In this document: positions 1 through 64,000 of the stretch, piece after piece
Position numbering within the stretch: position 1 is the stretch's first letter
Layout: every line of letters begins with the position of its first letter
Program-made: the position numbers and the translations under genes
Notes under the pieces: generated by a model
Database searches by the model: none
Seen by the model: the letters and a program-made list of their open reading frames with translations, nothing else
What the model was told of the DNA's origin: nothing
Source of the DNA: Escherichia phage BF17
Strand: one strand, 5' to 3'
Sequence record: MW822008.1
Length of the DNA stretch: 64,000 nt

Positions 1-441
1 ATTGACAAGTCTGTAGCACTACTACGTTACCTACAGGTTACACGTCTACTATCAACATATTCTGTTCCAGTGTATTGTACTGTTGAATTTGCTACCCCAG
101 GCACAGCAGCAACTATTCCAACTGGTGCAACCATCAATGTTGGTTATATCAGCTACGAGCCATTCCTAAGCACTCTAAGTGTTGAAGAACAAGCTGCACT
201 AACCACTGTTGATCTTAAAACTGCTAAAGCAGCAGAAGTTATTCAAGAGTTGCTAAACGAATCCCTAAAAGGTGACGGTACTAACGCAATTGAGAATGAA
301 GAAATTTCTGTTCAGAAAACAATCCAACGTGTTAAAGATGCACTATCTACCACCACTGTTGATTTCATTGAGTACGAGAATGTGTACCTAAACGTACCTT
401 CTATTACTGATGCTTCTGTAGTTTCTTACGTAAAATTATAA
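1..441 (+). CDS. hypothetical protein, 5' end truncated by window edge
   Basis: Frame open from nt 1 to stop at 439-441; ORF-track 70..441 starts at internal GTG. Confidence 0.4.
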   Translation: MDKSVALLRYLQVTRLLSTYSVPVYCTVEFATPGTAATIPTGATINVGYISYEPFLSTLSVEEQAALTTVDLKTAKAAEVIQELLNESLKGDGTNAIENEEISVQKTIQRVKDALSTTTVDFIEYENVYLNVPSITDASVVSYVKL

Positions 442-464
442 TTTAACCACATGGAGTTCTTGAC

Positions 465-659
465 ATGACTGACAAAACCTTTTATGATCGTATTATTGAA
501 GACAAGGGTGTTTTCGATAAAGTTGTTTATGACTTAGAACTTATGATCAAAGACGCACCAAATCCACGCGTGCGTACTCAAGCAGAGTTTGCTAAAACTT
601 ATCTAGTGCAAGTTCAAGCAATCTGTGAAGCAATTAAAAAACATAATGATAGTGCTTGA
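465..659 (+). CDS. hypothetical small protein
   Basis: ORF track; ATG start, tight spacing to neighbours. Confidence 0.45.
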   Translation: MTDKTFYDRIIEDKGVFDKVVYDLELMIKDAPNPRVRTQAEFAKTYLVQVQAICEAIKKHNDSA

Positions 660-684
660 CAGAACATTAGTTCTTAACTATAAT
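656..684 (+). promoter_or_regulatory. sigma70-like early promoter (TTGACA-17-TATAAT)
   Basis: ttgaca 656-661, tataat 679-684, 17-nt spacer, upstream of 729 ORF. Confidence 0.6.
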
Positions 685-728
685 TACTATCGAATTGAAC
701 ATTAAAACCATATCGGAGCTTTTATTAC

Positions 729-1791
<1,063 letters not shown>

Positions 1792-1805
1792 CAGTATATA
1801 ACCTA

Positions 1806-3971
<2,166 letters not shown>

Positions 3972-3972
<1 letters not shown>

Positions 3973-4766
3973 TGCCAAGTAAAAGTAAAAGCCAAGCGAA
4001 ATTCTTCGCTGCTGCTGCCCATAATCCTGAATTCGCCAAAAAAGCAGGGATTTCACAAAGTGCAGCAAAAGAGTGGAATGCAGCCGATGAAAAAGAGGGA
4101 AATCTTAAGAAAGGTTCAAAACTCCCTAATAAAGTAAAAGAATCTAGTATGCGTGGTTTGGTTGATATTGTACAAGATGCAGAATTAGCTGATACAGAAG
4201 ACAGAACTAGTGATATAATGGATTCATGTGAAGAAGACCATAAAGAGAAATTGGAAGAAATGCCACAACGTTTCGATAGTTTCCAAGGCCAAGACCGTGA
4301 CGAGTTCGTTGACAAAACTGCCGAGATGACAGGTAAGCACAACATGGTTAAGTTCGCAGAACACAAAGATTATGATGTGTTTATGAATAAGAATGGTACT
4401 GGGTTTATTGCCTATGATAAAGCGGGTAAACAGCTTGCTATCGTTAGTGGACATTTGTCGAATGATGCAGTGGTTGGTGTACCACAAGTGTTTGAGATTT
4501 CTGCTACGGCCTCTAAAACTGGCACTAAAGGTATCATCTATAATATCTTTATGGATATGGTTTCTCATGGTATTAAAGTACTAAGTGACAGTCTTCACAC
4601 AGATGATGCAATTAAATTCTGGACCCGATTGATTGGTTCACACCAAGTCTACATTGTGGGTGGTGGTGAAGTACTGGCTAAGGCTAGTCCAGAGAAGGTT
4701 CACAAGTACTGGAGTGATGATGAATTTAGTCCTAGTGCTGAATTACAATTACTTCTGGTAAAATAA
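3972..4766 (+). CDS. hypothetical protein
   Basis: ORF track; ATG overlaps upstream stop (taATGcc). Confidence 0.55.
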
Positions 4767-4772
4767 TAATTG

Positions 4773-4802
4773 TCGGGACATTTAATGTCCCGATATTTTT
4801 TT
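4773..4802 (+). terminator. rho-independent terminator
   Basis: tcgggacatttaatgtcccga hairpin plus T-run. Confidence 0.7.
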
Positions 4803-4865
4803 GAGACAAACAAAGCATTGATGATACAATGTTGCATGACAAAGAGACATTAAAAAGGAATTCAA

Positions 4866-6830
4866 ATGGCTAAGAAAGAAAGTGCTGTTCTTCAGGAACA
4901 TGATGTACAACGTCTAAACGATTATCAACATGCTCGCTTACGTACTGAGATGTATCTGGGTTCACGTTCTGTTCACGAAAGTCAAGTACTGATCTTTGGT
5001 GAGTCTGGATATGAAGTTAAAAACGTTGAGTGGGTTCCTGCAATTCTAACTGCTACTCGTGAAATTATCGATAACAGCTTAGATGAATTTAAAAAAGCTG
5101 GAACAAAAGAGCCAGTACTCAAAGTTGATTTCAATGAAGAAGAGTTATCCTTTGAGATCAGTGATAATGGTCGTGGTATTCCAATTGACTATGTTCCTGA
5201 GTATCAGAAAAATCTATGTACAATGGTAATGACTGAAACTAAAACTGGTCGCAACTTTGATGACTCGAAGCGTGATGAAACAATCGGTCAGAATGGATTG
5301 GGTGGTTCAGTTGCAATGATTGTAAGTTCTAAAGCTGAACTTGAAATCCATCGCCAAGGTCGCCCGTATAAAACACAAAGTAGCAATGACGGATATGACG
5401 GTTTTTATAAGTTCAATCAGAAGTTCGAAGAAGGAACTATTATGTTTCCTGAACTTCATGTACATGAACCAACTATTCGTAAGGTTCAAGCAGATAAGAC
5501 TGGAACAACAATTCGCTTCACTCTGAGTTCTGAGGTATTTCCTAACCGTAAACTGCCAACCGAATTGTTATACAGTATTTTGAAAGAAATGTCTGCTGCT
5601 AACCCTACCTATAAGATTTTCCTTAACGGTAAGCGTATTGCAATTAAAGGAACTACTGAAAAAGCACTATTCAACGCATCTAAACTGATGCAATTGAACG
5701 TTAAAGATGAATCATTCAACTTTAACAGTACTTTCTACATTGTTCCTAATGCAGTATCGGGTATGAACAATAACTTCCATATGCATGGTTTGGTTAACAA
5801 TGCCCCAGCATTTGATGGTGGTACACATCTTGATACATTCAAGAAATTCTTCTCATTAGGAGTAGGAACTGCTCTAGAGAAAGAATCAAAGAAACGCAAG
5901 ATGAAACCTAACCGCTCTGATATTGAAGAAGGTCTGTTGATTTATAACGTAACAACGATGAAAGCACCATCATTCAACTCACAGATTAAATCAAAACTAA
6001 CCAACGAAAACGTTATTCGTCCAATTCAACAAGCGATGAATTCTGAATGGTTCGATGAATTAGTCAAGAAGAACAAAGAGTGGATTGATGAAATTTTTGA
6101 ACGCTGTGCTGCTCGTACCAACAAGAAAGATGCAGAAGAAGATCGCCGTCTAGCTAAAAAACTACTGAAAGGTAAAGTTGCAAAACTATTGGACAGTACA
6201 GGTACGGATCGTTCCAAATGCATCCTACTAATTGCTGAGGGTGATTCTGCTATTTCCAACATGGCGAGTGCTCGTGATCCTAAAGTTCATGGTATTCTAC
6301 CATTGCGTGGTAAAATTATGAACGTCAGTGGTAATGAGAAAACCAAAGAATTAATGGATTCAATGGCATTGCATGATATAATGGCGAGTATCAACCTGAT
6401 TCCTGGTGTAAAAGCGGAAAGAGCAGACCTTAACTATGGTAAGCTTTATATCTGTGCCGATGAAGATGAGGATGGAAAGAACATTGGTGCTTTAGTATGT
6501 AACTTCCTATACAAATTCTGGCCTGAACTATTCCAAGACCCAGAGAATCCATTTGTGTATATATTCAAAACACCATTCATCATTCTAGAGAAAGGTAAGG
6601 AATCCAAGTACTACTATGGTCATGATGTACATGAATACAACCCAGATGATTGGAAAGGTTGGAAAGCAACCCGTGCGAAAGGATTGGGTACGTTAGAAAA
6701 AGCAAACTTCCGTGATGCATTCACTAACAGTGTTACAGTAGCGATCACTGATGATGGACGTCTTGGTGAAACACTTGATTTGATTTTCAACAAGAAACGT
6801 GCAGATGATCGTAAGAACTGGATGGAATAA
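4866..6830 (+). CDS. 39: DNA topoisomerase II large subunit (GyrB-like ATPase plus Toprim; T4 gp39 and gp60 equivalent as a single ORF)
   Basis: GHKL box ISDNGRGIP; Toprim LLIAEGDSAISNMASARDPKVHGILPLRGKIMNV; ICADEDEDGKNIG. Confidence 0.85.
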   Translation: MAKKESAVLQEHDVQRLNDYQHARLRTEMYLGSRSVHESQVLIFGESGYEVKNVEWVPAILTATREIIDNSLDEFKKAGTKEPVLKVDFNEEELSFEISDNGRGIPIDYVPEYQKNLCTMVMTETKTGRNFDDSKRDETIGQNGLGGSVAMIVSSKAELEIHRQGRPYKTQSSNDGYDGFYKFNQKFEEGTIMFPELHVHEPTIRKVQADKTGTTIRFTLSSEVFPNRKLPTELLYSILKEMSAANPTYKIFLNGKRIAIKGTTEKALFNASKLMQLNVKDESFNFNSTFYIVPNAVSGMNNNFHMHGLVNNAPAFDGGTHLDTFKKFFSLGVGTALEKESKKRKMKPNRSDIEEGLLIYNVTTMKAPSFNSQIKSKLTNENVIRPIQQAMNSEWFDELVKKNKEWIDEIFERCAARTNKKDAEEDRRLAKKLLKGKVAKLLDSTGTDRSKCILLIAEGDSAISNMASARDPKVHGILPLRGKIMNVSGNEKTKELMDSMALHDIMASINLIPGVKAERADLNYGKLYICADEDEDGKNIGALVCNFLYKFWPELFQDPENPFVYIFKTPFIILEKGKESKYYYGHDVHEYNPDDWKGWKATRAKGLGTLEKANFRDAFTNSVTVAITDDGRLGETLDLIFNKKRADDRKNWME

Positions 6831-6841
6831 TATAGATTAAT

Positions 6842-6864
6842 GGGGAACATGGTGTTCCCCTTTT
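6842..6864 (+). terminator. rho-independent terminator
   Basis: ggggaacatggtgttcccc hairpin plus TTTT. Confidence 0.7.
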
Positions 6865-6880
6865 ACAAAGAGACAATGGA

Positions 6881-8293
6881 ATGGCTAAAAGTAAAAAAAC
6901 CGAAAATCAAAGCATCGATAACCAAACACTAACTCTACTAGATTATAACAGTTCTGATTATGTGAATACCACATCACTAGAATATTCAATGTACACACTA
7001 GACCGTGCAATCCCTGGGATTGATGGCCTTAAGAGTTCACAGCGTAAAGCAATCTTCACCCTCTCAAAAGTTAGTGGTGAAATCAAAACTGTATCATGTG
7101 CTGGTAAAATGATTAGTGATGGTATCTATCTACACGGTGATACATCTGCATCTGGTACTCTTCAGAACCTAGCATCACCAGTCGTAAACAACTACCCACT
7201 CATTGGTAAACGTGGTGGTTTTGGTACACAAGTAAACAGTACTCCAGCTTCTGCTCGTTATACTTATGTTAAAAAGAATAAAAGTACTGAAATGTTAGTA
7301 CTGCGTGACTCTGACATTATTCCAATGAAAGAGAACTATGATGGTACTACAATGGAACCAAGTTTCTTTTTACCTATTATCCCACTATCTTTGTTTGGTA
7401 ACGATAGTATGTCAGTAGGTTATAAGAGTACAATTCTACCACATAAGATTGAAGATGTTATTGATAACTGTATTCGTGCTATTGATAAAAAACCATTAAA
7501 AGAAATGACTCCATACTATGTTTCATGTGGTGCAAGTGATATCGTAACTAAGCTTGATGAAAACAAATATGAGTTCTATGGTAAAGCACAAGTAATTGAT
7601 GCCAGTACTGTTAAAGTAACAGGTCTACCACCTAACTACAGTATTGAGAAATTCATCGAGAAACTCATTAAGATGAGCGATGATGGTGATATTCGTGATT
7701 ATGATAATGATAGTACTGATGTTATTGATATTACAATCAAATTGCCACGCGGAACATCTGCTAAATGGGTGGAGAAAGATGTAATTGAATACTTTGGCAT
7801 TCATAAGAAGATGACACAAATCCTAACTGTTCTAGGTGAGAATGGTAAGGTTAAAGTCTATGATAACACAATGGATTTGATTAAGGACTTTGTTGAATTC
7901 CGTTTCAAATACTATGTGAAACGCTATGAGAAGAAACTTGATGATTGTGCTGCTGAAGTACGTTATAAGATTCTAATCAAAGAATGTTTTGATAATGATA
8001 TGATTGCTAAGGTTAAGGGTTTTGCTAACCGTTCAGAAATGGTTGAGTTTGTTAAATCATTAAACACTGAAATCGAAGCAACCGATGAGAATATTCAAAG
8101 CATCGTAAACTTCCCATCATATCGTTGGACCCAAGACAATTATCAATCAGTACTAGCTGATATTCAACATAACTTGGATTTAATGGATGAATATAACAAT
8201 CTCCTGTCGAATCATGATTTGATTTGGAACATCTATAAAGATGAGTTGAAAGAACTACGTAAGATTGACTTCACGCCAAAAACTGAAGATTGA
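6881..8293 (+). CDS. 52: DNA topoisomerase II medium subunit (GyrA-like breakage-reunion domain; T4 gp52-like)
   Basis: N-terminal YSMYTLDRAIPGIDGLKSSQRKAIF resembles GyrA [24 protein letters not shown]; follows gp39-like gene. Confidence 0.75.
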   Translation: MAKSKKTENQSIDNQTLTLLDYNSSDYVNTTSLEYSMYTLDRAIPGIDGLKSSQRKAIFTLSKVSGEIKTVSCAGKMISDGIYLHGDTSASGTLQNLASPVVNNYPLIGKRGGFGTQVNSTPASARYTYVKKNKSTEMLVLRDSDIIPMKENYDGTTMEPSFFLPIIPLSLFGNDSMSVGYKSTILPHKIEDVIDNCIRAIDKKPLKEMTPYYVSCGASDIVTKLDENKYEFYGKAQVIDASTVKVTGLPPNYSIEKFIEKLIKMSDDGDIRDYDNDSTDVIDITIKLPRGTSAKWVEKDVIEYFGIHKKMTQILTVLGENGKVKVYDNTMDLIKDFVEFRFKYYVKRYEKKLDDCAAEVRYKILIKECFDNDMIAKVKGFANRSEMVEFVKSLNTEIEATDENIQSIVNFPSYRWTQDNYQSVLADIQHNLDLMDEYNNLLSNHDLIWNIYKDELKELRKIDFTPKTED

Positions 8294-8302
8294 TTATAAA
8301 CA

Positions 8303-8334
8303 GGGAAGACCTTTGTGGGTCTTCCTTGTCCTTT
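8303..8334 (+). terminator. rho-independent terminator
   Basis: ggaagacc tttgt gggtcttcc hairpin then T-rich. Confidence 0.6.
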
Positions 8335-8335
8335 A

Positions 8336-8343
8336 TATAAATA
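8336..8343 (+). promoter_or_regulatory. T4-type late promoter box TATAAATA
   Basis: Only perfect TATAAATA found by eye in the window, about 39 nt upstream of ATG 8382. Confidence 0.5.
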
Positions 8344-8381
8344 ATCTATAGATAATGGTAGCTTGGCTATGGAGAATTATA

Positions 8382-10778
8382 ATGACAACTTTTACCCCTA
8401 GATGGGATATAAAAGCCGATGCTCGATATATACAAGAAGGACAAGACATTCTTGTGCGTTTGAGTATCAACAAAGAAACCACAACGGATGATAGTTATAT
8501 ACTTAATGAAAACGAATACTTAGAGATGATTCTAACTATTCAGGGTTTGGACAGTTCTGATGCAGTATTTCAACCAGAAGATCACTACGCAGTGTATGTT
8601 GGTAATGATGAATCTAATCTCACACCTATATCATCAGGTATTACTGGTAACAAGTTGATTAATGGTAAGCACAAATGTAAAATTGATAAAACTCAATTTG
8701 ATCTATCGGCAAGCACTAATACCGAAGATGTTTATTTTATTAAATTGCATTGTAAAGATGATGGTACATTTAACAACTCTGAACAGATTAACTTCTATCT
8801 TCAAGCAGTAAATGTTATGTACTATGGTAACATTTCCCCTAGTGGTGAAATTGGTTCAAATGAAGTAACAATTGAATATGATAGTCAGGAAGTGTGGGTT
8901 ACTCCTGGAATCGAAATCGGTGATGATGACAAATTATATTGTATTGGTGATATTGAATACGGTTCCAACAGTACTTTATTTGTACAGGGATTTGGTCGTC
9001 GTCGTCCATTTATTTTAGGAACGGATACATCAACTGACCTATCTCCTAGAGTATTTTATCCAGCGTATCGTCTACTCGATATGACCCCAGCAGAAGTTCC
9101 TGCTCGCCACATTACTGATGATTATGCAATCCTACGTCCTATTGATAATATATGGCCTGTATTTGGTATTAATAAAGAAATTAAGGTTAATATTCAAACT
9201 AGCTCTGGGGAGTTACTAGATTCAGGATTGGTTTTCAACCCAAATGGACAATTTCTGCAAACATTCCTATATGACTCTGATGCATGTGATGCATATTTCA
9301 AAGTTGAAATTGTTGATATTTTGAGTACATATAGTTATGACACTGACCGCTTCGCTATAAACCAACGTTTCAAAGCATATCAAATGTGGGTATGTCCAGA
9401 CAATGTAGATGGTATATACGCTGATGGTGATAAACCTTTACCTAATCATTTGTATCAGTTGAAAGATAACGTTGTATATCCATATGTAATCTCTGGTGAA
9501 TATGATCTAGGTGAAACAAAGCCAGTGTTTAAAAGTTCAGATTGGATTGATTTAGGATATTATGATTCAAGCTTAGGTGAGAATATTATAGGTGAAGAGA
9601 AGATGTTCCGTGTTCTAGTGAACGCAGAAGAAGGAAACTCAATAGACTTCACAACTGATAGTGATTTAGGTAGTATTCATGTGGGTGAATATTTCGGTCA
9701 CAGTACTTATCCACAAATACAAACTACCAGTACTAATCAGGTATCTTATGTATTAGATGGTGGACCTGATGATATTCGCAAATATGGTTTGGACCTCACC
9801 GCAGATGGGTTCTTGGTCGGGACGGCATATGCAAAAAGTTTAGATTTCAGTGCAAATGATGATATAAAATTAGAATTCAATATCAAAGCATATGACACTG
9901 AAGGTGGTGTTGCGTCCAAGTTATTTAAACTGAAAATTGTACGTGGTTTTGGACAAAACTACTTAAGTGCACATATTGTACCTTCTGTTTATTTTGAACG
10001 TGAATGGTTTAAGTGTATTAGTACACCATCATTTACAAAACAAGCTTTCCATCGTCAATCAGATGATAGATACGGGTTACAAAAAGTACCACGTATTCTA
10101 TTAAAAGAAAACTTTTTGAGTCAGAACTATACTTACACTACGTTGAGTGATATTAAAAAAGTACTTAGGGAAAATATCATAAACCAAACTGGTGCAACTA
10201 TACCTGATGGAAAATTTAGAATGGTAATAGGCAACTATAAAGTAATGTCAGCACTTGACAACCAAGGTAACTTACAGTATGATATATTATACCGTGAAGT
10301 TTTACCAGCAGGTTCATTGGTGTCGGTTTCTAAGAATCCAAGAAGTTACACGCAAATTGATAACGGAACACTCGGTGAAATATTTGGCTTGCGTCAAAAT
10401 ATTTTTGCAGCAATTGGCGAAGACACAACTAACCTTGTGAAAGACCCAACTGATTTACAGAACCGTGGTTTGTATGTAGATGCTATACCTGGAATTTCTG
10501 ATGAGATGCTAGATACTGTTCCTCGCTTCATGAATCACCCATACGAAGAAGATGGAGTTAAAAAGAAATTCATGCCAATCATTCCAGTTGCATACTGTGC
10601 ACCAGGAAAGGGTGAAGCATTCTTTAACACTTTACTTCAGAACAATGAACATGGTAAGATGGTTGGTGTTGAGTTTGAAATCACAGGAGTTGAATTTGGA
10701 TTCTTTGCACATGAATTCGAAAACTACGTTCATGATACATTTTTGATTTCATTACAAAACAGCAATTTAGGAGGATGA
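8382..10778 (+). CDS. large hypothetical protein, probably late/structural
   Basis: ORF track 8355..10778; ATG 8382 preferred because of RBS ggag at 8371-8374; late promoter box upstream. Confidence 0.6.
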   Translation: MTTFTPRWDIKADARYIQEGQDILVRLSINKETTTDDSYILNENEYLEMILTIQGLDSSDAVFQPEDHYAVYVGNDESNLTPISSGITGNKLINGKHKCKIDKTQFDLSASTNTEDVYFIKLHCKDDGTFNNSEQINFYLQAVNVMYYGNISPSGEIGSNEVTIEYDSQEVWVTPGIEIGDDDKLYCIGDIEYGSNSTLFVQGFGRRRPFILGTDTSTDLSPRVFYPAYRLLDMTPAEVPARHITDDYAILRPIDNIWPVFGINKEIKVNIQTSSGELLDSGLVFNPNGQFLQTFLYDSDACDAYFKVEIVDILSTYSYDTDRFAINQRFKAYQMWVCPDNVDGIYADGDKPLPNHLYQLKDNVVYPYVISGEYDLGETKPVFKSSDWIDLGYYDSSLGENIIGEEKMFRVLVNAEEGNSIDFTTDSDLGSIHVGEYFGHSTYPQIQTTSTNQVSYVLDGGPDDIRKYGLDLTADGFLVGTAYAKSLDFSANDDIKLEFNIKAYDTEGGVASKLFKLKIVRGFGQNYLSAHIVPSVYFEREWFKCISTPSFTKQAFHRQSDDRYGLQKVPRILLKENFLSQNYTYTTLSDIKKVLRENIINQTGATIPDGKFRMVIGNYKVMSALDNQGNLQYDILYREVLPAGSLVSVSKNPRSYTQIDNGTLGEIFGLRQNIFAAIGEDTTNLVKDPTDLQNRGLYVDAIPGISDEMLDTVPRFMNHPYEEDGVKKKFMPIIPVAYCAPGKGEAFFNTLLQNNEHGKMVGVEFEITGVEFGFFAHEFENYVHDTFLISLQNSNLGG

Positions 10779-10779
10779 T

Positions 10780-11091
10780 ATGTTCAATCCATTTTTTGAT
10801 CCATCAACCATGACCGAGAAAGAGTTACAATTGAAAATTAACGAACAATCGATGCGTATTACGTCTGCTCGTGCAGCAGGTATGAGTGATATGATTGTTG
10901 GTAACATGCAAACCGTTCTGAATCAGTGCTATGCTGAATTAGAGATTCGTCAGGGACAAAAAGAAAAAACCTCCTATGATGAGCAAGACCCATGTGTATT
11001 TGACATGAACTCTTACTTAACGGATAACGAAGAGGATCAGAAGAAGAAAAATGAAAGTACAAGGAAACAGATTTATAAGTCCCAATGGTGA
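10780..11091 (+). CDS. hypothetical protein
   Basis: ORF track; RBS aggagg before ATG. Confidence 0.5.
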   Translation: MFNPFFDPSTMTEKELQLKINEQSMRITSARAAGMSDMIVGNMQTVLNQCYAELEIRQGQKEKTSYDEQDPCVFDMNSYLTDNEEDQKKKNESTRKQIYKSQW

Positions 11092-11569
11092 TGTAAAATG
11101 TAACCTTAATGCAGTCGTGTATGCAATCAACTGTGGTGCAGATATTCAGTACTTACAGCTACAGGAGATTGATGAACCGGAACGATTGAAATTTAACGAT
11201 AATTGTAAAAAATTTGGTTTAGAACAGCGTATGCTGGATTATACAATAGAACATGATAAAAACCATGAACTATGGCGTTATGATCCAGTGTACGATAACA
11301 TCAACTTGCGTGAGTACTTTTTACAGAAATGTACATCGGATGAAGCCCGTGAACGTGTAATGTATGAGATTGATTTGTTTGAACATTACAACATGACTAA
11401 GCTTTTAAGATGTATGATCTGGTTAGTTGATTATATGGAAGAGCACAATATTTTTTGGGGTCTTGGGCGTGGTAGTTCAGTGGCTTCGTATTGTTTGTTC
11501 CTGATTGATTTGCATATGGTTGATTCTTTGAAGTATAAACTAGATGTAAATGAATTTTTGAAATGGTAG
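11051..11569 (+). CDS. hypothetical protein with DnaE (Pol III alpha) palm-like segment
   Basis: C-terminal WGLGRGSSVASYCLFLIDLHMVDSLKYKLDVNEFL resembles DnaE [35 protein letters not shown]; true start uncertain. Confidence 0.4.
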   Translation: MKVQGNRFISPNGDVKCNLNAVVYAINCGADIQYLQLQEIDEPERLKFNDNCKKFGLEQRMLDYTIEHDKNHELWRYDPVYDNINLREYFLQKCTSDEARERVMYEIDLFEHYNMTKLLRCMIWLVDYMEEHNIFWGLGRGSSVASYCLFLIDLHMVDSLKYKLDVNEFLKW

Positions 11570-11632
11570 AAAAACATGTGATATAATGTTGTTTGAGGCG
11601 TTATATCACTCACATAGAAAAAGGATTTTTAT

Positions 11633-11977
11633 ATGTCAAAACACACAACTTATCGTGGAACCACCATTGATATGGATATGCTAAAGTATCAAAACCAGCA
11701 CAAAGTAGCACTAGGTAATGCAAACCTAAATGCTCGTGGTGATAAGATTGGTTCGGGTGGAACGGTCATTAAAACCCGTGAAGAACTAATCCAAGAAAAA
11801 GAACGTGAAATGCAAATTCCTGATTTCATTCCTGAACACCAACTTCACAGTGCTGAATATAGTACTGAAGAAGTATGGGATGATGAAAGCTTTGAAGTTC
11901 AACCACAAGAACCAGAAGTTGAAGTATCTGAAGAGAAGAAAGCTCCACGCAGAGCAAAAACTAAAGATCAGGAGTGA
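11633..11977 (+). CDS. hypothetical acidic protein
   Basis: ORF track; RBS aaaagga upstream. Confidence 0.5.
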   Translation: MSKHTTYRGTTIDMDMLKYQNQHKVALGNANLNARGDKIGSGGTVIKTREELIQEKEREMQIPDFIPEHQLHSAEYSTEEVWDDESFEVQPQEPEVEVSEEKKAPRRAKTKDQE

Positions 11978-11980
11978 TTC

Positions 11981-12307
11981 ATGACCAATAAAGTAATGAC
12001 AGCTTGTAAAGGTAAAGTTATTGTAACTGAACTAGAACATGGTGAGCGTAAAACCGCAGGTGGTATTGTACTGACAAGTGATGATGGTAAGATACGTGGT
12101 ATTCGTTGTCGTTGGGCTAAAGTATATTCTGTTGGTGAAGACATTACCGATATCAAAGAAGGACAATGGATTCTAATTGACCACGGTCGTTGGTCGAGAA
12201 CTATTGAGATTGATGGTATTAAAATGAATCTCGTGGATTATCCAGCAGCAGTAAGTTTGGTATCTGACACTGATCCACGCATCTCTGCTCAAACATTTGG
12301 TCGTTAA
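11981..12307 (+). CDS. 31: GroES-like co-chaperonin (T4 gp31 analog)
   Basis: KTAGGIVLT motif and GroES-like length and layout. Confidence 0.55.
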   Translation: MTNKVMTACKGKVIVTELEHGERKTAGGIVLTSDDGKIRGIRCRWAKVYSVGEDITDIKEGQWILIDHGRWSRTIEIDGIKMNLVDYPAAVSLVSDTDPRISAQTFGR

Positions 12308-12318
12308 AACATAAATCT

Positions 12319-12350
12319 AAAGCTCGGATATATTATCTGGGCTTTTTATT
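12319..12350 (+). terminator. terminator-like hairpin
   Basis: agctcggatatattatctgggctt then TTTTT; G-U pairs in stem. Confidence 0.45.
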
Positions 12351-12363
12351 TGGATGAAAATAC

Positions 12364-12633
12364 ATGATAACTGATGATGGAAAATATAGTTTTTCTGACG
12401 TTACGTTAGTTTCTAAAAATGGACGATTTATGTTTGAAGATAGAACTAACACGAAGTACGTATATGAAGTTTCTCATGATATGTTTAAGTACTTACTTAT
12501 CGTATCAGCCCAGGCCGAAGCAATGGGCGTGAAGAACAAAGCAAACTCATTTAATTTTTTGTTTAATCAACTTGAAATGACAGAAGACTTATTCACTGCA
12601 TTGTTGTATGATTATGCAGATTGGATTTCATAA
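12364..12633 (+). CDS. hypothetical protein
   Basis: ORF track. Confidence 0.45.
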   Translation: MITDDGKYSFSDVTLVSKNGRFMFEDRTNTKYVYEVSHDMFKYLLIVSAQAEAMGVKNKANSFNFLFNQLEMTEDLFTALLYDYADWIS

Positions 12634-12659
12634 ACACCTAATATACAAGGAAATAAAAC

Positions 12660-13613
12660 ATGACTACATTATGGACTGAAAAATACCGCCCACTAACTAT
12701 GGAAGATTATGTATCTAAGAACGAAGCCCTACGTCAGAAGATGGAAGAATGGATTCGTACTGGTGATATCCCACATATTGGATTTTTTGGACCAGCAGGG
12801 ACAGGTAAAACTTCAGCAATCAAAGTACTACTGAATGGTCTGGAAGCTAACGGACACCTTGACCCTAGTGATGTAACAACACTGAATATGTCAGATGAAG
12901 GTATCGATGCTGTTCGTGATAAAATTGACGCAGCAGCAAAACTATCATGTTTTGGTCGTTATCGTGTATTTGTTCTGGAAGAAATGGAACAAATGAACCA
13001 CAAAGCACAGGGTAGCTTGAAACGTGTCATGGAAGATTACCATGAAAATGCTCGTTTCATTCTTACCAGTAATGAACCACATAAGATTCAGAAACCTATT
13101 ATCTCGCGTGTTCAGGTCATCACCATTGAGAAGCATGATATGGAACAATTTATGTCACGCATCTACAACGTACTATTAGCAGAAGGAGTAGATCTAAGTA
13201 CTGATGAAAGTATTGAGCAAGTACAAAAATACATCAATGCTTCATATCCTGATTTCCGCAAAACGCTAAACGTATTGCAAAGTTCAGTAGTCGATGGTAA
13301 ACTTGTAAAACTAGAAGACAGTATTGAGAACTCTGCTGGGTATCGTACTGCCATTATTGATGCACTAAAAGCTGGTAACATTCGTCAAATGCGTGAGCAG
13401 ATCGTGCAAAACATTCCTGATGATGAGATGGATGCATTCTTCTCTTATCTGTATCGTAATGCAGAAATGTTCAGTACTGATGAAATTACTCTAATGAAAA
13501 TTAAGGTTAAGATTCGTGACGCTGTTGTTAAACAAGCTACCGTGTCTGACCGTGAAATGAATCTCAGTGCATTACTGTGTGAGATTGACCTAATCTGTTC
13601 GGGGAACATGTAA
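12660..13613 (+). CDS. 44: clamp loader ATPase subunit (RFC small subunit / T4 gp44-like AAA+)
   Basis: N-terminal WTEKYRP, Walker A GPAGTGKTS, SYPDFRKTL matching gp44 NFPDFRKTI. Confidence 0.8.
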   Translation: MTTLWTEKYRPLTMEDYVSKNEALRQKMEEWIRTGDIPHIGFFGPAGTGKTSAIKVLLNGLEANGHLDPSDVTTLNMSDEGIDAVRDKIDAAAKLSCFGRYRVFVLEEMEQMNHKAQGSLKRVMEDYHENARFILTSNEPHKIQKPIISRVQVITIEKHDMEQFMSRIYNVLLAEGVDLSTDESIEQVQKYINASYPDFRKTLNVLQSSVVDGKLVKLEDSIENSAGYRTAIIDALKAGNIRQMREQIVQNIPDDEMDAFFSYLYRNAEMFSTDEITLMKIKVKIRDAVVKQATVSDREMNLSALLCEIDLICSGNM

Positions 13614-14239
13614 TGAAAGACCGTTGTATTGTATTCGACTGTGATGAAGTACTACTAGATCACATTGGTTCATTAGGAGAATACGCAAAACTCCAATATG
13701 ATATCAACCCAACAACACCATACCCACTCGCATACGATTTATCCGAATGGTTTGGTGTTTCACGAGAAAAAGTTCAAGAGATCATTACTGAATTCAATCA
13801 ACGTTCGTATATGTTTGGATTACTAAAACCTGTAGAAACTAACACTGTAAGTATTATGCATGAACTGCGTGATCGTTTTTACAAGGAAAAATTCATAGTA
13901 CTGACTAAGTGTGGTAAGAAAGGTTATAGCGAGGTACTTCGCAATACTAATCTTATGCATGTATTTGGTGAGACATGTTTTGATGAAATCATCATTGTTG
14001 AAATGAATGAATCTAAGCATGAAGCACTAGTAGAATTAAAAGAACGATATGACGTAAAACTGATGATTGATGATTATATCAATAATATTGAAACATCAAT
14101 GGAATTGGGTATCCCATCAGTTATGATGCGAGCGTCCCACAATCATATGTATAAAAATGGTTATGGGTATGACTATGTTAACAACTGGGATGAACTACGT
14201 TTAAAAATCTATTCAGTACTGTCGAAATATTACCAATAA
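13613..14239 (+). CDS. HAD-superfamily hydrolase, possibly 5'(3')-deoxyribonucleotidase-like
   Basis: N-terminal HAD motif I FDCDEVLLD; start overlaps gp44 stop. Confidence 0.45.
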   Translation: MKDRCIVFDCDEVLLDHIGSLGEYAKLQYDINPTTPYPLAYDLSEWFGVSREKVQEIITEFNQRSYMFGLLKPVETNTVSIMHELRDRFYKEKFIVLTKCGKKGYSEVLRNTNLMHVFGETCFDEIIIVEMNESKHEALVELKERYDVKLMIDDYINNIETSMELGIPSVMMRASHNHMYKNGYGYDYVNNWDELRLKIYSVLSKYYQ

Positions 14240-14254
14240 TATAGTAAAAACAAT

Positions 14255-14287
14255 GGGGATTATTTAATCCCCTTTTATTGTTTTTTA
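14255..14287 (+). terminator. rho-independent terminator
   Basis: ggggattatttaatcccc hairpin then T-run. Confidence 0.65.
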
Positions 14288-14338
14288 AAAGTAGTAAATA
14301 GTATTATATGTGCTAGTTTTTTAAGGATAATATAAAAC

Positions 14339-14905
14339 ATGGATGATTTAGATTATACAGATAATGCAGTCCAGCAGTTGTATGATAACAGCGGTATGCT
14401 AGATATACTTCTGGCTGTTGAAAAATATTTTGATGATAATGATTTGTACGCATATCATGGTATCATCGAAGGTGAACTCGTTGAAGGTCCGATTGTTAGT
14501 AAGTACTGGTGTACTGTGACGTTCAAATACTATCGTGAGAATTTCCCTGATCCTACAGCATTCTCAATTCTTGAGAAGCACGGAACTAAGGTGTATGTGA
14601 AAGCAGATTATGAAATTACACCTATTCAAGAACCTAACCGCCAGGCTGATATGAAGAGTGTGGCTACGCAATCTGGTTCTGTTCGCATTCCAAAAAATGA
14701 ACGAATTCCAGTTCTATTGGTTCGTGTGCAAATTCCTAGAAACTTAATTAACCCTGAAAGTTTTGATGAATACAAACTAATGGCTTCAGAGTTCAATAGT
14801 AATCCTATGAATGCACAAGAACCATCAGATGATCCAATTACTGGTGAAGATGTTGATTTAGATGTAGAAGTATCTGATGATGTACAACAAGGTGGTATGC
14901 AATGA
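14339..14905 (+). CDS. hypothetical acidic protein
   Basis: ORF track. Confidence 0.5.
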   Translation: MDDLDYTDNAVQQLYDNSGMLDILLAVEKYFDDNDLYAYHGIIEGELVEGPIVSKYWCTVTFKYYRENFPDPTAFSILEKHGTKVYVKADYEITPIQEPNRQADMKSVATQSGSVRIPKNERIPVLLVRVQIPRNLINPESFDEYKLMASEFNSNPMNAQEPSDDPITGEDVDLDVEVSDDVQQGGMQ

Positions 14906-15582
14906 AAAAGAAACTAAATGAACAAGGTTTACGTCCACAAGTACTAAAGGATTTGATTCATCCTATTATTAGTGTAGATGAATATACTCCTAAGATTGAA
15001 GATAGTAATATCGTTGTTATGTTTCAAGTACTAAACAACTTTGATGCTGCATATGACCTGTCATCTTTTATTGAGAAGTCTCCAATTGATGCAGTTGATA
15101 CTGAAGCTTCTGAAACACCTAACCTGGATGGTCGTTATCAGGTATTCGTTGAAATGGAACGTGATGCGGAATTTCCAGAAAACCTACTTCGTCTTATCAA
15201 AACTATTGAAAACATTTGCCCAAATCCAGGCTGGAAGATTCAGCTTTATGGTGTAAATGATCCAATTGATGTTGATTTTGATGAAATTCAACAACGTATC
15301 GATTTGGGTATTCCTAAATCCATCAGTGAATTTTTAGACTTTGCTGGTGTATCTGTTGTTAAAGAAGGTCACATGCTTGCACTAAACACTGCATATGGTA
15401 AACTACATTACAGTACTGGTAGTGGCTTTGTGTCAGAAGCATACGTAAAACAGCTTCTATCGAACGATACGCAGGTAGATACATCTCGCTTAAGTTCAGT
15501 ACTAGGTGAAAGTTATAGCGTCCTACGTAGCGGTAATCAGTATGTAGTAGGTAAAGATGGGAAGTATTTGGTGTTACGATGA
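14902..15582 (+). CDS. hypothetical protein
   Basis: ORF track; ATGA overlap with upstream gene. Confidence 0.5.
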   Translation: MKKKLNEQGLRPQVLKDLIHPIISVDEYTPKIEDSNIVVMFQVLNNFDAAYDLSSFIEKSPIDAVDTEASETPNLDGRYQVFVEMERDAEFPENLLRLIKTIENICPNPGWKIQLYGVNDPIDVDFDEIQQRIDLGIPKSISEFLDFAGVSVVKEGHMLALNTAYGKLHYSTGSGFVSEAYVKQLLSNDTQVDTSRLSSVLGESYSVLRSGNQYVVGKDGKYLVLR

Positions 15583-16397
15583 GAATTTTAAACATGCTTA
15601 AATCTCTCCATGAGACTACCAAACTTCACCAAGACGACAAGTATCATCGTAGTACAACTAAAGATTTGGCATGTAGAATGTATATGAGACGATTCGAAAT
15701 TTCTCGAATCGGTAAAGGATGGGACGATATCAAACGTGAAGATATCGACCCTGATGCGGTATTCAAAGCATACATGGCACGAAAAGTTTTTATCAATGAG
15801 AAAACTTTTTATATTGACAGCGATAAAGAACTTGAAGTAAAATTTACGAAAGGCTTGTGGAAGATTTGGTGCTTAGAGACGTTCGGTGAAGTGTTACCAG
15901 AGCCACCAGTACCAGAAACTTACAAAGATCTAAAAGCTATATTTGACAATGAACATATACATACAAATTACTCACTATATGAAACTGTTTCCGAAGCGGT
16001 ATTTTATGGAGAGTTGAACGGTCATAACAAGTACTTTGATAGTATGGTGAGTTTTGATTTATTCTGTCATCTCCCTGGTATCTCTAGTTGGACATGTGAC
16101 CAGCATCGAGCTAGTAAGGTAGACAAGCGTAAGTTCTCTGCCCAACGCTTTATGCAAGCTGCTATGGGTATGTACAAATTGGATTATCTTGGGTGTCCAG
16201 AACCATATAAACATTTTTGGAAAGAACGTGCACAAAAGTGCATGAACTATTGTATAATTCGTTTAATGGATTCATACATTTTAAAATTCAGAAATGCAAC
16301 TGTGTATGATATGCCGGAACCACCAAAGAATGAAAAGTACCCACCAGTAAAAACATTTGTGTGGTACAAGGACAAGAGTAACAAAAGGATGCACTAA
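15579..16397 (+). CDS. hypothetical protein
   Basis: ORF track; ATGA overlap with upstream gene. Confidence 0.5.
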   Translation: MRILNMLKSLHETTKLHQDDKYHRSTTKDLACRMYMRRFEISRIGKGWDDIKREDIDPDAVFKAYMARKVFINEKTFYIDSDKELEVKFTKGLWKIWCLETFGEVLPEPPVPETYKDLKAIFDNEHIHTNYSLYETVSEAVFYGELNGHNKYFDSMVSFDLFCHLPGISSWTCDQHRASKVDKRKFSAQRFMQAAMGMYKLDYLGCPEPYKHFWKERAQKCMNYCIIRLMDSYILKFRNATVYDMPEPPKNEKYPPVKTFVWYKDKSNKRMH

Positions 16398-16414
16398 GGT
16401 GCGTCCTTTTTTTC
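16386..16414 (+). terminator. rho-independent terminator overlapping stop codon
   Basis: aggatgcactaaggtgcgtcct hairpin plus TTTTTTT. Confidence 0.6.
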
Positions 16415-16427
16415 TTTAAAAAATGGT

Positions 16428-16456
16428 TTGACAAATACATCGTGTGTATGTAGAAT
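16428..16456 (+). promoter_or_regulatory. sigma70-like early promoter
   Basis: ttgaca 16428-16433, 17-nt spacer, tagaat 16451-16456. Confidence 0.6.
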
Positions 16457-16496
16457 GTACGTATCGTATCAATTTTAATTAATTAAGAGGTTAGTA

Positions 16497-17624
16497 ATGA
16501 AAGGAAAATATTTTTTCATTGACAACGGCAAAGAAGTTGAAATCAAAGAATTTAACTTCAACTACGTTCTTAACTCACTGTTAAAACAGTATGATCGTTC
16601 ATCGAATCGAAAATATATGTATACAATTGTTGTGGACAGAACATACGATTCATTGGGAAATCCACATTTTGACACCCGTTCACTTTCACTCGACGAGATT
16701 TATTTTGATAATCGCCGTTTGAAGGTAATGGATTTGATGAAAGATAAAATTCATTTCTCAAATGTGAGAATCGTTCCAGATCTCCCAATTCCTCCGTTAG
16801 AGAAGGAGTACCGAGACTGGAAGGAAGGTAAACTTCGTCCAAACATGGCAGCAGTAGCTACTTCACCAGACGTTCCGGCTCCTATTGTTCTTAAGAAGAA
16901 ACCTATCGATCCTGAATGTGATATGGTTGCTGACATTGAACGTTGGATGGAATTCCCAGATACAATTAAAAAAGATTCGGTAAAAGTACTGGATTGGTAT
17001 GTTAACCTCCCAGTATGTGCACAAGAAGTTGGTATGAAGATTCAGAAGATCTCTGAGCGACAATTGGATTTGAACGCAGCACTACAACAACACAGTGATT
17101 ATATCCGTTTATTAATGGGTAACCTTACAACAGCACTGGAAAAGTTATTCCCGTTGAAGCCTACCTTTGCACAGAAGTTGTTTGGGAAAGCAGATATCAA
17201 AGTTCAACCATCTGATTTACCAAAAGTAATGAAAGCATTGAATGAGGCCGTGAAGTACGATACTAACAAGTTTAGTGGTATTACGTCTTTATTCACTGAA
17301 ATTCGTGATGAAGTTCGTGAAATCAAAAATGAACTTGAGTATGGTAAGATTGGGTGTGAATATGCAATTCGTCGTTTGGAAGATCCATTTGAATATGAAC
17401 TAACGCTTGAACGTATTATGAAAATGGGTATTTCAACAGCAATGACTGAAACTAGTATTGTTGGTGTTAGTAAGCAGTATCAGATTGATATGAGCCGAAT
17501 GATTGACATTCAAACTATCACTATCCCATTGATTATAGGTCGTTTACAAGCTCAAACTGGTAAAGCAGTCGATGAAGATACTGCCAATATCATTCGCAAC
17601 CTAGCGTATGGAAATAAAGAGTAA
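16497..17624 (+). CDS. hypothetical protein (375 aa)
   Basis: ORF track; RBS aagagg. Confidence 0.55.
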   Translation: MKGKYFFIDNGKEVEIKEFNFNYVLNSLLKQYDRSSNRKYMYTIVVDRTYDSLGNPHFDTRSLSLDEIYFDNRRLKVMDLMKDKIHFSNVRIVPDLPIPPLEKEYRDWKEGKLRPNMAAVATSPDVPAPIVLKKKPIDPECDMVADIERWMEFPDTIKKDSVKVLDWYVNLPVCAQEVGMKIQKISERQLDLNAALQQHSDYIRLLMGNLTTALEKLFPLKPTFAQKLFGKADIKVQPSDLPKVMKALNEAVKYDTNKFSGITSLFTEIRDEVREIKNELEYGKIGCEYAIRRLEDPFEYELTLERIMKMGISTAMTETSIVGVSKQYQIDMSRMIDIQTITIPLIIGRLQAQTGKAVDEDTANIIRNLAYGNKE

Positions 17625-17633
17625 AAAAAGTAG

Positions 17634-17662
17634 TTGACAGTACTGAGTGTTGCCTGTAGAAT
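17634..17662 (+). promoter_or_regulatory. sigma70-like early promoter with CAGTACTG palindrome
   Basis: ttgaca 17634-17639, tagaat 17657-17662; lies inside ORF-track start 17634, so real start is downstream. Confidence 0.6.
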
Positions 17663-17708
17663 GTTTATCACTGAGCAACACTATCTTAAATTAACTGAGG
17701 AATACACA

Positions 17709-18851
17709 ATGTCCGAGAAAGAAATCAATCCGAAAAAAGCAACAGTTAAACAAGCCAAAGCAACCAAAACTGCCAAACGTACTACCAAAACAGCAGCACA
17801 CACAATTGACGCAACTGATATCTTCGAACAACAGTCCAAGTCACTTCCAGTACTGAAAGATACTAAAGGCAACAGTATGGCGTTAACTGTGCAGAATATT
17901 AATACCATCGGGACCACTGCTGGGGCAGGTGTAGGACGTTTGGCTGATGAAATCATGTCAAAAGTTAACGTCACTGATGATAATACTGAATTCGGTAAGT
18001 CTATTACTACTATCTTGACATTGACACGTGCAGTTGATATTGATAGTCTACAGGATGATAAATCAATCGTAGGCTGGGTCAAAAAACTCTTTGTTAATGC
18101 TAAACAGAAAGTTGGCGATCAGTACAAAAACAGTAAAGAACAAATTGATGAAATCATGAACACTCTTCAGGTTGGTATTAACCGCCAGCATGGGGAATGT
18201 GCATGGCTAGACACTGCTTACAACGAAAACAAAAACTATCTCTTTGAACTGCGTGATACGTTAGTTGAGTTGGAAGAAGTTACCAAAGCACAAGATGCTG
18301 AATTGGTAGCAATGCAAGCGAACCCTGACGTTGATTCTTTTGCAATCCAGGAGCAAAAGATGATTTGTGAAGCTCTTTCTAAACAGGAAGATAAGATTCG
18401 TCGTCTTATCATGATGTGTGAACTGAGCGGTCCTCGCCTGATGAGTATGAAGAAAGTAAACCTCAACACTGTTTCTAAGTTTGAGGATTTGAAATCAGTT
18501 GTTATTCCAGCATGGAAATCACAATTGGCTGAACAGTTGATTTCCGAACGTCAACGTAAAGACAATGAGTTGGGTAATCTGATTGACAATGAAACTAACC
18601 GTTTACTCGAAGTAAACTCTAAAATGGTAGCAACTAACATGTTGGATGCTGCTAAGGCAAATAATCGTGGTATCGTGGATATTAAAACATTGCGTAATGT
18701 ACACAAAACAATGATTGATAGCATCGAAGCAGTACTGATTGAAGAGAAGAAAGGTAAAGAAGAGCGTGAGCGAGCAAAGATTGAAATCGCAAAACTCTCT
18801 CATGAACTTGAAGATACTCTTCGTGAAATTGCTGAAAAAGCTAACAAGTAA
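17709..18851 (+). CDS. hypothetical coiled-coil protein
   Basis: ATG 17709 with RBS gagg downstream of the promoter; ORF-track start 17634 rejected. Confidence 0.55.
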   Translation: MSEKEINPKKATVKQAKATKTAKRTTKTAAHTIDATDIFEQQSKSLPVLKDTKGNSMALTVQNINTIGTTAGAGVGRLADEIMSKVNVTDDNTEFGKSITTILTLTRAVDIDSLQDDKSIVGWVKKLFVNAKQKVGDQYKNSKEQIDEIMNTLQVGINRQHGECAWLDTAYNENKNYLFELRDTLVELEEVTKAQDAELVAMQANPDVDSFAIQEQKMICEALSKQEDKIRRLIMMCELSGPRLMSMKKVNLNTVSKFEDLKSVVIPAWKSQLAEQLISERQRKDNELGNLIDNETNRLLEVNSKMVATNMLDAAKANNRGIVDIKTLRNVHKTMIDSIEAVLIEEKKGKEERERAKIEIAKLSHELEDTLREIAEKANK

Positions 18852-18854
18852 TAG

Positions 18855-18905
18855 TTGACACAAGAGTGCGTTTTCAATATAATGTTCTTATTGAAACGCA
18901 CTCTT
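18855..18905 (+). promoter_or_regulatory. promoter embedded in stem-loop (PeSL-like: promoter and terminator hairpin combined)
   Basis: ttgaca 18855-18860 and tataat 18878-18883 inside inverted repeat agagtgcgttttcaa...ttgaaacgcactct followed by T-run. Confidence 0.55.
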
Positions 18906-18932
18906 TTTTAATATACGGATAAGGAACGAAAT

Positions 18933-19622
18933 ATGAAACGTCGTCATGTTAGTGTTGATATTGAAGCTCTTGGAACTCCTGAAAACTCTGGTTATGATAT
19001 TATTATTCCAAATTATGCAGCAGTAGTTGTTCCAAGTAAACCTGAACATGATATCAGACAATTTGTATATGTTAAGTTACCATACCAAGCACAAGTCAAC
19101 GCTGGGCTGAAATCAGATGCAGGTGCAATGGATTTCTGGATGAATACATGTCAGAAGGAATATCCTAATGCATATGCTGAAGTTGCCAGTACTATGGCAC
19201 TAGTTGCACCAGAATTGTACGGTCCTAATGGTAAATCCAAACAAATCTTTACTTCTAATGGTATTGTCGATTTCTGGAAAGATATCCGTTTTGATTGTTA
19301 TGGTAAAGAGGTTGAACATTCAATTTGGGGAAATGGCTGCAACTTCGACTGTAGTATTTTACAAGCTAATCACTTAAAACTATTGAATGTTGGTGATTTG
19401 TGGAAATATGATGCTCCTGAAAACGCACGAACCCTGAAGCGTTTATTGAATGAAGAAGCTCGCACCGAAATGGATGAGATTGTGTCAGTGCAGTTAGCTA
19501 AATTCGTGAAGTATGTAGAAAAATGTGGTATTAATGGTTTGGAATTACATCACCCTCTGTATGATGCAGCACGTGAAGCTATCCAAATCTCCTATTGTCT
19601 CAATAAACTTAAACTGGACTAA
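18933..19622 (+). CDS. dexA: DnaQ-like 3'-5' exonuclease (T4 DexA-like)
   Basis: Exo motifs VSVDIEALGT, WGNGCNFDCSIL, HHPLYDAAR; size about 229 aa. Confidence 0.5.
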   Translation: MKRRHVSVDIEALGTPENSGYDIIIPNYAAVVVPSKPEHDIRQFVYVKLPYQAQVNAGLKSDAGAMDFWMNTCQKEYPNAYAEVASTMALVAPELYGPNGKSKQIFTSNGIVDFWKDIRFDCYGKEVEHSIWGNGCNFDCSILQANHLKLLNVGDLWKYDAPENARTLKRLLNEEARTEMDEIVSVQLAKFVKYVEKCGINGLELHHPLYDAAREAIQISYCLNKLKLD

Positions 19623-19625
19623 TAC

Positions 19626-20720
19626 ATGAATTTTATTATTCTGTTGATTCCTTCACTTATCGTTGTATTTGTTATGAAATACATGTATGATAAGCATATC
19701 AGTACTAAAGAACTGTTGATTCATATTGGTTGTTGTATAGTTGGTGCTGCTCTTGTGCTTGGTATCTCATATGCAATCAACTACAGCCAATTGTACGATG
19801 TAGAGATTCTAAATGGGCAGGTAACATCCAAATATAATCACAAGGAGTTTTGTACACAATCAAGCTCATGTAAGCATTACACGTGGCACGAGAAATGCAG
19901 AACTCGTTATGATAGTAAGGGGAAATCCCATCGTGAATGTGAGTCCTATAAGGTATTTGATTATTCATACGAAGTTGACTGGTATGTAAAAAGTACTGTA
20001 GGGAAGTTTGAGATTGAGCGAGTAAACCGTCAGGGTACAATGACCCCTCCACGCTGGCAACAGGTTAACATTGGGGATTATGCTGCCGCAGAAAGTTCTT
20101 ATATTAACTATCTGTTCGCTGATAAAAACTCATTGTTCAGTCCTGATGAATTACATGAAATGTATGATGAGAAATATCTTAGTACTTTACCAGAATACCC
20201 AAGTGTGGTAGACTATTATAAAACACACCATGTAATCAACACTACTAATTATAATGTAGATGGTTATGATGAGTATCTGCGTGAAGAACTAAAAACTATG
20301 GGTGCACGTAAACAAGTCAACATCCAAGTTTTGGTTTATGATTATAAAAACGTAGATTTTGTTGAGGCAACACTCGCTTCGTGGCGTGGTGGTAAGAAGA
20401 ATGATGTTATTATGTTCTTTGGAATTGATAATGATGGGAAGATTGTTAAATTTGATAGCACTTCCTTTGCACAAGGCATGAAGAACGAAGAACTACATGC
20501 TAAGATGCGAATGGATGCATTAAATGAAAAATTAACTCTTGACTTGTTGAGCAAAGAAGTGCATAATATTGACACAAAGTTTGAAAGACTCTCTAATAAA
20601 GAGTTCGAGTACTTGTCTGTAAAAATGGAACCACGTAAAGATGTTCTCATCGGTGCTTCTATTTTGTTACTGATTGTATCTATTTTCATTGGCCTTTATA
20701 TGAGGGATAACGAGTTATGA
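19626..20720 (+). CDS. membrane protein, N- and C-terminal TM helices
   Basis: Hydrophobic stretches at both termini. Confidence 0.5.
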   Translation: MNFIILLIPSLIVVFVMKYMYDKHISTKELLIHIGCCIVGAALVLGISYAINYSQLYDVEILNGQVTSKYNHKEFCTQSSSCKHYTWHEKCRTRYDSKGKSHRECESYKVFDYSYEVDWYVKSTVGKFEIERVNRQGTMTPPRWQQVNIGDYAAAESSYINYLFADKNSLFSPDELHEMYDEKYLSTLPEYPSVVDYYKTHHVINTTNYNVDGYDEYLREELKTMGARKQVNIQVLVYDYKNVDFVEATLASWRGGKKNDVIMFFGIDNDGKIVKFDSTSFAQGMKNEELHAKMRMDALNEKLTLDLLSKEVHNIDTKFERLSNKEFEYLSVKMEPRKDVLIGASILLLIVSIFIGLYMRDNEL

Positions 20721-21271
20721 ATGGTAAAATTATTGCATTGATTGGTGTTGTTGTTGTATTCGGTCTTATGGCAATTGGTTCAGTTAGTATGTATGTAGAT
20801 GCACACGACCGTGCTGTTGAATTTGAAGGTAATATTAAAAAGTACTATGATGCATCAGAAAGTCAACTAAGTAAATACACTCTTGTCATTCAAGAAAAAG
20901 TACAAGTTTCTGATAAGTATAAGGATGCATTGAAAGAAACCATCGAAACATACTTTAAAGGTCGTGAAGGTGTTGACCAGAAGTTTGTGATGTCACAGAT
21001 TCAACAACAGGTTCCTAATCTCGATCCTAAGATTTATCAAGAACTTATGGTAACTATCGAGTCAGGACGTACACAGTTCAACAATCTTCAGAAAATGAAA
21101 ATTGACCAGTGTACTGATTATGCTAAGTTCCGTAAAGGTTTCTGGAACTCCAAAATTCTTGATACTAACACATTCCCAAGTGAAAATATTGAACATTTAT
21201 GTACAGTAGTTTCTGATACACGCACTAAGAAAGCAATGGATACTGGTATCCAAGAAGTAATTAAACTATAA
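20717..21271 (+). CDS. membrane-anchored hypothetical protein
   Basis: N-terminal TM IIALIGVVVVFGLMAIGSV; ATGA overlap. Confidence 0.5.
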   Translation: MNGKIIALIGVVVVFGLMAIGSVSMYVDAHDRAVEFEGNIKKYYDASESQLSKYTLVIQEKVQVSDKYKDALKETIETYFKGREGVDQKFVMSQIQQQVPNLDPKIYQELMVTIESGRTQFNNLQKMKIDQCTDYAKFRKGFWNSKILDTNTFPSENIEHLCTVVSDTRTKKAMDTGIQEVIKL

Positions 21272-21280
21272 TCTAAATCT

Positions 21281-21305
21281 GGGAGTACATTGTACTCCCA
21301 TTTTC
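21281..21305 (+). terminator. rho-independent terminator
   Basis: gggagtacattgtactccc hairpin plus TTTT. Confidence 0.7.
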
Positions 21306-21318
21306 TATAGGATTTATT

Positions 21319-21906
21319 ATGTTTTTAAAAAATACTTATGAATTAATTAAAATGCTTCAAAATATGAATTTCGGTGGTCTATTCCCGTATCACTCTGAGG
21401 ATAAAACTCATCGTTTAGTTTTGAAATTGGATGAAACTGGGCGTATTGCATCACTAAGAACGGCTGTTCCAAATATGGATCAAGTAATTATGCCAACAAC
21501 TCCGAATTCAGGAACTGCTGTTAATACACCACAAACATATAACTCAAACTACCAACACCCACAGATGTATACGATTAGTACTCCATCTATTACAAGAGTT
21601 GCTTGTATTGTTACTATAAAAGTATCAAAAGACTATCGTGATTTAATATCAGTTGAATGGTCGGAACTAACATCAGCATTTGCAAACAATGGGCTTGTTG
21701 TAACAAATGCTGGTATAGCAGTCAATGCAAAAGAAGGACAACAGATAATGAGTGCGTTGTATCTTAGCAATGGTTATGTTATCATTAATGGGAAGTTGTA
21801 TTGTAACACCGAACCAGAAGCACTCACTGAAGATTTGATTAGTGAAAAAGAATATAGTCTTCTTGAAATTATGAATTTAAAAAAGGTATATGAAAACTGT
21901 GATTAG
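21319..21906 (+). CDS. hypothetical protein
   Basis: ORF track. Confidence 0.5.
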   Translation: MFLKNTYELIKMLQNMNFGGLFPYHSEDKTHRLVLKLDETGRIASLRTAVPNMDQVIMPTTPNSGTAVNTPQTYNSNYQHPQMYTISTPSITRVACIVTIKVSKDYRDLISVEWSELTSAFANNGLVVTNAGIAVNAKEGQQIMSALYLSNGYVIINGKLYCNTEPEALTEDLISEKEYSLLEIMNLKKVYENCD

Positions 21907-22474
21907 ATTTGATCAAGACGATTTGCCATTTATCCAAGAACTAGAAGAACTAGTTACGGTAACGATGCAAGAAATTAGTTCATGGGATATAACAGTTTTT
22001 AGGAACGTATATGATAAAATCACAAACTTTAAAACTGTTAATATTGAGGTAAAACACAATAACTTTTACTTAACAAAAGAATTCATTCTAAAAAGACCAG
22101 GAACGATCCAACCGAAACGTAATTTGTCTTTTGCTCAAGTTCTCGGTGCTAAGACAAGGAATGATGATGATTTGAATGAATCAATATATTCGTATATTAA
22201 AGAGCGTTCTCCTGATGTTAAGAAGAGATATTACCTTTGTGTTACATTTGATGAACAAGGAAAACTAAATGCGTATTCTATAAATTCATCAGCACACGTC
22301 CCATTACATTCAACGTCAATTGGTGATAAACAATTACTAATCGATTCATCAACATGGCATAATAGGGAAAATTTTGCCACTGAAACTTTTCAGTACTCGG
22401 TATCTGAACCAAAGTCTCCATTTGATTTTGTGTTTGTTAATAACATCCTTTTACGTTTTGGGGTAGGAGTCTAA
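21890..22474 (+). CDS. hypothetical protein
   Basis: ORF track. Confidence 0.45.
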   Translation: MKTVIRFDQDDLPFIQELEELVTVTMQEISSWDITVFRNVYDKITNFKTVNIEVKHNNFYLTKEFILKRPGTIQPKRNLSFAQVLGAKTRNDDDLNESIYSYIKERSPDVKKRYYLCVTFDEQGKLNAYSINSSAHVPLHSTSIGDKQLLIDSSTWHNRENFATETFQYSVSEPKSPFDFVFVNNILLRFGVGV

Positions 22475-22476
22475 AT

Positions 22477-22830
22477 ATGCTAATTTATTTGAGTGTTCTT
22501 GTTATTTCATTACTGGTATCATTAGCAGTACTGAAAGTTGTTGCTATCGGTCGTAGTAAAATTGATAGTACTGAAACCAGTTCTGTGTTGGACCTAATTA
22601 TGGATCATCCAAAGATCTGTACTGGGATTGTTGTGTTTGTTCTTCTTATAGGAACATTCATTGTACGTACACATTTATACAATATGTATGACTGTAGTGT
22701 TCGTTCAATTTCTCAGGGTGTTGAAACCGACTATAGCTGGTACTATGAGAAATGTCGCTTCAAAAACCAGCATGGTATTTGGGTTGATTTTGATAAACTG
22801 CGTGGCACACCATCTGGTGAAGAAGAGTAA
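22477..22830 (+). CDS. small membrane protein
   Basis: Two hydrophobic helices. Confidence 0.5.
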   Translation: MLIYLSVLVISLLVSLAVLKVVAIGRSKIDSTETSSVLDLIMDHPKICTGIVVFVLLIGTFIVRTHLYNMYDCSVRSISQGVETDYSWYYEKCRFKNQHGIWVDFDKLRGTPSGEEE

Positions 22831-22832
22831 TT

Positions 22833-23324
22833 ATGTTTGAATTTCCTGAAGAGTCATTTAACTATATTGACCCTACTGATGATGGATACAGACATATTAA
22901 TATCTATAGTAAAGCTAAGACTAAGTTAGGTAGGGATCTATCTAACTTTTCTTCACATAGTTTTACCTTAGAACCATATGGTTGGTTCCCATCGGTAGAA
23001 ACTTTTTATTTTTGGTTTTTAACAGGCCAGAAACATGATGATCTTAGAAAAGTGTCGGGTGCTGCTGCAAAAGCAGCGGCGAACAAGTATATGCACGACC
23101 GTATTGAAATGACACCCGAATGCATTTCTTGTATACAGGATGCAATATGTGCTAAGATATTTCAAAACCCAGAACTTGCTGAACGATTGAGGAAAAGTAA
23201 GTTACCCTTCTATCATTACTATGTTTATGGTGGGAAGGTGGTTGATGTATCTGATGAACATGACTGGTTTGTTAAAACATTCGAAGATATAAGAATTGTT
23301 TTGAAGGAGAACCACAATGAGTAA
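22833..23324 (+). CDS. NADAR (DUF1768)-like protein, candidate ADP-ribose processing enzyme
   Basis: LSNFSSHSF, FPSVETFY, KIFQNPELAERLRKS resemble the YbiA/NADAR family. Confidence 0.4.
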   Translation: MFEFPEESFNYIDPTDDGYRHINIYSKAKTKLGRDLSNFSSHSFTLEPYGWFPSVETFYFWFLTGQKHDDLRKVSGAAAKAAANKYMHDRIEMTPECISCIQDAICAKIFQNPELAERLRKSKLPFYHYYVYGGKVVDVSDEHDWFVKTFEDIRIVLKENHNE

Positions 23325-23595
23325 ATGTTGGGTATGTTGTAAGCAATTCGATGAAGATTATATTATTTCTTTGGATGTATTACCACAACAATACATGATA
23401 TCTTCAGGGAAATATAAACTAGATACAGTTCCAACACCTAAGTATATGGGGATTTGTCCATTGTGTAATGGGAATGGTGTATCGAATGAAGTTGTTGCAT
23501 TCACAAATACACAAACTACTGATTGTGTCGCCGAATATATAAGAAAGAATCTGGCTTTTTTCACTAGGAGATTATATGAACGAGAGAATCTTTAA
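23317..23595 (+). CDS. zinc-ribbon small protein
   Basis: CWVCC ... CPLCNG cysteine pairs. Confidence 0.45.
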   Translation: MSKCWVCCKQFDEDYIISLDVLPQQYMISSGKYKLDTVPTPKYMGICPLCNGNGVSNEVVAFTNTQTTDCVAEYIRKNLAFFTRRLYERENL

Positions 23596-23812
23596 TTCAT
23601 ATGATATGGAAGATTTACTAATACCATCTGATAACAGTACTGTTAAAATGCAAATGTATTGGTTAGTAAAAGATGGCAAGGTATTCCAGCACAAAGTTAC
23701 AAAAGTATGGCAATGTAATAAAAACAAATCTATAGTTGATGCACTCGCAACTGCATTTCCTGGGGTAGAGGTTGTATTTTTACCATTTGCCTACATTAAG
23801 GAAATAAAATGA
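23576..23812 (+). CDS. hypothetical small protein
   Basis: ORF track. Confidence 0.45.
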   Translation: MNERIFNSYDMEDLLIPSDNSTVKMQMYWLVKDGKVFQHKVTKVWQCNKNKSIVDALATAFPGVEVVFLPFAYIKEIK

Positions 23813-23954
23813 AAAAACATGGACAATATTCGTAATACCTACTATAATGTTGTTATTGTCACTTACGGTCCCACAAGGAAATAAAATGAAAAAAACATTG
23901 ACAATATTCGTAATACCTACTATAATGTTGTTATTGTCACTTACGGTCCCGCAA
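23800..23954. repeat. tandem direct duplication (~77 bp x 2) carrying a promoter
   Basis: Unit ggaaataaaatgaaaaaacatggacaatattcgtaatacctactataatgttgttattgtcacttacggtccc repeated back-to-back with 2-3 differences. Confidence 0.8.
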
Positions 23955-24053
23955 GGGCATGTTGTGGCACTGAATGTAGTAGAAATTATTCTTCTTGTAA
24001 TTCACTGCATTGTATGTTACTATTATGTAAAATCGGATGATAAAAAAATATGA
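23886..24053 (+). CDS. small hydrophobic protein, start uncertain
   Basis: ORF-track 23847..24053 spans repeat junction; in-frame ATGs at 23886 and 23925. Confidence 0.3.
   Translation: MKKTLTIFVIPTIMLLLSLTVPQGHVVALNVVEIILLVIHCIVCYYYVKSDDKKI
23898..23926 (+). promoter_or_regulatory. sigma70-like promoter in second repeat copy
   Basis: ttgaca 23898-23903, tataat 23921-23926; first copy has degenerate -35 (tggaca). Confidence 0.5.
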
Positions 24054-24472
24054 AGTACTATCGAATTCGAGTTGGTGTAAGCTCTGGTTTTAGTAATTGG
24101 GTATATTATGATTTACCTGATAGCTATACCGTAGAAGATGTAATTGACTTATATTATGAAGAAGAGTCATGGGTATCCAGTACTGAAACACACAGTGTTG
24201 TGTGTGAAGAACTGAGTGCTGAAGATTACAAGCACTGTACCCAAGCAATGAAGTATTACAGTAAAGATGTGAAGATGTTATCTGAAAACGTTTTTCCTGT
24301 AAAAGAATGGGCAATTTTGCTTGCAAATCCTAACAAACCTGTTAGAATAGGTTATCCAAACAATCATATGGTTTATCGAATGAATGATAAACGTGAGCTA
24401 AGTTATCAGTATGATTACAGTGCTTCTAAGTTTGGAGTTCTAAAACAATTTATGAAGGCTTATCCAGTATGA
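24050..24472 (+). CDS. hypothetical protein
   Basis: ORF track; ATGA overlap. Confidence 0.5.
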   Translation: MKYYRIRVGVSSGFSNWVYYDLPDSYTVEDVIDLYYEEESWVSSTETHSVVCEELSAEDYKHCTQAMKYYSKDVKMLSENVFPVKEWAILLANPNKPVRIGYPNNHMVYRMNDKRELSYQYDYSASKFGVLKQFMKAYPV

Positions 24473-24804
24473 GCAAAGACAGCAAAGAATTTATAGTGCG
24501 TTGTAGTTGTGGCGATAATACGGAACATTGTGTTCACATTTCACAATTTGACTTGACACAAGAACATGGAGATGATAAACTTGGTCAATGTCTGGTGAGT
24601 ATGCGTTTGAATCCTTTCTTAAAATGGTACAAACGTGTATGGGTTGCATTGAAGTATATTTTCGGCGTAAACGACTTTCAATACAAAGAAGCAATGATTG
24701 ATGTTGACATTCTGAAAGAAGTTGTGTTACAATTAGAAGATACCCGCTCCGATGAGGTAAAGAAAGAAGAAAGAGATAAACGTACTGATGTGAAGGTTTT
24801 ATGA
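24469..24804 (+). CDS. hypothetical protein
   Basis: ORF track; ATGA overlap. Confidence 0.5.
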   Translation: MSKDSKEFIVRCSCGDNTEHCVHISQFDLTQEHGDDKLGQCLVSMRLNPFLKWYKRVWVALKYIFGVNDFQYKEAMIDVDILKEVVLQLEDTRSDEVKKEERDKRTDVKVL

Positions 24805-24995
24805 GTACTGAACTTTATGAAAAAAAGTACTGTACAAATTGTTCAACCGAGTATACAATACAGGGTATGTTGATTTGTACAATATGCCAATCAAAACAGG
24901 CTGCCACTTTTATCGTTGATGATAGATTTGGTGATTTAAAACAGTTTAAAGCAAACCGTAATCTTCGTAACTTTAGCAATCTATATAAGGAATAA
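24801..24995 (+). CDS. zinc-ribbon small protein
   Basis: CTNCS ... CTIC cysteine pairs. Confidence 0.45.
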   Translation: MSTELYEKKYCTNCSTEYTIQGMLICTICQSKQAATFIVDDRFGDLKQFKANRNLRNFSNLYKE

Positions 24996-24998
24996 CAC

Positions 24999-25427
24999 AT
25001 GAATATCGAACAAACTATCCGTAACCACTCTTTCTTCGCTGCTGAAACTGGTCGTGTAATCGAGAGCGTCAAAATTGAAGAACTGATGATTAACGTTAAA
25101 TATAAAGAACTGAATGATGAGATTAGCAGCACCATTTGTGCACTACGTGCTCCATTCCGTTCTGAAGCAGCTAAGAAACCTGCCTATGTACTGGCGATTG
25201 CATTGGGTTGTGTAGTGAAATTGGTCGTTGATGAAAATCAACTAAATATCAAAGTTGCTCCAACCAACGATGAAGAAAACATCGACCTGAACTTTGAAGG
25301 TAATCTGGCTGAAGACGTATTCTTCCAACAATCACTGGTTTATGATTTCCGTACTGTAACTCATGACCACATCAACTTTGTCAATGAGATGGTTGACATT
25401 GTAGCTGAATACGAAGCTTCCCTATAA
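24999..25427 (+). CDS. family-A paralog (C-terminal EE-x-FFQ-x-S module)
   Basis: C-terminal EDVFFQQSLVYD. Confidence 0.6.
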   Translation: MNIEQTIRNHSFFAAETGRVIESVKIEELMINVKYKELNDEISSTICALRAPFRSEAAKKPAYVLAIALGCVVKLVVDENQLNIKVAPTNDEENIDLNFEGNLAEDVFFQQSLVYDFRTVTHDHINFVNEMVDIVAEYEASL

Positions 25428-25440
25428 TTAGATTAACAAA

Positions 25441-25463
25441 AGCCTCCGTAATGGGGGCTTTTC
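25441..25463 (+). terminator. terminator-like hairpin
   Basis: agcctccgtaatgggggct then TTT. Confidence 0.45.
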
Positions 25464-25482
25464 CAACATAAGGATATGAATA

Positions 25483-26034
25483 ATGATTGACCAAATTAAA
25501 ATCCTAACTGAACAAATCACTGATTTTCTAGCAGATAAAGATGGATTCAGTACTGAAGTTAAAATGCATGGTGTTAGTCTCGATGTAACTGCACCAAATG
25601 GCGAAACAACCAATTATGATATGTATGAAATCCTACTTTATACATTGGCTGTTCGTAAACTTGGTAGTGATATTGAACTAAACATTAACAAAACCGAGAA
25701 CGGTGACCAAGTGTTTGCAATCAACACTGGTGCACAAATGGACGTGGTAGCTGAAATCAACAAGATCAACCAATCTTTTGTGGGTTTCAAGCATGATACA
25801 ATCCAATCTGTGTTCCTGGGTAAACAAACCGGAAACAGCCACTGTCCTTATTGTGTAATGACAACCTATAAGAATGGTAACTGGATGCGTCAGGATCTAG
25901 TACTTGCTGAAATGCTTTATGCAATCACACACGGCCTAGAACTTGAACTTGATGATAGCGTGTACTGTTTCAAGAAAATCCGTAAACTTTCTGGTGATAT
26001 ACAAGCTCAATTAAAAGAATTAAATGATAAATAA
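25483..26034 (+). CDS. hypothetical protein
   Basis: ORF track; RBS aaggat. Confidence 0.55.
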   Translation: MIDQIKILTEQITDFLADKDGFSTEVKMHGVSLDVTAPNGETTNYDMYEILLYTLAVRKLGSDIELNINKTENGDQVFAINTGAQMDVVAEINKINQSFVGFKHDTIQSVFLGKQTGNSHCPYCVMTTYKNGNWMRQDLVLAEMLYAITHGLELELDDSVYCFKKIRKLSGDIQAQLKELNDK

Positions 26035-26146
26035 TTATACCAGTAATGGTTAACATTATCATGTTACTTTCCTCCCTTACATAATAATGATGCGTTATTA
26101 TTTTATTGTATTATTCCCCTTTTTCGTACAAAATCTTTTTCGTACT

Positions 26147-26170
26147 GCCCCGACCTTCGGGGCATTTTTC
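26147..26170 (+). terminator. rho-independent terminator
   Basis: gccccgaccttcggggc plus TTTTT. Confidence 0.7.
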
Positions 26171-26191
26171 TTGTCTAAATTTTGAGGTTCT

Positions 26192-26587
26192 ATGAATAAT
26201 ACTATTGGTAGTACAATATCTAAACCACTCTCTTATTACCTTGAAAAATTCAGAAGTACAAATGGTAAAAAATTTAATGGCATATACCAATTCTCACATA
26301 AAGAATATATCACAGTTGATTGTTATTCAAATAAACTTATGTACGTAGATGATACTGAATACTGTATGAAATTGTCATTGGATGTAGAATTAGATAAGTT
26401 AACATTTATTGAATATACATCCAAAAGAACATCATTTCTTGGGAAATGTAATCGAAAAGTATATAAAAATATTTCAATGTACTTAAATGAAGATTACCAC
26501 TTCCAACAAACAACGATTGAAGATGTTCTATTCAGTACTGAAGAATTGAAAGAACTATATTATTGGTATAAGAAATTTACAACTTGA
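26192..26587 (+). CDS. family-A paralog
   Basis: C-terminal NEDYHFQQTTIED. Confidence 0.55.
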   Translation: MNNTIGSTISKPLSYYLEKFRSTNGKKFNGIYQFSHKEYITVDCYSNKLMYVDDTEYCMKLSLDVELDKLTFIEYTSKRTSFLGKCNRKVYKNISMYLNEDYHFQQTTIEDVLFSTEELKELYYWYKKFTT

Positions 26588-26642
26588 CATTATCGTGGAT
26601 TTATCCTACACTGTAAGATAATGATGAATAGAGGATAAATTT

Positions 26643-27053
26643 ATGAGTTTAGATTTACACAATGAACTAAAATATTATTTCGATTTGGATATATCACATT
26701 TGAACCAACACGTCAATTATATGACTAGTACTATTTGGTGGTCTGATGAGTTTGATGAACCAAAAATCCAACTTTGTGGTGATTTGTCCGTTTTGAGGTT
26801 GTATGCCCTTGATTCGGAAATGAATATCAAGATCACATACATACCATACACAAACAAACTTATTGTAAACACCCTAAACCCAGTTACAGTATTGAAAATT
26901 TCTGATTTGGACACGATACAGTCAGATGAATCACTATTCCAACGTTCTTTGATTGATGATATGGGTGGTATTTTATATGAAGATATTGTACAATTGAAGA
27001 AGATGTATAGTGAATTGTTAGAAATTAAAAACACAGTAATTGTGGGGAGTTGA
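26643..27053 (+). CDS. family-A paralog
   Basis: C-terminal DESLFQRSLIDD; RBS gagga. Confidence 0.6.
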   Translation: MSLDLHNELKYYFDLDISHLNQHVNYMTSTIWWSDEFDEPKIQLCGDLSVLRLYALDSEMNIKITYIPYTNKLIVNTLNPVTVLKISDLDTIQSDESLFQRSLIDDMGGILYEDIVQLKKMYSELLEIKNTVIVGS

Positions 27054-27054
27054 T

Positions 27055-27459
27055 ATGGTAAGTTTACTTGATATTGATAATACCAGTCTAGTACTGGCAA
27101 AAAAAGGTGTAATTCCCAATTCTACAAAAATTGATTATGCAGTTATTGAAACAAATATTGGAAATATCTGGTATGACTCCGAAAGGGATATTGTGATTAG
27201 CTGCGTAGACAGTGACCGTGCTGAGTGTTGTAGGGTTGGTCATGACGGGCAATTTATTTTCGAATTCCGTTACTGGAAAGATGCTAAATTCCATCATGAG
27301 CATGTTTCAATTACAGGTGTGTATTGCACCGAAGAATCGTTCTTCATGGATAGTACTGTTAATGATTTTGGTTCAGTTACATTTGAGTACTATAAAAAAG
27401 TATACAACGTATCCAGAGAAGTAATGCGAATCATCAGAAATGCTGAGGGCCAAGATTAA
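27055..27459 (+). CDS. family-A paralog
   Basis: C-terminal TEESFFMDSTVND; ATG 27055 with RBS ggggag preferred over ORF-track TTG 27040. Confidence 0.55.
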   Translation: MVSLLDIDNTSLVLAKKGVIPNSTKIDYAVIETNIGNIWYDSERDIVISCVDSDRAECCRVGHDGQFIFEFRYWKDAKFHHEHVSITGVYCTEESFFMDSTVNDFGSVTFEYYKKVYNVSREVMRIIRNAEGQD

Positions 27460-27460
27460 C

Positions 27461-27835
27461 ATGACTACTATATATGACATTCTAGGTGACTTGAATAAAA
27501 ATATAGATAATGATTTTGTTATTGTTGGAACTACACAAAATATAATCCATCTTCCATTGGGTACACCAGATAGGTTAATTTTTAATATATACGGAAAAAC
27601 ACTGACATACCTACACAATGGTATGGTTATATTGGTACTTGATATTAAAGAAAATACAATACGATATGCATATGACTTCAACGATTATTGGTCAAGAACC
27701 CATAGTATTGATATTGAGGAAGATGAACTATTTCAATTGTCGTTAATCGAGAAAAATGTAATAGGAGTTACCGAAATTGGCATTGTTAAAAAAGCATTAG
27801 AATATGTAAATAGCAAATTAAATGGTGAGCTATGA
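27461..27835 (+). CDS. family-A paralog
   Basis: C-terminal EEDELFQLSLIEK; ATG 27461 just after upstream stop preferred over 27440. Confidence 0.55.
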   Translation: MTTIYDILGDLNKNIDNDFVIVGTTQNIIHLPLGTPDRLIFNIYGKTLTYLHNGMVILVLDIKENTIRYAYDFNDYWSRTHSIDIEEDELFQLSLIEKNVIGVTEIGIVKKALEYVNSKLNGEL

Positions 27836-28287
27836 TGAAAATTGATGAAATAAAAAATCATTTTGAAATTGCATTGTCTTGTAAATTTGATGGCTCTTAT
27901 GTTCCTGATCCAGAAGAGATAATTAGAATTTCCACATCGTTTTCGGAAGAGTACAATGTTCTTATTGAGAAAACATATGACAGCACTGAACTCGCATTTT
28001 ACAATAAGAATTCACGAACAACAACATTTATATTATTATATAACACAACATCGGATATAATAGAAATTATAACATGTAAAACAAGCAAAGATATACATTA
28101 TGAGACTATCTCAAATGTGAGTTATTGCTCAACTGAAGAAGGATACTTTCAGGAATCTCTTGTTAAAAATTTAACAGTTAGTTATTCTGATTTAAGCACT
28201 ATAATCAATTGTGTTGAAAAGCTAAATGATTTCGTTCTATCTATGTTTGATATCACAGAGCAAAACCCGAAGGTAATCAAATGCTAA
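27832..28287 (+). CDS. family-A paralog
   Basis: C-terminal TEEGYFQESLVKN. Confidence 0.6.
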   Translation: MMKIDEIKNHFEIALSCKFDGSYVPDPEEIIRISTSFSEEYNVLIEKTYDSTELAFYNKNSRTTTFILLYNTTSDIIEIITCKTSKDIHYETISNVSYCSTEEGYFQESLVKNLTVSYSDLSTIINCVEKLNDFVLSMFDITEQNPKVIKC

Positions 28288-28736
28288 ATCCAGGACAGTT
28301 TTTTCATTTACTTGGTATTACACCTATACCGGATTTAATCAGTGAAGCGAATCAATATCGTGATATAGGAATTGTATCTATGGAATACGATTCACCTGAC
28401 TTTAAATGTTACGTAACATATGATTTGGTAGCCTATGAGTCAGAAACTGAGATAAAAAAACCATCATACATTTTTGTGTTCATATATAATGATTATAGTG
28501 GTGATCTACTCAATGATGTTCATATTGACACATTTGAAATATGTGATAATATTATAACAGATGATTCATCATGTACATTTGATTTATCAGAAAACAGTAC
28601 TGAAGAGGCACTTTTTCAGTTGAGCACTGTTAGTGACACTGTACTAACTCTTGATGACATTGAGAAATTTAAAGAACAGCTTGACGCAGTACGTGAGATG
28701 TTCTATAATCATTATCCAGAAATCGAGTTCAATTAA
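28281..28736 (+). CDS. family-A paralog
   Basis: C-terminal TEEALFQLSTVSD. Confidence 0.6.
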   Translation: MLNPGQFFHLLGITPIPDLISEANQYRDIGIVSMEYDSPDFKCYVTYDLVAYESETEIKKPSYIFVFIYNDYSGDLLNDVHIDTFEICDNIITDDSSCTFDLSENSTEEALFQLSTVSDTVLTLDDIEKFKEQLDAVREMFYNHYPEIEFN

Positions 28737-28750
28737 CTAAAGGTATCAAA

Positions 28751-29011
28751 ATGACTAAAGTAGTTCGTAAACGCCACATGATGAACATGGATGAATTTCG
28801 CACCTTTGACAAATACCGTACTATGTTTCGTATGCTGTCACAGGGCCGTCCAATCGTCATTGTAACGGAGAATTACATGTCACCTGAGATGATGTTCGGT
28901 AATTATGAAAAGGTCTTCATGTTGTACGTGAAGCGTGAATTGCTAACGATTAAGACCTTAGCTGAAGCTACAGATGAAGATATGGATGGTGATAATACAT
29001 TTACCATGTGA
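28751..29011 (+). CDS. hypothetical protein
   Basis: ORF track. Confidence 0.5.
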   Translation: MTKVVRKRHMMNMDEFRTFDKYRTMFRMLSQGRPIVIVTENYMSPEMMFGNYEKVFMLYVKRELLTIKTLAEATDEDMDGDNTFTM

Positions 29012-29089
29012 GGAAATATATGGCAGAAAAACCAAAAGAACCATTGGACCGTGATGATGATTTTTACGACGAACGATATGGGGAATCAG

Positions 29090-29341
29090 ATGAGTGAACA
29101 TCGTGCAGTACTTAAAAAGATTTTAAATGAACTTGGTGATGAGTTTAATGTTACTGAAGAAGAATATCAATGTTGGAAGAAGGATTTTGAACTCCTTGCT
29201 GAGTATGATAAAGTCTTCAATATGATTGGTGTCATTAGCCAGTACTTACTTGGTGGTGGTCGAGCCAGTGCTTCAATTCTTGCATCTGCGATCATCTGTA
29301 CTTCTCGATGGTGCGATGAAAAAAGTCTGGAAGATTTCTAA
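29090..29341 (+). CDS. hypothetical protein
   Basis: ATG 29090 with RBS gggga preferred over ORF-track 29051. Confidence 0.45.
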   Translation: MSEHRAVLKKILNELGDEFNVTEEEYQCWKKDFELLAEYDKVFNMIGVISQYLLGGGRASASILASAIICTSRWCDEKSLEDF

Positions 29342-29393
29342 ATAAGATGCTATAATGTATTATAGTACCTTAACAATATAAAAAGGATTTTAT

Positions 29394-30254
29394 ATGAAAC
29401 CTATCAGAGTACTGTCACTTTTTAATGGAATGAGCGTTGGATATATGGCATTGGCAGATGCAGGTATTCCAGTTGAAAAATATTACTCATCTGAAATTGA
29501 CAAGTACGCAATTGCTGAATCTTCCGAGAATTTTCCTGATATTATCCAGTTAGGTGATGTGACTAAGTGGAAAGAATGGGATATTGAGTGGGATAAGATA
29601 GATTTACTCATGGGAGGATTCCCATGTCAAGCCTGGTCTGTTGCTGGTAAGCAAGGTGGCTTGAATGATATACGTGGACAGTTATTTTTGGTTATGGTTG
29701 ACATTTTTGAGCACATCAAAAGTGTAAATCCAAACTTGCAATTTCTGTTCGAGAATGTTAAAATGAAGGAAGATTTCAAAGAATACATTAATAGTATTTT
29801 AGGAATCACACCAGTACTGATAAATTCCCAGCATTATACGCCTCACTTCAGGCAGAGATACTACTGGTGCAGTACTGATAAGCTTTTTATACCACCTGCA
29901 TTATCAAATGCCCCTAAACTTCAAGATATCATTGAAGATGGTTGGTACACTGACAGAACCGCTTCGTACTGTATAGATGCTAACTATTTTAAGGGTGGTG
30001 ATTGTAACCAGTACTTTAATAAATCAAGACGACAGTTGGTGTTTCGTGACCCAACGATTAATCGTCAATATCTATTGGAGAATGGTAAAAGAAATATTGA
30101 CTATAGACACTTAAGTGTAGTAGAATGTTGTAAATTACAGGGTATTCCTGTAGATTTCTTTAAAGTGTCTAGTAAGACACAAGCATACAAAATGCTTGGG
30201 AATGGATGGACTATGCCAGTTATATCACACTTACTAAGAGAGATATTCTTTTGA
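29394..30254 (+). CDS. DNA (cytosine-5)-methyltransferase, compact
   Basis: Motif I FNGMSVG, motif IV GGFPCQAWSVAGK, motif VI FLFENV, motif VIII-like FRQRYYW. Confidence 0.65.
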   Translation: MKPIRVLSLFNGMSVGYMALADAGIPVEKYYSSEIDKYAIAESSENFPDIIQLGDVTKWKEWDIEWDKIDLLMGGFPCQAWSVAGKQGGLNDIRGQLFLVMVDIFEHIKSVNPNLQFLFENVKMKEDFKEYINSILGITPVLINSQHYTPHFRQRYYWCSTDKLFIPPALSNAPKLQDIIEDGWYTDRTASYCIDANYFKGGDCNQYFNKSRRQLVFRDPTINRQYLLENGKRNIDYRHLSVVECCKLQGIPVDFFKVSSKTQAYKMLGNGWTMPVISHLLREIFF

Positions 30255-30256
30255 AC

Positions 30257-30736
30257 ATGAAGAACTACCCCACCTATACTGAACGTGTAATGAAATTTCA
30301 ACGTCAGTCATCAAAGGAAGAATTAGAATTTAATTTGTACTATCCTAATATTGGTGATGAGGTATTCTATTGTTCTCATACAAAGAATGGAACTTTACTT
30401 AAATCTGGTAAAGGTATTATTGTTGATATGATTAGAACTTTCAAAGGTAAACTTAATGTAATGTACAAAGTACAAGATTCAAGTACTGAGTGCATTCATG
30501 AAGTGATGCATAATATACCTGCATATCCAAAGGATTTTGTTGAGCTAATATCTCGAAGGGAGAAACCTATGTTTTATTGTGGTTATGACAAACTAACCAA
30601 ACAAATTATTCCTAATACTATGGGAAAATTTAAAAGTGATGTTAAAACTGAACTTAATAAGAAATTAGGTTCATCATGGGAAACTGAAAACGAATTCATC
30701 GAAATTCGTTTGATTGAAGTTACTATACTCGATTAA
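30257..30736 (+). CDS. hypothetical protein
   Basis: ATG 30257 right after MTase stop preferred over ORF-track 30206. Confidence 0.5.
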   Translation: MKNYPTYTERVMKFQRQSSKEELEFNLYYPNIGDEVFYCSHTKNGTLLKSGKGIIVDMIRTFKGKLNVMYKVQDSSTECIHEVMHNIPAYPKDFVELISRREKPMFYCGYDKLTKQIIPNTMGKFKSDVKTELNKKLGSSWETENEFIEIRLIEVTILD

Positions 30737-30780
30737 TTACAGATCCACGCTATGCGTGGATTTTTCATAGGTGCATATAT

Positions 30781-31293
30781 ATGACAGTTCCTTATGTTAA
30801 AATTATTAATAATATCCTTGATTCGTGGGAAGATGTTATTACTGGTAAAAAGAACCCAATGCCAGTACACGCACTAACCGGAAGACTACAATTCAGAATG
30901 TCAAACCAAACTGAAACTTTTAATAATCATGATGTTCACATTACTATAACACCTGTACGTATTGTAATTAAAAAAAATCAAGATGATGAATTGACATTAT
31001 CTATTGGTAGTGATAAAATCATTTTAAGTAATTTATCCGAAGAAGAATTCTTTCAACGAAGTACTATCATCGACATGAAAGATTTCACATATGAATCATT
31101 GGTTGAACTCAATACACGTTTCAACGATATTCAGGAACGATTGCGACCAATCCTCCGCAAAGAAGAAGAAGCCTGGAATGAAAGTGTGAGAAAGATGCAA
31201 GAAATGTTGAAAGAAAATATTAACAATCTGGGTAAAGCTACAATGGAATTTGGTAAAACTTTAAAACTGAACTTTTCAAAGGATCGTAAATGA
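30781..31293 (+). CDS. family-A paralog
   Basis: SEEEFFQRSTIID. Confidence 0.6.
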   Translation: MTVPYVKIINNILDSWEDVITGKKNPMPVHALTGRLQFRMSNQTETFNNHDVHITITPVRIVIKKNQDDELTLSIGSDKIILSNLSEEEFFQRSTIIDMKDFTYESLVELNTRFNDIQERLRPILRKEEEAWNESVRKMQEMLKENINNLGKATMEFGKTLKLNFSKDRK

Positions 31294-31745
31294 AAATTGA
31301 TAATTTGATTCATGTCTTAGGGACTTTACATAAAATATTATTACATCTTAACGAGATGAATAAACTAGGTTATAATGTCCATAATGTATTTGAACCTACA
31401 TTTAAATATAACTCAATCACTGGAGATGGTAATTACATAATCGAATATACATATGAAACCGATCCAGACTTCTATCCTCTTACGTTGAGAATTTATCCAA
31501 CAAATCCGATAGGAATTCACGACATATCATCAATTTCACTTGATCCAGATGGTGAAACGAGTATTGAATACAATAATGATTCAAAACCAGAATTTTACAT
31601 TGATGACATTAAAAAGTTGTTCAATGATGAATATGTTTTCCAACAAAGTACTGTGCATGATGTTGGTAGTACTACTGGGCAATTTTGGAATACATGTTAT
31701 TATCATATGATTGAAATTTGTAAATTACTAAAAGGTGTTGAATAA
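31290..31745 (+). CDS. family-A paralog
   Basis: NDEYVFQQSTVHD. Confidence 0.6.
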   Translation: MKIDNLIHVLGTLHKILLHLNEMNKLGYNVHNVFEPTFKYNSITGDGNYIIEYTYETDPDFYPLTLRIYPTNPIGIHDISSISLDPDGETSIEYNNDSKPEFYIDDIKKLFNDEYVFQQSTVHDVGSTTGQFWNTCYYHMIEICKLLKGVE

Positions 31746-32128
31746 TGAAATACTGCATTGAAGTACATTACACTACAGGTGATACTGAAAATTGTTATGA
31801 CGTTCTTAATACAATTGATATTCAATGGTCTTCTAAAGAGGAAGCAGTTGCTGCTTTACAGTGCCTAAAAGAGCATTGGGTGTTTTATATGAAGCAAGAT
31901 AATTGCTATACAAAAGAACACGAAACGATCATGGAAAATGCTAAACAAAAAGAGTGGTTTGACCCAATATCACCAGAATATTCATTCTTGGTTAAAGTTG
32001 GCGATGTGACTGTTCCATTACGAACACCGTGGAACGGCTACTTTGAAACGCTTCATAATGCACGAGTTGTCGCTGTTGATAACCCTGAACAAATCGATTT
32101 CGATTCATTGGACTGGAAAAAACTATGA
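31745..32128 (+). CDS. hypothetical protein
   Basis: ORF track. Confidence 0.5.
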   Translation: MKYCIEVHYTTGDTENCYDVLNTIDIQWSSKEEAVAALQCLKEHWVFYMKQDNCYTKEHETIMENAKQKEWFDPISPEYSFLVKVGDVTVPLRTPWNGYFETLHNARVVAVDNPEQIDFDSLDWKKL

Positions 32129-32568
32129 CAGTACTGCACCGATTGAAGAAGGTTAAGCATCCAGTTGTATATGAGGACTGGAAACGACAGAAGTTGCTGG
32201 GTGATTTTTATTACCCAAAATCTAAAGTTCTTGCGAATTCAAGATGTACATATTTCAAACATAATGATAAAGATACAGTATTTGTTGAAATGGGTTTCAA
32301 TCCATCAAATACAATGTTCAGCACTAACCAAACATTTTACAAATTTCATATCCAAAAAGATTCATTTTCTATCATGATTTTAAAACTTTTAGTTGAAGAT
32401 CTGCTATACCGTGGTGAACGTGTTCCTTTATCATTAGTGGATATTCCTTATAATAATTTAGAGGAAATGTACTTCCAACAGTTGACAGTACAAGAAAACT
32501 TCGGTATGATAGGACTTCAAGAGTTAGAGATGATTAAGCAAATTCGTGATATCTACTTTAAGGAGTAA
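32125..32568 (+). CDS. family-A paralog
   Basis: LEEMYFQQLTVQE. Confidence 0.55.
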   Translation: MTVLHRLKKVKHPVVYEDWKRQKLLGDFYYPKSKVLANSRCTYFKHNDKDTVFVEMGFNPSNTMFSTNQTFYKFHIQKDSFSIMILKLLVEDLLYRGERVPLSLVDIPYNNLEEMYFQQLTVQENFGMIGLQELEMIKQIRDIYFKE

Positions 32569-32570
32569 CT

Positions 32571-32714
32571 ATGCCAGTACGTAACAGTACTTCACGCTTT
32601 ACGCTTCAACAGAAAGCAGATCTTTTGAATATGGCAAACAAAGATTCTAATTTTCACTATCTAGTACTCGGTGGTTCAGTTGAAAAGATTGACCTACGTG
32701 AGTGTATGAAATAA
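32571..32714 (+). CDS. small ORF (47 aa), hypothetical
   Basis: Own translation; RBS aaggag upstream; below ORF-track cutoff. Confidence 0.35.
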   Translation: MPVRNSTSRFTLQQKADLLNMANKDSNFHYLVLGGSVEKIDLRECMK

Positions 32715-32727
32715 CAAAGGGGATAAA

Positions 32728-32898
32728 ATGAGCCTACGTGAATCATGGGAACAATTTAAAGAAGAGATTGGTTATCGTGGTGTTAAGATTGAACCAATCA
32801 ATCGTACTGAAAGCATCAAAGCTAGTACTAATGGCACTACCTATGATCGTTATGATGAAAAGTATGGTTTACATTCTAAACCAAAGGATACTGAATAA
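32728..32898 (+). CDS. small ORF (56 aa), hypothetical
   Basis: Own translation; RBS aggggataaa upstream. Confidence 0.35.
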   Translation: MSLRESWEQFKEEIGYRGVKIEPINRTESIKASTNGTTYDRYDEKYGLHSKPKDTE

Positions 32899-33037
32899 TG
32901 GTGTATACTAACATTTTTACTGGTATTATGCGTAAGTTTGTTAATGGTATTGGATATGTATCCAATGACAACGGTAGTACATGGGTAAAAAATAATACGT
33001 CAGAATCTTTAGTGAAAAGTCTTCCGTATTATAAAGC

Positions 33038-33066
33038 TTGACACATGAAAATGGAGTATGTATAAT
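33038..33066 (+). promoter_or_regulatory. sigma70-like early promoter
   Basis: ttgaca 33038-33043, 17-nt spacer, tataat 33061-33066. Confidence 0.6.
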
Positions 33067-33098
33067 ACTCCTATATTAATCAAATGAGGATATACGAA

Positions 33099-33671
33099 AT
33101 GGCTGGTGTTGATAAAATTTGTGAATTCAGTGGCGATTATGAAGGTTACGAAATGTACAAGTCCAAGCGTAATCACATTCAAGTTCTGTCAAAGTACCGT
33201 AAAGAATTCCGAGGACACAAAGCAACATTGTATGTTTTTGAGAATGGATATTCTGAAGTTTTCACAAGTGGTGGGTATAGTACAGCTAACATGGCACATA
33301 TCAACCCAAACCCAACTGAAGATGATTGGAATAGTGGTAACGCTTTTCGTATTTCAATTTTGAATAAAATGAATCGTTACGACCGTTATTGTACATTCTT
33401 TGAAAATATTTCAGAATACAAGCAAGCATTAAAGAAATATAATCAACGCTTACTAATGAATTATGATTACATTCTTCATGTTCCTACTGTTCCAGGTCAG
33501 GTTAATGGTCTGTATACGAACAGTACACATGATTTAACTGCGGTGAAGCGTCGCCTCAAACGTATGTTGGGTTGTGGTAATTTAACAATCAAGGTTATGC
33601 GTAATGAATCAATGTATAACTTTTTAAATGTACTACACTACACATTGAAGGATAATAATGGAAACGATTAA
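33099..33671 (+). CDS. hypothetical protein
   Basis: ATG 33099 preferred; ORF-track ATG 33084 sits inside the likely RBS (tgagga). Confidence 0.5.
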   Translation: MAGVDKICEFSGDYEGYEMYKSKRNHIQVLSKYRKEFRGHKATLYVFENGYSEVFTSGGYSTANMAHINPNPTEDDWNSGNAFRISILNKMNRYDRYCTFFENISEYKQALKKYNQRLLMNYDYILHVPTVPGQVNGLYTNSTHDLTAVKRRLKRMLGCGNLTIKVMRNESMYNFLNVLHYTLKDNNGND

Positions 33672-33855
33672 GTTTATGTTTGAGGTGTTTGTTGCATTCA
33701 TCTTATGTGCTGTATCTATTGCTATTGCTTTAATCCCAGTAATCGTTTACCAAGTTAATGGTGGTACAGACCCAACAGTTGATCTGTTTCTTCGTTGCGT
33801 GGGATTCTGCATATGGTTGGCGATGTTTATGTACTATATGCATCGTGAGGATTGA
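33658..33855 (+). CDS. small membrane protein
   Basis: Two hydrophobic helices. Confidence 0.5.
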   Translation: METIKFMFEVFVAFILCAVSIAIALIPVIVYQVNGGTDPTVDLFLRCVGFCIWLAMFMYYMHRED

Positions 33856-34688
33856 TTATGTCATTGGAAAAAGTAATTATTTCTGAATTCCGAAAGTACA
33901 TCATTGATTGTGATAGAGATATACAGCGTAAGTTCAATGAGTATCTTGACAAATATCCATATTTGATGTTTAATCCATTTGAAACTCAATCCGATGTTAA
34001 TCTTGGATTTTACATTGGGTTTACACAACGAATTCTACAACAATATGAGATGAAACAGCCAGAGGTTTGGGTAGAAACTGATTCGAATGAGACGAATGTT
34101 TTTTATCTGTACTCTTATTATGCTGAAATTGTTAGTTCAATGACGCTAGAAGGGTATCTATTCGTCAAAACATCTGATATTGAAAAAATATACATAGAAC
34201 CTGTATCTTTGGATATGGTTGCCCAGCTTCCAACAGTCCAATATTTGGATGCAAATGAGTTGACATATTCGGTGTTTGAGTACCTTAACCGAGACGATTT
34301 AACTCAAGAAATTGAGAATATGGTTTCAAAATATACCACAACTCTTATATCTAATGGTTCACTTAGAATAGAACTGATTTACGACGATACTAGTACTAAT
34401 GCAGTACGAGGAACTCGAATTGGAAAAGTTACTATACGTGTTGTCCACAATGATGTAGTACTTGGTTATATTTCGAAACGTGGTCATGACTTGTGTTTGA
34501 TTAACACATATGTTATTGAACGAAAAGAATGGAACGATTTAATGCAAAAAATCGTAGACGGAAGTGGAATTCGTGATATAATGTGTAATGAGGTAGTGAC
34601 GATGAATCCTGACATTGACTGTGATGTATATTTCCCAGTTCCTGGATTTACTCTACGTAATTTTGGTACATTAAAGGGTACAAAATGA
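33852..34688 (+). CDS. hypothetical protein
   Basis: ORF track; ATGA overlap. Confidence 0.55.
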   Translation: MIMSLEKVIISEFRKYIIDCDRDIQRKFNEYLDKYPYLMFNPFETQSDVNLGFYIGFTQRILQQYEMKQPEVWVETDSNETNVFYLYSYYAEIVSSMTLEGYLFVKTSDIEKIYIEPVSLDMVAQLPTVQYLDANELTYSVFEYLNRDDLTQEIENMVSKYTTTLISNGSLRIELIYDDTSTNAVRGTRIGKVTIRVVHNDVVLGYISKRGHDLCLINTYVIERKEWNDLMQKIVDGSGIRDIMCNEVVTMNPDIDCDVYFPVPGFTLRNFGTLKGTK

Positions 34689-34975
34689 AAATTTTAGAAG
34701 TCTTACTTGAAAAGGATGCATCCGGCACTCTTTATGTTGGTAATGAGTTCAGTCCTGATCCAATTGATATGATGCAGCGTATTCAAACACTGACCCAATC
34801 AATTTCAGTTAAACAACCTTTCCTAAAAGAATTGGAAATTCACTGCGATAAAGATATGGAACAACATGATAATGTTATTTCTGATATCAAAAGTCTATTG
34901 ACAAAGAATGGATATGTGGAGTATAATCCTTCTATCGTAATCGTTATCCCTGACTTTATGAAAGGAACATTGTAA
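34685..34975 (+). CDS. hypothetical protein
   Basis: ORF track. Confidence 0.5.
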   Translation: MKILEVLLEKDASGTLYVGNEFSPDPIDMMQRIQTLTQSISVKQPFLKELEIHCDKDMEQHDNVISDIKSLLTKNGYVEYNPSIVIVIPDFMKGTL

Positions 34976-35244
34976 TGACTAAAGAAGAAATGAAATCTCG
35001 CCTAAGCGAACTTAAGAAAGAACGAAAACTAGTCCGTTTGGACTGGGACATTCTTAACAAAAAAGATGAGCAATCATATGCTAACTGGAGTTCCGATAAA
35101 GTTCGCAATGACCGTTCCAAAGAAGACGCTAAACAGTTTATGGCATTGACCAAACGTTTATCTTCACTGAATAGTGAAATTACAGGTCTTCAAAAGGAAA
35201 TTATTTCAATTCTTCAAGTGGAGATCAACTCACTGTATGAATAA
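34975..35244 (+). CDS. coiled-coil small protein
   Basis: ORF track. Confidence 0.5.
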   Translation: MTKEEMKSRLSELKKERKLVRLDWDILNKKDEQSYANWSSDKVRNDRSKEDAKQFMALTKRLSSLNSEITGLQKEIISILQVEINSLYE

Positions 35245-35530
35245 ACATGAAGTGATTCATTTTGATGGTAAGATTTATGTACCAAACAATGATAGTACTG
35301 AATCTTATTATCTAATCAATGCAATTATGTCAGAAACACAAACATGTTGCCGTCAGCGTCCAGGTGAGTATGAGTTCAGTCAGACCATTGGTTATTATCG
35401 TTATACTGAACTTGATAAATTTACAATCGATTCTAAAAAAGTTATTGACGTTCTCACGAAGAACGGATATAATGAATCCGAATCAAACGAAACAGAGTTA
35501 CCAGTCGTGAAATTTGTTCTAAAAAAATAA
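35237..35530 (+). CDS. hypothetical protein
   Basis: In-frame ATG 35237 overlapping upstream stop; ORF-track start 35174 rejected. Confidence 0.45.
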   Translation: MNKHEVIHFDGKIYVPNNDSTESYYLINAIMSETQTCCRQRPGEYEFSQTIGYYRYTELDKFTIDSKKVIDVLTKNGYNESESNETELPVVKFVLKK

Positions 35531-35651
35531 TTAATTTTTGGGACAACGCTGAAAAGCATGATATAATGTATATTATCGGCAGATGTAAAAATGCAAACCA
35601 TTCCTCAATGATGAGGGTTTTTCATAAAAAAGAAATAAAAGGGTATTAAAA

Positions 35652-35861
35652 ATGGCTAAAGAAACTAACGCACAAGTACTAGATATCACCGACTTCGACC
35701 GCACTGTGAACTACATTCAGTTCCAGATTCATCAAGCTGAAGAAGCTCTCGCAGTATTCCACGGTACTGGTGCAAGGCCAATCCGTTTTGCTCATCTAAT
35801 TGCATGGAAGAAAAGTCTACAAGAAGAACTTTCTGAACTGCGTAAAGCAAACCGTAAGTAA
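35652..35861 (+). CDS. hypothetical small protein
   Basis: ORF track. Confidence 0.5.
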   Translation: MAKETNAQVLDITDFDRTVNYIQFQIHQAEEALAVFHGTGARPIRFAHLIAWKKSLQEELSELRKANRK

Positions 35862-35868
35862 TTGATTT

Positions 35869-35899
35869 CCCGCCTCATCAATGTTGATGGGGCTTTTTT
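35869..35899 (+). terminator. rho-independent terminator
   Basis: cccgcctcatcaatgttgatggggc plus TTTTTT. Confidence 0.6.
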
Positions 35900-35926
35900 A
35901 ATAAAATACAAACTGAGGATATATTA

Positions 35927-36433
35927 ATGAGTGTTGAATATTGGTTTTTGTTTATATGTCTTGGTACACTAGTACTGATTACATTGGGCTTAATCTTCAA
36001 TACGGTAATCAGTGGTAGTAATTACTTCAAGTCCTTTCAACTTCTAATGTCAGCTATGCAGTACAGTGACGAGGCAGAAGAAACCACTACGTTGATTTTG
36101 AATAAACTTGAAGCTAACTTACTGGTTGCTAAAATTTCTTCGTGTAATACAAATATTGTATTTTATGCATCACCCGTGGACATTAATGGGTACGAAATGA
36201 GTTACCAGCCAGCCGTTGCTGAAATTTTTATTGGTTCTAAGTATTATGCATATGGATATATCCGAAAGTATTATACTGAAGCAAAAGCCGAGCTAACAAA
36301 GAAACGACCGTCAATTAAGACATTAAAGCGTATCATCGCACTAGAAAAGAAACTACGAGGTGATGTGACAAAAAATGATTCACCCACTGTAGTAAATACA
36401 AAGAAAAAAAATAACGTAGTGGAGTTGGATTAA
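35927..36433 (+). CDS. membrane-anchored hypothetical protein
   Basis: N-terminal TM helix; RBS gagga. Confidence 0.55.
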   Translation: MSVEYWFLFICLGTLVLITLGLIFNTVISGSNYFKSFQLLMSAMQYSDEAEETTTLILNKLEANLLVAKISSCNTNIVFYASPVDINGYEMSYQPAVAEIFIGSKYYAYGYIRKYYTEAKAELTKKRPSIKTLKRIIALEKKLRGDVTKNDSPTVVNTKKKNNVVELD

Positions 36434-36738
36434 TGGACGCAGATAAATCAAACAGTATTCTTATTGATGTACAAACGAAGTTATTAGATGTTATGGAAAT
36501 CATCAAAGATTTACCACAAGGATATCAGTTTAAAGTTCGTGAAATGTTATCTTGTGCAGAAACGGTTGTGTCTATGTACAATGATGTGCAGCATGGAATT
36601 ATCCCTGAAATTCTTCAAGATGGTCTAAATATTAACACAAAGATTCCAGCACAAGAGCCTGAAGAGGTTGTTCAGCCTGAACCAGAACCTCCTATACGTA
36701 AAGTACTGGATCTGTCTGGCATCAAAATTAACATCTAA
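36433..36738 (+). CDS. hypothetical protein
   Basis: ORF track. Confidence 0.5.
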   Translation: MDADKSNSILIDVQTKLLDVMEIIKDLPQGYQFKVREMLSCAETVVSMYNDVQHGIIPEILQDGLNINTKIPAQEPEEVVQPEPEPPIRKVLDLSGIKINI

Positions 36739-36760
36739 AATACATTCAATAGGAGAAGTA

Positions 36761-36910
36761 ATGAGTAATCAAAAAATCGACTTAGTAGTAAAACTTCAAG
36801 AGATTCAAGCACTAGCTAAAGAACTTGATGAAAAACGTGCAGCAGCAGTTGATTCACTGTGTGCAACAATTCTGACTGTTTTTGCAGATTACGAAAAGAA
36901 ATCTGATTAA
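36761..36910 (+). CDS. small hypothetical protein (49 aa)
   Basis: ATG 36761 with RBS aggag; ORF-track 36668 start overlaps upstream gene. Confidence 0.4.
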   Translation: MSNQKIDLVVKLQEIQALAKELDEKRAAAVDSLCATILTVFADYEKKSD

Positions 36911-36921
36911 ACATTACTTTA

Positions 36922-36949
36922 TACCCAGTCTAGTACTGGGTATTTTTTT
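36922..36949 (+). terminator. rho-independent terminator
   Basis: tacccagtctagtactgggta plus TTTTTTT. Confidence 0.7.
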
Positions 36950-36960
36950 AAGGAAATAAA

Positions 36961-37353
36961 ATGACTGAATCAGAACTACATGAAATGATAGATTTCATTT
37001 ATGAAATGATACAAGATAAAAATAACATCAATACAATTATTTCTGGTCCAAGACAAATTGGTAATCAAATGACATATTCTTTATCTTTATGGATAAAACA
37101 GAACTACAAAGTTGATTGTTTGTATTTCCGTCCTGATATTGATGCTTATTATTTTGTCAATCATGATGCATTAATGAAACCAAATAAGCGTCCAGTTGAT
37201 GATACCTTTGTGACACACCCATTTTACCTGGCTGATTCCGAAGAAGATGAGTTTCAAAAGAACACAACGTTAAGCCCAGGTGAAATTTGCATCCCTTACA
37301 CACTAAAAGATAAAATGATTTACATCACAGAAGTTATGAAAACATGCTGGTAA
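36961..37353 (+). CDS. family-A paralog (divergent)
   Basis: SEEDEFQKNTTLS. Confidence 0.5.
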   Translation: MTESELHEMIDFIYEMIQDKNNINTIISGPRQIGNQMTYSLSLWIKQNYKVDCLYFRPDIDAYYFVNHDALMKPNKRPVDDTFVTHPFYLADSEEDEFQKNTTLSPGEICIPYTLKDKMIYITEVMKTCW

Positions 37354-37401
37354 GTGCAATGAAACTCTGATATAATACAAATAATGATAATAGGAGGATA
37401 T

Positions 37402-37620
37402 ATGAAATTTATTAATTTTGATATTTCTAAGGTCAAAGAATTATTTGTAAGAAATGCAGTTTATGATATCATGTTACATAACGGTACTGTACAAGAAGAT
37501 GTTGTATTGTTTTCGTTTGATGGTGAAAATCTCGAAACTATATATAAATTCAGCAACTTAGATGGTGACTTTTGGGAAACCAGTGCTGTTAAAATGTATA
37601 GAATTAAAAAGGAGCATTAA
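37402..37620 (+). CDS. hypothetical small protein
   Basis: ATG 37402 with RBS aggagg. Confidence 0.5.
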   Translation: MKFINFDISKVKELFVRNAVYDIMLHNGTVQEDVVLFSFDGENLETIYKFSNLDGDFWETSAVKMYRIKKEH

Positions 37621-37621
37621 T

Positions 37622-38110
37622 ATGCCAATTCGTGGTGTACCAGAACCATTAATGGAAGTTATTAAGCATGTTCGCATTGGAGATCGAGAAGTTAATCTTC
37701 GCCGTAATAACATTTTTTACTTTAAAACTTCAGAAATGAGTTCTGTACAGATTGTCATTGGTACATCTATTAAGATTACTCGTGTACTTGATGGTAGTAC
37801 TGACTTCGTTGAATATAATGTACTTACTAATAAAGTAACGCATATATATAAATGGAGTGGGTATAAAACTATTAAGTATGAATTTGACTTAGCTAGAACT
37901 GAAGAAGAACGATTTATGCTGAGTACTATCAATCCAGCAAACTATCCTGACCTTGATGCATTTTTGCTAATTTTAAAATTGTATAATGAAGCAAATCAGA
38001 AAGCCAAAGATTATGATAGAATCATGTATGAACGCCGAAAAGAACGTGCACAAAAAAGTTATGATCTGTATGATAGCCCATACGTGAAATATAGTAAGGG
38101 GTCGAAATGA
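37622..38110 (+). CDS. family-A paralog
   Basis: TEEERFMLSTINP; ATG 37622 with RBS aaggag preferred over 37562. Confidence 0.55.
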   Translation: MPIRGVPEPLMEVIKHVRIGDREVNLRRNNIFYFKTSEMSSVQIVIGTSIKITRVLDGSTDFVEYNVLTNKVTHIYKWSGYKTIKYEFDLARTEEERFMLSTINPANYPDLDAFLLILKLYNEANQKAKDYDRIMYERRKERAQKSYDLYDSPYVKYSKGSK

Positions 38111-38511
38111 ATAAAGAAGTTCAAATTATCATAACTCCACCTATACAAAGTCTGGATGTATCCATTAGTGATTTTTTGGAAAAATACTATGAATGGTTTA
38201 ATGAAGATTCAGTAATTTATAACCATTCATTACCTGATGGTTTCGTTGAGCTTATTGAATTAAATGCCAAATCACTATACTTCTGTGTTGAATACAATGA
38301 TTATATGACAGATGAAGCATATCGTTTTCGTTGTACATTGTATCCTAACCATTTTTCCATTGGTTATAAAGACTATCAGTACTGCACCACAAACTATAGT
38401 GTAGAGGAAGAATTTCAGTACAATTTACTTTATCCTGATTTAGATTATACGATTGCAGTACTGTTGACTAAAATCATGGATTTTTATAAAGATAAATATA
38501 ATGCAGCCTAA
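38107..38511 (+). CDS. family-A paralog (divergent)
   Basis: VEEEFQYNLLYPD. Confidence 0.5.
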   Translation: MNKEVQIIITPPIQSLDVSISDFLEKYYEWFNEDSVIYNHSLPDGFVELIELNAKSLYFCVEYNDYMTDEAYRFRCTLYPNHFSIGYKDYQYCTTNYSVEEEFQYNLLYPDLDYTIAVLLTKIMDFYKDKYNAA

Positions 38512-38686
38512 GACATTTGATGAGTGGTTTAATCTACACTATAATATAAATGCAGCAGATATATACTATTTTAAGCTTGAATTGTATATATCATTGCGTA
38601 ACCCAATTGAGTACTATAACAACATTATCAATTGTGATGATTTTGGTACATATTTTAGTATAGCAGTCATGGACAAAATAAGATGA
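38501..38686 (+). CDS. hypothetical small protein
   Basis: ORF track. Confidence 0.4.
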   Translation: MQPKTFDEWFNLHYNINAADIYYFKLELYISLRNPIEYYNNIINCDDFGTYFSIAVMDKIR

Positions 38687-38853
38687 CACACAAAGAATGG
38701 TTAGATGAACTAAAATTTAAACATAATCCTTTTGGTTTTGGTATACGCCAAGGTCATTATGATGTGTTAAAAGATAAACAACTTTTCAAATCATTTGTAC
38801 TTGATGAGGATAGTAATCACTGGTACATCTATGAGCTTGCAATTAGGAAATAG
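38683..38853 (+). CDS. MTHEEWM mini-protein family member (56 aa)
   Basis: Own translation MTHKEWLDELKFKHNPFGFG..., similar to the 40188-40674 triplet. Confidence 0.5.
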   Translation: MTHKEWLDELKFKHNPFGFGIRQGHYDVLKDKQLFKSFVLDEDSNHWYIYELAIRK

Positions 38854-38863
38854 AAGATATAGT

Positions 38864-39213
<350 letters not shown>

Positions 39214-39226
39214 CGAGGAATCCAAA

Positions 39227-39424
39227 GTGACTAAAGCAGAACTTGTAGCATTATTGGAATCATATCCCGATGATGCATGTATTGAAGTTGTTCATAGTGC
39301 GAGACATTTTGACATTGAAGATGTAGTACGTTATAATGATAAAGGTGTACTCATCATGGAACTATGTATTGGTGAAATGAAAACTGTACCCGAATCAGAA
39401 AAACGTAAAAATAGTAAACCGTAA
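39227..39424 (+). CDS. hypothetical small protein (GTG start)
   Basis: ORF track; RBS gagga. Confidence 0.45.
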   Translation: MTKAELVALLESYPDDACIEVVHSARHFDIEDVVRYNDKGVLIMELCIGEMKTVPESEKRKNSKP

Positions 39425-39434
39425 GGAAAATAAA

Positions 39435-39653
39435 ATGGAATCTACTCTATTAGAAGTTATTAACTCATTAAACGCTGGCGACAATGTTCAAGTACTCCTT
39501 CAGGGATACCGTGTAAAAGGTTCAGTAGTTTTAGTTAATGATACCACTGTTGTTGTAACTGAAACTAACCCGTTTGACAGTAATGAACTTGCTAATATCC
39601 ATATTGATATTAAAAGTATTATTGGTGTTGGTGTAACTAAACCACAAGAATAA
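39435..39653 (+). CDS. hypothetical small protein
   Basis: ORF track; RBS aaggaaaa. Confidence 0.5.
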   Translation: MESTLLEVINSLNAGDNVQVLLQGYRVKGSVVLVNDTTVVVTETNPFDSNELANIHIDIKSIIGVGVTKPQE

Positions 39654-39674
39654 CAATTGTTATTGGGGATTACT

Positions 39675-39947
39675 ATGCATTTTGAAAAATTCAATACAAA
39701 TCGTAACACACGCATTGACGTTCTTTATGAAACACAAGACTCAATAAGCATTCGTACACGTAGTGGTGATGTATATCATGACTGTACTATTGGTTGGGAA
39801 CAGGGAAGAACACGTAGTGCAGAATTCGATAACTATCGCTTCTACCAAGGGGACACCACAATCTGGCCTGAAGACGTAGAAGATATTGCGTTTGAAGATG
39901 AACATAAAGATGAATTTATAAAATTTAATCCCAAAACCGAATCATAA
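39675..39947 (+). CDS. hypothetical small protein
   Basis: ATG 39675 preferred over ORF-track 39657. Confidence 0.45.
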   Translation: MHFEKFNTNRNTRIDVLYETQDSISIRTRSGDVYHDCTIGWEQGRTRSAEFDNYRFYQGDTTIWPEDVEDIAFEDEHKDEFIKFNPKTES

Positions 39948-39964
39948 ATATTGGAACAGACTAT

Positions 39965-40080
<116 letters not shown>

Positions 40081-40084
40081 AAAT

Positions 40085-40170
<86 letters not shown>

Positions 40171-40187
40171 CAATTAAAGGTTAAACC

Positions 40188-40348
<161 letters not shown>

Positions 40349-40352
<4 letters not shown>

Positions 40353-40509
40353 CACATGAAGAATGGATGAATGACATTAATTTTAGATATTCGGGTATCG
40401 GTAAATGGCTAAAGTATCATTGGGAATTCATTTCAGAGCCACATCTGTATGATAAACTTATCAACGATCCAGCATATGAAATGTACTTAATTGAACTACT
40501 GGTACGAAT

Positions 40510-40513
<4 letters not shown>
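40349..40513 (+). CDS. MTHEEWM mini-protein, copy 2 (54 aa)
   Basis: Own translation MTHEEWMNDINFRYSGIGKWLKYHWEFISEPHLYDKLINDPAYEMYLIELLVRI; ATGA overlaps. Confidence 0.55.
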
Positions 40514-40681
<168 letters not shown>

Positions 40682-40682
40682 G

Positions 40683-41136
<454 letters not shown>

Positions 41137-41164
41137 GTATCTTAACAACAGAAGGTATATTGAA

Positions 41165-41404
41165 ATGGGTAAGTATTTTGTGAGTTATAGTTATAATGTA
41201 TCACGAAAGATTCCACGTGGTGACGGAATGGGATGGTCTTATGATGCATATACTTTAAATGAGTCATGTATCATCGAATTACAAGAAAAAGACCTTGACA
41301 TTTTAAAAATCAAACAATATATTCTTGATGTTGAATTGGCACATCGTACTGATACCTATCCAGATGTAAACAACATCAGCATCTTAGTACTAACCAAAGT
41401 ATAA
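41165..41404 (+). CDS. hypothetical small protein
   Basis: ATG 41165 downstream of promoter; ORF-track 41135 start lies in promoter. Confidence 0.45.
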   Translation: MGKYFVSYSYNVSRKIPRGDGMGWSYDAYTLNESCIIELQEKDLDILKIKQYILDVELAHRTDTYPDVNNISILVLTKV

Positions 41405-41483
41405 GATAAAAAGAACTTTACTAAATAATTCCACTGGAGATTAATATGTTTAAAGATGAACGTCCAGATTTGTAAAAAGTACT

Positions 41484-41511
41484 TGAATAAATAATTCAGT
41501 ACTGATATAAT
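41484..41511 (+). promoter_or_regulatory. early promoter with CAGTACTG, heading an ORF-poor region
   Basis: ttgaat 41484-41489, cagtactg, extended -10 tgatataat 41503-41511. Confidence 0.5.
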
Positions 41512-41519
41512 GAATTCCA

Positions 41520-41870
41520 CAATCAGACGTATATGGTGTAAGTTACGTCGATGTAATCCAGAACAAGATCTCTGGTACTCTAGGAAGTGGTGAATGTTAA
41601 CCTAGACGGGTTTGATAATTGGACGATAGGCAATTATTACTTGACTAGCAGGTTTAAACTAGAGGTGACCGTCCTTCACCAAACTGGAAAACCGGATGGA
41701 CTTTTATTTAAAAGGGTAAGGCGTGGAAATATGTTTACAGAAGTTGCTTTTAGTAGCCTGTACGCCCCACGTCAAGGTAGTCGAAAGGTAAGTTAAAACG
41801 GGTGGTTATAAAGCTGAATTAACAGCGGCGTTTAAAAGCGTCACCATCCATTTTTTTTTAATTAAAGTTG
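41520..41870 (+). ncRNA. candidate structured non-coding RNA (unclassified)
   Basis: About 350 nt after a promoter with no ATG-initiated ORF of 60 aa or more and no RBS; ends near a T8 run. Confidence 0.3.
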
Positions 41871-41875
41871 GTGAT

Positions 41876-42685
<810 letters not shown>

Positions 42686-42709
42686 ACGAAATTACAATAG
42701 GAAATTAAA

Positions 42710-42895
42710 ATGCAACTTTTAATTCTTTCAATATTGTATATTATTATAATGGTTCCGATATCAATACGTTTAATTACAGTTGAACGATTTTTATCGAAAC
42801 ATGGAAATAGATCTATGATCTTTGTACCAATCGGGTTGATATTGTTTGGTATATTTTCATTTATAATGGGAATTAACGCTACATTCATTTCATAG
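42710..42895 (+). CDS. small membrane protein
   Basis: Two TM helices; RBS aggaaa. Confidence 0.45.
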   Translation: MQLLILSILYIIIMVPISIRLITVERFLSKHGNRSMIFVPIGLILFGIFSFIMGINATFIS

Positions 42896-42904
42896 GAAAC
42901 AAAT

Positions 42905-43435
<531 letters not shown>

Positions 43436-43480
43436 GATTCCCGATTCAGTAGCTTATAAAGCAGTTCCGTGTGTGCCTAT

Positions 43481-43533
<53 letters not shown>

Positions 43534-43534
43534 T

Positions 43535-43572
<38 letters not shown>

Positions 43573-43591
43573 AGAGGTACTTCGAGTATGC

Positions 43592-43658
<67 letters not shown>

Positions 43659-43733
43659 TAATTGACATATCATTGAATGGGGTGTATTATGGTTCAAGAA
43701 GAAAACTGGGGTTTTTAACCTAACGAGGTCATT

Positions 43734-43876
<143 letters not shown>

Positions 43877-43917
43877 AATGCGAAAGAGTATAGAGACTTG
43901 TTGGTTATCTTACTTCT

Positions 43918-44000
<83 letters not shown>

Positions 44001-44003
44001 TCA

Positions 44004-44076
<73 letters not shown>

Positions 44077-44093
44077 CAAAATAAAGGTACACT

Positions 44094-44510
44094 ATGAAAT
44101 ACAACATTGTCAAAATGGTGAACTACGTATTAAAAAACAACGCATGGTCACTGCATGATGTACAATTAGAAGATATTGGTGAAGTTAGAGTTTTTTGCTA
44201 TGATGGCGATTTGAACGAAACCACTGATTTGAGTAAATGTTTTAATATTTTTCTTGGTTATGAAATCAATAATCATTTTTATTCATTTGATGTGTATTTT
44301 GAACGAGTTAAAATCAGAATTGCTAATGTAAATAGTGATTATTATGACACTAGAATTGAATTGAATTTTGACGATATTGATACTGAAGAAAAATTCTTTC
44401 AGTACTGTCTCGTAAACGATCCAAATGGATTGACATTTGAGGACATTAAAGCTATACTTATAGTTCAAAGATTAATTCCAGAAGAGGTTATAAATCCCTT
44501 TAATGACTAG
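44094..44510 (+). CDS. family-A paralog
   Basis: TEEKFFQYCLVND. Confidence 0.6.
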   Translation: MKYNIVKMVNYVLKNNAWSLHDVQLEDIGEVRVFCYDGDLNETTDLSKCFNIFLGYEINNHFYSFDVYFERVKIRIANVNSDYYDTRIELNFDDIDTEEKFFQYCLVNDPNGLTFEDIKAILIVQRLIPEEVINPFND

Positions 44511-44862
44511 TTTAATAACTCGTATAATGCAAGATGTTCGTAAGAATCTTAATACTGGTAATTTTGATGATCCTAACATAAAAATATTATGTTATGATGG
44601 ATTCACCCTAGTACATCCATCAGAATCTAATAATTTATACATAGTATATACTTCTCCTAATCTTTTGTATCGATTTGATTTATATACTACAATGGCTAAG
44701 ATAACATTAGGTGTTTCTAAGGAGCCAATTTTTATAGCAGTACGTGATTTTGAGTACACAGAAGAGTCATTATTCCAGTACTCAATGGTAAATGACATTG
44801 GTGACTTGACATTAGAAGAGATAAATGTTATAGTTGGTATGTGTCGTTTGATTAATCCATAA
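44503..44862 (+). CDS. family-A paralog
   Basis: TEESLFQYSMVND. Confidence 0.6.
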   Translation: MTSLITRIMQDVRKNLNTGNFDDPNIKILCYDGFTLVHPSESNNLYIVYTSPNLLYRFDLYTTMAKITLGVSKEPIFIAVRDFEYTEESLFQYSMVNDIGDLTLEEINVIVGMCRLINP

Positions 44863-44875
44863 CTCGGAGCTTAAT

Positions 44876-45067
44876 ATGTTTTTGAATTTGTTATGCTTAT
44901 TTGGTCGTACATTGGTTCTTGCTATTATTCATACACCTGGTATTCGTAATTATGTTTCTTATGAATTTAAGAAAAATTACCACAACAATACTGAAGTTCG
45001 TGCAACTAAGATGTGCAAAGACTTCAATGGAGATGTTCCACCATTCAAGAAGTACGAGGATGAATAA
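44876..45067 (+). CDS. hypothetical small protein
   Basis: ORF track; RBS ggagc. Confidence 0.45.
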   Translation: MFLNLLCLFGRTLVLAIIHTPGIRNYVSYEFKKNYHNNTEVRATKMCKDFNGDVPPFKKYEDE

Positions 45068-45351
45068 TGGAATTTATTGTTGCACCTGATGAACTAAAAA
45101 CATTCACGTTCCGAGACAATAACAATTATCCTTATACAAATCATTCATTGAATTCATTGCATGTTATTTCAATCATTGCATCTGAATACAGAGACAATCC
45201 ATGTATTGATTTTAAAACCACTGATGGTGAATATACATGGGTAGTTCCGAACGATAAATACAGTTATCAGGGTGCAGTAGAGATCCGCGACTCGATTCTA
45301 AAGCAAATCGAAGATGGACATACTCATCCTAAACTAAACATTCAGTACTGA
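45067..45351 (+). CDS. hypothetical protein
   Basis: ORF track. Confidence 0.5.
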   Translation: MEFIVAPDELKTFTFRDNNNYPYTNHSLNSLHVISIIASEYRDNPCIDFKTTDGEYTWVVPNDKYSYQGAVEIRDSILKQIEDGHTHPKLNIQY

Positions 45352-45542
45352 AATCGTTTAACCGGATAGCTTCTAGTCGGTACTGAATTCCTCCTTTTGT
45401 CTAGAAGCTATCACTCTTTTAAAGTATAATGATATCACCCTCATGGTTCATTATATTCGTTACCCTCTAACAGTATCTTTTTATTCCTCTTTGATACTGT
45501 ATTTTAGAAGTTGACATTTTTACTTCTACTGTGTTATACTTA

Positions 45543-45573
45543 AGGCTGATTCATTATGAATCGGCCTTTTTTC
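45543..45573 (+). terminator. rho-independent terminator
   Basis: aggctgattcattatgaatcggcct plus TTTTTT. Confidence 0.65.
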
Positions 45574-45590
45574 TTGTGGGGATTAATGTA

Positions 45591-46007
45591 ATGAATAAAG
45601 AAGTTATTAGTTTAATGGATGAGTATATCAACCAAACATATCGTTTTATATTTTTTAATGCATTTGAGTCCAGAACAACGTATTATTCTGGTGAATATGA
45701 GATAATAACTGGATCATTTCTTAACGGATACATGGAGTTTTTAGAACAAAGCGATAATGTGTTCATTTCCATATCTGAAAAACATGGTAATGATTATGTT
45801 ATTGATATGTGGCCTAATAAAGTAGAGATTGATACCACGCACAAAATCGTAATTGATGTGGATGAATCGTTGTATGATTTAACTGAAGATATGTACATGC
45901 AACTAAATTTCGTATACGATCTAACTAACATAAGTTATTCTAATCTAAGTAAATTATTTTATATTTGTGGTGTACTACATAAAAACGTACAACAAAATAA
46001 AGGATAA
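45591..46007 (+). CDS. family-A paralog (divergent)
   Basis: TEDMYMQLNFVYD; ATG 45591 used because ORF-track start 45531 is upstream of a terminator hairpin. Confidence 0.5.
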   Translation: MNKEVISLMDEYINQTYRFIFFNAFESRTTYYSGEYEIITGSFLNGYMEFLEQSDNVFISISEKHGNDYVIDMWPNKVEIDTTHKIVIDVDESLYDLTEDMYMQLNFVYDLTNISYSNLSKLFYICGVLHKNVQQNKG

Positions 46008-46079
46008 ACATTTAAATGTTGACAATTTACAACATAAATGGTATCTTTGAAATTGCCAGAACCCTACGAGGAAGATGAT

Positions 46080-46487
46080 ATGGTCAAAATTTTAAGTGAC
46101 AATGCAGTTGATATTGTCATTGATGTACTTGAAAACAGTAATACATTTGAGAAGAAACACAGTACTGTATACTTCGGTAAAGATTGCTGGTTGAGCTATA
46201 TATCTGATAAATCGTTTGTAATTCGTGTTGAAACGGGTGATATTGGATTTACGGTACATGCGGCACATACCAAAACTGATAAACAAATCACTGTTATTGC
46301 TGACACGCCAAGTATCTGGGATAGAATTGATGATTGTGAACACTACACGTCAACATTCTATGATACAGAAGAAGAACATTTCATGGATAGTACTGTTAAA
46401 GAATTAGCTATTCCATTTAAACTTATGAAAGCAGCAAGAGATTTTATTTTAAAATACAAAAAAATAGGAGTTGATGATGCAATTTAA
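46080..46487 (+). CDS. family-A paralog
   Basis: TEEEHFMDSTVKE; ATG 46080 with RBS gagga preferred over 46038. Confidence 0.55.
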   Translation: MVKILSDNAVDIVIDVLENSNTFEKKHSTVYFGKDCWLSYISDKSFVIRVETGDIGFTVHAAHTKTDKQITVIADTPSIWDRIDDCEHYTSTFYDTEEEHFMDSTVKELAIPFKLMKAARDFILKYKKIGVDDAI

Positions 46488-46923
46488 TGGTAAGGTTTCT
46501 AAAGTAGGTTTAGTTTTTGAAAATTGTGAGTTCATTGAGATTGATGTAAAGAATGTTTTATGGATGCATATTGCTGACGAGAAAACTCTTTGTAGTCGTT
46601 TTTCCAACGGTCTAACTATTAGTACTGGTATTGGTGAGTTCGGTATTGCATTGCGTAGTGATACACCATCGGATTTCATGGATAACTCTACACTGTTAGA
46701 CCGTTTAAAAATGCGTGATGTTACACACGTTTATCTTTATGATACTAATGGTGTTGAACAGCGTTATGTAGTTGAATGGGCTAATTATAACCTTAGTGAT
46801 CAATATTCAGTAAACCAGCGTGTTCAACTCACCCCTGGTGGTAATATTGTGTTTGTTAGTTCAACTGGTAAATTAATCAGTGTAGATGATGAAAGTATCG
46901 ATCTATTCACTTCATATAACTAA
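46471..46923 (+). CDS. hypothetical protein (possible distant family-A relative)
   Basis: Contains SDFMDNSTLLD, weaker version of the motif. Confidence 0.5.
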   Translation: MMMQFNGKVSKVGLVFENCEFIEIDVKNVLWMHIADEKTLCSRFSNGLTISTGIGEFGIALRSDTPSDFMDNSTLLDRLKMRDVTHVYLYDTNGVEQRYVVEWANYNLSDQYSVNQRVQLTPGGNIVFVSSTGKLISVDDESIDLFTSYN

Positions 46924-46934
46924 TATGAGCTACT

Positions 46935-47354
46935 ATGAAAACAATCAAAACACATTTCAAAGATACATGGACAGAAGTAAGTACTGGTAATATTCAAGAT
47001 ATTTTATACAGTACTGAAACTATTCATGTCTATGACGAAGAGACAGCAGCGGAGCAGTTAAAGGTATTGCATCGTAGTGTAGGTGAACACACCGAGTACG
47101 GTGTTAAACATACTCGTGAATTGGTAAGTACTGATCATATTGACACCTGTACTGTAAATCTATCAAAAGAAGAAATGTTTGATTTTATTCTAAACAATAC
47201 TTTAATAATTCATCCAGATGGATCACTATACAGTAAAACAGATGGTACACAAGTTCATAAAAAGTACAATGTGACCATCAATGATACGGTGATGTCTGGA
47301 TATGATTTAGTTGATGCAATCAACGAGTACGTTTCTATGCAGAGGTTGAAATGA
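46935..47354 (+). CDS. hypothetical protein
   Basis: ORF track. Confidence 0.5.
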   Translation: MKTIKTHFKDTWTEVSTGNIQDILYSTETIHVYDEETAAEQLKVLHRSVGEHTEYGVKHTRELVSTDHIDTCTVNLSKEEMFDFILNNTLIIHPDGSLYSKTDGTQVHKKYNVTINDTVMSGYDLVDAINEYVSMQRLK

Positions 47355-47716
47355 TTAATCTGATATATTTTACAATTATTTGTTGCATTACTATTGTACT
47401 TTGTCGTCTAATTCATGTATACTCATATCATAAAGCGTTGAGAATCGAACAAGAGATTTACAACGAAAACCGTGAGCCAGAGCCAGAGAAGCTACCCCGC
47501 TCACCATATGCATTGAAGCGTGAGATGCATTCCGAGAGTAAGAAGTGGGGTTATGCAATAACCAAGCATGGTTATATCTACACTGCTGCAAATGGCTATT
47601 TTCAAATTCACCATGATCTTTCAGTTGCGATTGGAATTTTATGGGAAATGGAGGATATAGGTGGTTATGAGCGTACTAAATTTCCAAACTTACAAAATGA
47701 TCCAGGAACTTCATGA
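47351..47716 (+). CDS. membrane-anchored hypothetical protein
   Basis: N-terminal TM; ATGA overlap. Confidence 0.5.
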   Translation: MINLIYFTIICCITIVLCRLIHVYSYHKALRIEQEIYNENREPEPEKLPRSPYALKREMHSESKKWGYAITKHGYIYTAANGYFQIHHDLSVAIGILWEMEDIGGYERTKFPNLQNDPGTS

Positions 47717-47870
47717 AGAACATGATATAATTGTAGATGTAGAAAAGAAGGAAGTTGTTATGAAGAAGCAAGCATACCGCATCTTAGACAACTTCTATCT
47801 TAAGGCATTTATAATGAAGTTCTGTGCAGACGAGCACTTAACAGGACGTGTTATACGCAAGGAGTCGTAG
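47661..47870 (+). CDS. hypothetical small protein, start uncertain
   Basis: ORF track; overlaps upstream gene, alternative ATG 47697. Confidence 0.35.
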   Translation: MVMSVLNFQTYKMIQELHEEHDIIVDVEKKEVVMKKQAYRILDNFYLKAFIMKFCADEHLTGRVIRKES

Positions 47871-48212
47871 ATGGACATGAGTTCAACAATTCAGTACTTG
47901 AGCGAGAATTTTGTCAAAATCATTTCACGTGGTGGTATGATTGTGCATCCTAAAACTGAAGATATGTATATCATTCGTTTTGATGCAAATTCTTATGATC
48001 AAGTACTTGTTGTTTCGAAATTAGTAGGTTATAATGAAGTCGTTCAGTTCTGCTGTACCGAGTTCGGTATCTATATTAAAGATGCAGAAACCAATGAGAT
48101 TTCACATTATTTTTATCACACACTGATGGGTACTAAAGATTTTGGATTGAAATTCAATGATTTAGTACAATGTCACTATATGTTTAAAACATACCCAGCA
48201 TCTGGGAAATAA
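47871..48212 (+). CDS. hypothetical protein
   Basis: ORF track. Confidence 0.5.
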   Translation: MDMSSTIQYLSENFVKIISRGGMIVHPKTEDMYIIRFDANSYDQVLVVSKLVGYNEVVQFCCTEFGIYIKDAETNEISHYFYHTLMGTKDFGLKFNDLVQCHYMFKTYPASGK

Positions 48213-48223
48213 GGAGTAACAAT

Positions 48224-49039
48224 ATGAGCAACATTTTCTTCAAAACCATTTCCTTCAAAAAAGAATCTTACTCTTACGCTTATGTAGATGGTAAAGTACT
48301 CAATATCGTTCTAGATGGTGTTGATGTGCCTGTTCAATTTACCAGTCATCAAGAAGCGATTGAGGGTGCTCAAGAGCTTAACAGCTTACTAAATGGTATT
48401 GAGAAGAAACCTGAAGTTAAATCTGACCTTGATTTATTGGTTGACAAAATTAAAAGTGGTGAACTATTATCAATTCTAGACCAGTGTAATGAAAAATTAC
48501 GTGGTGTTGTTGGTGATGTACGTACTACAGTTCAAGATCGTCTACTTGAGCAAGCATTCAAAGAAGTTACTAAGAAAACTGAAGAACGTGTTGAAGGTAT
48601 GATTAAAAACATTGATGACGTTCTCACTCATATGTTCACCAAGCCATACGAATCAAGTACTGATTCTGACGAGAAACAAGAAGAACCAGTAGAACGCACT
48701 AAGCCATCTATTGTTACTAAAGTTAAACATAGTTTTGGGTCACTGGATGATGTATTTGGCTTTACAAATGTACGTGTTAGTACTGATGAAAAGCCAGAAG
48801 TTGATGAAATGCTAATTGGTGACATGACAACTGGACAACTCAAAAAAGAGATTGATACCTTTGTTAATGAACTAATTAGTTCTGAACGTGCTGAAAATAT
48901 GTTTAGCAGTATTTCAGCTAACTTCGGTAAAGAAGCAACTGAGCAAGCAGTACAGGCATTCAAAGATTTGATTTACACTGTCGCAATTGCTAATCCAGAA
49001 CAAACACTGGAAGAAGTTCTACGTAAAAACTTCAAATAA
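48224..49039 (+). CDS. hypothetical protein
   Basis: ORF track; RBS aaggag. Confidence 0.55.
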   Translation: MSNIFFKTISFKKESYSYAYVDGKVLNIVLDGVDVPVQFTSHQEAIEGAQELNSLLNGIEKKPEVKSDLDLLVDKIKSGELLSILDQCNEKLRGVVGDVRTTVQDRLLEQAFKEVTKKTEERVEGMIKNIDDVLTHMFTKPYESSTDSDEKQEEPVERTKPSIVTKVKHSFGSLDDVFGFTNVRVSTDEKPEVDEMLIGDMTTGQLKKEIDTFVNELISSERAENMFSSISANFGKEATEQAVQAFKDLIYTVAIANPEQTLEEVLRKNFK

Positions 49040-49050
49040 GATATAGATAA

Positions 49051-49083
49051 AAGAAAAGCCACTACATTGTAGTGGCTTTTTTG
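49051..49083. terminator. bidirectional terminator between convergent genes
   Basis: agccactacattgtagtggct hairpin flanked by A-run and T-run. Confidence 0.65.
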
Positions 49084-50241
49084 TTATGCGTTATAACCAA
49101 CAATGACTACAGTACAGCCAAATGGTTCAACAACTTTTAATACAACATTATCATCTGCATCGAGTTCAACTTCACTTAGAACAACATGATTGTCTTCAGC
49201 ATATACTTGAACTTGTGGGAGGATTTTACCATGTTCACTGACAGGAATGGACAGTGTGTACATAGAATCACCATCAACTACCCAATCACTATCGGTATAC
49301 GTGTTGTGATATGGAGTGGTGTGTAAGGTTTTACCAATAATACTCAATGAGATTGGAGCGTCATCAGTTTGGTACACAGTAATATTACCGCTAGGATCTA
49401 CAATGAGGTCTACTCCAATTTGGAATAAATCACCACTGTATGCTTGTAGAGCAAGATACTCACCACGCTCATGCACAGTAGCTGGTACAGTTGCCATGTA
49501 CATACCATCGGACGTGTACTCAAACTGAGATAGAAGTACTGAAGTAACGAAGTCAATATCTTCTCCGCTTTCTAGTATATCAAATTCAATAGTTTTGGTA
49601 TTATATATGTCAGAAGTGAGTATGATGGTTCCTTTACCGGATTGAGTAATTGGATCAACTGGAATACTAAAAACATCATCAATTATTTCAGTTGTGAAGT
49701 ACTCGGTTCCGTCAGGAAGTATAACGGTAATACGCATTCCAGTTGTATCAATGGCTGAACCTGCGTTGAATAGGCGACCACCTACCAAATCATCACCTAC
49801 GAACGTTGGGGACATAAGGATGTTGTCTATATCTCTATCTATAATCCCGCATTCAGGGGTGTACATATTATATAGTGTTTGTGAACTACCTAGAATTGTT
49901 TTGTGCAAAAGAAACTTATAAACAAACCCAGTAGGATCTGATTCAAGTTTAGCATCTGAGTATCCTCTTACGAAAAAAGAGTTCTTTCTTATTTCACTTA
50001 GGATTTGGTCATTAGTTTTGTTGTAGTTTAATTGATATCCTTGTATATCCTTTGTTGTAATTTGTACTTTACGATAAATTACATTACTTACAGGATCAAG
50101 TAAATCATATAATCTATGGCTTCTCTGACGATAGATTCGAACATTTTTGAGTTTAGTCCCATCGTTGAGAATTGCACCATCGACTACATATCCACATTCA
50201 CCGAACTTATATCGTCCAGCAGCAGCAATCGATCTTGACAT
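49084..50241 (-). CDS. hypothetical protein (385 aa), only minus-strand gene in window; possibly structural
   Basis: Long minus-strand ORF, convergent with 48224..49039. Confidence 0.55.
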   Translation of the reverse strand: MSRSIAAAGRYKFGECGYVVDGAILNDGTKLKNVRIYRQRSHRLYDLLDPVSNVIYRKVQITTKDIQGYQLNYNKTNDQILSEIRKNSFFVRGYSDAKLESDPTGFVYKFLLHKTILGSSQTLYNMYTPECGIIDRDIDNILMSPTFVGDDLVGGRLFNAGSAIDTTGMRITVILPDGTEYFTTEIIDDVFSIPVDPITQSGKGTIILTSDIYNTKTIEFDILESGEDIDFVTSVLLSQFEYTSDGMYMATVPATVHERGEYLALQAYSGDLFQIGVDLIVDPSGNITVYQTDDAPISLSIIGKTLHTTPYHNTYTDSDWVVDGDSMYTLSIPVSEHGKILPQVQVYAEDNHVVLSEVELDADDNVVLKVVEPFGCTVVIVGYNA

Positions 50242-50357
50242 TCATCCCTCCATTGGTATAATTATTATAACGTATTTATTCTAGATAGGTAAAAAAGCAC
50301 CTTGACTGAGTTGTGTTTTTGACGTATACTTAAATGGAATATCAATAAGGGGATTTT

Positions 50358-50942
50358 ATGAGTGTTGTAGAAAAACGTTTAGTACTGAAAAATGGTAAAA
50401 TGACTGTTAAGCTATACAAAGATGAAGCTGATTCTTTTATGGCTAAAGCAATTGAGAAATCCGAACGATATAAAATTCTTGCACCTGCAAGTAAATCGCC
50501 GTATGGATTTAATCACGCTCACAGTCATTTTGTAGGGATGGTATGTGAACATGCATCATTTGTACTTTTTAATGAAATTGAAAACTATTCAGGTATTGCA
50601 CTTAACATTGATCCAGCGTTCCAAAGTGATGGTCGTGATGGTGAATGTGATATCAAAGTAAACAACTTAAGAATTGAAGTGAAAGGCATCAAGTACAAAT
50701 CGTGGACCGACTTTGGACCATGTGTTAGTACTCGACAGTTAAAAAATATACAGAAAAAAGCTGACGTTATTCTGTGGGTATTGTATAATGAGAAAAAGCA
50801 AGAATTCACATTTGAGGGATTCAACTATGTAAAAGACATTAGTTCGATTCCAGTTGTGCTAACAGGTGTACCAGGGCGACCGATGATTGAAAATCACCCA
50901 GTACTGAGTATTATTAAACCACTTCAGGAGTTACCATTATGA
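50358..50942 (+). CDS. hypothetical protein (possible PD-(D/E)xK-like motif)
   Basis: GECDIKV...LRIEVKG; weak motif-level hint only. Confidence 0.45.
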   Translation: MSVVEKRLVLKNGKMTVKLYKDEADSFMAKAIEKSERYKILAPASKSPYGFNHAHSHFVGMVCEHASFVLFNEIENYSGIALNIDPAFQSDGRDGECDIKVNNLRIEVKGIKYKSWTDFGPCVSTRQLKNIQKKADVILWVLYNEKKQEFTFEGFNYVKDISSIPVVLTGVPGRPMIENHPVLSIIKPLQELPL

Positions 50943-51166
50943 TTACTGCCACTGTATATCAAGATATTAATGAAGAATTTAATTCTAAAATTGCATTTTT
51001 ATCCTTTCCCGTATTGCCAGCTATTGGTGCTACGTTGAATCTTACAATCTGTGGCTTTGAAAAATACTATGAAGTACTAGATATTGAGTACTGTGCAGAT
51101 GTTTATTCATGCAACAGTGAGATTGCTATTCCTGTGCAAATCGACATTATTGTAAAAGAGGTTTGA
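50939..51166 (+). CDS. hypothetical small protein
   Basis: ORF track. Confidence 0.45.
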   Translation: MITATVYQDINEEFNSKIAFLSFPVLPAIGATLNLTICGFEKYYEVLDIEYCADVYSCNSEIAIPVQIDIIVKEV

Positions 51167-51627
51167 TTATGTTTAAACACTTTCTAGTAATCACTGCTGT
51201 TGTATTCAGTACTTCCTGCTTTGTAGCACCAGTACATGCGGAAGACCAGCGTCAAACAATCAAGACGATTGGAACAGGGAAAGCCCAACCAAAACGTACT
51301 GCTGAAGAATACATGCCTGAGATGCGTGAACGTTACCGCCAGCAATACCGTGAAAAACATGCTAATGATAAGCCTATCAAAAAGCATAAATGGAATGTAG
51401 TCAAATCGCCATCGTTTTGTGCTGGGTATGCTAAGGTTAAGGATGAACAGCACAACAAGCAGTACTATAAAGATATGTACACATTCTATGATTCGAGGAT
51501 CTCGGATGATGACATGATGGCTGCTAAGGTTGATAAAGAAGAATTTCTTCAGGGTTATGACATGACCGATGATGACAAGATCATGGAATGTGTTGAAGTA
51601 TATGAAAAATACAGAGGTTTTGAATGA
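51163..51627 (+). CDS. secreted protein
   Basis: Signal-peptide-like N-terminus MIMFKHFLVITAVVFSTSCFVAPVHA. Confidence 0.5.
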   Translation: MIMFKHFLVITAVVFSTSCFVAPVHAEDQRQTIKTIGTGKAQPKRTAEEYMPEMRERYRQQYREKHANDKPIKKHKWNVVKSPSFCAGYAKVKDEQHNKQYYKDMYTFYDSRISDDDMMAAKVDKEEFLQGYDMTDDDKIMECVEVYEKYRGFE

Positions 51628-52067
51628 CACTTTTGCTGATTCTAGGTTTATTAGTGTCATATTTCATTTTTCTTAACATCTTCTCTGATGCATCACATTT
51701 TGCATATGCTTCAGCTATTGCAAAACACGAAGGGATAAAGAAGTATATTCCTGCATTGTTATTCTCATATATGTACCATCCAAGGTACTTTACACTAGGT
51801 GTGTTTGACAAGTATGTATACGACGAAAAAGCACTCAATGAAATTGAATACTTTGTAAGAACTCATGCTAATAACAATCCAAAATCATTAATTAACTTTA
51901 CTGATAATCGTAAACGTGTTAGTATTAGAACTGACTTGTATCCTACCAGTCACTTTCATCTAGGTGATTGGGGTGTGTACAGGATTAGATACGAAAACTT
52001 ACTGTTACCACCATCACATGTAAGATACATAGAAAAATATTTGTTGAAATGTGTTGACTCCAAATAG
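51624..52067 (+). CDS. membrane-anchored hypothetical protein
   Basis: N-terminal TM. Confidence 0.5.
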   Translation: MTLLLILGLLVSYFIFLNIFSDASHFAYASAIAKHEGIKKYIPALLFSYMYHPRYFTLGVFDKYVYDEKALNEIEYFVRTHANNNPKSLINFTDNRKRVSIRTDLYPTSHFHLGDWGVYRIRYENLLLPPSHVRYIEKYLLKCVDSK

Positions 52068-52120
52068 TAAATGGCAGTATAATAGCTTCATACCGCAATA
52101 ACTGACAAGAGGATTTAACG

Positions 52121-52579
52121 ATGGACGTATTAGCTACTCAATTCAAACGCAACGCAGAAGAACGTGAAGGTTACCTAAGTATCAGTGAAGTGGTTGAGGA
52201 TGGATTCAAGCAGTACATTTTCAACAGTGCAATTAAACTGAAGCCAACAAAAGATTCACCGGATCGCAGCTTCACCAAGTGGATTGCATTCTGGGAAGAG
52301 TCACCAATTGCAATCGAAATGACTGTCATTACTACAGTACTAGAAACTGGTTACATCAAAGCAATTGTAGTTGATAAGAAAGTTCGTACTCTTGATGAAA
52401 TCGGGACATACCCAGCACGTAACTCTAAAGTATTTGGGTGTTTAGTTGATGGTAAGTTTATGATTGAAAAAGATGCTAAGAACTATGTAATTGATAAACT
52501 ACAAACCAGTGCTACTAAACAGGAAGTCGTAGACCAGAACGCAGTGGATGCTATTAAAAAGGCATGGGGACTGAAATAA
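52121..52579 (+). CDS. hypothetical protein
   Basis: ORF track. Confidence 0.5.
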   Translation: MDVLATQFKRNAEEREGYLSISEVVEDGFKQYIFNSAIKLKPTKDSPDRSFTKWIAFWEESPIAIEMTVITTVLETGYIKAIVVDKKVRTLDEIGTYPARNSKVFGCLVDGKFMIEKDAKNYVIDKLQTSATKQEVVDQNAVDAIKKAWGLK

Positions 52580-53001
52580 TGTTCACACTTAGCAATGCAA
52601 AGTATCTATTTCTTATTGCTATTATTGGTTGGGTTATGGCTCCAGTGCTTAATGCACTGGGGTTTCCAGACGGACATAAACTTGTAAATGTTTCAGGTGT
52701 AATCCAGGGCATTTCATGGTATTCATTGATTATATTTTCTATATGTATTCATACTTTTGCACGTGATTGCCGCCGTCTGCTTTTTGTTAAAGTATTCGGT
52801 ACTAAGAGATATAGTTTTGTGTTTACATTTATTTTAATACCATGTATTATCTATGCTTTTGTATTTGATTACTATACTTATCTGTGGGTGTGTGGTTCTA
52901 TGTTTGTTATGTTGGAATATACAAGAACTGTTCAAAACTCATATGCTGATGAGTATTATGATCTTGAAGTTAAACGAAAATTAACGGAGCTAAACAAATG
53001 A
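52564..53001 (+). CDS. integral membrane protein
   Basis: Several hydrophobic helices. Confidence 0.5.
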   Translation: MGTEIMFTLSNAKYLFLIAIIGWVMAPVLNALGFPDGHKLVNVSGVIQGISWYSLIIFSICIHTFARDCRRLLFVKVFGTKRYSFVFTFILIPCIIYAFVFDYYTYLWVCGSMFVMLEYTRTVQNSYADEYYDLEVKRKLTELNK

Positions 53002-53423
53002 GGGGATACAATAAGATTTGTATTTTTGTATTTTTAGTTTGTGCAATCAATACATTTGGATATTACTGTACTGAAAACAACATTTCATATGGTTTAAATC
53101 CTTTGTGGTTTACAATTGCCAATGTAGCACAAATTGGTATTGCTGTTATGTCTGCACTTATGTTCTGTCCAATTGTCACTATGGATACTGATCATGAAAG
53201 GCTTGGATTTATCCGTGATACTGGAGACGAACCTTACAGTAGATTGATTGTGTTGTATCCATTTATTGTTATTTTAGGTACTAACATCCAACTTGGGTCT
53301 TTATCTAATAGTGTTACTTCAGCAGCCATTACAGTCTTTGCATTCACATTTTTTATGGTACACAAATCAGTACTCAAATGGCACATCACCAAAATGGCAG
53401 AGAAAGGTACAGAAAACAGTTGA
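52998..53423 (+). CDS. integral membrane protein
   Basis: Several hydrophobic helices. Confidence 0.5.
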   Translation: MRGYNKICIFVFLVCAINTFGYYCTENNISYGLNPLWFTIANVAQIGIAVMSALMFCPIVTMDTDHERLGFIRDTGDEPYSRLIVLYPFIVILGTNIQLGSLSNSVTSAAITVFAFTFFMVHKSVLKWHITKMAEKGTENS

Positions 53424-53448
53424 CGTGAGTTATTGAGAGATATATAAT
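53420..53448 (+). promoter_or_regulatory. sigma70-like promoter
   Basis: ttgacg 53420-53425, 17-nt spacer, tataat 53443-53448. Confidence 0.5.
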
Positions 53449-53482
53449 TATTACATCAAAACTGGGAAATGGTAAGGAACTT

Positions 53483-53734
53483 ATGAACATCGATAAGGTC
53501 AAAGAACTTAGTGAAGCACTAATTAAGAACGAAGAAGCTTGTGAAGAACTTCGCAGTACTATCAAAGTTGAGTACGCACGACTCCAAGGTATGCTTCAAG
53601 AATCAGAATGGGTAGTAACTAAATCTATCGAAGCAATCTATAAGGATATCGAATCCCTTTTCAACAAGAAAAGTAAGATTGAATCTGATTCATATAACAA
53701 ACGTAAAGAGTTATCTACTGCACTTGGTATCTAA
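53483..53734 (+). CDS. hypothetical coiled-coil protein
   Basis: ORF track. Confidence 0.5.
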   Translation: MNIDKVKELSEALIKNEEACEELRSTIKVEYARLQGMLQESEWVVTKSIEAIYKDIESLFNKKSKIESDSYNKRKELSTALGI

Positions 53735-53808
53735 AAGTATTTGACATAACAAATAATATGGAGTACAATGTGCTCCTAATTTAATTATCAGCTAAAAAGG
53801 AAAACATT

Positions 53809-54069
53809 ATGAAATCTATTCTCGTTGCAGTTAACCAGGTTGCTTCCCCATCTTTTAACTTCAAACAAGTTGTTGCTGATAATCTGAAGAAGATCTGTCC
53901 AAACGCTGAATTGACTTTCTGTGTGTTTGATTCAGAAAAAGTAACTAAAGTTGATCTAAACTATCTTTTGAACGAAGTACAAAGTATTTCTGGTGAAAGT
54001 AACTTAAAAGTTCTTCATGAGATTGCAGAAGATTATGATGCCACTCTAGTAATTTCGGAGAAATTCTAA
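53809..54069 (+). CDS. hypothetical protein
   Basis: ORF track. Confidence 0.5.
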   Translation: MKSILVAVNQVASPSFNFKQVVADNLKKICPNAELTFCVFDSEKVTKVDLNYLLNEVQSISGESNLKVLHEIAEDYDATLVISEKF

Positions 54070-54074
54070 ATCAA

Positions 54075-54494
54075 ATGATTACATTCATTCAGTACTTAAT
54101 CATTAAATTTTTTGGCTATTATACGATTGAAGGCAAAGCTACACTTGCACATAAAATCTTCGTAGCATTATGTACTGGTGATTACCCTGTATTGAATAAG
54201 TACTGTAAATCTCAAGCATGTATTGATATAATGGCACTTCGCATCTATGAGTGCCGTTCAAATAGATACAATTTTTTCCAGTACAGATATGATAAAGATA
54301 ATTTTGATAGCATTAAAATGCTAAAGAATTTATGTAATAATAAAAAGAATATGCATATATCTGAATTTGTTGCATTGTATTTTTATTTAAAAAGTTCATT
54401 ATACATGAATACACTTCAACGCTTCGATACTAGAATTAATGTATTCAACGATAAAGAATTTTATATCTATGATAAATTTTTAGATAAGGTTTAA
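54075..54494 (+). CDS. hypothetical protein
   Basis: ORF track. Confidence 0.45.
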   Translation: MITFIQYLIIKFFGYYTIEGKATLAHKIFVALCTGDYPVLNKYCKSQACIDIMALRIYECRSNRYNFFQYRYDKDNFDSIKMLKNLCNNKKNMHISEFVALYFYLKSSLYMNTLQRFDTRINVFNDKEFYIYDKFLDKV

Positions 54495-54495
54495 T

Positions 54496-54993
54496 ATGAC
54501 GACTGTTTATATTGATAAACGCTTGGGAGTATTACTTACTGATTCAAAAGTGACATCAACTGAGCAACGTTCATTTTTGAACCTATTCCCGTTGAAGCCA
54601 AAACTTAGTTATGGTGTAGTTTCACAAAAAACATTGTATGTACACGACCGACTGTTTAGTGCTTGCGGTGAAGTTAGTGAAATTAACAAAGTACTGAGAT
54701 ACTTGATTTCACAAGAGACTGTGATACCAGACCGCAAGGCGAGTTGTCACTGTGTTCTTGTGTCAAAAGATTACATCATTCACTTAATCGTTAATAAGGG
54801 TAAGTTTACCAAGAAGATTGATTATCTCCATAATGATTATACATTCTTTATGGGTAGTGGTGGTGAATACATGCTTGATGCAGCAGTACATGAAGAGTAT
54901 AATACTCTTCTTGATAAGGTATTTGATACCTTCATGGATGTTCATAACCATGATATCTATACCGATGATAATATTAATGTATACCGTTTTTGA
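54496..54993 (+). CDS. hypothetical protein
   Basis: ORF track. Confidence 0.5.
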   Translation: MTTVYIDKRLGVLLTDSKVTSTEQRSFLNLFPLKPKLSYGVVSQKTLYVHDRLFSACGEVSEINKVLRYLISQETVIPDRKASCHCVLVSKDYIIHLIVNKGKFTKKIDYLHNDYTFFMGSGGEYMLDAAVHEEYNTLLDKVFDTFMDVHNHDIYTDDNINVYRF

Positions 54994-55015
54994 TTTCATT
55001 CATTAGGAGAAGTAA

Positions 55016-55984
55016 GTGAAAAAGCTTGATTTAAATGCAATTTCTGAAGAAGTACTGGATGAGTGTTTTGCTAGTGAAGAAGTCAACGTATTAGAGGCTC
55101 TTGATTCCGTCGAAGAAGAAGAAGAACATGACGGTCACAAGTTTGAGAAACCAAAAACAGGTATCAGCTTAACTCGCCCTAAAGGGATAACGAATGAAAT
55201 GCTCATCCAAGCAGTGCGTGATGGTATTGACGTTGAAAAGAACATTGACCTTTTGGTTCGCTACAACTATCCAATGGTAGTAAGTGTTGCACGTAAGTGT
55301 ACATGTTTTATCCCATTTGAAGATAAGATTTCTTATGGTGTTGAAGGTTTAATGCGAGCAATTCATACGTTCGACACTACCAAAAATGTTAAGTTCATTA
55401 CATATGCAACAACAACTGTGTACATGACAATCTATAACGAAAGTGCAGATGCTAATTATCTAGTGCATTTCCCACGTTATATGAGTGTTAATAACATTTA
55501 TGTGAAACGTTGTGTAGAAGAGTATCAAAGGAAACATGGTAAATACCCAACTCCTGAGATGGTGTCAAAAGAGACTGGTATTGAGATTCAACACGTTAAG
55601 AATTGTCTAACTTACAATAACACTTATGTAGCATTGAATATGAAAATGAGTAATGATTCAGAAAGTACATTATCTGACATTGTTACTTCAGTTGAACCTG
55701 ATTACAACTTAGGCGTAGAAACTGTCAGTACCCCACTGGTACAAAGTATTGCAGAAATGATGAGTAACCTATCTGCCAAAGACCGTGAATTGATTGAACG
55801 TGTACATGGTATTGGTTCTTATTCTGAACCAGAAACGCTACGAGAAATCATTGAGAGTGGTTTTGAAGATGAGAAGGGTAAGGTCATGACTGCTCGTTCT
55901 TCATTGCACCGCAAGTACTCTGAAGCAATGGAACGTCTTCGTAAGATGGTGAAGACGCAAGGTTACGAGTTCGAAGATTTTTAA
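55016..55984 (+). CDS. sigma-70 family RNA polymerase sigma factor (regions 2, 3, 4)
   Basis: Region 2 LLVRYNYPMVVSVARK...YGVEGLMRAIHTFD...KFITYATTTV; region 4-like C-terminus; GTG start with RBS aggaga. Confidence 0.7.
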   Translation: MKKLDLNAISEEVLDECFASEEVNVLEALDSVEEEEEHDGHKFEKPKTGISLTRPKGITNEMLIQAVRDGIDVEKNIDLLVRYNYPMVVSVARKCTCFIPFEDKISYGVEGLMRAIHTFDTTKNVKFITYATTTVYMTIYNESADANYLVHFPRYMSVNNIYVKRCVEEYQRKHGKYPTPEMVSKETGIEIQHVKNCLTYNNTYVALNMKMSNDSESTLSDIVTSVEPDYNLGVETVSTPLVQSIAEMMSNLSAKDRELIERVHGIGSYSEPETLREIIESGFEDEKGKVMTARSSLHRKYSEAMERLRKMVKTQGYEFEDF

Positions 55985-55991
55985 GATTAAA

Positions 55992-56017
55992 GGGTTGACT
56001 TCGGTCAGCCTTTTTTT
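55992..56017 (+). terminator. rho-independent terminator
   Basis: gggttgacttcggtcagcc plus TTTTTTT. Confidence 0.7.
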
Positions 56018-56551
56018 ATGGGACAAATTTATTAATGGTGATACAATGATCTATGTACAATCACAATGACAGTACTGGTACTGACAATCTTCCCCTACTT
56101 CACTTGAAAATGTAAAGGATAGATGAGCTTTTCATTGTAGCGAACAGCAAAAGAAACCCGTTAGATGTGGGCATAGTTTGAACCCCTCACGGCAATGCGG
56201 CTGTATAAAGAACCACGTTAGGATAGCTGGTGGTTCCTTGATAGACATATAAGGATAACACCTTACGAATTATCTAAGGGAGAGTTATCGAATTTTGTAC
56301 AGGAAAGTTGCGTCCAAAATTTGAGTACTCACATTAAGTATTTGATTGCATAGATACTTAATGAAGATACACTATGTTTAAAAGTGTAGACCGTCATATG
56401 AAACTGAAGTAGAGAGAAACAGGATGACCCGCTTTCGCACTCATTATGAGTAATCTTCAATGCAATAGCTCTGATACCATCAGCGTCAAATTCCCCTCCA
56501 TGCGGGGGGAAGAAAAATCCCTTCCTCAAATCCCGTCAATATTAAAAGTCC

Positions 56552-56580
56552 TTGACAGTTATGATTCATTCGCGTAGAAT
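56552..56580 (+). promoter_or_regulatory. sigma70-like promoter
   Basis: ttgaca 56552-56557, 17-nt spacer, tagaat 56575-56580. Confidence 0.55.
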
Positions 56581-56644
56581 ACGTAGTATTAGAAGCGAAC
56601 AGACATCTCGAAGAGATGGATGATTAACCACTAAGGAATATCTA

Positions 56645-56854
56645 ATGAATTCAGTAATCTTTTTAATTATTGCTCTTTCACCACAATCTGGTGTACAAAT
56701 CACCCCAATGAATTCAATGAATCAATGCATTGCAGTACGTGACAGTACGTATGAACAAGTAAACAGCGTATCACTTAGAACAGTTGGTGAAGAATTAATG
56801 TGGTGTTACAATAGTAATACTAAAGAGAAACTTATTGTTGGACAAACAAAATGA
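56645..56854 (+). CDS. small protein with N-terminal hydrophobic segment
   Basis: ORF track. Confidence 0.45.
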   Translation: MNSVIFLIIALSPQSGVQITPMNSMNQCIAVRDSTYEQVNSVSLRTVGEELMWCYNSNTKEKLIVGQTK

Positions 56855-57078
56855 GTTATGGTGTTCGTTTTGAGATTCGTTCTATTGTTACCAACAACAA
56901 GAAAGAAGCATCGGTGGATGGATCTATACGCGAATTATATCTATCATGTATCCGTGCCAAATCAGAAGCTGATGCATTAGCACAAATGTTTAGTTTTAAT
57001 TTCTTACATGGATACTATTTGGTAAGAGTTATCGAAGTTAAAAAAGTAAATTTTGGGTGTCTTGAAGGAGAACTATGA
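56851..57078 (+). CDS. hypothetical small protein
   Basis: ORF track. Confidence 0.45.
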   Translation: MSYGVRFEIRSIVTNNKKEASVDGSIRELYLSCIRAKSEADALAQMFSFNFLHGYYLVRVIEVKKVNFGCLEGEL

Positions 57079-57873
57079 ATGAATACTATTGATGAATTGA
57101 TTCGCCGGAATTCAAAATACTACGAACCATCAGAAATTGTAGGTAACATTACTAAATCTGAGTTCGGCCCAAATACGCGAAAACTCATTCATGTCATGTC
57201 TCGTGATGGCTTTAAATGTGATTGTTGTGGTGAATCCAATGTGGTATTCACTTTGCATAAACACAGTACTAAAGACCGTTATAAATTCAGACCTTATGTA
57301 CTTAAAGGGAAACGCCTTGTACGCATGACGTTAGACCATAATGTACTGGACTGTCTCCAGGGCGGTAATGATAAAGAGAACATGACTGCACTGTGTGAGG
57401 ATTGTAACGCATTACGCCAGCATAAGTTTGCTGAGTACAGTGAGTTTAAACACTGGTATCATAACGCGGATCGTTCAATTGAGCCGGACGTTAACTACTG
57501 CTTTATTGAGTACATTAAGAATGCCAAAGATACATACATTCTAAAATCAATGTCACCTATTACAGTGTTCCCTGAGAATCTATTCAGTACTATGCAGCGT
57601 GATTTTAAACGTGGTATCATGAATGCATTCAAACACTTAGACAAAGGTATCAAGCACTTTGAGGTGCAATGCTTAAATGAAGGAATGAATCGTTTAGTAC
57701 AAATTTACATGAAATCATTTATAGGTGTTGACAACGCACGTCTACCAGTATATAATTACTTCATTGAAAGCGAAGAAGGTGAATCACTTCGTGATTATGG
57801 TGAAAGATTTAATAATAAAGTCTTCACTGCAATCGCAAACGAGATTCATTACTATAAACCGTATGTAATTTAA
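57079..57873 (+). CDS. HNH endonuclease (free-standing homing-endonuclease-like)
   Basis: CDCCGES zinc knuckle; HNH core MTLDHNVLDCLQGGNDKENMTALCEDCN. Confidence 0.65.
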   Translation: MNTIDELIRRNSKYYEPSEIVGNITKSEFGPNTRKLIHVMSRDGFKCDCCGESNVVFTLHKHSTKDRYKFRPYVLKGKRLVRMTLDHNVLDCLQGGNDKENMTALCEDCNALRQHKFAEYSEFKHWYHNADRSIEPDVNYCFIEYIKNAKDTYILKSMSPITVFPENLFSTMQRDFKRGIMNAFKHLDKGIKHFEVQCLNEGMNRLVQIYMKSFIGVDNARLPVYNYFIESEEGESLRDYGERFNNKVFTAIANEIHYYKPYVI

Positions 57874-57887
57874 TTAGAGGATATATC

Positions 57888-58070
57888 ATGCAAATCATCA
57901 TTCTTATCGTAGGTATCATTCTTGGTGTATATGGTCACTCCTGGATGAACGAGAAGTTCCCTAATACCCGTCCTGAGTATTGCAGTACTAATGTATTCCA
58001 GAATGGTGAGAAACCAAAGGATAGTATTGGTAAGAAACTGGACAAAGTACTTGACGTAATCAACGAATAA
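57888..58070 (+). CDS. small membrane protein
   Basis: N-terminal TM. Confidence 0.45.
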   Translation: MQIIILIVGIILGVYGHSWMNEKFPNTRPEYCSTNVFQNGEKPKDSIGKKLDKVLDVINE

Positions 58071-58079
58071 GGGTAAAGT

Positions 58080-58280
58080 ATGTTTAAATCAAATACAAAT
58101 GTTGGTAAGAAGGTTCAATTACTTGAGGATGTATCCACTATGAGTGGAACCTTCACTAAAGGTCACATCATGACTATTATTGCCGAAACATCCCGTGGGT
58201 GGGATTTGGAAGATGCTGATGGTAATCGCATCCTTGAGGCTGGATACTTTGGTCATATTGAATATAAAATCCTTGATTAA
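58080..58280 (+). CDS. hypothetical small protein
   Basis: ORF track. Confidence 0.45.
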   Translation: MFKSNTNVGKKVQLLEDVSTMSGTFTKGHIMTIIAETSRGWDLEDADGNRILEAGYFGHIEYKILD

Positions 58281-58377
58281 GGATGCAACATGACTTTAGA
58301 GATTGTCTTTGGTATTGTTAGCTTAGTCGTCTGTGTGGGTTGGTTTGGGTATCTGATGATTTTTGGTGATTAATACT

Positions 58378-58405
58378 TGACATAAGATATCAGTACTGTA
58401 TAATG
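58378..58405 (+). promoter_or_regulatory. early promoter with CAGTACTG
   Basis: ttgaca 58378-58383, cagtactg, tataat 58400-58405. Confidence 0.6.
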
Positions 58406-58449
58406 TTTATATCAAACGACACCCACTTTAACAAATAATAGGAAATATT

Positions 58450-58728
58450 ATGTCTTTTACCAAAGAAGAACGTGACCTTATTAAAAAAGCAATCTGGTTT
58501 TATGCTAATGAAGGGGAGTGCGATGAAGAAAAAGCACGTGAACTGTGTAATATCCTTGAGCAGAAACAAGAACTGAAAGTTTATCGTATCCGTGTTTTGG
58601 ATGACGGGGATCGTATTGTCCTAGCTGAAACAAAAGAAGAAGCAGAACAAATCTTCACTGATAAAAACGAAAATCCACATTGGATGGAAGAAGTCTGTGA
58701 AGTAAAAAAAGGTACTTATATCGATTGA
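58450..58728 (+). CDS. hypothetical small protein
   Basis: ORF track; RBS taggaaa. Confidence 0.5.
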   Translation: MSFTKEERDLIKKAIWFYANEGECDEEKARELCNILEQKQELKVYRIRVLDDGDRIVLAETKEEAEQIFTDKNENPHWMEEVCEVKKGTYID

Positions 58729-58754
58729 CTGTACTGAATAATAGCAGTATAATG
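58726..58754 (+). promoter_or_regulatory. early promoter followed by leader hairpin
   Basis: ttgact 58726-58731, tataat 58749-58754; downstream ggaatgcagtg...cactgcgtttcc hairpin before gene 58847. Confidence 0.5.
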
Positions 58755-58846
58755 TTTATATCAAAGGGAATGCAGTGAAAGGAAAGACAGCATAATCGTA
58801 CTCGTCACTGCGTTTCCACCCTTTTAAATTAAATGAGGAATTAACT

Positions 58847-59155
58847 ATGTTTCAAACTAACACTCAAGGTTTTGTAATCATCGATTTGAACCAAAACAGC
58901 GGTTATTGGATGAAACCTACTGACGCATGTATGCAGTTTGATTTTTTAGGTTACAGGATTAGTGTAAGTACTGGTGCTTCTGTACTGCGTGGTGGTTGTA
59001 TCGTTGAACATCTGGTAACTGATCCAGAAGGTCGTGAGTATGAAATCGCAGGTTCAGTACAAGATGCCATTATGTTTGTATGTCAGCGTGAAATGAATAG
59101 TTCGAATTCAAATGCACTGACTCATGCTCTTTCTCAAGAAGTGGAGGTTCGTTAA
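58847..59155 (+). CDS. hypothetical protein
   Basis: ORF track; RBS gagga. Confidence 0.5.
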   Translation: MFQTNTQGFVIIDLNQNSGYWMKPTDACMQFDFLGYRISVSTGASVLRGGCIVEHLVTDPEGREYEIAGSVQDAIMFVCQREMNSSNSNALTHALSQEVEVR

Positions 59156-59406
59156 TGAAATATATCGTAGCAGTACTCGTTGCATTTTTACTCACTGCAT
59201 GTGACGCTTCAACAAAAGAACGCACAAGTGATTTTATTCTCCCTATTGAATTACAAGAAGCAGGATGTAAGATTTATCGTATGCAAAAGGACGGTGCTGG
59301 TGTAACCTTGTATACAGTTTATTGCCCTAATGCAAATACCAGTACTGGATACAGCAGCGGTAAAACACGAATCAATACTTCAGTGATTAATGGAGTACAA
59401 CAATGA
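59155..59406 (+). CDS. putative lipoprotein
   Basis: Signal peptide with lipobox LLTAC. Confidence 0.5.
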   Translation: MKYIVAVLVAFLLTACDASTKERTSDFILPIELQEAGCKIYRMQKDGAGVTLYTVYCPNANTSTGYSSGKTRINTSVINGVQQ

Positions 59407-59771
59407 GCCTTGATACAACCCGTGCAACAGATTTATTAACTCGTATGAATAATGAAGAATTTCTTGCTGAAATAAAGTACAAGCTTGAAAAACTGGCACG
59501 AAGTGCTGAAGTAATTGAAGTTGAAGGTCACTTACCAATGGACCAATTCAATACGTTCAACGAAGATATGGTTTATTATCCAAATGAAATTTGGATTGAG
59601 TGGGAGTCATGGACTAACAAAACTCTACGCATTGAAGGTTATTGTGTGAATTATGAATCTGAACCTGGTGATGTTACAAAAACTCTCTCCATTTGGTGTA
59701 CAAAAACACATGAACTCGTTGAGGTGAATTTGAATTATATGAAAGGTTTCCGTTGGGGTGATGTTCAATGA
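59403..59771 (+). CDS. hypothetical protein
   Basis: ORF track. Confidence 0.5.
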   Translation: MSLDTTRATDLLTRMNNEEFLAEIKYKLEKLARSAEVIEVEGHLPMDQFNTFNEDMVYYPNEIWIEWESWTNKTLRIEGYCVNYESEPGDVTKTLSIWCTKTHELVEVNLNYMKGFRWGDVQ

Positions 59772-60043
59772 TTAAAAAACTATTGACAGTTGTCTTTGTA
59801 TTCTGTACAATGTTTCTTACAGCATGTAATGATGACGGCAGGTTTAGTGCAAAAGACTTAGTTCGTCAGGATTGTACATTCACAGGTAAGTCTTTTATTA
59901 ACGAGTATGAAATATGTACACAATCAGGTCGTATCTGTGGTGGTTGGGAAAAACGTCAGGAGCGATTGTATGTATATGAATGCCCTGGTCATCTCAACAA
60001 AGTACTAAGCACACACAAACTTGTTTATGATAAGGTTGAATAA
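59768..60043 (+). CDS. putative lipoprotein
   Basis: Signal peptide with lipobox FLTAC. Confidence 0.5.
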   Translation: MIKKLLTVVFVFCTMFLTACNDDGRFSAKDLVRQDCTFTGKSFINEYEICTQSGRICGGWEKRQERLYVYECPGHLNKVLSTHKLVYDKVE

Positions 60044-60258
60044 TGACTACCAATGAAATGATGCAGGTTATTTGGGATAAAGGTTGCGATCTTAAAATCA
60101 CCAGTACTGATGTTCGTGTATTCAAAACTGAATATATGGAGTACTTGGACCTTGATACTTATAATAATATTGTATCAATTGAACACAAAGGTGCAGTACT
60201 GGAAACAATTGACGTAGTACTGAAGAAAGCTACCGACCTATTAGGAGCGGCAGTGTGA
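60043..60258 (+). CDS. hypothetical small protein
   Basis: ORF track. Confidence 0.45.
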   Translation: MTTNEMMQVIWDKGCDLKITSTDVRVFKTEYMEYLDLDTYNNIVSIEHKGAVLETIDVVLKKATDLLGAAV

Positions 60259-60412
60259 ATAACAAAGAGTGGGAAGAGTACCGTAAGAAGTGCAGGGAGT
60301 TTGATAAAGAACTAACTGGTACAGTGAATGCAGTAATGTGGGTATCTGTAATTATTGCAGTTCTTGCGTTGGGTGCTATTATTATTAATAAATTATTCTA
60401 AGGCGAATATCA

Positions 60413-60612
60413 TGTTTACTTTATATCTCGCAGTAGTTCTCACCAATGGTGAAATCACTCGTACTATTGGTGAAGGTGTATATAAAACACCAGACCAGTG
60501 CTACTCTGCTACTCATTGGCCTCGCGATAGTGGGGATGAAACTCGCACTGAATTCAAATGCATGAAAGTAAAAGGTGATTTTGTTAACCTTAAGGTTATC
60601 GAGGCGAAATAA
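60413..60612 (+). CDS. hypothetical small protein
   Basis: ATG 60413 preferred over ORF-track TTG 60355. Confidence 0.4.
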
Positions 60613-61127
60613 TGGATATTAATGAGTTGTTGATCTTATTGTTTAATCGTGGAAATGATGTAAGACGTTCTGAATATCAAGACAAAATTCACATTGAAAC
60701 TGATAAATGTTATGGTAAAACAACTCATGAGATTTTGAAGCCAAATGGCAAACGATATGCCGATGTATGTTTTCATGAACGAAGTGATGGTAGTGAAATA
60801 ATCAGTACTGAAATTGTGTTTTATGATAGATCCTCGGCAGGTTCGTATGAAATAGAACTTATATATTGTCCTGGTTCAGAAACACACAATAAACGTCAGA
60901 TATTATATGATGTTTATTCACCTCCAGGTGTAGCTGAATATTTTGTTATTGATTACAGTACTGAAGAAAGTGTGTTTCAACAGAGCTTGATTCATAACTT
61001 CCAGTTGAATGATCCAAATGTACCAAAGTTGTTCAAACTACTCGATACTATCGATGTTGATTTTGAATTTGTTATGTGCATTAGAACTTCCTTGATCGAT
61101 GAATTTATGGAACTACTTAATATATGA
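60612..61127 (+). CDS. family-A paralog
   Basis: TEESVFQQSLIHN. Confidence 0.6.
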   Translation: MDINELLILLFNRGNDVRRSEYQDKIHIETDKCYGKTTHEILKPNGKRYADVCFHERSDGSEIISTEIVFYDRSSAGSYEIELIYCPGSETHNKRQILYDVYSPPGVAEYFVIDYSTEESVFQQSLIHNFQLNDPNVPKLFKLLDTIDVDFEFVMCIRTSLIDEFMELLNI

Positions 61128-61345
61128 ATCGTTACTACATTGTGTATGAGCATGTATCTGAGTTTAATAATGTACGTGGTTATAAGAAAGAAGTACAGAA
61201 GATTGATGTATTTGTTCGTGCATTAAGTCCAACACATGCACTATTTAAATTGTTTGATGAAGTAACTAAGTACAACACACCAAAAACACAACGCTATATT
61301 GAAACAGTACATAGTGTAATACTCACTGAATATGATGGAGAATGA
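61124..61345 (+). CDS. hypothetical small protein
   Basis: ORF track. Confidence 0.45.
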   Translation: MNRYYIVYEHVSEFNNVRGYKKEVQKIDVFVRALSPTHALFKLFDEVTKYNTPKTQRYIETVHSVILTEYDGE

Positions 61346-61348
61346 CAA

Positions 61349-61567
61349 ATGAATTTATATCTAGTTGAAGGGTCAGTACAAGTATCCAAGCAAGACGGAG
61401 AAGGGTATCGTTTTTCACATGTAGAATATTTTAAGTACGTAGTAAAGGCCGATGGTCAGTACGACGCAGAAATTCAGGTTGAAGAATCATTCCGTAAGAA
61501 GAATGATATTGGTAAATTTGAATACCAAGACTTACAATTCACTGTATGGCCTAGCATTAATGACTAA
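61349..61567 (+). CDS. hypothetical small protein
   Basis: ORF track. Confidence 0.45.
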   Translation: MNLYLVEGSVQVSKQDGEGYRFSHVEYFKYVVKADGQYDAEIQVEESFRKKNDIGKFEYQDLQFTVWPSIND

Positions 61568-61772
61568 GATGTGGTGGTGTCATGGTGTCTACAATGTCTA
61601 TGAATATGGTAGATTCAAAATGAGCAGCACCTATGCCAGACGTGTTAATGCGAAAAACCAAGTTGATGCTGCTTGTGAGATTGTAGAGTGGTATGCAGAG
61701 TTCAATGCCATTGATTTTATGTACGAAATAGTTACAATAAATGTTGTACAAATTGACACGTCTTTGATATAA
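61560..61772 (+). CDS. hypothetical small protein
   Basis: In-frame ATG 61560 overlapping upstream stop; ORF-track 61452 start rejected. Confidence 0.4.
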   Translation: MTKMWWCHGVYNVYEYGRFKMSSTYARRVNAKNQVDAACEIVEWYAEFNAIDFMYEIVTINVVQIDTSLI

Positions 61773-61806
61773 TAACTGTATCAAAACAACCGCAACTGAG
61801 GATACT

Positions 61807-62469
61807 ATGTTAGTTAATCTTAATTTCATCACTTCTCCTGATTGGGCATTGCGTGGTGTTTCTTTGAACTTTAAAGAAACTAATTTCGACAACATTGGTG
61901 ATTGTACTTTAGTTAATGCTACATTTGATCCTCATCATCCTTTTTGGGCTGAAATTCATGATCCTAATGTAAACAATAGTACATCTGTTATGACTATTGT
62001 ACAGACGAAACATACAGGTATCCTCGCAGGTTACAGACCAGGACATGCGATTGAACACTTCACTGATTATGATGTAGTGGATGAGTATCCAATGATCCAT
62101 GAAGATGGAAGTTTATACACGTCAGAAGACTTCCGTGCTATCTTTAATAGTACTGATAACATTCTACCAAGTGGTCGTCCACGCCCTGAGTCTTATCTTA
62201 TGCACTCGTCTTATGGTGTAGCAGATACGCTTGAACAGATTTTGACGAAGTACAAGAACCTTATTGAAGGTCCAGAAGAAATTGTCATGTGCTATCATCC
62301 AGTCCTGAAGTCTGACCAACCAGAGAGTGGTGGGTGGCGTTGGCATAAGAATGGTGAGTACATTGGTACTAAGCGTAGTAAAGAACGCTTTGAGTACTTG
62401 TATGATGAGCCAGATGTTGAGGTTGTTTTATGTTATAATTTTCTTAAGGTGAAAAAGAAATGTATCTAG
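61807..62469 (+). CDS. hypothetical protein
   Basis: ORF track; RBS gagga. Confidence 0.55.
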   Translation: MLVNLNFITSPDWALRGVSLNFKETNFDNIGDCTLVNATFDPHHPFWAEIHDPNVNNSTSVMTIVQTKHTGILAGYRPGHAIEHFTDYDVVDEYPMIHEDGSLYTSEDFRAIFNSTDNILPSGRPRPESYLMHSSYGVADTLEQILTKYKNLIEGPEEIVMCYHPVLKSDQPESGGWRWHKNGEYIGTKRSKERFEYLYDEPDVEVVLCYNFLKVKKKCI

Positions 62470-62702
62470 TATTGAGTTTTGTAGTTGCATTATTGTTTAT
62501 GTTCTACCCTACACTAGTAGCAGTAGCCACTAAACGAAAGCTGGTGGATATCACTACTGTATTCTTGCTAAACGTGGCACTCGTTCTAGTGTCTATTATC
62601 ATTCCCGTGAGCTTTACGGTTATTGATATGGCATCTGTATTACTATTCGTCTTCAGTTATCTTATGCTTATTGAAGAAAAACCTGTTGACAAACGTTTGT
62701 AG
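62460..62702 (+). CDS. small membrane protein
   Basis: Two TM helices. Confidence 0.45.
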   Translation: MYLVLSFVVALLFMFYPTLVAVATKRKLVDITTVFLLNVALVLVSIIIPVSFTVIDMASVLLFVFSYLMLIEEKPVDKRL

Positions 62703-62713
62703 TACTGTATAAT
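62686..62713 (+). promoter_or_regulatory. early promoter with AGTACTG
   Basis: ttgaca 62686-62691, tataat 62708-62713. Confidence 0.55.
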
Positions 62714-62760
62714 GGTTCTTGTAGTCTGAAACTTAACACTTAAACTTGAGGATATAAAAC

Positions 62761-63087
62761 ATGTTATCAGTTCTAATTTCAATTCCTGCTCTAATTCTGT
62801 TATGGGTTATGGTTTTCGAATTCTTCATTAAAGACGAAACCGAGCGTGATGAGTTTCGTGAGTTGTTTATGTTAGACTCACCCATTGTACGAATCTTCTT
62901 CGTTGTAGTACTTATTTCAGTACTGTCATGGTTAGTAAGTTTTGTATTACCAATTGGACCATTTGTTTCAATTATGAATTTAGTTGAGAACATTGTTGGT
63001 ATTGTGTGGTTTACTAATGCATTGTTTGCTGGTAAAGTTTCCATTTGGTTTGATATCTTGAAAGATAAACTAACTAGTAAGAAGTAA
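62761..63087 (+). CDS. integral membrane protein
   Basis: Hydrophobic helices. Confidence 0.5.
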   Translation: MLSVLISIPALILLWVMVFEFFIKDETERDEFRELFMLDSPIVRIFFVVVLISVLSWLVSFVLPIGPFVSIMNLVENIVGIVWFTNALFAGKVSIWFDILKDKLTSKK

Positions 63088-63165
63088 CGTTCAAAAAGTC
63101 TCTAATAGTATTAAATACTTCTGTACAAATAATATGTGCAGAAGTATTGCTCGTTAGAGGTTATA

Positions 63166-63531
63166 ATGAAAAAATATATAAGAATGATAATGGTGTTTGT
63201 AGTATTCATGCTTTATTCAAGGTTCAGTACAGCCGTACCTGCTTACCTTGATTGTATGGGAAACGATGGAACATGGCATGTACTTTCTAATGACCCACAA
63301 AATGGAAACAATATTGTCGTAGATAATGAGGTTTACCGTTTCAGGGCCGAGAGTTTGATTGGGAATAAAAAGGTATCGACATATAAATCAGATGCTGGTA
63401 TAATAGCAAATGTAATATTGATAGTGGACCCCAAGACAAAGGATGGGGATATTTACATAGTCATTTATCAAGATTCGTCGAACAAACGCGATCAGGATAT
63501 TGATAAATTGAATATTCATTGTGAACTTTAA
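63166..63531 (+). CDS. secreted protein
   Basis: ATG 63166 with RBS agagg and signal-peptide-like N-terminus; ORF-track start 63136. Confidence 0.45.
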   Translation: MKKYIRMIMVFVVFMLYSRFSTAVPAYLDCMGNDGTWHVLSNDPQNGNNIVVDNEVYRFRAESLIGNKKVSTYKSDAGIIANVILIVDPKTKDGDIYIVIYQDSSNKRDQDIDKLNIHCEL

Positions 63532-63541
63532 GGTATAACAA

Positions 63542-63925
63542 ATGATAAACGATGTAATGCTTTATGTATTAATTACTCCGATTCTTATTAACTCAGTAAT
63601 AACTATTTCAATGGCATTATTTGGTATAGTAGCAATTGTTTATGCGGTTAGTACTGGAAAGTATACTTTAATTAGTAAGGTTGATTCATGGTTCGCATCT
63701 GATAGTGTACCATATTCAGCTAGTATGATTACGATTGGTATTCTAATCGTTGCATTTACACTGCACTGTATTGGTTTTATTAATACAAGTATTTTTTCAG
63801 TTTTTATTGGTCTATCATTATATCCATCACTTTGGTACTTGATTTATGTAATCGATGTTTGGTATAATAACTACAAGCAGTACAAAGTGAAGAAATCCAT
63901 TTTATCCAAAGGAAACAAATCATGA
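63542..63925 (+). CDS. integral membrane protein
   Basis: Several TM helices. Confidence 0.5.
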   Translation: MINDVMLYVLITPILINSVITISMALFGIVAIVYAVSTGKYTLISKVDSWFASDSVPYSASMITIGILIVAFTLHCIGFINTSIFSVFIGLSLYPSLWYLIYVIDVWYNNYKQYKVKKSILSKGNKS

Positions 63926-64000
63926 AAGTAATTTTGTTTTTTGTTTGTATGATTATATGTGGTATGTCTTATGCAGAACCATTACCTGGACTAGTCTGTA
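63922..64000 (+). CDS. hypothetical secreted or membrane protein, 3' end truncated by window edge
   Basis: ATG 63922, hydrophobic N-terminus, frame open to window end. Confidence 0.35.
   Translation, partial: MKVILFFVCMIICGMSYAEPLPGLVC

Follow-up and report, generated by a model that had tools for sequence, protein, structure and literature searches.

A small DnaE-palm gene of Escherichia phage BF17 is the front half of a split minimal DNA polymerase III alpha

What is a free-standing piece of the DnaE palm, ending just before the catalytic motif, doing in the genome of a phage with a family B polymerase? The question is raised by one ORF of Escherichia phage BF17 (MW822008.1), for which the initial annotation, made from the sequence of the whole 64-kb stretch analyzed here (the window), had offered two readings, a gene remnant or a co-opted domain. 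Our analysis identifies the ORF as the front half of a split minimal Pol III alpha. Of the two readings, that of a remnant is wrong and that of a co-opted domain is incomplete, and the earlier interpretation as a whole is partly supported. The ORF was confirmed, together with the C-terminal sequence that had been quoted for it, and has the following parts:

11051..11569, plus strand: the gene for the N-unit, as we call the N-terminal, NTP-binding part of the split minimal Pol III alpha, with an ATG start and 172 aa plus stop.
11051..11317, plus strand: residues 1-89, a lineage-variable N-terminal region of a beta-hairpin plus helices, without a PHP domain.
11318..11566, plus strand: residues 90-172, the DnaE palm homologue (about residues 310-393 of E. 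coli DnaE), as placed by Pfam and family profile alignments.
11465..11479, plus strand: the codons for G139-R140-G141-S142-S143, the G[GS] triphosphate-binding loop, equivalent to E. coli G361-R362-G363-S364-G365.

Profile searches bore out the relationship to DnaE. Pfam matched the ORF to PF07733 (DNA_pol3_alpha) with 36.4 bits and an E-value of 5.8e-9, above the gathering cut-off of 23.9 bits, with ORF residues 90-171 aligned to profile positions 15-95 of 260. A search of the PDB with the single sequence was suggestive at best (Taq alpha, E 0.28), while a profile of 57 N-unit sequences, with identities down to 28%, matched nine PDB sequences, all nine of which were DnaE, the best match being to residues 320-393 of E. 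coli alpha (E 1.6e-3). Weak matches of the N-unit to RuBisCO_large_N and sortase were dismissed as noise. In the family-profile alignment, R140-G141-S142 of the ORF is aligned with R362-G363-S364 of E. coli alpha (GPGRGSG). Because the Pfam and PDB profile evidence is consistent, the similarity can be taken as real, and it is not confined to the GRGS stretch but reaches well past it.

Residues 90-172 comprise two long helices, an edge strand, the GRGSS loop and a further helix, and end in ...EFLKW; roughly the second half of residues 1-89 superposes on the start of the DnaE palm. In DnaE, the G[GS] loop holds the triphosphate of the incoming dNTP, within a Pol-beta-like nucleotidyltransferase fold. 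In a model of the isolated N-unit, pLDDT falls below 50 at residues 139-141 of this loop, and the terminal strand and loop are poorly ordered, which would be consistent with a loop that becomes ordered only inside an assembled active site. The free-standing palm piece does stop before the catalytic motif, as the initial annotation had it: its end corresponds to about N393-P394 of the E. coli protein, ~7 residues short of D401/D403, and the three catalytic aspartates (E. coli D401, D403 and D555) are absent from the 172-aa ORF and lie on a separate protein. Pfam found no match to PF02811 (PHP), PF17657 or HhH in the ORF, and PHP, thumb, finger, clamp-binding and OB domains are missing from it, with no such pieces in any frame of the window.

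The flanking sequence holds no further DnaE fragments. In a six-frame HMM search of the whole 64-kb window, the ORF was the sole match to the N-unit profile (E 1.5e-67), and no catalytic half was detected, the best value for the corresponding profile being E 0.08. Pfam found nothing in the flanking ORFs at 8355-10778, 10780-11091, 11633-11977 and 12364-12633, and none of ten larger ORFs in the window matched DnaE. Frameshifting or read-through from the N-unit into the downstream ORF was rejected, the downstream frames being without DnaE similarity.

Positions 10700-12400 of the window are 99.3-99.6% identical to the jumbo coliphages WPEC5, EC.P1, Ecwhy_1, vB_Ec-M-J, fEgEco12 (a 99.4%-identical relative) and WPEC3, and ~82% identical to 121Q and PBECO4 (Asteriusvirus). 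The host genome is thus a Rak2/121Q-like jumbo myovirus with a T4-type core and not a classical T4-like phage, a point on which the initial annotation does not hold. The family B polymerase that had been supposed for the phage is present in fEgEco12 as the 1001-aa g356 (PF03104, E 1.3e-22; PF00136, E 3.4e-21), with genes for a sliding clamp and a DnaQ-like exonuclease close by. Across its family the N-unit is about 160-195 aa long and ends at the same point, and the remaining part of the palm is found in a separate gene.

This second gene encodes the catalytic half, which we call the C-unit. In 121Q it is gene 16 (gp16, 13282..13920), whose 212-aa product begins with MQDSTDSKHYRKARTDIDIDF, bears the RefSeq label 'DNA polymerase' and matches phrog_11778 'DNA polymerase' (E 4.7e-108). 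In fEgEco12 it is g381, 96% identical to 121Q gp16, with the N-unit encoded by g421. There are 796 C-unit homologues, and the 120 listed are about 157-220 aa long, mostly 190-217. Invariant positions of the C-unit are D16, D18, D20, H48, G51, K80, D82, R149, P150, K152, K187, H190, Y194 and N203, and its motif series (DIDIDF ... KVD ... RPG ... KxHAxxY) is that of the palm continuation. The C-unit profile matched only M. tuberculosis DnaE1 in the PDB, weakly (E 0.029) and in four collinear pieces (PDIDIDF, the KxDFLG palm strand, YRPGP and FNKSHA), and the Pfam finger match had an E-value of 0.045. With sequence-level support this weak, homology of the C-unit to DnaE rested mainly on its motifs and predicted fold, and the fold of the AF2 model (pLDDT 92.9) agrees with its identity as the C-unit.

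Placed on E. coli DnaE, the N-unit ends at about residue 393 and the C-unit starts at about 399-401, so that the two are collinear with the full-length protein. C-units begin 0-16 residues ahead of DIDID, some of them as M-DIDIDF, and have no G[GS] loop of their own. Only 58 residues lie between DIDIDF and KVD, compared with about 150-160 in DnaE, which indicates that the thumb is absent, and the fingers are reduced to ~125 residues from ~350. The 64-kb window does not reach the C-unit gene, and that the BF17 genome has it is inferred from fEgEco12 (g381), WPEC5 and Ecwhy_1, by which it would be placed ~21 kb before window position 1. A gene for a DnaQ/RNase T-type 3'-5' exonuclease (PF00929, E 6.7e-15; phrog_192 'DNA polymerase exonuclease subunit') lies ~4.3 kb upstream of the C-unit gene, at 24634-25452 in fEgEco12 and 8128-8946 in 121Q, and its product is a candidate proofreader that might serve the PHP-less split polymerase in an epsilon-like manner.

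Several GenBank records label the N-unit gene 'DNA polymerase III alpha subunit' or 'DNA-pol3-alpha domain-containing protein', and many label the C-unit 'hypothetical protein' or 'putative membrane protein'. The 'DNA polymerase III alpha' label sits on the non-catalytic N-unit and not on the C-unit; as an annotation of a 172-aa protein, 'DNA polymerase III alpha subunit' tells only half.

The two genes occur together. When 50,697 phage records were searched by tblastn, 100 were matched by the N-unit and 95 by the C-unit, and part of the N-unit excess comes from true full-length DnaE genes in Clostridium and Bacillus phages. By host genus, the numbers of records with N-unit and C-unit, respectively, were 33 and 33 for Escherichia, 11 and 11 for Pseudomonas, 10 and 11 for Klebsiella, 8 and 8 for both Salmonella and Erwinia, and 4 and 4 for both Xanthomonas and Yersinia. 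In the listed records that were checked both genes were present and never adjacent, the distance between them ranging from 14 to 182 kb: ~14 kb in Xoo-sp13 and CM1, ~31 kb in fEgEco12, WPEC5 and 121Q, 44 kb in PA5oct, 116 kb in SCTP-2 and 182 kb in Atu_ph07. With the genes in different clusters and 14-182 kb apart, co-regulation of the two units is not evident. Three metagenomic neighborhoods of distant relatives likewise contain no adjacent DnaE partner, and they keep the gene order of structural protein, N-unit, small ORF, Cpn10 and clamp loader.

We consider it likely that the product of the ORF is the N-terminal subunit of a minimal C-family (Pol III alpha-like) nucleotidyltransferase made of two polypeptides that assemble non-covalently, an enzyme characteristic of Rak2/121Q/PA5oct/Atu_ph07-type ('group 2.2') jumbo phages. 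The N-unit carries the opening segment of the palm with the invariant GRGSS loop, and the C-unit carries the metal-binding aspartates (D16, D18 and D82), the lysine of KxD and a trimmed finger domain with RPG and KxHAxxY. The active site is complete in neither half alone, and the break falls in the short linker that precedes the DxD strand. Most likely, the N-unit would dock through its unpaired edge strand and its GRGSS loop onto the DIDID strand of the C-unit, so completing the palm sheet and forming a single active site in an assembled enzyme of ~384 aa that would have no PHP, thumb, clamp-binding or OB domains.

Physical association of the two units, polymerase activity and a biological role are predictions of this two-chain reading. 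Beside the family B replicase, the role would probably be an accessory one, such as repair or specialized synthesis. Processive templated synthesis is doubtful, since there is no thumb, most of the fingers are gone and no clamp-binding region can be recognized; given these missing thumb and clamp-binding parts, an accessory or non-processive role appears more plausible. Iyer et al. (2021; PMC7824862) suggested that the split polymerase cooperates with PolB in the synthesis of one strand, or acts in repair. Our literature search found no experimental work on the halves of the split minimal Pol III alpha, and the PA5oct omics paper, which was searched for temporal expression, contains no text on the N-unit and C-unit genes. 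A further elaboration, which we regard as unlikely, is that with the active site lying across the chain interface (GRGSS against the Asp triad) the activity could be gated by when and where the halves meet, their genes being in different clusters, and possibly would not serve bulk replication; the absence of a thumb or clamp-binding region would then allow for short-patch repair, primer synthesis or untemplated synthesis.

The same reductions are what would be expected if the halves did assemble, but into an enzyme that is not a templated polymerase: a terminal transferase, or a synthase of primer-like oligonucleotides or nucleotide signals. The thumb is missing from the 58 residues between DIDIDF and KVD, the fingers have been cut from about 350 to about 125 residues, clamp-binding, OB and PHP domains are lacking, and the phage already has a full family B replicase, a clamp and a clamp loader. 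We nevertheless assign a low probability to this alternative.

The genomic setting of the N-unit bears on another alternative, in which it acts independently of the C-unit. The following features of the window were noted:

10780-11091, plus strand: an ORF of 103 aa with no family match, which shares 41 nt with the beginning of the N-unit gene.
11558-11609, plus strand: a predicted near-consensus sigma-70-type promoter, which overlaps the last codons of the N-unit ORF.
11981-12307, plus strand: a GroES-like co-chaperonin gene (Cpn10, E 1.1e-4).
12660-13613: a T4-type clamp loader gene.
13613-14239, plus strand: an NT5C/HAD-like nucleotidase gene, directly after the clamp-loader gene.
29394-30254, plus strand: a C5 cytosine DNA methyltransferase gene (PF00145, E 4.7e-37).
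55016-55984, plus strand: a gene for a sigma-70 family factor (regions 2 and 3).

The 41-nt overlap at the N-unit start is also kept in 121Q (gp55/gp56), and this conserved overlap with the 10780-11091 ORF suggests translational coupling to the upstream block of the 807-aa virion structural gene. The predicted promoter near the N-unit end consists of TTGAAA, an 18-nt spacer and TATAAT with a TG extended -10 (11/12 matches), and the 114-aa ORF and the GroES-like gene would be transcribed from it. The -10 element is enclosed by a perfect 9-nt inverted repeat, GTGATATAA / TTATATCAC (11578-11586 and 11601-11609), which might serve as an operator or form a 5' hairpin. Two GroES-like genes are present in the phage, one at 11981-12307 of the window and the other at 13977-14279 of fEgEco12, and a Cpn10 gene occupies the same place relative to the N-unit in a distant metagenomic relative.

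A co-opted stand-alone domain, working for example in nucleotide binding or as a replisome modulator, could dock onto host Pol III or another replisome protein of the phage, and the distance of the N-unit gene from the C-unit gene, the conserved gene order around it (structural protein, small ORF, N-unit, small ORF, GroES-like, clamp loader) and the lineage-specific nature of its N-terminal ~70-90 residues all fit with such independence. However, phyletic co-occurrence with the C-unit is near perfect, the break lies precisely in the 7-residue linker ahead of the DxD strand, the invariant residues are those of the catalytic-site GRGSS loop and not of a surface patch, and a C-unit with no such partner would be without any G[GS] loop. 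The initial annotation was therefore correct in that the N-unit is a stand-alone gene, but it is not an orphan, its palm continuation being a co-occurring 212-aa gene ~31 kb away. We think it improbable that the N-unit functions without the C-unit.

Far less credible is a gene remnant, that is, a decaying and now functionless piece of a host-acquired full-length dnaE. The ORF does cover only ~130 residues' worth of a ~1160-aa protein and lacks the catalytic Asp, and its 172-aa orthologue was termed a 'truncated' Pol III alpha in the CBB genome paper (PMC5259590). Against this, the match of the ORF to phrog_11127 spans the whole family profile (positions 1-171 of 171; E 3.9e-85). A search of 5.8 billion proteins gave 110 N-unit homologues of 155-187 aa, with identities down to 35%, a length range that leaves out a few shorter homologues, mostly on short contigs. 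A profile search of 1.84 billion cluster representatives (50% identity) gave at least 474 diverse N-unit clusters at E<=1e-30, the best 150 of which are all 157-196 aa long and nearly always match to within a few residues of the C-terminus. In the 57-sequence alignment, every N-unit ends in EFLK followed by 0-11 residues, mostly 0-2, so that length and end point are constant down to 28% identity, and 15 positions are invariant, including G137, G139-R140-G141-S142-S143, V144, S146 and Y147. Compared with its orthologue in 121Q, the gene has changed at 71 of ~96 synonymous sites, a saturated dS, while only 14 changes are non-synonymous (dN 0.034, omega ~0.01). Judged by these comparisons, the N-unit is a conserved, working-looking gene under purifying selection. 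Together with a dedicated partner gene that co-occurs with it, this selection and conservation effectively refute the pseudogene or remnant reading.

The last alternative, covalent joining of the halves into a single functional chain by a split intein or by RNA trans-splicing, has a precedent in the split-intein DnaE of cyanobacteria and a parallel in the dnaE of Clostridium phage CS266P1, whose frame is broken at the same codon position by an HNH-bearing, group I intron-like element, but it can be rejected for want of both room and motifs: the N-unit ends 1-2 residues past EFLK with no extension of IntN size (~100 aa), neither unit has a Hint/intein Pfam match, C-units begin 0-16 residues before DIDID (some as M-DIDIDF), the next ORF begins just 63 nt after the N-unit stop, the C-unit start overlaps an upstream ORF, and Rfam detected no intron-like RNA at 10500-12400 of the window. 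We give this mechanism next to no chance.

The break in CS266P1 (OP172775.1, a 44-kb genome) falls at exactly the split codon of the jumbo phages, but its pieces are adjacent and not distant. At 3032-6600, dnaE consists of two ORFs with an HNH endonuclease gene between them; protein 1 has 412 aa, with PHP plus PF07733 positions 2-102, and protein 2 has 508 aa, with PF07733 positions 103-260, fingers and HhH, and starts with MDIDVDF. Excision of an 841-nt element would restore ...FM-RKEKKKL-PDIDVDF with the canonical 7-residue spacing. The element is preceded by U, has G as its last base and contains a AGATAGTC-like motif; Rfam detected no group I intron in it. On the basis of the U/G boundaries and the exact restoration of the 7-residue linker, we think that it is a putative group I intron with an HNH gene, which would make it an interruption at the RNA level and not a split of the protein. 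This splice-site logic led us to set CS266P1 aside as a precedent for a protein-level split. Two families of ~460 aa with an N-unit-like segment at the C-terminus, phrog_13169 and phrog_7513, may be similar exon-1 products. As the break point of the jumbo-phage split coincides with the site of the CS266P1 element, that split could go back to a mobile element that long ago entered the DxD-coding site, after which splicing was lost and the two exons became dispersed.

If the halves do reconstitute a ~384-aa enzyme, this C-family polymerase core would be smaller than any other known, would have an active site formed by two chains, and would provide a minimal model for Pol III alpha catalysis. Such an enzyme would also bear on the debate over the ancestry of bacterial replicases, and would help to explain the presence of a second polymerase beside a full T4-type PolB replisome in jumbo phages.

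Among known systems, DnaE/PolC (PF02811 + PF07733 + PF17657 + HhH/OB) shares with the ORF the palm profile match and the GRGS loop. It differs in that the ORF has 172 aa and no PHP domain, its catalytic aspartates are on another polypeptide, thumb, clamp-binding motif, OB fold and tau-binding region are lacking, and the main replicase of the phage is another polymerase. The full-length C-family polymerases of phages (group 3.2 jumbo phages, for example Bacillus phage G; phrog_405) share the homologous palm; these and the CS266P1 dnaE keep the PHP, full finger and HhH domains, whereas the split enzyme does not. In Synechocystis, DnaE is encoded by two distant genes (dnaE-n/dnaE-c), the products of which are joined by a split intein; the cyanobacterial protein is divided after about residue 774, within the fingers, and protein trans-splicing ligates its halves. 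Likewise, the phage system would build a C-family polymerase from two far-apart genes, but here the division comes within the palm, just ahead of the DxD strand, and no intein sequences are present. The closest system is the group 2.2 enzyme, a split minimal Pol III alpha reported by Iyer, Anantharaman, Krishnan, Burroughs and Aravind (2021, Viruses 13:63; PMC7824862), who noted that jumbo phages of this group add a 'phage-specific minimal version' of Pol III alpha to their family B polymerase. The split arrangement is thus already known, having been described computationally in 2021 (PMC7824862) and partly in database annotation. The group 2.2 enzyme (phrog_11127) is of the same family, phage clade, architecture and split point as the ORF studied here, with its partner encoded at a distance and a family B polymerase alongside, as in fEgEco12; there is no substantive difference between them, and the BF17 ORF is another member, of the 121Q/Ecwhy_1/fEgEco12 type of coliphage.

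Follow-up and report, generated by a model that had tools for sequence, protein, structure and literature searches.

The gene considered here lies within a stretch of 64,000 nucleotides of the jumbo coliphage Escherichia phage BF17 (MW822008.1), in the following called the window, and had been read from its letters as coding for a NADAR-like protein and as a candidate counter-defence gene against ADP-ribosylating systems. This raises the question whether the product is a NADAR protein at all and, if so, which substrate it would act upon. That NADAR domains serve large phages as ADPr-directed counter-measures has already been published as a general idea (PMC9503650, PMC7824862, PMC11825919), and at least one GenBank record names this ortholog NADAR; the counter-defence idea seems reasonable and is not new in kind.

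Setting of the gene and family assignment

The open reading frame is exactly as the sequence-only reading had given it, a plus-strand frame of 163 codons running from ATG to TAA (Table 1). Its start codon follows 2 nt past the stop of the upstream gene (TAA 22828-22830), and its 3' end shares 8 nt with the next gene. Since a Shine-Dalgarno-like stretch lies inside the 3' end of the upstream gene, translational coupling is suggested. Comparison with the ortholog of ph0011 (84% nucleotide identity, 93% amino acid identity) yielded a dN/dS of 0.029, and the frame is thus maintained by selection. The plus-strand genes after the upstream hairpin are packed without gaps, so that the transcription unit probably extends from this hairpin to about position 23812. 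Genes for gyrase, Pol III subunits and the epsilon exonuclease are located directly upstream of the NADAR-like gene.

Among the small phage genes flanking the NADAR-like gene none had a Pfam match to ART or DarT, and around it neither a DarT, another ART, a KptA nor an RNA ligase was annotated or detected in the window (Turkey3 annotation, Pfam); within the annotated block no riboflavin genes lie nearby. The window contains no second NADAR according to a six-frame search with the clade HMM, the AdfN HMM and YbiA. The gene at 22477..22830, which is labelled a WWE domain gene in ph0011, had no Pfam WWE match at E<=10 in either copy, and this label was discarded as unsupported; a real WWE domain upstream would have been an attractive ADPr-binding partner.

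Table 1. Features of the NADAR-like gene and its surroundings, in positions of the window.
Feature	Position	Strand	Remark
CDS, predicted NADAR-fold single-domain protein, 163 aa	22833..23324	+	ATG 22833, TAA 23322-23324
Lys-less, His-type phage clade (PHROG 652/11222)	CDS 22833..23324	+	clade assignment of the product
Purine-rich Shine-Dalgarno-like stretch GGTGAAGAAGAG	22816..22827	+	read from sequence; inside 3' end of upstream gene
Terminator-like hairpin, upstream of the gene	21280..21300	+	consensus scan
Gapless plus-strand genes	21319..21906, 21890..22474, 22477..22830, 22833..23324, 23317..23595, 23576..23812	+	ORF coordinates
D17-K27 (DGYRHINIYSK), N-terminal motif D-G-x2-H-I-N-x-Y-S-K, strand beta1	22881..22913	+	
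S37-N38-F39, SNF motif common to all NADAR classes	22941..22949	+	
Glu56, counterpart of catalytic Glu (PnNADAR E43, E. coli C7 NADAR E88, T4 AdfN E36)	22998..23000	+	
Leu63, site of canonical phosphate/adenine-binding Lys (PnNADAR K50, EcC7 K95, AdfN K43)	23019..23021	+	
Lys80 in G76-x2-A-K80, counterpart of PnNADAR K75 / EcC7 K115	23070..23072	+	
His128 in L-P-F-x-H-Y-Y, last beta-hairpin	23214..23216	+	class-defining residue
C-terminal alpha-helix, codons 144-161	23262..23315	+	DSSP on predicted model

A search against the NADAR profile and a structure prediction had been proposed as checks of the family assignment. The profile check had a divided outcome. The curated models of Pfam (NADAR PF08719, Phage_30_3 PF08010) and NCBIfam did not match the protein at E<=10, a phmmer search of the PDB with the single protein sequence found no NADAR, and an HMM of 36 AdfN homologs detected nothing at E<=10 in a plain search of the window. 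Even among 27 homologs the Pfam NADAR profile found only two, reaching E=0.024, and Phage_30_3 found eight below its threshold of acceptance (best E=4.9e-4). An HMM built from the clade of the protein, searched against the PDB sequences, matched 8BAU (E=1.6e-4) and YbiA (E=4.9e-4) over profile positions 20-118 and nothing else below 0.1. In hhalign, the clade alignment matched 36 AdfN/gp30.3 proteins (97.2%, E=3.8e-11, 139 columns), with query positions 20-161 placed on T4 AdfN 2-152, E56 on E36 and H128 on H123. The structure prediction bore the assignment out: the AF2 model (pLDDT 90.2, pTM 0.83) shows the NADAR alpha+beta fold, in which two small beta-hairpins flank a helical core, and the top three Foldseek matches in the PDB are the sole three NADAR structures (probability >=0.99; all others <=0.06). 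In BFVD, clade members come first and are followed by many NADAR-annotated proteins. Taken literally, the lack of a match to the curated profiles is the outcome that the sequence-only reading had named as refuting it; the negative single-sequence searches are not taken as a refutation, because the family profile, the profile-profile comparison and the structure all gave positive results. Turkey3 names its ortholog NADAR, and that of Staphylococcus phage Pel53 carries the label DUF1768. We are nearly certain that the protein has the NADAR fold and belongs to the superfamily; judged from the alignments, it is a genuine NADAR-type enzyme, though a very divergent one, and stands closest to T4 AdfN.

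The phage clade and its conserved residues

The clade comprises 2,106 clusters at 50% identity, is covered neither by Pfam NADAR nor by Phage_30_3, and has homologs in 502 phage records. On alignment evidence it is a previously uncharacterised phage clade, sister to the His-type NADARs of phages such as T4 (gp30.3 = AdfN). It was found in phages of Salmonella, Vibrio, Escherichia, Klebsiella and Erwinia; canonical YbiA-type NADARs occur in Staphylococcus, Streptomyces and Bacillus phages and hardly overlap with it. Among 86 long clade members, fusions to DUF4326 (27), YAcAr-SLOG (21), Macro (6) and DUF488-N3a (6) were found, domains that have been described as partners of NADAR in ADPr networks (PMC7824862, PMC9503650); Metallophos fusions occur as well. 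The polyprotein P0125 contains a canonical NADAR together with a clade domain, which suggests that the two are non-redundant and possibly differ in specificity.

Nine gene neighbourhoods of clade members were compared, including the block in the window, and no recurrent partner gene emerged. In one of the nine, a 117-kb phage contig, a 392-aa ADPrib_exo_Tox/ART gene lies 65 bp from the clade member. NAD-salvage-type genes occur at a distance in two (NadR, 3.4 kb off in FBKp24, and a CTP_transf_like gene in L020). The remaining neighbours are replication or DNA-metabolism genes, topoisomerase II/MazG and ligase/helicase genes among them, a setting that fits a DNA-directed function. Packaging into the virion was considered and rejected: the "virion structural protein" labels of Asteriusvirus sit on other genes, the structural label within the block of CBB belongs to a LemA-like gene and not to the NADAR-like ortholog, and the single Klebsiella phage record labelling a clade member in this way gives no evidence.

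Residue conservation was counted over 176 cluster representatives of the clade. In the N-terminal motif D17 (171), G18 (175), H21 (171), N23 (176), Y25 (168) and S26 (170) are conserved, and position 27 is basic in 89%. The I-N-x-Y-S part is common to YbiA, where it aligns as INFYS; D17 and H21 are confined to the clade. The SNF motif aligns with LSNF of 8BAU, YbiA and T4 AdfN and has S in 156 (T in a further 20), N in 172 and F in 166 of the 176 representatives. Glu56 is present in every representative and falls on the corresponding Glu in 8BAU and YbiA and on AdfN E36; the roles of E43, E88 and E36 in PnNADAR, EcC7 and AdfN have been described (PMC11543638, PMC11825919). Of the motifs quoted in the sequence-only reading, SNF (S37-N38-F39, within LSNFS) and QNPEL (111-115) are present. 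The third, E..Y...K, is absent, and the reasoning from motifs was therefore partly wrong: Glu56, two residues and Tyr59 are followed by Leu63 at Glu+7, and the catalytic Lys that this motif implies is absent from the protein.

The helix from E56 to Leu63 is aligned without gaps both to 8BAU/YbiA and to AdfN. Column 63 is composed of S43/L39/G36/K16/A14 and is basic in 17 of 176. The Glu+7 Lys has been described as "largely conserved over the superfamily", K95 being essential in EcC7 for efficient hydrolysis and for DarT1 rescue (PMC11543638); in AdfN K43 contributes, and the K43A mutant keeps partial function (PMC11825919). Since about 10% of the clade still have the Lys, this position appears to be dispensable and its loss not a sign of general decay of the active site. 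Lys80 (175/176) and G76 (176/176) are aligned to AVAKKLGR of 8BAU; in EcC7 the corresponding K115 is required for DarT1 rescue in vivo and dispensable in vitro (PMC11543638). At the counterparts of PnNADAR G78 and R79, position 83 is G in 164/176 and position 84 is basic in 72%; in the subclade of this phage A83-N84 replaces the G-R pair, which shields the pyrophosphate in PnNADAR. His128 (174/176) coincides column for column with T4 AdfN H123 and adjoins the predicted strand 129-132. NADAR classes are defined by this last-strand residue, with His in gp30.3/AdfN, Glu in YbiA and Asp in DarG1 (PMC11543638, PMC11125620). The C-terminal helix is aligned to the AdfN C-terminus by hhalign; the RB69 AdfN allele, which is truncated and misses the corresponding helix, is inactive (PMC11825919). 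Of the candidate compensating residues, only Lys135 is weakly anticorrelated with the Glu+7 Lys (p=0.048 in Fisher's test, 13 tests having been made without correction), a hint that it may compensate for the absent basic residue.

Possible substrates

The protein is probably an active ADPr-processing hydrolase, and counter-defence against ADP-ribosylating systems is plausible by precedent. AdfN (T4 gp30.3) removes ADP-ribose from phage DNA and thereby defeats DarTG1; AdfN-T4, AdfN-Bas32 and AdfN-Bas60 all neutralise DarTG1, with specificity for guanine (PMC11825919). Hydrolysis of G-ADPr, on DNA as well as on RNA, has been observed for every NADAR class assayed (PMC11125620, PMC11833690, PMC12945103), and DarTG1 is present in E. 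coli, the host (PMC11543638). A small stand-alone NADAR enzyme would be made from the early/replication-associated gene block, early expression being expected from the gene position and sigma70-like promoters. Its substrate would be ADP-ribose linked N-glycosidically to a nucleobase, most probably to guanine N2, as in DarT1-type or pierisin-type marks. The bond would be hydrolysed by means of Glu56 of helix 1 and His128 of the last strand, which would hold and activate the distal ribose, while the phosphate contacts of the Glu+7 Lys may be taken over by Lys80 with the basic residues of the S-K-G-K-T-x-L-G-R loop and/or by Lys135. As a result, replication-blocking ADP-ribose would be cleared from the phage DNA, which would amount to counter-defence against DarTG1-like systems.

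We regard such a guanine-directed, anti-DarT1 role as the best explanation, with a confidence that stops a little short of even. Against it count the absence of the Lys that is essential in EcC7, A83-N84 in place of the pyrophosphate-shielding G-R, the failure of curated profiles to find the protein, the lack of a linked DarT or ART in the window, and the pairing in P0125. Moreover, AdfN-T4 works only in its own phage context (PMC11825919), and activity is therefore not simply transferable by homology.

With the same fold and chemistry, the substrate could be a soluble ADP-ribose derivative, the N-glycosidic ribosyl linkage being that of an NAD+-made immune signal or toxin. Cyclic ADPR isomers (TIR/Thoeris-type) or ADPr-1''-phosphate-type products are candidates, and the signal would be silenced before the effector fires. 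The Aravind group has published such a prediction for most phage NADARs (PMC9503650, sections 3.4.3 and 3.7.4), and this reading agrees with the fusions to YAcAr-SLOG (21/86), DUF4326 (27/86), Macro (6/86) and Metallophos, which resemble multi-step small-molecule processing, with the different substrates implied by P0125, and with the occasional NAD-salvage neighbours. The loss of the canonical Lys and the gain of the invariant D17/H21 pair could likewise reflect a changed ligand. However, no NADAR has so far been demonstrated to act on immune signals in cyclic or soluble form, all phage NADARs assayed act on guanine-ADPr DNA (PMC11825919, PMC11125620), the protein of the window is a stand-alone domain amid replication genes, and the Macro-NADAR fusions may equally be read as dual anti-DarT2/anti-DarT1 enzymes. 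We consider a soluble substrate rather unlikely. Slightly less likely still is the broader view that the Lys-less His-type clade is a distinct enzyme with a substrate new to NADARs, e.g., an immune signal derived from ADPr, be it cyclic or linear, or ADPr carried by RNA or by adenine-N6 (CmdT), thymine or uracil.

It is improbable that the enzyme manages ADP-ribosylation of the phage's own making, i.e., marks of phage ARTs or ADPr by-products of NAD-dependent RNA repair or NAD+ turnover. For T4-like NADARs, co-expression with ARTs and a tie to RNA repair and NAD salvage have been stated (PMC9503650); in T4 itself a few genes separate 30.3 from alt, and the ART gene 65 bp from one clade member would suit such a role. 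But ART adjacency is confined to that one of nine neighbourhoods, no ART, KptA or RNA ligase surrounds the gene in the window, and Alt, ModA and ModB modify proteins or RNA, linkages for which NADAR cleavage has not been demonstrated. A degenerate NADAR which had lost efficient catalysis and served as a binder of ADP-ribose or ADPr-DNA, a shield or a decoy, appears more improbable still. The protein does lack the Lys whose mutation abolishes efficient hydrolysis in the E. coli C7 NADAR (PMC11543638), has A-N for G-R, and has Gly133 and Val136 where PnNADAR makes phosphate contacts with D130 and W133, these positions being counted from His128 by analogy with PnNADAR E125/D130/W133 and not from a residue-by-residue alignment. 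Yet E56, H128, K80, N23, D17 and H21 are near-absolute over more than 170 diverged clusters, as in an enzyme signature; T4 AdfN (H123-S-I-A-S-G128-L-T-K131) is active without the D/W pair as well (PMC11825919, PMC11125620), and partial function of AdfN K43A (PMC11825919) and retention of the Lys in about a tenth of the clade speak in the same direction. We give very little credence to a YbiA-like metabolic N-glycosidase acting on riboflavin intermediates, another ribosylated metabolite or a modified nucleotide with no link to defence. The annotation of E. coli YbiA describes an N-glycosidase that acts on riboflavin intermediates (PMC9503650), and several canonical phage NADARs are annotated as, or beside, GTP cyclohydrolase II, but the clade has His instead of the YbiA-defining Glu, riboflavin genes are absent nearby in the annotated block and the phage distributions of the two groups hardly overlap.

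If the guanine-ADPr activity is real, it would in part explain how 121Q-type jumbo coliphages, which are phage-therapy candidates, escape DarTG1-type abortive infection, and would carry the AdfN principle beyond T-even, T5-like and phi92-like phages, into jumbo phages and Ackermannviridae. Should the clade be a distinct enzyme, large myoviruses and jumbo phages would possess a new class of counter-defence activity. A large clade that has no Pfam match and passes as "hypothetical" in standard pipelines (PHROG 652/11222) can be annotated as NADAR-fold, and it offers an experiment of nature on the dispensability of the "essential" Glu+7 Lys of NADARs.

Comparison with AdfN and other known NADARs

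The DarG1 antitoxin NADARs (BC4488 family; 8BAT, E. coli C7 NADAR) carry with K115 the equivalent of Lys80, and the chemistry predicted for this protein is the same. Unlike them, it has no adjoining darT, His128 instead of Asp (EcC7 D171) and no K95, and it is about 60-70 residues shorter. With canonical NADAR/YbiA (PF08719, DUF1768; 2B3W, 8BAU) the I-N-x-Y-S strand, SNF and the catalytic Glu are held in common, as is, for most of the clade, the A-K-x2-G-R segment. The last-strand residue is His and not Glu, the Glu+7 Lys is missing, and no D-x2-W-G follows the last strand (YbiA LVE-HTEN-D-AY-WG versus FYH-YYVY-G-GK-VV here).

AdfN-Bas32 (T5-like) and AdfN-Bas60 (phi92-like) are stand-alone phage NADARs as well, and for these two anti-DarTG1 activity has been demonstrated. 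A domain-based search had brought them to light, and they reportedly group with NADARs of archaea and bacteria instead of with AdfN-T4 (PMC11825919). The first 62 kb of phi92 gave no match to the clade, AdfN or YbiA, and phi92-like or T5-like phages were not among the YbiA tblastn matches.

AdfN/gp30.3 (PF08010) is the best profile-profile match of the clade and covers the whole domain. The identity amounts to only about 19%, the Phage_30_3 model does not match, and Lys43, conserved to at least 90% in the 36-protein AdfN alignment, is replaced by Leu63. AdfN lacks the clade-specific N-terminal elaboration D-G-x2-H-I-N-x-Y-S-K-G-K-T-x-L-G-R, and whereas the clade is often fused to SLOG, DUF4326 or Macro, the AdfN homologs found are single-domain proteins. 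Like AdfN, the protein of BF17 is a phage-encoded, stand-alone protein of the same size, encoded among early or DNA-metabolism genes, with the same catalytic Glu (E56/E36), the G-x2-A-(K/Q)-x2-G segment, an intact C-terminal helix and the class-defining His of the last strand, followed after four residues by Gly (H128-YYVY-G versus H123-SIAS-G).

Genomic setting of the NADAR-like gene

The window derives from a 121Q/Asteriusvirus-type jumbo coliphage. Over a 4-kb stretch around the NADAR-like gene it shows 99.3-99.7% identity to Escherichia phages WPEC5, Ecwhy_1, fEgEco12 and Turkey3 and 83-86% identity to ph0011, SHEFM2K and relatives; the 121Q ortholog of the NADAR-like protein is 93.8% identical at the protein level. 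By synteny with the near-identical Turkey3 (L005/L006), the window span should also include genes for IF-3, a ClpS-like adapter, GroES, gyrase A/B, Pol III subunits, a cytosine methyltransferase and a sigma factor as well as a tRNA gene cluster with an HNH endonuclease in between.

The sequence-only reading had placed the ORF exactly, and it is a genuine coding gene under selection (84% DNA and 93% protein identity to the diverged ph0011 ortholog, dN/dS = 0.029). It sits among small, closely spaced genes in the same orientation. This run lies between a terminator-like hairpin and a pair of sigma70-consensus promoters, directly 3' of the replication block with its genes for gyrase, Pol III subunits and epsilon exonuclease. 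The gene starts two bases past the stop of the preceding gene, with a purine-rich stretch in front, and the two are probably translationally coupled. In ph0011 the label of this preceding gene's ortholog, 'WWE domain-containing protein', would make it an ADP-ribose binder. The label looks unsupported, as neither the window nor the ph0011 copy has a Pfam WWE match at E ≤ 10, and the sole Pfam match is a sub-threshold one to DUF6097. The product of the following gene, which overlaps the NADAR-like gene's 3' end by 8 nt, looks like a small zinc ribbon from its two Cys pairs and had no match in a Pfam search.

Further downstream, a 78-bp tandem duplication doubles a sigma70-consensus promoter and also the 5' end of an ORF for a small membrane protein that repeats 'LLLSLTVPQG'. 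In the close relatives Turkey3, WPEC3, TH47 and vB_Ec-M-J one copy is missing, and their alignment falls into two pieces (3,924 vs 4,001 bp). Within 8.5 kb, the coding strand carries two perfect sigma70 consensus promoters (TTGACA-17-TATAAT), which suggests that host RNA polymerase transcribes the small-gene block early.

Features of the window around the NADAR-like gene
Feature	Position	Strand	Remarks
Sigma70 promoter	18855-18883	+	12/12 matches
Terminator-like hairpin	21280-21300		limit of small-gene run
Preceding gene	22477-22830	+	117 aa; two hydrophobic segments, Trp/Tyr-rich tail
NADAR-like CDS	22833-23324	+	ATG 22833, stop 23322-23324; 163 aa
Following gene	23317-23595	+	92 aa; C-W-V-C-C ... 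C-P-L-C
78-bp tandem duplication	23798-23956		2.1 copies, 96% identical
Sigma70 promoter pair	23820-23926		limit of small-gene run
Pair, upstream copy	23820-23848		11/12 matches
Pair, downstream copy	23898-23926	+	12/12 matches
Small membrane-protein ORF	23847-24053
Gene with 'virion structural' ortholog	24469-24804

Fold and family assignment

The sequence-only reading had assigned the product to the NADAR family from three motifs. LSNFS (36-40) and QNPEL (111-115) are present, whereas 'E..Y...K' is absent (Glu56-Thr-Phe-Tyr59, with Leu63 at +7), which matters because E-x6-K is the most conserved residue pair across the NADAR superfamily (PMC11543638). Searches of Pfam-A and NCBIfam with the window protein returned no family at E ≤ 10; the profile check named in that reading is thus literally negative for curated Pfam/NCBIfam profiles. 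A phmmer search against the PDB gave nothing meaningful, and none of 29 homologs from a 5.8-billion-protein collection carried a precomputed NADAR call. Within PHROGs the protein falls firmly into phrog_652 (1e-45) and phrog_11222 (3.5e-31), neither of which has an assigned function.

A profile built from 27 aligned homologs and compared with all PDB sequences had only two significant matches, which span profile positions 20-118: Phytophthora NADAR (PnNADAR, 8BAU) with E = 1.6e-4 and E. coli YbiA (2B3W) with E = 4.9e-4. Structure prediction, likewise proposed as a check, bore the assignment out: the AlphaFold2 model from the same alignment was confident (pLDDT 90.2, pTM 0.83), and Foldseek placed the three existing NADAR structures on top of the PDB (probabilities 1.00, 1.00 and 0.99; all others ≤ 0.06). 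Searching a viral structure library returned members of the protein's own family, followed by a long run of proteins annotated as NADAR. GenBank independently labels Turkey3 XMR01337.1 'NADAR domain-containing protein' and a homolog from Staphylococcus phage Pel53 'DUF1768 family protein'. The window protein almost certainly has the NADAR fold and belongs to the NADAR superfamily; despite the absent motif and the failed curated-profile test, the earlier assignment was right in substance.

AdfN, the gp30.3 protein of T4, strips ADP-ribose from DNA and lets T-even phages grow on DarTG1 hosts; its residues E36 and K43 have been mutated (PMC11825919). The family of the T4 sequence was collected, with PF08010 in all members, and 36 sequences were aligned. 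Comparison with the window protein's family by hhalign gave 97.2% probability (E = 3.8e-11) over 139 columns, the whole domain, pairing Glu56, His128 and Leu63 with E36, H123 and K43 of T4 AdfN. Both proteins have H-x4-G after a strand (HYYVYG vs HSIASG). Since an ordinary HMM search with the AdfN family did not find the window protein and Pfam Phage_30_3 gave sub-threshold matches in only 8 of the 27 homologs, the window protein's family is, as judged from sequence, a separate family and sister of the His-type AdfN family. No second NADAR was found in the window.

Conservation, domain fusions and gene neighbourhoods

When 1.84 billion cluster representatives were searched exhaustively by HMM, 2,106 matched at E ≤ 1e-3, of which 685 reached E ≤ 1e-30. 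Among annotated phage genomes, homologs occur in 502 records, mainly from phages of Salmonella, Vibrio, Escherichia, Klebsiella, Erwinia and Serratia with large genomes, including jumbo phages and Ackermannviridae. Canonical YbiA-type NADARs occur in 641 records, a largely different set (Staphylococcus, Streptomyces, Vibrio and Bacillus phages).

Across 176 representative domains of the family, Glu56, Asn23, Gly33 and Gly76 are invariant (176/176 each), followed by Lys80 (175), His128 (174), Asp17 and His21 (171 each), Ser26 (170), Thr30 (169) and Tyr25 (168). The canonical lysine position (63) is variable, with Ser in 43, Leu in 39, Gly in 36, Lys in 16 and Ala in 14 domains. Lys80 aligns with PnNADAR K75 and with K115 of E. 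coli C7 NADAR, which is needed for DarT1 rescue in vivo (PMC11543638). It is followed in most of the clade by G-R (PnNADAR G78, R79; G in 164/176, second position 72% basic), in place of which the Asteriusvirus subclade has A83-N84. Lys135, in a hairpin that is the counterpart of the pyrophosphate-contacting D130/W133 region of PnNADAR, is somewhat rarer where position 63 is basic (10/17 vs 131/159; Fisher p = 0.048, uncorrected for 13 tests), a weak hint that it may compensate for the missing canonical lysine.

Family representatives longer than 200 aa number 86; the fusion partners among them are DUF4326 in 27, a YAcAr-type SLOG domain in 21, Macro and DUF488-N3a in six each, and Metallophos and an Rv2179c-like exonuclease in one each. 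The order is Macro, DUF4326 and the window family's domain in one protein (P0057) and DUF4326, the family's domain and SLOG in another (P0152). Such partners match the list that the Aravind laboratory gives for NADAR domains of viruses. A protein of 1,415 aa (P0125) combines a canonical Pfam NADAR (10-143, E = 1e-20) with the family's domain (547-698) and DUF4326 (1185-1274), a pairing of two NADAR types that points to specificities which are not redundant.

Family members are mostly surrounded by replication and DNA-metabolism genes. On a metagenome contig from ENA (L008, 116,899 bp; 6001-7678), a 144-aa member (P0020) lies 65 bp from a convergent 392-aa ADPrib_exo_Tox/ART gene, which recalls alt near gene 30.3 in T4. 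Such an adjacency was not found again in the other eight neighbourhoods, the window block included, and no DarT-like or other ART gene was found beside the window's gene. NAD-salvage-type genes occur near members in two neighbourhoods, and these links are possible ones: in Klebsiella phage FBKp24 (L014) the member (3992-4483) is followed at a distance of 3.4 kb by a NadR-type NMN adenylyltransferase/ribosylnicotinamide kinase (7877 onward), and on a 52-kb metagenomic phage contig (L020, 4378-5693) the member lies two genes past a CTP_transf_like nucleotidyltransferase. The member of the Ackermannviridae-type Klebsiella phage phi1_146021 (L019, 1468-1953) is labelled 'virion structural protein / head and packaging', with the evidence unstated; in Asteriusvirus records the virion-structural label belongs to other genes, a LemA-like gene and the ortholog of the last gene in the table.

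Proposed function and alternatives

Fold, homology and the conserved Glu, His and Lys80 positions are established for the window protein. As its best-supported function we tentatively propose that of an ADP-ribosyl N-glycohydrolase, made early, which would take ADP-ribose off guanine in phage DNA and so counter DarT1-type defence. Glu56 and His128 would form the catalytic pair, and some other residue would replace the lysine at Glu+7. Direct precedents for counter-defence against DarT1 are AdfN-T4, AdfN-Bas32 and AdfN-Bas60 (PMC11825919). Every NADAR class that has been tested hydrolyses G-ADPr, on DNA as well as on RNA, and the Asp and His classes are guanine-only (PMC11125620, PMC11833690, PMC12945103).

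The main rival comes from the literature, where phage NADARs have been proposed to act mainly by breaking down soluble ADPr-derived immune signals or toxins. This view agrees with the fusions to SLOG, DUF4326 and Macro, with the occurrence of a canonical NADAR and the window family's domain in a single polypeptide, and with the remodelling around the active site; for the window protein we consider it possible, if rather unlikely. Handling of the phage's own ADP-ribosylation or of ADPr by-products is improbable. A degenerate domain which only binds is a still poorer candidate, because polar residues are conserved almost without exception, which speaks for an enzyme and against a decayed domain, and a YbiA-like metabolic glycosidase is hardly to be expected.

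The clade has one unusual feature: it has lost the canonical lysine and carries an N-terminal motif of its own. This leaves room for a different substrate specificity, which we regard as rather unlikely and which, if true, would be more interesting. The counter-defence function suggested in the sequence-only reading matches the 2024-2025 demonstrations on related phage NADARs, and the window gene, a new candidate of this kind, belongs to a large unannotated sister clade of AdfN.

Follow-up and report, generated by a model that had tools for sequence, protein, structure and literature searches.

An array of two tandem repeats in the window (the whole 64-kb stretch of DNA analysed here) is an inherited duplication of a gene start that contains a putative conserved intragenic promoter. 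The duplication would have formed by exchange at an AAGG microhomology and given two predicted promoters in tandem, and we put the probability of this reading as a whole at about 0.6. The structure of the array, its inheritance, its allele states and the conservation of the promoter sequence are all shown by the sequences.

Structure of the repeat

Tandem Repeats Finder (TRF) reported positions 23798..23956 as a tandem repeat with a period of 78, 2.1 copies, 96% matches and a score of 295. A 77-nt repeat at 96% identity lies far beyond chance, and no second near-identical tandem pair of this kind occurred in the 64 kb, the array at 23798-23952 being the only one. The two copies are adjacent and share the same orientation. 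The four bases AAGG stand at all three boundaries, at the start of copy 1 (23798), at the junction (23875) and after copy 2 (23953), and related genomes show a single-copy state at the same locus. An earlier reading made from this sequence only (the sequence-only reading) had described a head-to-tail duplication of a promoter-containing unit of ~77 bp, and this was borne out by TRF and by alignment of the copies (77 and 78 nt). It had also counted three differences between them, and pairwise alignment returned exactly three. Copy 1 has a run of six A at 23812-23817 and copy 2 one of seven at 23889-23895; TGGACA in copy 1 (23820-25) is TTGACA in copy 2 (23898-903); and CCA (23871-73) is replaced by CCG (23949-51, the G being 23951). 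The unit with A7 measures 78 nt, or 26 codons, and hence preserves the reading frame.

Table 1. Features in and around the tandem repeat (positions in the window).
Feature	Position	Strand	Description and source
Upstream gene	23576..23812	+	78 aa, homologue of 121Q gp75; ORF list; annotated in all relatives; phrog_13902
Copy 1	23798..23874	+	77 nt; SD AAGGA, ATG 23809, A6, TGGACA-17-TATAAT, ...CCCAC; TRF and alignments of copies and relatives
Remnant of small ORF start	23809..23835	+	8 codons, MKKHGQYS-stop; read from sequence
A6 homopolymer	23812..23817	+	A-tract just upstream of the P1 -35; alignments
Predicted promoter P1	23820..23848	+	TGGACA-17-TATAAT, 11/12 sigma-70 match; predicted start ~23855
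Copy 2	23875..23952	+	78 nt; SD AAGGA 23875-79, ATG 23886, A7, TTGACA-17-TATAAT, ...CCCGC; TRF and alignments
Intact small ORF	23886..24053	+	55 aa (MKKTLTIFVIPTIMLLLSLTVPQGHVVALNVVEIILLVIHCIVCYYYVKSDDKKI), homologue of 121Q gp76, two hydrophobic segments
Predicted promoter P2	23898..23926	+	TTGACA-17-TATAAT, 12/12 match; in codons 5-14 of the small ORF; predicted start ~23933
Third AAGG	23953..23956	+	closes the array; sequence; TRF end 23956
Downstream gene	24050..24472	+	140 aa, homologue of 121Q gp77; ORF list; phrog_15599

Genes in and around the unit

The repeat unit is the beginning of a 55-aa gene for a two-helix membrane protein, from the SD AAGGA through the ATG to codon 22. It had been taken to span the 3' end of the upstream gene together with a promoter. 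The promoter does lie inside the unit, while the upstream gene contributes merely its final 15 nt (AAGGAAATAAAATGA). These 15 nt are really the SD and ATG of the small ORF, and the remainder of the unit is the first 22 codons. The TGA of the upstream gene overlaps the ATG at 23809 (an ATGA overlap). The single-copy phages WPEC3, vB_Ec-M-J, Turkey3 and ph0011 are annotated with a 78-aa ORF followed, through the ATGA overlap, by a 55-aa ORF. The small protein reads MKKT[W/L]TIFVIPTIMLLLSLTVPQG HVVALNVVEIILLVIHCIVCYYYV KSDDKKI, and the duplicated part encodes its first hydrophobic segment. At the other end of the small ORF, its stop codon overlaps the ATG of the downstream gene, which is the first that could be expressed from P2.

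The claim that the duplication changes the frame and start of the small ORF did not hold. Copy 2 preserves the 55-aa ORF intact, together with an SD and ATG of its own, and the product of this ORF equals the protein of the single-copy relatives except for W5L; the frameshift sits in the copy-1 remnant. A tblastn search of the phage collection found the 55-aa gene in all 36 Asteriusvirus-type records matched and gave no match outside records of this type. The small ORF had no PHROG family, and PHROGs and Pfam assigned no function to it or to the neighbouring genes. A match to RseC_MucC (PF04246) scored 16.9 bits, below the gathering cut-off of 24.4, and was confined to the two-helix membrane hairpin. 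Membership in the RseC/MucC family was rejected, as this sub-threshold match reflects the hairpin alone.

Distribution of the array

The sequence belongs to Asteriusvirus, the 121Q/PBECO4-like jumbo coliphages with genomes of ~350-385 kb. Over 1.2 kb around the repeat it was 99.9% identical to EC.P1, and ten records matched at 91-99.9%. Of eleven aligned genomes, five carried the array: the window itself, EC.P1 from China, fEgEco12 from Finland, WPEC5 from Thailand and Ecwhy_1, a freshwater phage whose record names no country. An ENA metagenome contig (ERZ27268735, k141_30662) contains an array identical to that of the window, and one short NCBI contig (2.7 kb) was added as a carrier from the protein clusters by its 68-aa ORF, which is typical of the A6 array. 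Six close relatives (WPEC3, vB_Ec-M-J, Turkey3, TH47, CMSTMSU and ph0011) have a single copy, as do 121Q, the more distant A4, UE-S1, JNE01 and Turkey5, and two Logan contigs. Comparison with related isolates, which the sequence-only reading had proposed as a check, thus found the same array in four phages and a metagenome contig and showed that it is not specific to one isolate.

The same reading had named the alternative of an assembly artefact, in which the true genome has one copy. Assembly of short tandem repeats can go wrong, and one of the carrier records (Ecwhy_1) is flagged UNVERIFIED. However, the array recurs in four phages that came from different countries and laboratories, with the copy-specific bases shared bar a few private substitutions, and also in the metagenome contig, whose name k141 presumably denotes a MEGAHIT k-mer longer than the repeat unit. 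The copies moreover differ at three positions, and errors of collapse or expansion do not create such differences. An artefact is scarcely credible in the face of these independent carriers, which effectively exclude it. The duplication is real, heritable and segregating in the Asteriusvirus population.

Within that population the duplication is the minority state, with 7 records (the window, four phages, the ENA contig and the NCBI contig) against ~95 calls of single-copy type, in which a 55-aa gene call is not equivalent to copy number, as WPEC5 carries the array yet is annotated with a 55-aa ORF. Nothing shows that the duplication is favoured. An exact search specific to the junction returned nothing from IMG/VR, the JGI metagenomes and the GTDB genomes. 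A control pattern common to all close relatives was also without a match in IMG/VR, so the absence there is uninformative on the frequency of the duplication.

Alleles and origin of the array

The -35 hexamer of copy 1 had been called degenerate. In the alignment, TGGACA and CCA are the bases of the close single-copy relatives, and each intact copy has A7 (the small gene of CMSTMSU is disrupted by one-base indels). Copy 1 thus carries the majority single-copy bases at these two sites and has not decayed there. The bases of copy 2 were also found outside the array. A rarer single-copy allele with A7, TTGACA and CCG is present in the Logan contigs ERR2738180_1078 (22.8 kb) and ERR10615604_183 (91 kb), both long and unbranched, and the L-type 55-aa protein of this allele is annotated in phage BF17 (QXN76416.1, from the protein cluster). 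By cluster counts, the W-type form of the 55-aa protein occurs in ~95 contigs and the L-type in 4. Because TTGACA/CCG exists as a single-copy allele, the differences between the copies need not post-date the duplication. The idea that the Logan TTGACA contigs are collapsed repeats was rejected: the 31-mer running from the left flank through A7 into TTG was absent from the duplicated genomes seen (31 being what we take to be the k of the Logan assembly), and the contigs are unbranched over 22-91 kb.

All carriers have TTGACA and CCG in copy 2, and positions 23899 and 23951 were the sole sites perfectly linked to the duplication in a 6.5-kb stretch. This linkage of two copy-2 sites in every carrier points to a single origin. 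The flanking SNPs were mosaic, the nearest neighbour shifting between segments across 15 kb, and the carriers formed no clade; because the flanks are recombinant, the order of events cannot be read from them. These ~99.5%-identical isolates thus form a freely recombining population. Signs of exchange were also seen at the array itself, namely a 68-aa array variant with H25Y downstream (P0016), the copy-1 change T20M of Ecwhy_1, which is also found as a single-copy allele (P0011), and the presence of TTGACA in both copies of fEgEco12.

Mosaic SNP patterns among ~99.5%-identical phages extended over ~15300-32500 of the window, where the nearest neighbour changes every few kb. The many incompatible informative sites in this region indicate frequent homologous recombination among co-circulating Asteriusvirus strains.

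The array itself probably originated by an illegitimate exchange at the 4-nt AAGG. The earlier suggestion of a slippage or recombination event named the right class of mechanism, given this microhomology at the boundaries. The most economical route would be an unequal exchange in which the common TGGACA/CCA allele supplied what is now copy 1 and the rarer TTGACA/CCG allele what is now copy 2; at AAGG, between co-infecting alleles, it would make the array in one step. Slippage during replication, with a subsequent exchange with the rarer allele or a collapse to it, would fit equally well. The alternative that the rare single-copy allele is a collapsed array also fits, because recovery of an in-frame gene from an A6 array needs a crossover within the first ~20 nt, which leaves the copy-2 bases. 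Copy 1 would later have lost an A (A7 to A6), leaving the upstream partial copy as a dead end of eight codons, and only the normal 55-aa protein would then be made, from the SD and ATG of copy 2.

The frameshifted first copy

The ATG of copy 1 opens an eight-codon dead end because A6 replaces A7. The run is A7 in copy 2, in every intact single-copy allele read and in copy 1 of Ecwhy_1. Among the array records, copy 1 has A6 in six and A7 in this one. In Ecwhy_1 the same ATG opens an in-frame ORF of 81 aa in which the first helix is doubled. The extra A in its copy 1 is the sole private indel of Ecwhy_1 in ~16 kb, so this record is not generally error-ridden. From these states we infer that the change from A7 to A6 came after the duplication and abolished the doubled-helix protein.

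The A-run might instead act as a homopolymer switch: DNA slippage, or a -1 ribosomal frameshift on A-AAA-AAC, would toggle the product between the 55-aa protein and an 81-aa form whose N-terminal helix is duplicated. The records include both states (A6 in six, A7 in Ecwhy_1 as its only private indel), and the duplication measures exactly 26 codons, which places the A7 state in frame. However, 6-7 A is short for frequent slippage, the copy-2 start yields the 55-aa protein in both states, and the lone A7 record, marked UNVERIFIED, could be a sequencing error. The predicted RNA fold of the array was no better than that of shuffles (z = -0.84), leaving no stimulatory structure after the A-run, and Rfam gave no match in 22500-25000. 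Of the features of a programmed -1 frameshift, the A-run was present, without a downstream structure or an Rfam match, and the extended (81-aa) frame is confined to the duplicated haplotype. Support for a programmed frameshift or for a phase switch at the A-run is poor, and we regard the toggle as very unlikely. An RNA element at the array was rejected on the same fold and Rfam results.

The putative conserved intragenic promoter

We scanned the window for TTGACA/TATAAT with spacers of 16-18 nt and at most one mismatch. The scan returned 40 sites on the + strand and 0 on the - strand. Perfect sites numbered 11 against ~0.1 expected, an estimate from base composition. With up to two mismatches there were 50 matches against 25.6 expected, and no shuffle reached 50. 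About half of the 40 sites end 18-68 nt upstream of a start codon. At 14 of the 38 sites outside the array, the 16 nt before the -35 include a run of at least four A, against a background of 12% (p ~9e-5). In the array, the A6 run of P1 and the A7 run of P2 both end 2 nt before the -35, as an UP-like element would. For CBB, a related jumbo phage, a cluster of RpoD-like promoters preceded by UP-like elements was reported from an early region of small ORFs (PMC5259590).

Nearly all long ORFs of the window lie on the + strand, and the window is probably an early region transcribed by the host polymerase.

The promoter sequence inside the small gene was conserved beyond the array. TATAAT and the 17-nt spacing were invariant in nine lineages, over a protein identity of 53-100%. 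Codon 12 varies among them (ACT, ATT, GCT, GTT and CTT, encoding T, I, A, V and L), yet it ends in T in all nine. Ile13 is encoded by ATA in all nine lineages, while ATA makes up just 14% of the Ile codons in the window. Part of the conservation of the -10 could stem from the conserved Ile-Met. The -35 was conserved in some lineages only: TTGACA is perfect in the divergent A4, JNE01 and Turkey5, and the hexamer is weak in 121Q (TGGAAA) and UE-S1 (TGGATT). We conclude from these patterns that codons 5-14 of the small gene contain a putative conserved early promoter of the sigma-70 type.

Proposed regulatory consequence

In carriers of the array, host RNA polymerase would meet two promoters in tandem at a distance of 78 nt. 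Where there is a single copy, the predicted start of the promoter falls inside the small gene, so that the promoter would serve only the genes from 24050 onward, and the small gene itself would need both transcription from upstream and coupling to the 78-aa gene through ATGA. In a two-copy phage, P2 would keep this role inside the gene, serving downstream genes only. The -10 of P1 ends 38 nt before the intact ATG at 23886. P1 would therefore stand 38 nt upstream of the intact SD and ATG, which is the main promoter-to-start arrangement in this genome. The small gene would thus gain a promoter of its own and lose its translational coupling through ATGA to the upstream gene. A transcript for the small gene itself would be expected, together with two serial promoters for the downstream genes. 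Promoter activity, an effect on expression and a selective value are all steps that we infer from sequence.

The array could also be a neutral scar, a real product of slippage or recombination that drifts and recombines without regulatory effect, its hexamers being by-products of coding or irrelevant amid read-through transcription. The duplication is indeed a minority haplotype, and 121Q and UE-S1 retain the gene despite a poor -35. Copy 1 is already decaying, being frameshifted and, in Ecwhy_1, holding private changes. Our search of the literature found no transcription start, reporter or expression data for Asteriusvirus. On the other side, conservation of the -10 and of the spacing extends to positions that are synonymous or variable in amino acid, and the consensus sites show a 40:0 strand bias and upstream A-tracts. 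Sites matching the consensus at 12/12 and 11/12 with 17-nt spacers are also expected to bind the E. coli RNA polymerase holoenzyme. We consider a neutral scar possible but doubtful, and prefer the reading of an inherited duplication that gave two tandem promoters.

An adaptive version of the preferred reading, a promoter capture by partial self-duplication in which a promoter whose place inside the small gene keeps it from ever expressing that gene was copied in front of the intact gene start, seems unlikely. Under promoter capture, the upstream one-base deletion would then have removed a harmful N-terminally doubled protein, and the TTGACA in the non-coding copy 1 of fEgEco12 would represent selection for promoter strength.

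If the two predicted promoters act as proposed, the array would be a small and clean natural case of a one-step change in the early-gene regulation of jumbo phages, in which a single 78-nt microhomology duplication doubles a promoter and repositions it relative to a gene. The one-copy state with the weaker -35 and the two-copy state exist as sequenced isolates, and the one-copy state with the consensus -35 is so far known only from Logan assemblies of sequencing runs and perhaps from phage BF17. Because all three states occur in sequenced material, the regulatory effect is testable, most directly for the two states available as isolates. Asteriusvirus is also shown to carry a predicted promoter conserved inside coding sequence; otherwise the event is an ordinary micro-evolutionary one.

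Comparison with known systems

The event belongs to an ordinary class, the microhomology-mediated tandem duplications of phage genomes. Duplications in the rII region of T4 are the classic short tandem duplications of this type in lytic phages. The array resembles them in its head-to-tail order and in the identity of a few bases at its bounds (AAGG here). Like them, it would arise or collapse by illegitimate and then homologous exchange and segregate in a recombining population. It differs from them in being very short (78 nt) and in covering a gene start inside which a promoter is predicted. It has also lasted long enough to turn up on several continents and to acquire a frameshift in one copy. 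Tandem promoters are likewise familiar from the P1-P2 pairs of rRNA operons and from the early promoters A1, A2 and A3 of T7. As in those systems, the predicted sigma-70 promoters of the array stand in series within ~100 nt and face the same direction and the same genes, whereas the pair described here came from a recent duplication, is polymorphic and is known from sequence alone.

The promoters of the Rak2-like jumbo phage CBB share with those of the array a TTGACA/TATAAT consensus after an A-rich element and a place in a block of short hypothetical ORFs on one strand, regarded as early (PMC5259590). The CBB promoters were predicted upstream of genes (PMC5259590), whereas the putative promoter described here lies inside coding sequence, is conserved there across the genus and has been doubled.

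In T4-type phages, rearrangements are driven by promoter-early stem-loop cassettes, or PeSLs (Arbiol et al. 2010, PMC2839356). Like the array, PeSLs are strong sigma-70-like early promoters scattered among small non-essential ORFs and are linked to rearrangement in plastic early regions. However, a PeSL combines a promoter with a terminator stem-loop and serves as an exchange site between distant cassettes, whereas the unit of the array is without a stem-loop and its exchange lay at AAGG, not within promoter homology. No terminator-like site was found in or next to the unit, and the fold z was -0.84. The identity of the unit as a PeSL was rejected, since it is without a stem-loop, is a copy of its neighbour and has its exchange point at AAGG.

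The insertion of a mobile, PeSL-like promoter cassette, in place of a local duplication, was also considered. Repeated promoter cassettes do occur elsewhere in the window (identical at 40683 and 41104, related at 41474 and 42235), as does a terminator followed by a promoter at 16383-16456, and the part that PeSLs play in T4-type rearrangements (PMC2839356) lends the idea a precedent. The unit nevertheless copies its adjacent sequence, including the SD, the ATG and 22 codons, and has no other match in the window. Neither a stem-loop nor a terminator lies in it, and the single-copy relatives already have the promoter at the same place. An inserted cassette is highly improbable, and a local duplication at AAGG remains the preferred reading.

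Other features of the window

At 40169-40650, three tandem units of 161 nt share 76-81% identity. Each unit has a separate start (ATGACACATGAAGA(A/G)TGGATGAA) and codes for a small protein paralogous to the others (MTHEEWMNDINFRYSGIG...), and the three appear to represent an older tandem triplication of a gene in the early region that also contains the array. Shortly after it, a 43-nt promoter cassette (CTTGACTAAATAGTTCAGTACTGTATAATG...) recurs at 40683-40725, 41104-41146, 41474-41516 and 42235-42285, two of the four being identical and two related. The motif AGTACTG(T)ATAAT recurs at the predicted promoter sites 58377 and 62686, and these could be dispersed regulatory cassettes.

A terminator-like hairpin at 16383-16456, with a 12-bp stem and a T-run, is followed 18 nt on by TTGACA-17-TAGAAT, an arrangement that resembles the PeSLs of T4-type phages. 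One extra A at 17623 is the only private indel of the window in ~16 kb relative to ten relatives, and it sits in an A-run just upstream of a promoter-like site at 17634. In ph0011, the DNA cytosine methyltransferase is annotated at 1881 nt (14031-15911), against ~861 nt in the close relatives of the window (~29396-30256 in the window), which suggests an insertion or fusion. A perfect palindromic hairpin with a 9-bp stem (TGGGAGTACATTGTACTCCCA) at 21280-21300 gave a terminator-like score on both strands, and the transcription unit with the duplication may have its upstream end here.

Follow-up and report, generated by a model that had tools for sequence, protein, structure and literature searches.

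Locus and family members

The window, a 64,000-nucleotide stretch of the Escherichia phage BF17 genome (MW822008.1), derives from an Asteriusvirus jumbo coliphage and is 99.5% identical to vB_Ec-M-J. Between positions 24,999 and 28,736 it carries seven plus-strand ORFs encoding small paralogous proteins, all of which agree with CDSs annotated in vB_Ec-M-J, and the peptide that the initial annotation quoted from each is exact in seven of seven cases. The ORFs had been described as consecutive; they are real and lie on the plus strand, but a non-member ORF stands between the first and the second (Table 1). Small accessory genes on the plus strand surround the family, together with tRNAs, Cor and Imm-like exclusion genes and a Dcm methylase, and family members make up roughly a seventh of the genes in this 64-kb stretch of accessory functions. 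A scan for sigma-70 promoters was uninformative (57 sites vs 47 ± 7 expected).

An iterative HMM search identified 17 members in the window, and a profile built without window sequences re-found all 17 at E 4e-17 to 1e-9. The 17 comprise the seven array ORFs and 10 more. The same non-window profile found three additional, degenerate members (45531–46007, 36961–37353 and 38107–38511), so that a figure of 20 C-terminal modules mentioned in passing in the initial annotation holds as 17 clear and three degenerate members. In vB_Ec-M-J, where the stretch matching the window and 50 kb downstream were examined, we found two further weak members.

Table 1 Members of the family and neighbouring features in the window.
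Feature	Coordinates	Strand	Length (aa)	Motif	Evidence	PHROG	Remarks
Member 1	24999..25427	+	142	AEDVFFQQSLVYD	profile	phrog_23322	
Non-member ORF	25483-26034		183				between members 1 and 2
Member 2	26192..26587	+	131	NEDYHFQQTTIED	profile	phrog_33313	
Member 3	26643..27053	+	136	SDESLFQRSLIDD	profile	phrog_24941	
Member 4	27055..27459	+	134	TEESFFMDSTVND	profile	phrog_24510	AlphaFold-modelled
Member 5	27461..27835	+	124	EEDELFQLSLIEK	profile	phrog_36084	
Member 6	27835..28287	+	150	TEEGYFQESLVKN	profile	phrog_30841	alternative start 27832
Member 7	28281..28736	+	151	TEEALFQLSTVSD	profile	phrog_30548	
DNA cytosine methyltransferase	29394..30254	+					non-member between family members; syntenic landmark in RaK2 and CBB
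Member 8	30781..31293	+	170	SEEEFFQRSTIID	profile	phrog_38573	long charged C-terminal extension
Member 9	31290..31745	+	151	NDEYVFQQSTVHD	profile		
Member 10	32125..32568	+	147	LEEMYFQQLTVQE	profile		
Degenerate member	36961..37353	+	130	SEEDEFQKNT	weak profile match, E 0.003		
Member 11	37562..38110	+	182	TEEERFMLSTINP	profile		162 aa from 37622
Marginal degenerate candidate	38107..38511	+	134	VEEEFQYNLL	profile, E 0.23		
Member 12	40743..41108	+	121	TEEEYFQTSTVQK	profile		
Member 13	41876..42247	+	123	DEEDEFQKSTVYE	profile		no overlap with tRNA genes
Member 14	44094..44510	+	138	TEEKFFQYCLVND	profile		
Member 15	44503..44862	+	119	TEESLFQYSMVND	profile		
Divergent member 18	45531..46007	+	158	TEDMYMQLNFVYD	full profile, E 1e-5		invariant Phe replaced by Met
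Member 16	46038..46487	+	149	TEEEHFMDSTVKE	profile		
Member 17	60612..61127	+	171	TEESVFQQSLIHN	profile		

Conservation of the motif

The motif has the consensus T-E-E-x-[YFL]-F-Q/M-x-S-T/L-V/I-x-D and a fixed location, at residue 91–122 in proteins of 119–182 aa; in the array ORFs its invariant Phe lies 28–46 residues before the C-terminus. An extended form, [ED][ED]xxF[QM]x[ST][TLI][IV], matches 14 times in plus-strand ORFs of the window and not once in minus-strand ORFs, whereas 2000 shuffles gave a mean of 0.006 matches and a maximum of one. The motif is therefore not a chance match, and the possibility that the members share merely a fortuitous 6–8 residues is excluded. Together with the profile recovery, this bears out the initial description of paralogs amplified in tandem whose C-terminal block is very strongly conserved.

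For the motif Ser both TCN and AGY codons are in use, and the third position of codons holds approximately half as much information as the first and second. This codon analysis rules out a DNA-level repeat, such as a recombination or regulatory element within the ORFs, and shows that the motif is conserved by selection on the protein, not on the DNA. The core helix, TEE-x-x-F-Q-x-S-T-V-x-D, is almost invariant across RaK2-like giant phages. In an alignment of 132 sequences the polar motif residues are near-invariant (the two Glu in 126 and 118 sequences, Ser in 118, Asp/Asn in 107), while Gln is replaced by Met in 21; the conserved Ser is a Met in CBB. A Tyr/Phe in the sheet is conserved in 108 of 130 sequences, and the 132-sequence alignment contains no conserved His, Lys, Arg or Cys. 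On a helical wheel the variable face of the motif comprises positions 95, 99 and 103 only, and the other three faces are conserved.

The N-terminal part and the predicted fold

By pairwise BLAST the C-terminal parts resemble each other in 16 of 136 pairs, vs one of 136 for the N-terminal parts, the sole such pair being members 14 and 15. The latter figure would suggest unrelated N-terminal domains, and the initial annotation had called the N-terminal halves unrelated-looking; both impressions are overturned by the deep alignment, by leave-subfamily-out profiles and by the structure model. In the 132-sequence alignment the N-terminal parts have conserved columns in common, of hydrophobic residues, of Tyr and of Asp/Asn. 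In 7 of 17 cases an N-terminal profile built with one subfamily left out placed the held-out member at the top of 83 sequences (p = 6e-10), although taken singly the profile scores were below significance for 16 of 17 members. At the N-terminus itself, where T4 IP-like internal proteins carry a capsid-targeting sequence removed by the prohead protease, the alignment shows no conserved peptide beyond Met and weak hydrophobic columns.

AlphaFold predicts member 4, with moderate confidence, as one domain (pLDDT 73, pTM 0.70), in which a seven-strand beta-meander (strands 14–87) is followed by a short helix that corresponds to the motif (93–102) and a long helix (110–130); both helices open with an S/T-x-x-E capping box. 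The pLDDT is 85–91 around the motif helix and 51–66 in the N-terminal 40 residues. Member 7, modelled from a 27-sequence alignment, reached a pLDDT of 48, too poor for a fold search, and was used for the order of secondary-structure elements alone, which is that of member 4. In BFVD, RaK2 paralogs matched the structure over its full length (136 alignment columns, TM 0.78), whereas Foldseek against the PDB returned nothing significant. Among 126 clusters of relatives, none contained the module by itself or joined to an unrelated domain that could be recognised. The fixed motif position, the conserved N-terminal columns, the one-domain model and the full-length BFVD matches all speak against the earlier picture of a variable domain fused to a conserved module. 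As modelled, the family is a single protein fold and not a variable domain with a docking module.

Distribution, selection and prior description

The relatives form 126 clusters at 50% identity, nearly all of 110–175 aa, on contigs of up to 361 kb. Among isolate phages the family is confined to RaK2-like jumbo phages, as judged by tblastn of a diverged member against a phage collection; it is specific to the RaK2-like jumbo myophages (Asteriusvirus, Alcyoneusvirus, Mimasvirus and relatives), and the ORFs of the window are paralogs of this one ancient family. RaK2 carries seven copies in 14 kb around a DNA methyltransferase, positioned as in the window, and the adjacency of array and methyltransferase is thus kept in a different genus and, in reduced form, in CBB.

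Pooled over nine ortholog pairs between the window and phAPEC6, dN/dS was 0.28 for the N-terminal part and 0.18 for the C-terminal part, compared with 0.15 for neighbouring genes. Both halves are under purifying selection, and the orthologs are therefore not rapidly diversifying; with the position of array and methyltransferase conserved in RaK2 as well, the term "diversifying" in the initial annotation does not apply. Most of the proteins are acidic, with a median pI of 4.65 vs 5.6 for background ORFs.

Searches of Pfam, NCBIfam and PDB sequences matched no described family, in agreement with the earlier remark that the motif was not recognised as that of any; the ten longest relatives likewise have no Pfam domain. 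One of the 132 members matches RecQ-1-like_HTH. Each of eight members tested against PHROGs gave a full-length match to its own family (E 3e-43 to 4e-104; Table 1), and these eight PHROGs are separate, all of "unknown function", with nothing but weak cross-hits at E 1e-2 to 1e-5 to suggest a relationship between them. The orthologous groups are thus already catalogued as PHROGs, where the superfamily, motif and fold are unrecorded. We found no description of the family in the jumbo-phage survey PMC7824862 or in the papers on RaK2, CBB, phAPEC6, fEgEco12, Sharanji and UE-S1. The family is real and apparently undescribed.

Comparison with known systems

Given the topology of the model, we considered the polo-box domains of PLK1-4 and Cdc5, the cryptic polo box of ZYG-1/PLK4 and the divergent polo box of kinetoplastid KKT3. 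The likeness is one of simple topology, not of membership. Pfam POLO_box matched none of eight array proteins at E up to 1 and none of 132 members at E up to 0.01; identity in structural alignments is 6–12% and the Foldseek similarity is not significant. A polo box has a six-strand antiparallel sheet crossed by one helix, whereas the family is modelled with seven strands and two helices, and polo boxes are tandem, attached to a kinase and equipped with a phosphopeptide cleft, while the family protein is a single domain without a kinase. The polo-box His/Lys pincer has no counterpart, as no His or Lys column is conserved in the 132 sequences.

The acidic multi-ligand binders p32/Mam33/gC1qR gave Foldseek E values of 0.15 or worse and no Pfam MAM33 match; in p32 a seven-strand sheet is flanked by an N-terminal helix (none is seen in the family model) and a C-terminal one, the protein forms trimers, and its eukaryotic, mitochondrial context is unrelated. 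Arrays of small immunity or inhibitor proteins, such as TipC2 of the Streptococcus intermedius type VII system and polyimmunity loci, consist of bacterial rather than phage genes, and TipC2-type proteins show no sequence similarity to the family and a weak structural score, with no cognate toxin gene near the family. Other arrays of diverged, tandem small-domain paralogs in giant phages represent the same genomic phenomenon with an unlike fold and sequence family, and the papers on them do not describe this family or its motif.

Interpretation

The explanation that we tentatively favour, with somewhat less than even confidence, is that these are single-domain alpha+beta paralogs that would bind or inhibit their targets stoichiometrically in the course of infection, a mode of action that we infer. 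Each protein would be one alpha+beta domain consisting of a seven-strand antiparallel beta-meander, the short motif helix and a long amphipathic helix. We read the motif helix as probably part of the structural core, whereas the sheet face and loops appear to have diverged almost past recognition between paralogs. The proteins would act within the infected cell on differing host (or possibly phage) proteins; each paralog may owe its specificity to a sheet and loop surface of its own, by analogy with polo-box-like and small immunity-protein folds, and each paralog may be kept for a distinct target. A host-takeover or anti-defence role is plausible for these candidates.

The main alternative builds on the common docking module of the initial annotation. 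In it, all of the roughly 20 paralogs would attach through a surface on the conserved helix-loop-helix to a single hub (perhaps a phage machine, or host RNA polymerase, a chaperone or a protease), while the variable N-terminal part would recruit different cargo, making the family an adaptor library. The polar E, E, Q, S and D of the motif equal its hydrophobic residues in strength of conservation across genera, the module is the only part recognisable in pairwise comparison, and dN/dS is lower in the C-terminal part. A buried helix is nevertheless favoured over a docking surface because three faces of the helix are conserved, the Phe is invariant and Gln alternates with Met; moreover, AlphaFold places the motif helix and the beta-sheet in one domain, the N-terminal parts are related, and the clusters hold neither a stand-alone module nor a fusion. 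We therefore consider docking unlikely. In a more specific form, the motif helix with its exposed E-E...S...D would be a universal handle plugging some twenty target-recognition sheets into one hub (such as a protease, chaperone or RNA polymerase), so that the array redirects one machine to many host targets; this strikes us as decidedly doubtful, although a phage adaptor library of that organisation, if true, has not been described before in phages. The near-invariance of the polar residues exceeds what purely structural needs usually impose, which counts against a core helix and could reflect a functional site common to all paralogs. That site might be a pocket in which the invariant E-E...Q...S...D and the sheet Tyr bind a small molecule or metal or catalyse a reaction, for instance as a sponge for a host immune signal. 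Invariant polar residues grouped on one short helix, together with the conserved sheet Tyr/Phe, fit this proposal, and phage sponge proteins share with the family the traits of being small, acidic, absent from virions and encoded in an accessory region. It is difficult, however, to see why a genome would maintain some 20 diverged copies by purifying selection if all shared a single ligand, and the lack of conserved His, Lys, Arg or Cys and the Met in place of Ser in CBB also weigh against a shared site, which we regard as improbable.

The initial annotation also raised packaged internal proteins, for which the module would be a capsid-targeting or processing signal and the action would come at injection. 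An inner body is described for phAPEC6 capsids (PMC7247149), the vB_Ec-M-J annotation lists the neighbouring small gene at 24469–24804 as a virion structural protein, and the motif looks like a protease site. The family orthologs in phAPEC6, a related phage and not this isolate, are gp120c–121c and gp127c–134c, and none is among the 62 virion proteins identified there by mass spectrometry (PMC7247149, Table 1), although proteins of 4.7–14 kDa were detected. In RaK2 the members (ORF184–198) are annotated as hypothetical rather than as structural proteins identified by mass spectrometry, and lie outside its two structural clusters. Packaging is disfavoured by the absence from the phAPEC6 virion proteome, and we give it very little credence. 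The resemblance to E-x-x-Y-x-Q|S raised the further idea that the motif is a cleavage site of a Gln-specific (TEV/3C-like) protease, since the family profile matched nothing in PDB sequences but the TEV-site linkers (TTENLYFQGS) of unrelated expression constructs; with an E of about 2 these matches are not significant. The residue after Gln is variable, with the conserved Ser two residues past Gln, Gln alternates with Met, and the motif, where model confidence peaks, is predicted to be helical rather than an exposed linker, all of which argues against a TEV/3C-type substrate. No 3C/TEV-like protease is annotated in the approximately 115 kb of vB_Ec-M-J or the 14 kb of RaK2 examined, and the cleavage-site reading has next to no probability in our judgement.

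Most jumbo-phage genes have no known function: in phAPEC6 this applies to 83% (PMC7247149), and in RaK2 no database homologs exist for 272 of 534 ORFs (PMC3622015). Here some twenty "hypothetical proteins" per genome, spread over separate PHROGs, are merged into one superfamily that can be recognised by its motif, has a predicted fold and is delimited phylogenetically, taking in all RaK2-like jumbo myophages. Its copies have been under purifying selection since before the genera split, and the family is therefore important to these phages. It also offers an experimental handle, with one conserved helix and twenty natural specificity variants. RaK2-like phages are in development as therapeutic agents targeting E. 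coli, Klebsiella and Salmonella. Should the proteins turn out to inhibit host factors or defences, many new binders could be drawn from them; otherwise the gain would lie at least in annotation.

Genomic setting of the array

The 8 kb portion of the window at positions 24000-32000, which contains the array, shares 99.5% identity with Escherichia phage vB_Ec-M-J (378,573 bp), 99.1-99.3% with Turkey3, fEgEco12, EC.P1, Ecwhy_1 and WPEC3, and about 85% with 121Q, PBECO4 and phAPEC6. All of these are jumbo myophages, and Asteriusvirus is the classification given in the two records examined, those of vB_Ec-M-J and phAPEC6. The window leads from genes for replication and nucleotide metabolism (topoisomerase II, clamp loader, exonuclease) to a long run of small plus-strand genes without assigned function. 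Also encoded in this run are tRNAs, HNH endonucleases, a methyltransferase of the Dcm type, a sigma factor, and exclusion proteins of the Cor and Imm types; G+C is ~35% throughout. Near the window start lie a phage-encoded translation initiation factor homolog and a KTSC-domain protein (see table); for ORF 1246-1791, the neighbor of the latter and an ‘ATP-dependent protease’ in vB_Ec-M-J, Pfam returned nothing at E up to 1e-3. Two adjoining tRNA-Thr(tgt) genes were observed at 43924-43997 and 44004-44077 (+), where the vB_Ec-M-J annotation shows one, and an indel of ~380 bp separates the two genomes between roughly 41.1 and 41.9 kb.

The seven motif-bearing ORFs of the initial annotation are all present with the peptides quoted for them, and are annotated as CDSs in the near-identical vB_Ec-M-J. 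They are not strictly consecutive, as had been described, given that a non-member ORF stands between the first and second. RaK2 ORF185, nearly equal in size, occupies the same position in that phage, which shows the intervening ORF to be conserved within the locus. Just upstream of the second member, member 26192, there is also a strong terminator-like hairpin at 26146-26164 (+; 8-bp stem, 6 G-C pairs, T-run), which would put the first member and the non-member ORF in a transcription unit separate from that of the other six members.

Features of the window and of the predicted structure of member 27055
Feature	Position	Strand	Basis or remark
Translation initiation factor IF3 homolog, phage-encoded	729-1232	+	Pfam IF3_N 1.4e-15, IF3_C 5.7e-12; ‘translation initiation factor’ in vB_Ec-M-J
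KTSC-domain protein, 181 aa	1866-2411	+	Pfam 6.2e-14
Non-member ORF, 183 aa	25483-26034	+	no Pfam hit
Dcm-type DNA cytosine methyltransferase, inside array	29394-30254	+	members on both sides, arrangement as in RaK2
Degenerate copy	36961-37353	+	profile built without window sequences
Degenerate copy	38107-38511	+	profile built without window sequences
Degenerate copy, invariant Phe replaced by Met	45531-46007	+	profile built without window sequences
Predicted strands, member 27055	residues 14-19, 26-30, 37-41, 45-51, 55-61, 66-75, 78-87		AlphaFold2
Predicted motif helix EESFFMDSTV, member 27055	residues 93-102		AlphaFold2
Predicted second helix, member 27055	residues 110-130		AlphaFold2

Family size and selection

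Plus-strand ORFs of the window contain 14 matches to the pattern [ED][ED]xxF[QM]x[ST][TLI][IV], compared to a shuffle mean of 0.006, and its minus-strand ORFs contain none; the motif is overwhelmingly non-random. An iterative profile search converged on 17 window members, and the same 17 were recovered at E 4e-17 to 1e-9 with a profile from which all window sequences had been excluded. Together with three degenerate copies, this brings the family to 20 in 64 kb, and two more members, both weak, were found in vB_Ec-M-J in the 50 kb beyond the stretch equivalent to the window. Most clear members are acidic (13 of 17, pI 4.05-4.9), with a median pI of 4.65 versus 5.6 in other ORFs of at least 80 aa.

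Selection acts on the protein, since the conserved Ser of the motif is encoded by TCN as well as AGY codons and third codon positions hold roughly half as much information as the first and second. Across nine ortholog pairs from the window and phAPEC6, dN/dS was 0.28 in the N-part and 0.18 in the C-part; six neighboring genes gave 0.15 in the same comparison. Every paralog is conserved, with the N-part somewhat more relaxed, and an ongoing arms race is not apparent at the resolution of nine pooled ortholog pairs. The earlier description of the family as diversifying is therefore at odds with the purifying selection observed here.

Distribution across jumbo phages

A word-indexed search returned Asteriusvirus-type orthologs only. 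When 1.84 billion cluster representatives were searched exhaustively with the HMM, 126 proteins matched at E up to 1e-3, nearly all of them 110-175 aa long with the match ending close to the C-terminus; the core in its strict form, F[QM]x[ST][TLMI][IVL], was found at about residue 100 in 109 of 123 new representatives, which originate from metagenomic contigs reaching 361 kb in length. When one diverged member was used in tblastn, matches were found in jumbo phages only: those of Salmonella (Munch, 7t3, SE_PL, PHA46) and Klebsiella (RaK2, K64-1, fENko-Kae01, Muenster and others), Cronobacter GAP32, Pectobacterium CBB and Escherichia EJP2.

RaK2 (Alcyoneusvirus) encodes seven members inside 14 kb (ORFs 184, 186, 187, 189, 191, 196 and 198), with family members flanking its DNA methyltransferase, ORF194, on both sides. 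CBB (Mimasvirus) has only four, dispersed over 40 kb, one of them directly upstream of a methyltransferase (CBB_399). The association with a methyltransferase is thus conserved in both phages, and comparison of the three arrangements indicates that the array predates these genera and underwent its largest expansion in Asteriusvirus.

Several peripheral matches were also recorded. Outside the window, at 333-351 kb of vB_Ec-M-J, lie fourteen tandem minus-strand paralogs annotated ‘regulator of chromosome condensation’ (RCC1-like; locus coordinates 17206-34767), and an unannotated 216-aa plus-strand ORF between two of them (18408-19058) matches the family profile at E 4e-7 with EEQLFQYSLI. Four stretches of a 3948-aa metagenomic protein match the N-terminal beta-rich part of the profile alone (E 3.5e-6), a match that is probably spurious and due to beta-rich repeats. 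Pfam RecQ-1-like_HTH was detected in one of the 132 family members (E 3.7e-12) and may represent a fusion or C-terminal extension; its carrier is not among the nine longest members of the 132-sequence alignment.

A single predicted domain

The initial annotation proposed variable N-terminal domains fused to a conserved C-terminal module. Pairwise BLAST among window members agrees with its impression that the N-parts look unrelated, as only 1 of 136 pairs was similar in the N-part and 16 of 136 in the C-part, but deeper comparisons do not. The invariant Phe falls at residue 91-122 in every member, and unrelated N-domains are not expected given such uniform N-part length. In the 132-sequence alignment, N-part columns are well conserved, with alternating I/L/V positions, a column that is Tyr/Phe in 108 of 130 sequences, and a number of conserved Asp/Asn turn positions. 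We also evaluated N-part profiles built after exclusion of all sequences that BLAST linked to the test protein, directly or at second order; of the 83 sequences ranked, the held-out N-part came first in 7 of 17 cases (0.2 expected; binomial p = 6e-10), with one of the 17 scores individually significant.

Structure prediction is consistent with this picture. The AlphaFold2 model of member 27055, based on a deep alignment, has a pLDDT of 73.3 and a pTM of 0.70, with confidence peaking at residues 81-120 (85-91), and an earlier, poor model of member 28281 has the same order of elements. In BFVD, the member 27055 model aligned at full length with RaK2 H6X3Z4 (136 alignment columns, TM 0.78, 24% identity), and RaK2 H6X3Z3 was also a full-length match. 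Collectively, these results argue against a variable domain fused to a conserved module and show the family protein as a single predicted alpha+beta domain.

Known families offer no counterpart. Pfam contains no family common to the 132 members, NCBIfam had no match, and PHROG places every tested member in its own family of ‘unknown function’, with weak cross-hits. The family profile retrieved nothing from PDB sequences but TEV-site linkers (E about 2), in line with the initial annotation, where the motif was not recognized as part of a described family, and Foldseek gave no hit below E 0.1 against the PDB. We read the resemblance of the predicted fold to known structures as a common simple topology, typical of protein-binding modules, and not as family membership.

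Motif anatomy and possible roles

Residue counts in the motif columns (n = 132) are T78/S26, E126, E118, x, Y41/F40/L28, F132, Q110/M21, x, S118, T78/L50, V73/I48, x and D81/N26. Past the motif and a short loop, [L/F/I/V]-T/S-[Y/L/F]-E-D/E marks the start of the second helix; under helix-capping rules, these columns point to an S/T-x-x-E capping box opening each helix. Helical-wheel projection places all variation at positions 95, 99 and 103, with conservation along a hydrophobic arc (F97, T/L101, Q/M98, V/I102 and position 105) and along a second arc (Y96-S100-E93-D104).

The initial annotation considered a common docking module. That the conserved motif forms such a handle is the likeliest alternative to our reading, although still an improbable one: pairwise comparison picks out little but the C-part, but conservation on three faces and the exchange of Gln for Met would better suit a helix packed between the sheet and the second helix than a free docking surface. 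E-E, S and D are conserved with unusual strength, so they may form a functional site common to the family. A shared ligand or catalytic pocket appears less probable again; Met replaces the motif Ser (FQxM) in three of four CBB members (15972-16361, 17463-17969 and 19926-20450 of the CBB locus), implying that this residue is dispensable and arguing against a catalytic serine. Packaged internal proteins, also proposed earlier, are very unlikely. The phAPEC6 virion proteome comprises 62 proteins, some as small as 4.7-14 kDa, and includes none of the orthologs gp120c-121c and gp127c-134c (PMC7247149 Table 1), while the RaK2 members, annotated as hypothetical, fall outside both structural clusters described for that phage. 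Least credible of all is that the motif is a protease site.

Our preferred interpretation is that these proteins would work inside the cell, binding or inhibiting differing host or phage proteins, with the diverged sheet and loops carrying specificity and the motif helix serving as structural core. The family is real, large, ancient and lineage-restricted, and is maintained under purifying selection in an accessory region adjoining a DNA methyltransferase. Neither family, motif nor fold was found described in Pfam, NCBIfam, PHROG annotations, PDB sequences or the literature searched. Jumbo phages are known for lineage-specific expansions of small proteins, and others are described in PMC7824862; the family is new and unnamed, and the genomic phenomenon is of a known kind. 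As a finding it is solid and no more than moderately surprising; it helps annotation of these genomes and provides a good entry point for experiments.

Follow-up and report, generated by a model that had tools for sequence, protein, structure and literature searches.

A solitary C5-cytosine DNA methyltransferase gene in an Asteriusvirus-type jumbo phage of Escherichia

The 64,000-nucleotide stretch of Escherichia phage BF17 DNA that we analyzed (termed "the window") carries the coding sequence of a 286-amino-acid C5-cytosine DNA methyltransferase, here called the MTase, at positions 29394 to 30254 of the forward strand. The open reading frame begins with ATG and ends with TAA (the stop codon is included in these coordinates), and it is present exactly as the first-pass annotation of the window had described it. 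The opposite strand is interrupted by stop codons throughout. A Shine-Dalgarno sequence, AAGGA, resides at positions 29383 to 29387 on the same strand, 6 nt before the ATG. The 52-nt gap 5' of the gene also contains an extended -10-like box, TGCTATAAT (29348 to 29356, forward strand), that was recognized when the sequence was read. Because its -35 hexamer is poor, a promoter consensus scan did not report this box; it may tentatively be regarded as a candidate host sigma-70 (early) promoter.

Many small genes of unknown function, all on the same strand, form a long run that includes the MTase gene. This run lies ~21 kb downstream of genes for T4-like topoisomerase II (4866-8293), a clamp-loader-like ATPase (12660-13613), and TelA (17634-18851). 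The 3' end of the MTase gene is overlapped by 49 nt by a 176-aa open reading frame (30206 to 30736, forward strand), which belongs to PHROG_28599, a family of unknown function. This overlap suggests translational coupling, and restriction-enzyme-like genes are annotated elsewhere in Sharanji-type genomes (PMC11895373). The MTase might therefore be imagined as the methylase half of a phage restriction-modification or toxin-like module, with its partner nuclease among the small neighbors, for example the 176-aa product. However, the 176-aa frame has no Pfam or PADLOC match and is not recognizable as a nuclease. When the flanking open reading frames were searched against Pfam, PHROGs, and PADLOC, the only matches were to PHROGs without an assigned function; models for nucleases, TET/JBP, glycosyltransferases, and defense were not hit. 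The large open reading frames of the window, scanned in the same way, yielded no candidate nuclease or modification partner either. Moreover, the overlap is missing in phage UE-S1, where the open reading frame that follows the MTase gene has a different annotated length.

The genomic contexts of more distant homologs also argue against such a module. Five homologs with 43-51% identity were traced, and they adjoin ligase, RecA, portal, terminase, primase, or SMC-like genes, so that the neighbors in these five other phages are unrelated to those in the window. Bacterial restriction-modification contexts were considered as a clue to specificity, but all five contexts proved to be phage contigs, with no restriction endonuclease beside the homolog. 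A partner nuclease is thus very improbable. The gene resides in a virus genome with no adjacent cognate endonuclease, and the MTase is a solitary (orphan) enzyme of a phage-dedicated methylase lineage.

The 861 bases of the gene are 99.9% identical to those of Escherichia phages EC.P1, vB_Ec-M-J, fEgEco12, WPEC3/5, and Ecwhy_1, and ~92% identical to those of 121Q, PBECO4, G17, Sharanji, and others. These are all Rak2-like members of the genus Asteriusvirus, jumbo phages of 350 to 385 kb. That the gene is phage-borne, as had been proposed from the sequence, is borne out by the window itself, which shares 99.9% identity with jumbo phages of Asteriusvirus. An identical protein is deposited as GenBank XBS49537.1 (fEgEco12 Gp455; CDS 279943..280803), and the extent of the coding sequence equals the one annotated there. 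The exact protein is found on 48 public contigs, where it is named DNA (cytosine) methyltransferase, and the gene is listed in the papers on RaK2, CBB, Sharanji, and UE-S1 (PMC3622015, PMC5259590, PMC11895373, PMC12805682). As a gene call, therefore, it offers nothing new: the gene is already known and correctly annotated.

The Rak2-like orthologs (121Q gp91, AIT13988.1; fEgEco12 Gp455; RaK2 gp194; and those of PBECO4, G17, CBB, and GAP32) are identical to the MTase or 63-96% identical. All are equally long and occupy an equivalent syntenic position, downstream of the genes for T4-like topoisomerase II and the clamp loader; they are the same gene. Nothing of substance differs among them, except for intein-containing alleles and apparent fragments. 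The syntenic RaK2 ortholog is gp194, with 63% identity; RaK2 ORF445, which also has 286 aa, was considered and rejected, as it is unrelated. Conservation of the gene extends from Asteriusvirus to RaK2, CBB, GAP32, and Erwinia phages. More broadly, at least 8000 proteins match the MTase at E<1e-10, and tblastn detects 803 matching phage records, including phAPEC8-type coliphages (~50% identity) and Vibrio phage ICP1 (44%).

Profile searches assign the protein to the C5-cytosine methyltransferase family rather than to a different SAM-dependent family. It matches Pfam PF00145 (E=4.7e-37; 128.6 bits versus a gathering cutoff of 22) and TIGR00675, the "dcm" superfamily model (117.2 bits versus a cutoff of 100.65), and both scores are above the curated thresholds. 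PHROG_116, "DNA methyltransferase," is matched over the full length of the protein (E=1.2e-58), and PADLOC returns its MTase_II and orphan-MTase models. The family assignment made in the first-pass annotation thus agrees with profile, structure, and conservation evidence.

The hallmark motifs of C5-cytosine methyltransferases are found in the canonical, non-permuted order I, IV (PC), VI (ENV), VIII (R-x-R), IX, and X (GN), and the four motifs quoted when the gene was first noticed were all located (aa 10-16, 74-86, 117-122, and 152-158). All motif coordinates given here are on the forward strand, and conservation was judged from an alignment of 50 homologs that extends down to ~50% identity. 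Motif I, FNGMSVG (aa 10-16; 29421 to 29441), corresponds to the SAM-binding loop and is an F-x-G-x-x-x-G variant that is also present in DNMT3 (FDGIATG). Motif IV and the catalytic loop, GGFPCQAWSVAGK (aa 74-86; 29613 to 29651), include the catalytic nucleophile Cys78, which is encoded by a TGT codon at 29625-29627; M.HhaI has a similar loop, PCQAFSISGKQKG. Motif VI, FLFENV (aa 117-122; 29742 to 29759), contributes Glu120 of the ENV triad, and motif VIII, FRQRYYW (aa 152-158; 29847 to 29867), contributes Arg153 and Arg155 and aligns with RARYFW of DNMT3B. Motif IX, YRHLSVVECCKLQG (aa 237-250; 30102 to 30143), aligns with the motif IX of both DNMT3B and M.HhaI. In motif X, KMLGNGWTMPVISHL (aa 266-280; 30189 to 30233), which contains MLGNGW, the segment TQAYKMLGN aligns with SQAYKQFGN of M.HhaI, and the W-x-x-PVI-x-HL segment aligns with DNMT3. 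Residues F10, G12, E34, P77, C78, E120, N121, V122, R153, R155, R238, E244, G269, and N270 are invariant across the 50 homologs, as are Y157 and W158 of motif VIII and L240 of motif IX. Thus, all catalytic residues known for the family are invariant in this alignment.

An AlphaFold2 model built on the same 50-homolog alignment has a pLDDT of 92.7 and a pTM of 0.90. It exhibits the two-lobed fold of these enzymes, with a Rossmann-type catalytic domain and a small recognition domain. Only the catalytic loop scores lower, and this loop is mobile in solved C5-cytosine methyltransferases. A fold search of BFVD retrieved only generic viral C5-cytosine methyltransferases. Judged from its sequence and predicted fold, the protein is very probably an active C5 DNA methyltransferase.

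A comparison with the 121Q ortholog revealed 49 synonymous and 18 non-synonymous differences, which correspond to a dN/dS of 0.073. Such a value implies that the gene is maintained by strong purifying selection. The gene nevertheless appears to be in fragments in Salmonella phages SD-1_S14 and SD-6_S16 and in CMSTMSU, which may mean that it is dispensable, unless these are assembly errors. Fragmentation in a few relatives, together with the absence of evident methylation in digests of fEgEco12 DNA, could be taken as signs of a gene that is decaying or already inactive. This explanation is extremely improbable, given the low dN/dS, the intact and invariant state of every catalytic residue, and the conservation of the gene beyond Asteriusvirus, in RaK2, CBB, GAP32, and Erwinia phages.

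In UE-S1 and ph0011, and probably in A4, the MTase ortholog is a 626-aa open reading frame with an in-frame insert of ~340 aa. The insert is located exactly at GGFP|C...HN|CQAWS, such that the catalytic cysteine is the +1 residue, and it carries Hint and LAGLIDADG domains that score above the Pfam thresholds. By these sequence features, the insert in motif IV of the sister alleles is identified as an intein with a homing endonuclease. The UE-S1 paper makes no mention of an intein in the MTase. Retention of an intein exactly at the catalytic cysteine is understandable only if the phages require the spliced enzyme.

Among solved structures, the best phmmer matches are the catalytic domains of DNMT3B, DNMT3A, and DNMT3C, with E values of ~1e-23 over residues 2-282, whereas M.HhaI is matched at 6.7e-17 and only in the N-terminal half. 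Similarly, the best 50 Foldseek matches are all DNMT3 catalytic domains (TM 0.79). By both measures, DNMT3 is closest to the MTase among solved structures. The 286-aa protein is similar in size to the crystallized catalytic domains of DNMT3A, DNMT3B, and DNMT3C (constructs of ~285 aa), and its motif I, PIRVLSLFNGMSVGY, resembles that of DNMT3, PIRVLSLFDGIATGY. The two also have in common the patterns PIRVLSLFxGxxxGY and RxRYxW (RQRYYW versus RARYFW), a short recognition region, and a C-terminal W-x-x-PVI-x-HL.

The likeness to DNMT3 is nevertheless partial. The methyltransferase domain occupies residues 2-285 of the 286-aa protein, which therefore lacks the PWWP and ADD regulatory domains. The catalytic loop, PCQAWSVAGKQGG, is as in M.HhaI, whereas the DNMT3 loop reads PCNDLSIVNPARKG. 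The dimer-interface loop that carries R882 in DNMT3A and R823 in DNMT3B is two residues shorter in the MTase and reads SKTQAYK, again as in M.HhaI. Recognition-loop sites were compared at the positions altered in crystal entries of DNMT3A (R836A) and DNMT3B (K777A/N779A/Q772R); in the DNMT3B-DNA entries, the altered residues are presumably those that read the CpG. Of the DNMT3B recognition-loop residues, only K777 is matched (K200), whereas N779 corresponds to Gly202 and Q772 to Asp195 in a HMMER alignment that is of moderate reliability in this region. Moreover, the recognition region is 17 aa longer than that of DNMT3B, and with the family profile DNMT3B scores 124.6 bits, barely above M.HhaI at 116.6 bits. 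Because the resemblance is partial, we describe the protein as a bacterial/phage-type C5-cytosine methyltransferase with a DNMT3-like compact build, and not as a member of DNMT3. A search of the literature for a "DNMT3-like" phage enzyme found nothing specific.

The MTase might conceivably act on RNA in the manner of DNMT2 rather than on DNA, and methylation of tRNA would suit the large set of tRNA and translation genes of these phages. However, the CFT motif that defines DNMT2 (PMC3227630) is absent from the protein. DNMT2 is matched mainly in the N-terminal half and at 1e-9, versus 1e-23 for DNMT3, and both the catalytic loop and motif X are of the DNA-enzyme type. An RNA substrate accordingly has very little probability.

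Other characterized C5-cytosine methyltransferases are also distinct from the MTase. Compared with the classic small bacterial type II enzymes M.HhaI (GCGC) and M.HaeIII (GGCC), it has a recognition region that is 25 aa shorter and no cognate endonuclease. The label "M.HaeIII" in some GenBank records is a transfer of a name and is not evidence of specificity. Dcm of E. coli and M.EcoRII (CCWGG) belong to the same superfamily, but Dcm has 472 aa and a different recognition domain. The Dcm subfamily model NF007772 gives the MTase a score of 20.9 bits, far below the cutoff of 710.

The target-recognition region spans approximately aa 159-236 (29868 to 30101, forward strand), as delimited by the 50-homolog alignment, the high-confidence model, and a comparison of lengths. 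It had been called very short, which is roughly right: counted on the sequences, 79 aa separate motif VIII from motif IX, fewer than in M.HhaI (104 aa) but more than in DNMT3B (62 aa). The region includes a nearly invariant segment from C193 to F217, CIDANYFKGGDCNQYFNKSRRQLVF, in which the blocks CIDANYFKGG, QYF, and KSRRQLVF are among the most conserved stretches of the whole clade in the 50-homolog alignment. The recognition region of C5-cytosine methyltransferases normally varies with specificity. Its near invariance across this phage-borne clade therefore suggests that the clade shares one short recognition motif, which probably serves across many hosts.

GCGC does not occur in the 64-kb window (27 sites expected), nor in 164 kb of Asteriusvirus DNA (70 expected) or 112 kb of RaK2 DNA (36.6 expected). 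CTGCAG is likewise absent from the Asteriusvirus and RaK2 samples, where 34 and 11.6 sites, respectively, are expected. CCATGG is missing from the Asteriusvirus sample only. GATC is present at 0.42-0.60 of expectation (0.42 in Asteriusvirus), and GTAC is over-represented (1.3-1.6). In unrelated phage contigs that encode homologous methylases, GCGC occurs at expectation. The elimination of GCGC and CTGCAG throughout the clade implies strong restriction pressure.

Because GCGC is absent from the genome, the methylase cannot protect the phage's own DNA by acting on this sequence. An HhaI-like, GCGC-specific enzyme was considered and rejected, as the recognition loops of M.HhaI (GKGGQGER...TL...) are unmatched and fall in an insertion of the profile alignment with the MTase. 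Such a specificity is also disfavored by RaK2, whose DNA is reportedly methylated, yet whose sampled 112 kb lack GCGC. A k-mer analysis had hinted at GGCC as a protected site. GGCC is at expectation in the window, but its pooled frequency is 0.83 of expectation in Asteriusvirus and 0.60 in RaK2, and this candidate was dropped.

Reports on the methylation of related phages are in conflict over the recognition sequence. RaK2 DNA resists methylation-sensitive enzymes, and bisulfite sequencing, mentioned in that study with data not shown, indicated 5-methylcytosine (5mC) in a CpG context (PMC3622015). The Erwinia jumbo phages Hallingskeid and Kaldavass contain 5mC according to nanopore sequencing, but the only motifs identified are GATC and CCWGG, plus TGCAT in Kaldavass (PMC11780129). 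CCWGG, the target of Dcm, is the sole 5mC motif found in these carriers of an MTase ortholog; it is explicable by the Dcm of the host, and the authors were unable to tell the contributions of host and phage enzymes apart (PMC11780129). The Hallingskeid and Kaldavass orthologs are 76% identical to the MTase. The 5mC in RaK2 and in these Erwinia phages counts in favor of enzyme activity in relatives.

SexAI is a dcm-sensitive restriction enzyme, and NruI and ClaI are CpG-sensitive, according to standard sensitivity tables. Virion DNA of fEgEco12, a phage whose protein is identical to the MTase, yields the patterns predicted in silico with ten enzymes, including these three (PMC13070987). Because fEgEco12 DNA is cut as predicted by SexAI, NruI, and ClaI, global methylation of CpG, CGCG, TCGA, or CCWGG in Asteriusvirus virion DNA is unlikely. 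It is possible that few or no sites are modified in packaged DNA, that the motif is rarer or different, that modification is partial, or that the effects depend on the host.

The digestibility of fEgEco12 DNA also fits the first-pass proposal that cytosines are not wholesale replaced by a hypermodified base, as does the lack of any 5-hydroxymethylcytosine (hmC) or glucosylation gene in searches of RaK2 and CBB (PMC3622015, PMC5259590). Another idea is that the methyl group is not the final mark. The MTase might initiate hypermodification of the kind associated with phage TET enzymes, in which 5mC is converted to 5hmC and then glycosylated, or it might transfer a carboxymethyl group from carboxy-SAM. 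Among the 28 open reading frames of the window that were scanned, no Pfam or PHROG match to a TET/JBP dioxygenase, a glycosyltransferase, or a carboxy-SAM synthase (CmoA-like) was detected, and a survey found no TET/JBP enzymes in jumbo phages (PMC7824862). In addition, structure 8yf3 is a weaker match than ordinary methyltransferases (sequence E=0.052), and fEgEco12 DNA cuts normally (PMC13070987). Both forms of this idea are highly improbable.

An active DNA methyltransferase need not serve primarily in protection. The MTase might instead mark DNA for a phage process such as replication, packaging, or the timing of transcription, or it might mark or damage host DNA in such a way that phage functions can distinguish it from self DNA. 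Consistent with such a role, fEgEco12 virion DNA seems unmodified at several methylation-sensitive sites (PMC13070987), although RaK2 DNA reportedly resists methylation-sensitive enzymes (PMC3622015). The recognition region is nearly invariant across very different hosts, unlike what would be expected of an enzyme that tracks host-specific restriction-modification systems, and the lineage already copes with restriction by removing sites outright. However, no gene for a reader or effector of 5mC was found nearby, and orphan phage methyltransferases with conserved short motifs are classically protective. Overall, a main role other than protection is unlikely. The phAPEC8-type phages, which carry homologs that are ~50% identical, belong to a group that was exceptionally sensitive to the restriction-modification systems tested in the BASEL study (PMC8594841), and this is a point against an anti-restriction function.

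The explanation that we consider best is that the gene encodes an active orphan SAM-dependent DNA (cytosine-5)-methyltransferase that is expressed in infection and masks a subset of host restriction sites, to which we assign a probability of roughly 0.75. As its main role, anti-restriction is the conventional and best-supported reading, and one that we somewhat favor over the others. By the chemistry of the family, as established with M.HhaI and DNMT3, SAM would be bound through motifs I-III, and flipping from the DNA helix would expose the target cytosine. The nucleophile Cys78, within the PCQ motif, would then attack C6, while Glu120 (ENV) and Arg153/Arg155 would hold and activate the base. 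Transfer of the methyl group to C5 would be followed by β-elimination, which would free the enzyme. The compact 79-aa recognition region presumably makes the choice of sequence. The enzyme would be made in infection, possibly early, from the extended -10 promoter, and would methylate phage DNA as it replicates, with incidental methylation of the DNA of the host. In this way, some of the sites of type II/III restriction systems of the host would be masked, which would complement the strong avoidance of GCGC, CTGCAG, and GATC in the same genome. In this account, the identity of the protein, its intact catalytic residues, its fold, purifying selection, and the lack of a partner nuclease come from the present analysis, whereas catalytic activity, timing of expression, the target motif, and a benefit against restriction are inferred.

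The closeness in structure to DNMT3 is a modest evolutionary curiosity. A bolder and doubtful proposal is that, outside eukaryotes, this compact, phage-restricted clade is the closest relative of the DNMT3 catalytic domain and methylates a CpG-containing motif, a target hinted at by the bisulfite note on RaK2. The clade, with more than 8000 detectable relatives and with phage contigs in all five sampled contexts, joins a DNMT3-like motif I, motif VIII, short recognition region, and C-terminal helix to a catalytic loop of bacterial type. If the proposal were true, the eukaryotic de novo methyltransferases might derive from orphan methylases of tailed phages, and the clade would serve as a minimal, monomeric model of recognition by DNMT3-type enzymes.

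The gene is real, correctly interpreted, and an ordinary phage gene. A 5mC mark would expose the phages that carry it to McrBC-type methyl-dependent restriction. For phage therapy, the MTase and the total avoidance of GCGC and CTGCAG help to define which restriction systems of the host these phages can evade.

The tetranucleotide GCGC is absent from the window and from the DNA sampled from related phages. No copies occur in the window (1-64000), where 27 are expected, and none occur in 164 kb of pooled Asteriusvirus DNA (the window plus L016 and L017, loci from phage fEgEco12), where the expectation is 70. The same is true of 112 kb from the distant relative RaK2 (loci L007-L009), with 36.6 copies expected. 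The hexamer CTGCAG is also missing from both samples (0 versus 34 expected in Asteriusvirus, 0 versus 11.6 in RaK2), and CCATGG is missing from the Asteriusvirus sample only (0 versus 20.5 expected). GCGC occurs at its expected frequency in unrelated phage contigs that carry homologous methyltransferases. The loss of GCGC and CTGCAG is restriction-site elimination across the whole clade. It could have been caused by host restriction enzymes, or by a nuclease of phage origin to which the phage's DNA is itself immune.

GATC is much rarer than expected, at 0.42 of expectation in the pooled loci and with a z score of about -9 in the window, and CATG is depleted to 0.70 of expectation in the pooled loci. 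GTAC is commoner than expected (1.32 times in Asteriusvirus and 1.59 times in RaK2, pooled loci). The depletion of GATC is seen despite the Dam-like methylases that these same phages encode.

In addition to an orthologue of the C5 methyltransferase, the RaK2 annotation lists a Mom-like DNA modification protein (ORF149, L008 35505-36089) and a small Dam-like methylase (gp447, L007 15981-16499). Because these two genes are annotated as well, the reported restriction resistance of RaK2 DNA does not necessarily result from the C5 enzyme.

Almost all ORFs in the window lie on the plus strand. The window also encodes a T4-like split topoisomerase II (4866-6830 and 6881-8293), whose genes have GyrB/Toprim and topoisomerase IV subunit A domains, along with a clamp-loader-like AAA ATPase (12660-13613), a TelA-like toxic-anion-resistance protein (17634-18851) and a possible phage sigma factor, a sigma-70 region 2/3 protein (55016-55984). 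The product of the sole large minus-strand ORF (49084-50241; listed as 385 aa, 384 aa as scanned) gave no match in a Pfam scan.

The methylase orthologue of Escherichia phage UE-S1 (ON568341.1 50728-52608; L002 1501-3381) contains an in-frame intein of ~340 aa, which is not mentioned in the UE-S1 paper (PMC12805682). The intein, also present in ph0011 (H52) and probably in A4 (H64), carries Hint_2 and LAGLIDADG_3 domains, has boundaries of the form C...HN|C, and interrupts the PCQ motif directly ahead of its catalytic cysteine. The equivalent homing site in the window is the TGT codon at 29625-29627, and the BF17 allele is intein-free.

In phage CMSTMSU (H48) and Salmonella phages SD-6_S16 (H50) and SD-1_S14 (H54), the methylase matches in two to three pieces, and fragments of 163-188 aa are annotated in these relatives (cluster members P0128 and P0132). 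The split genes could reflect frameshifts or pseudogenisation, or else assembly errors. If the fragmentation is real, the methylase gene is dispensable in some lineages.
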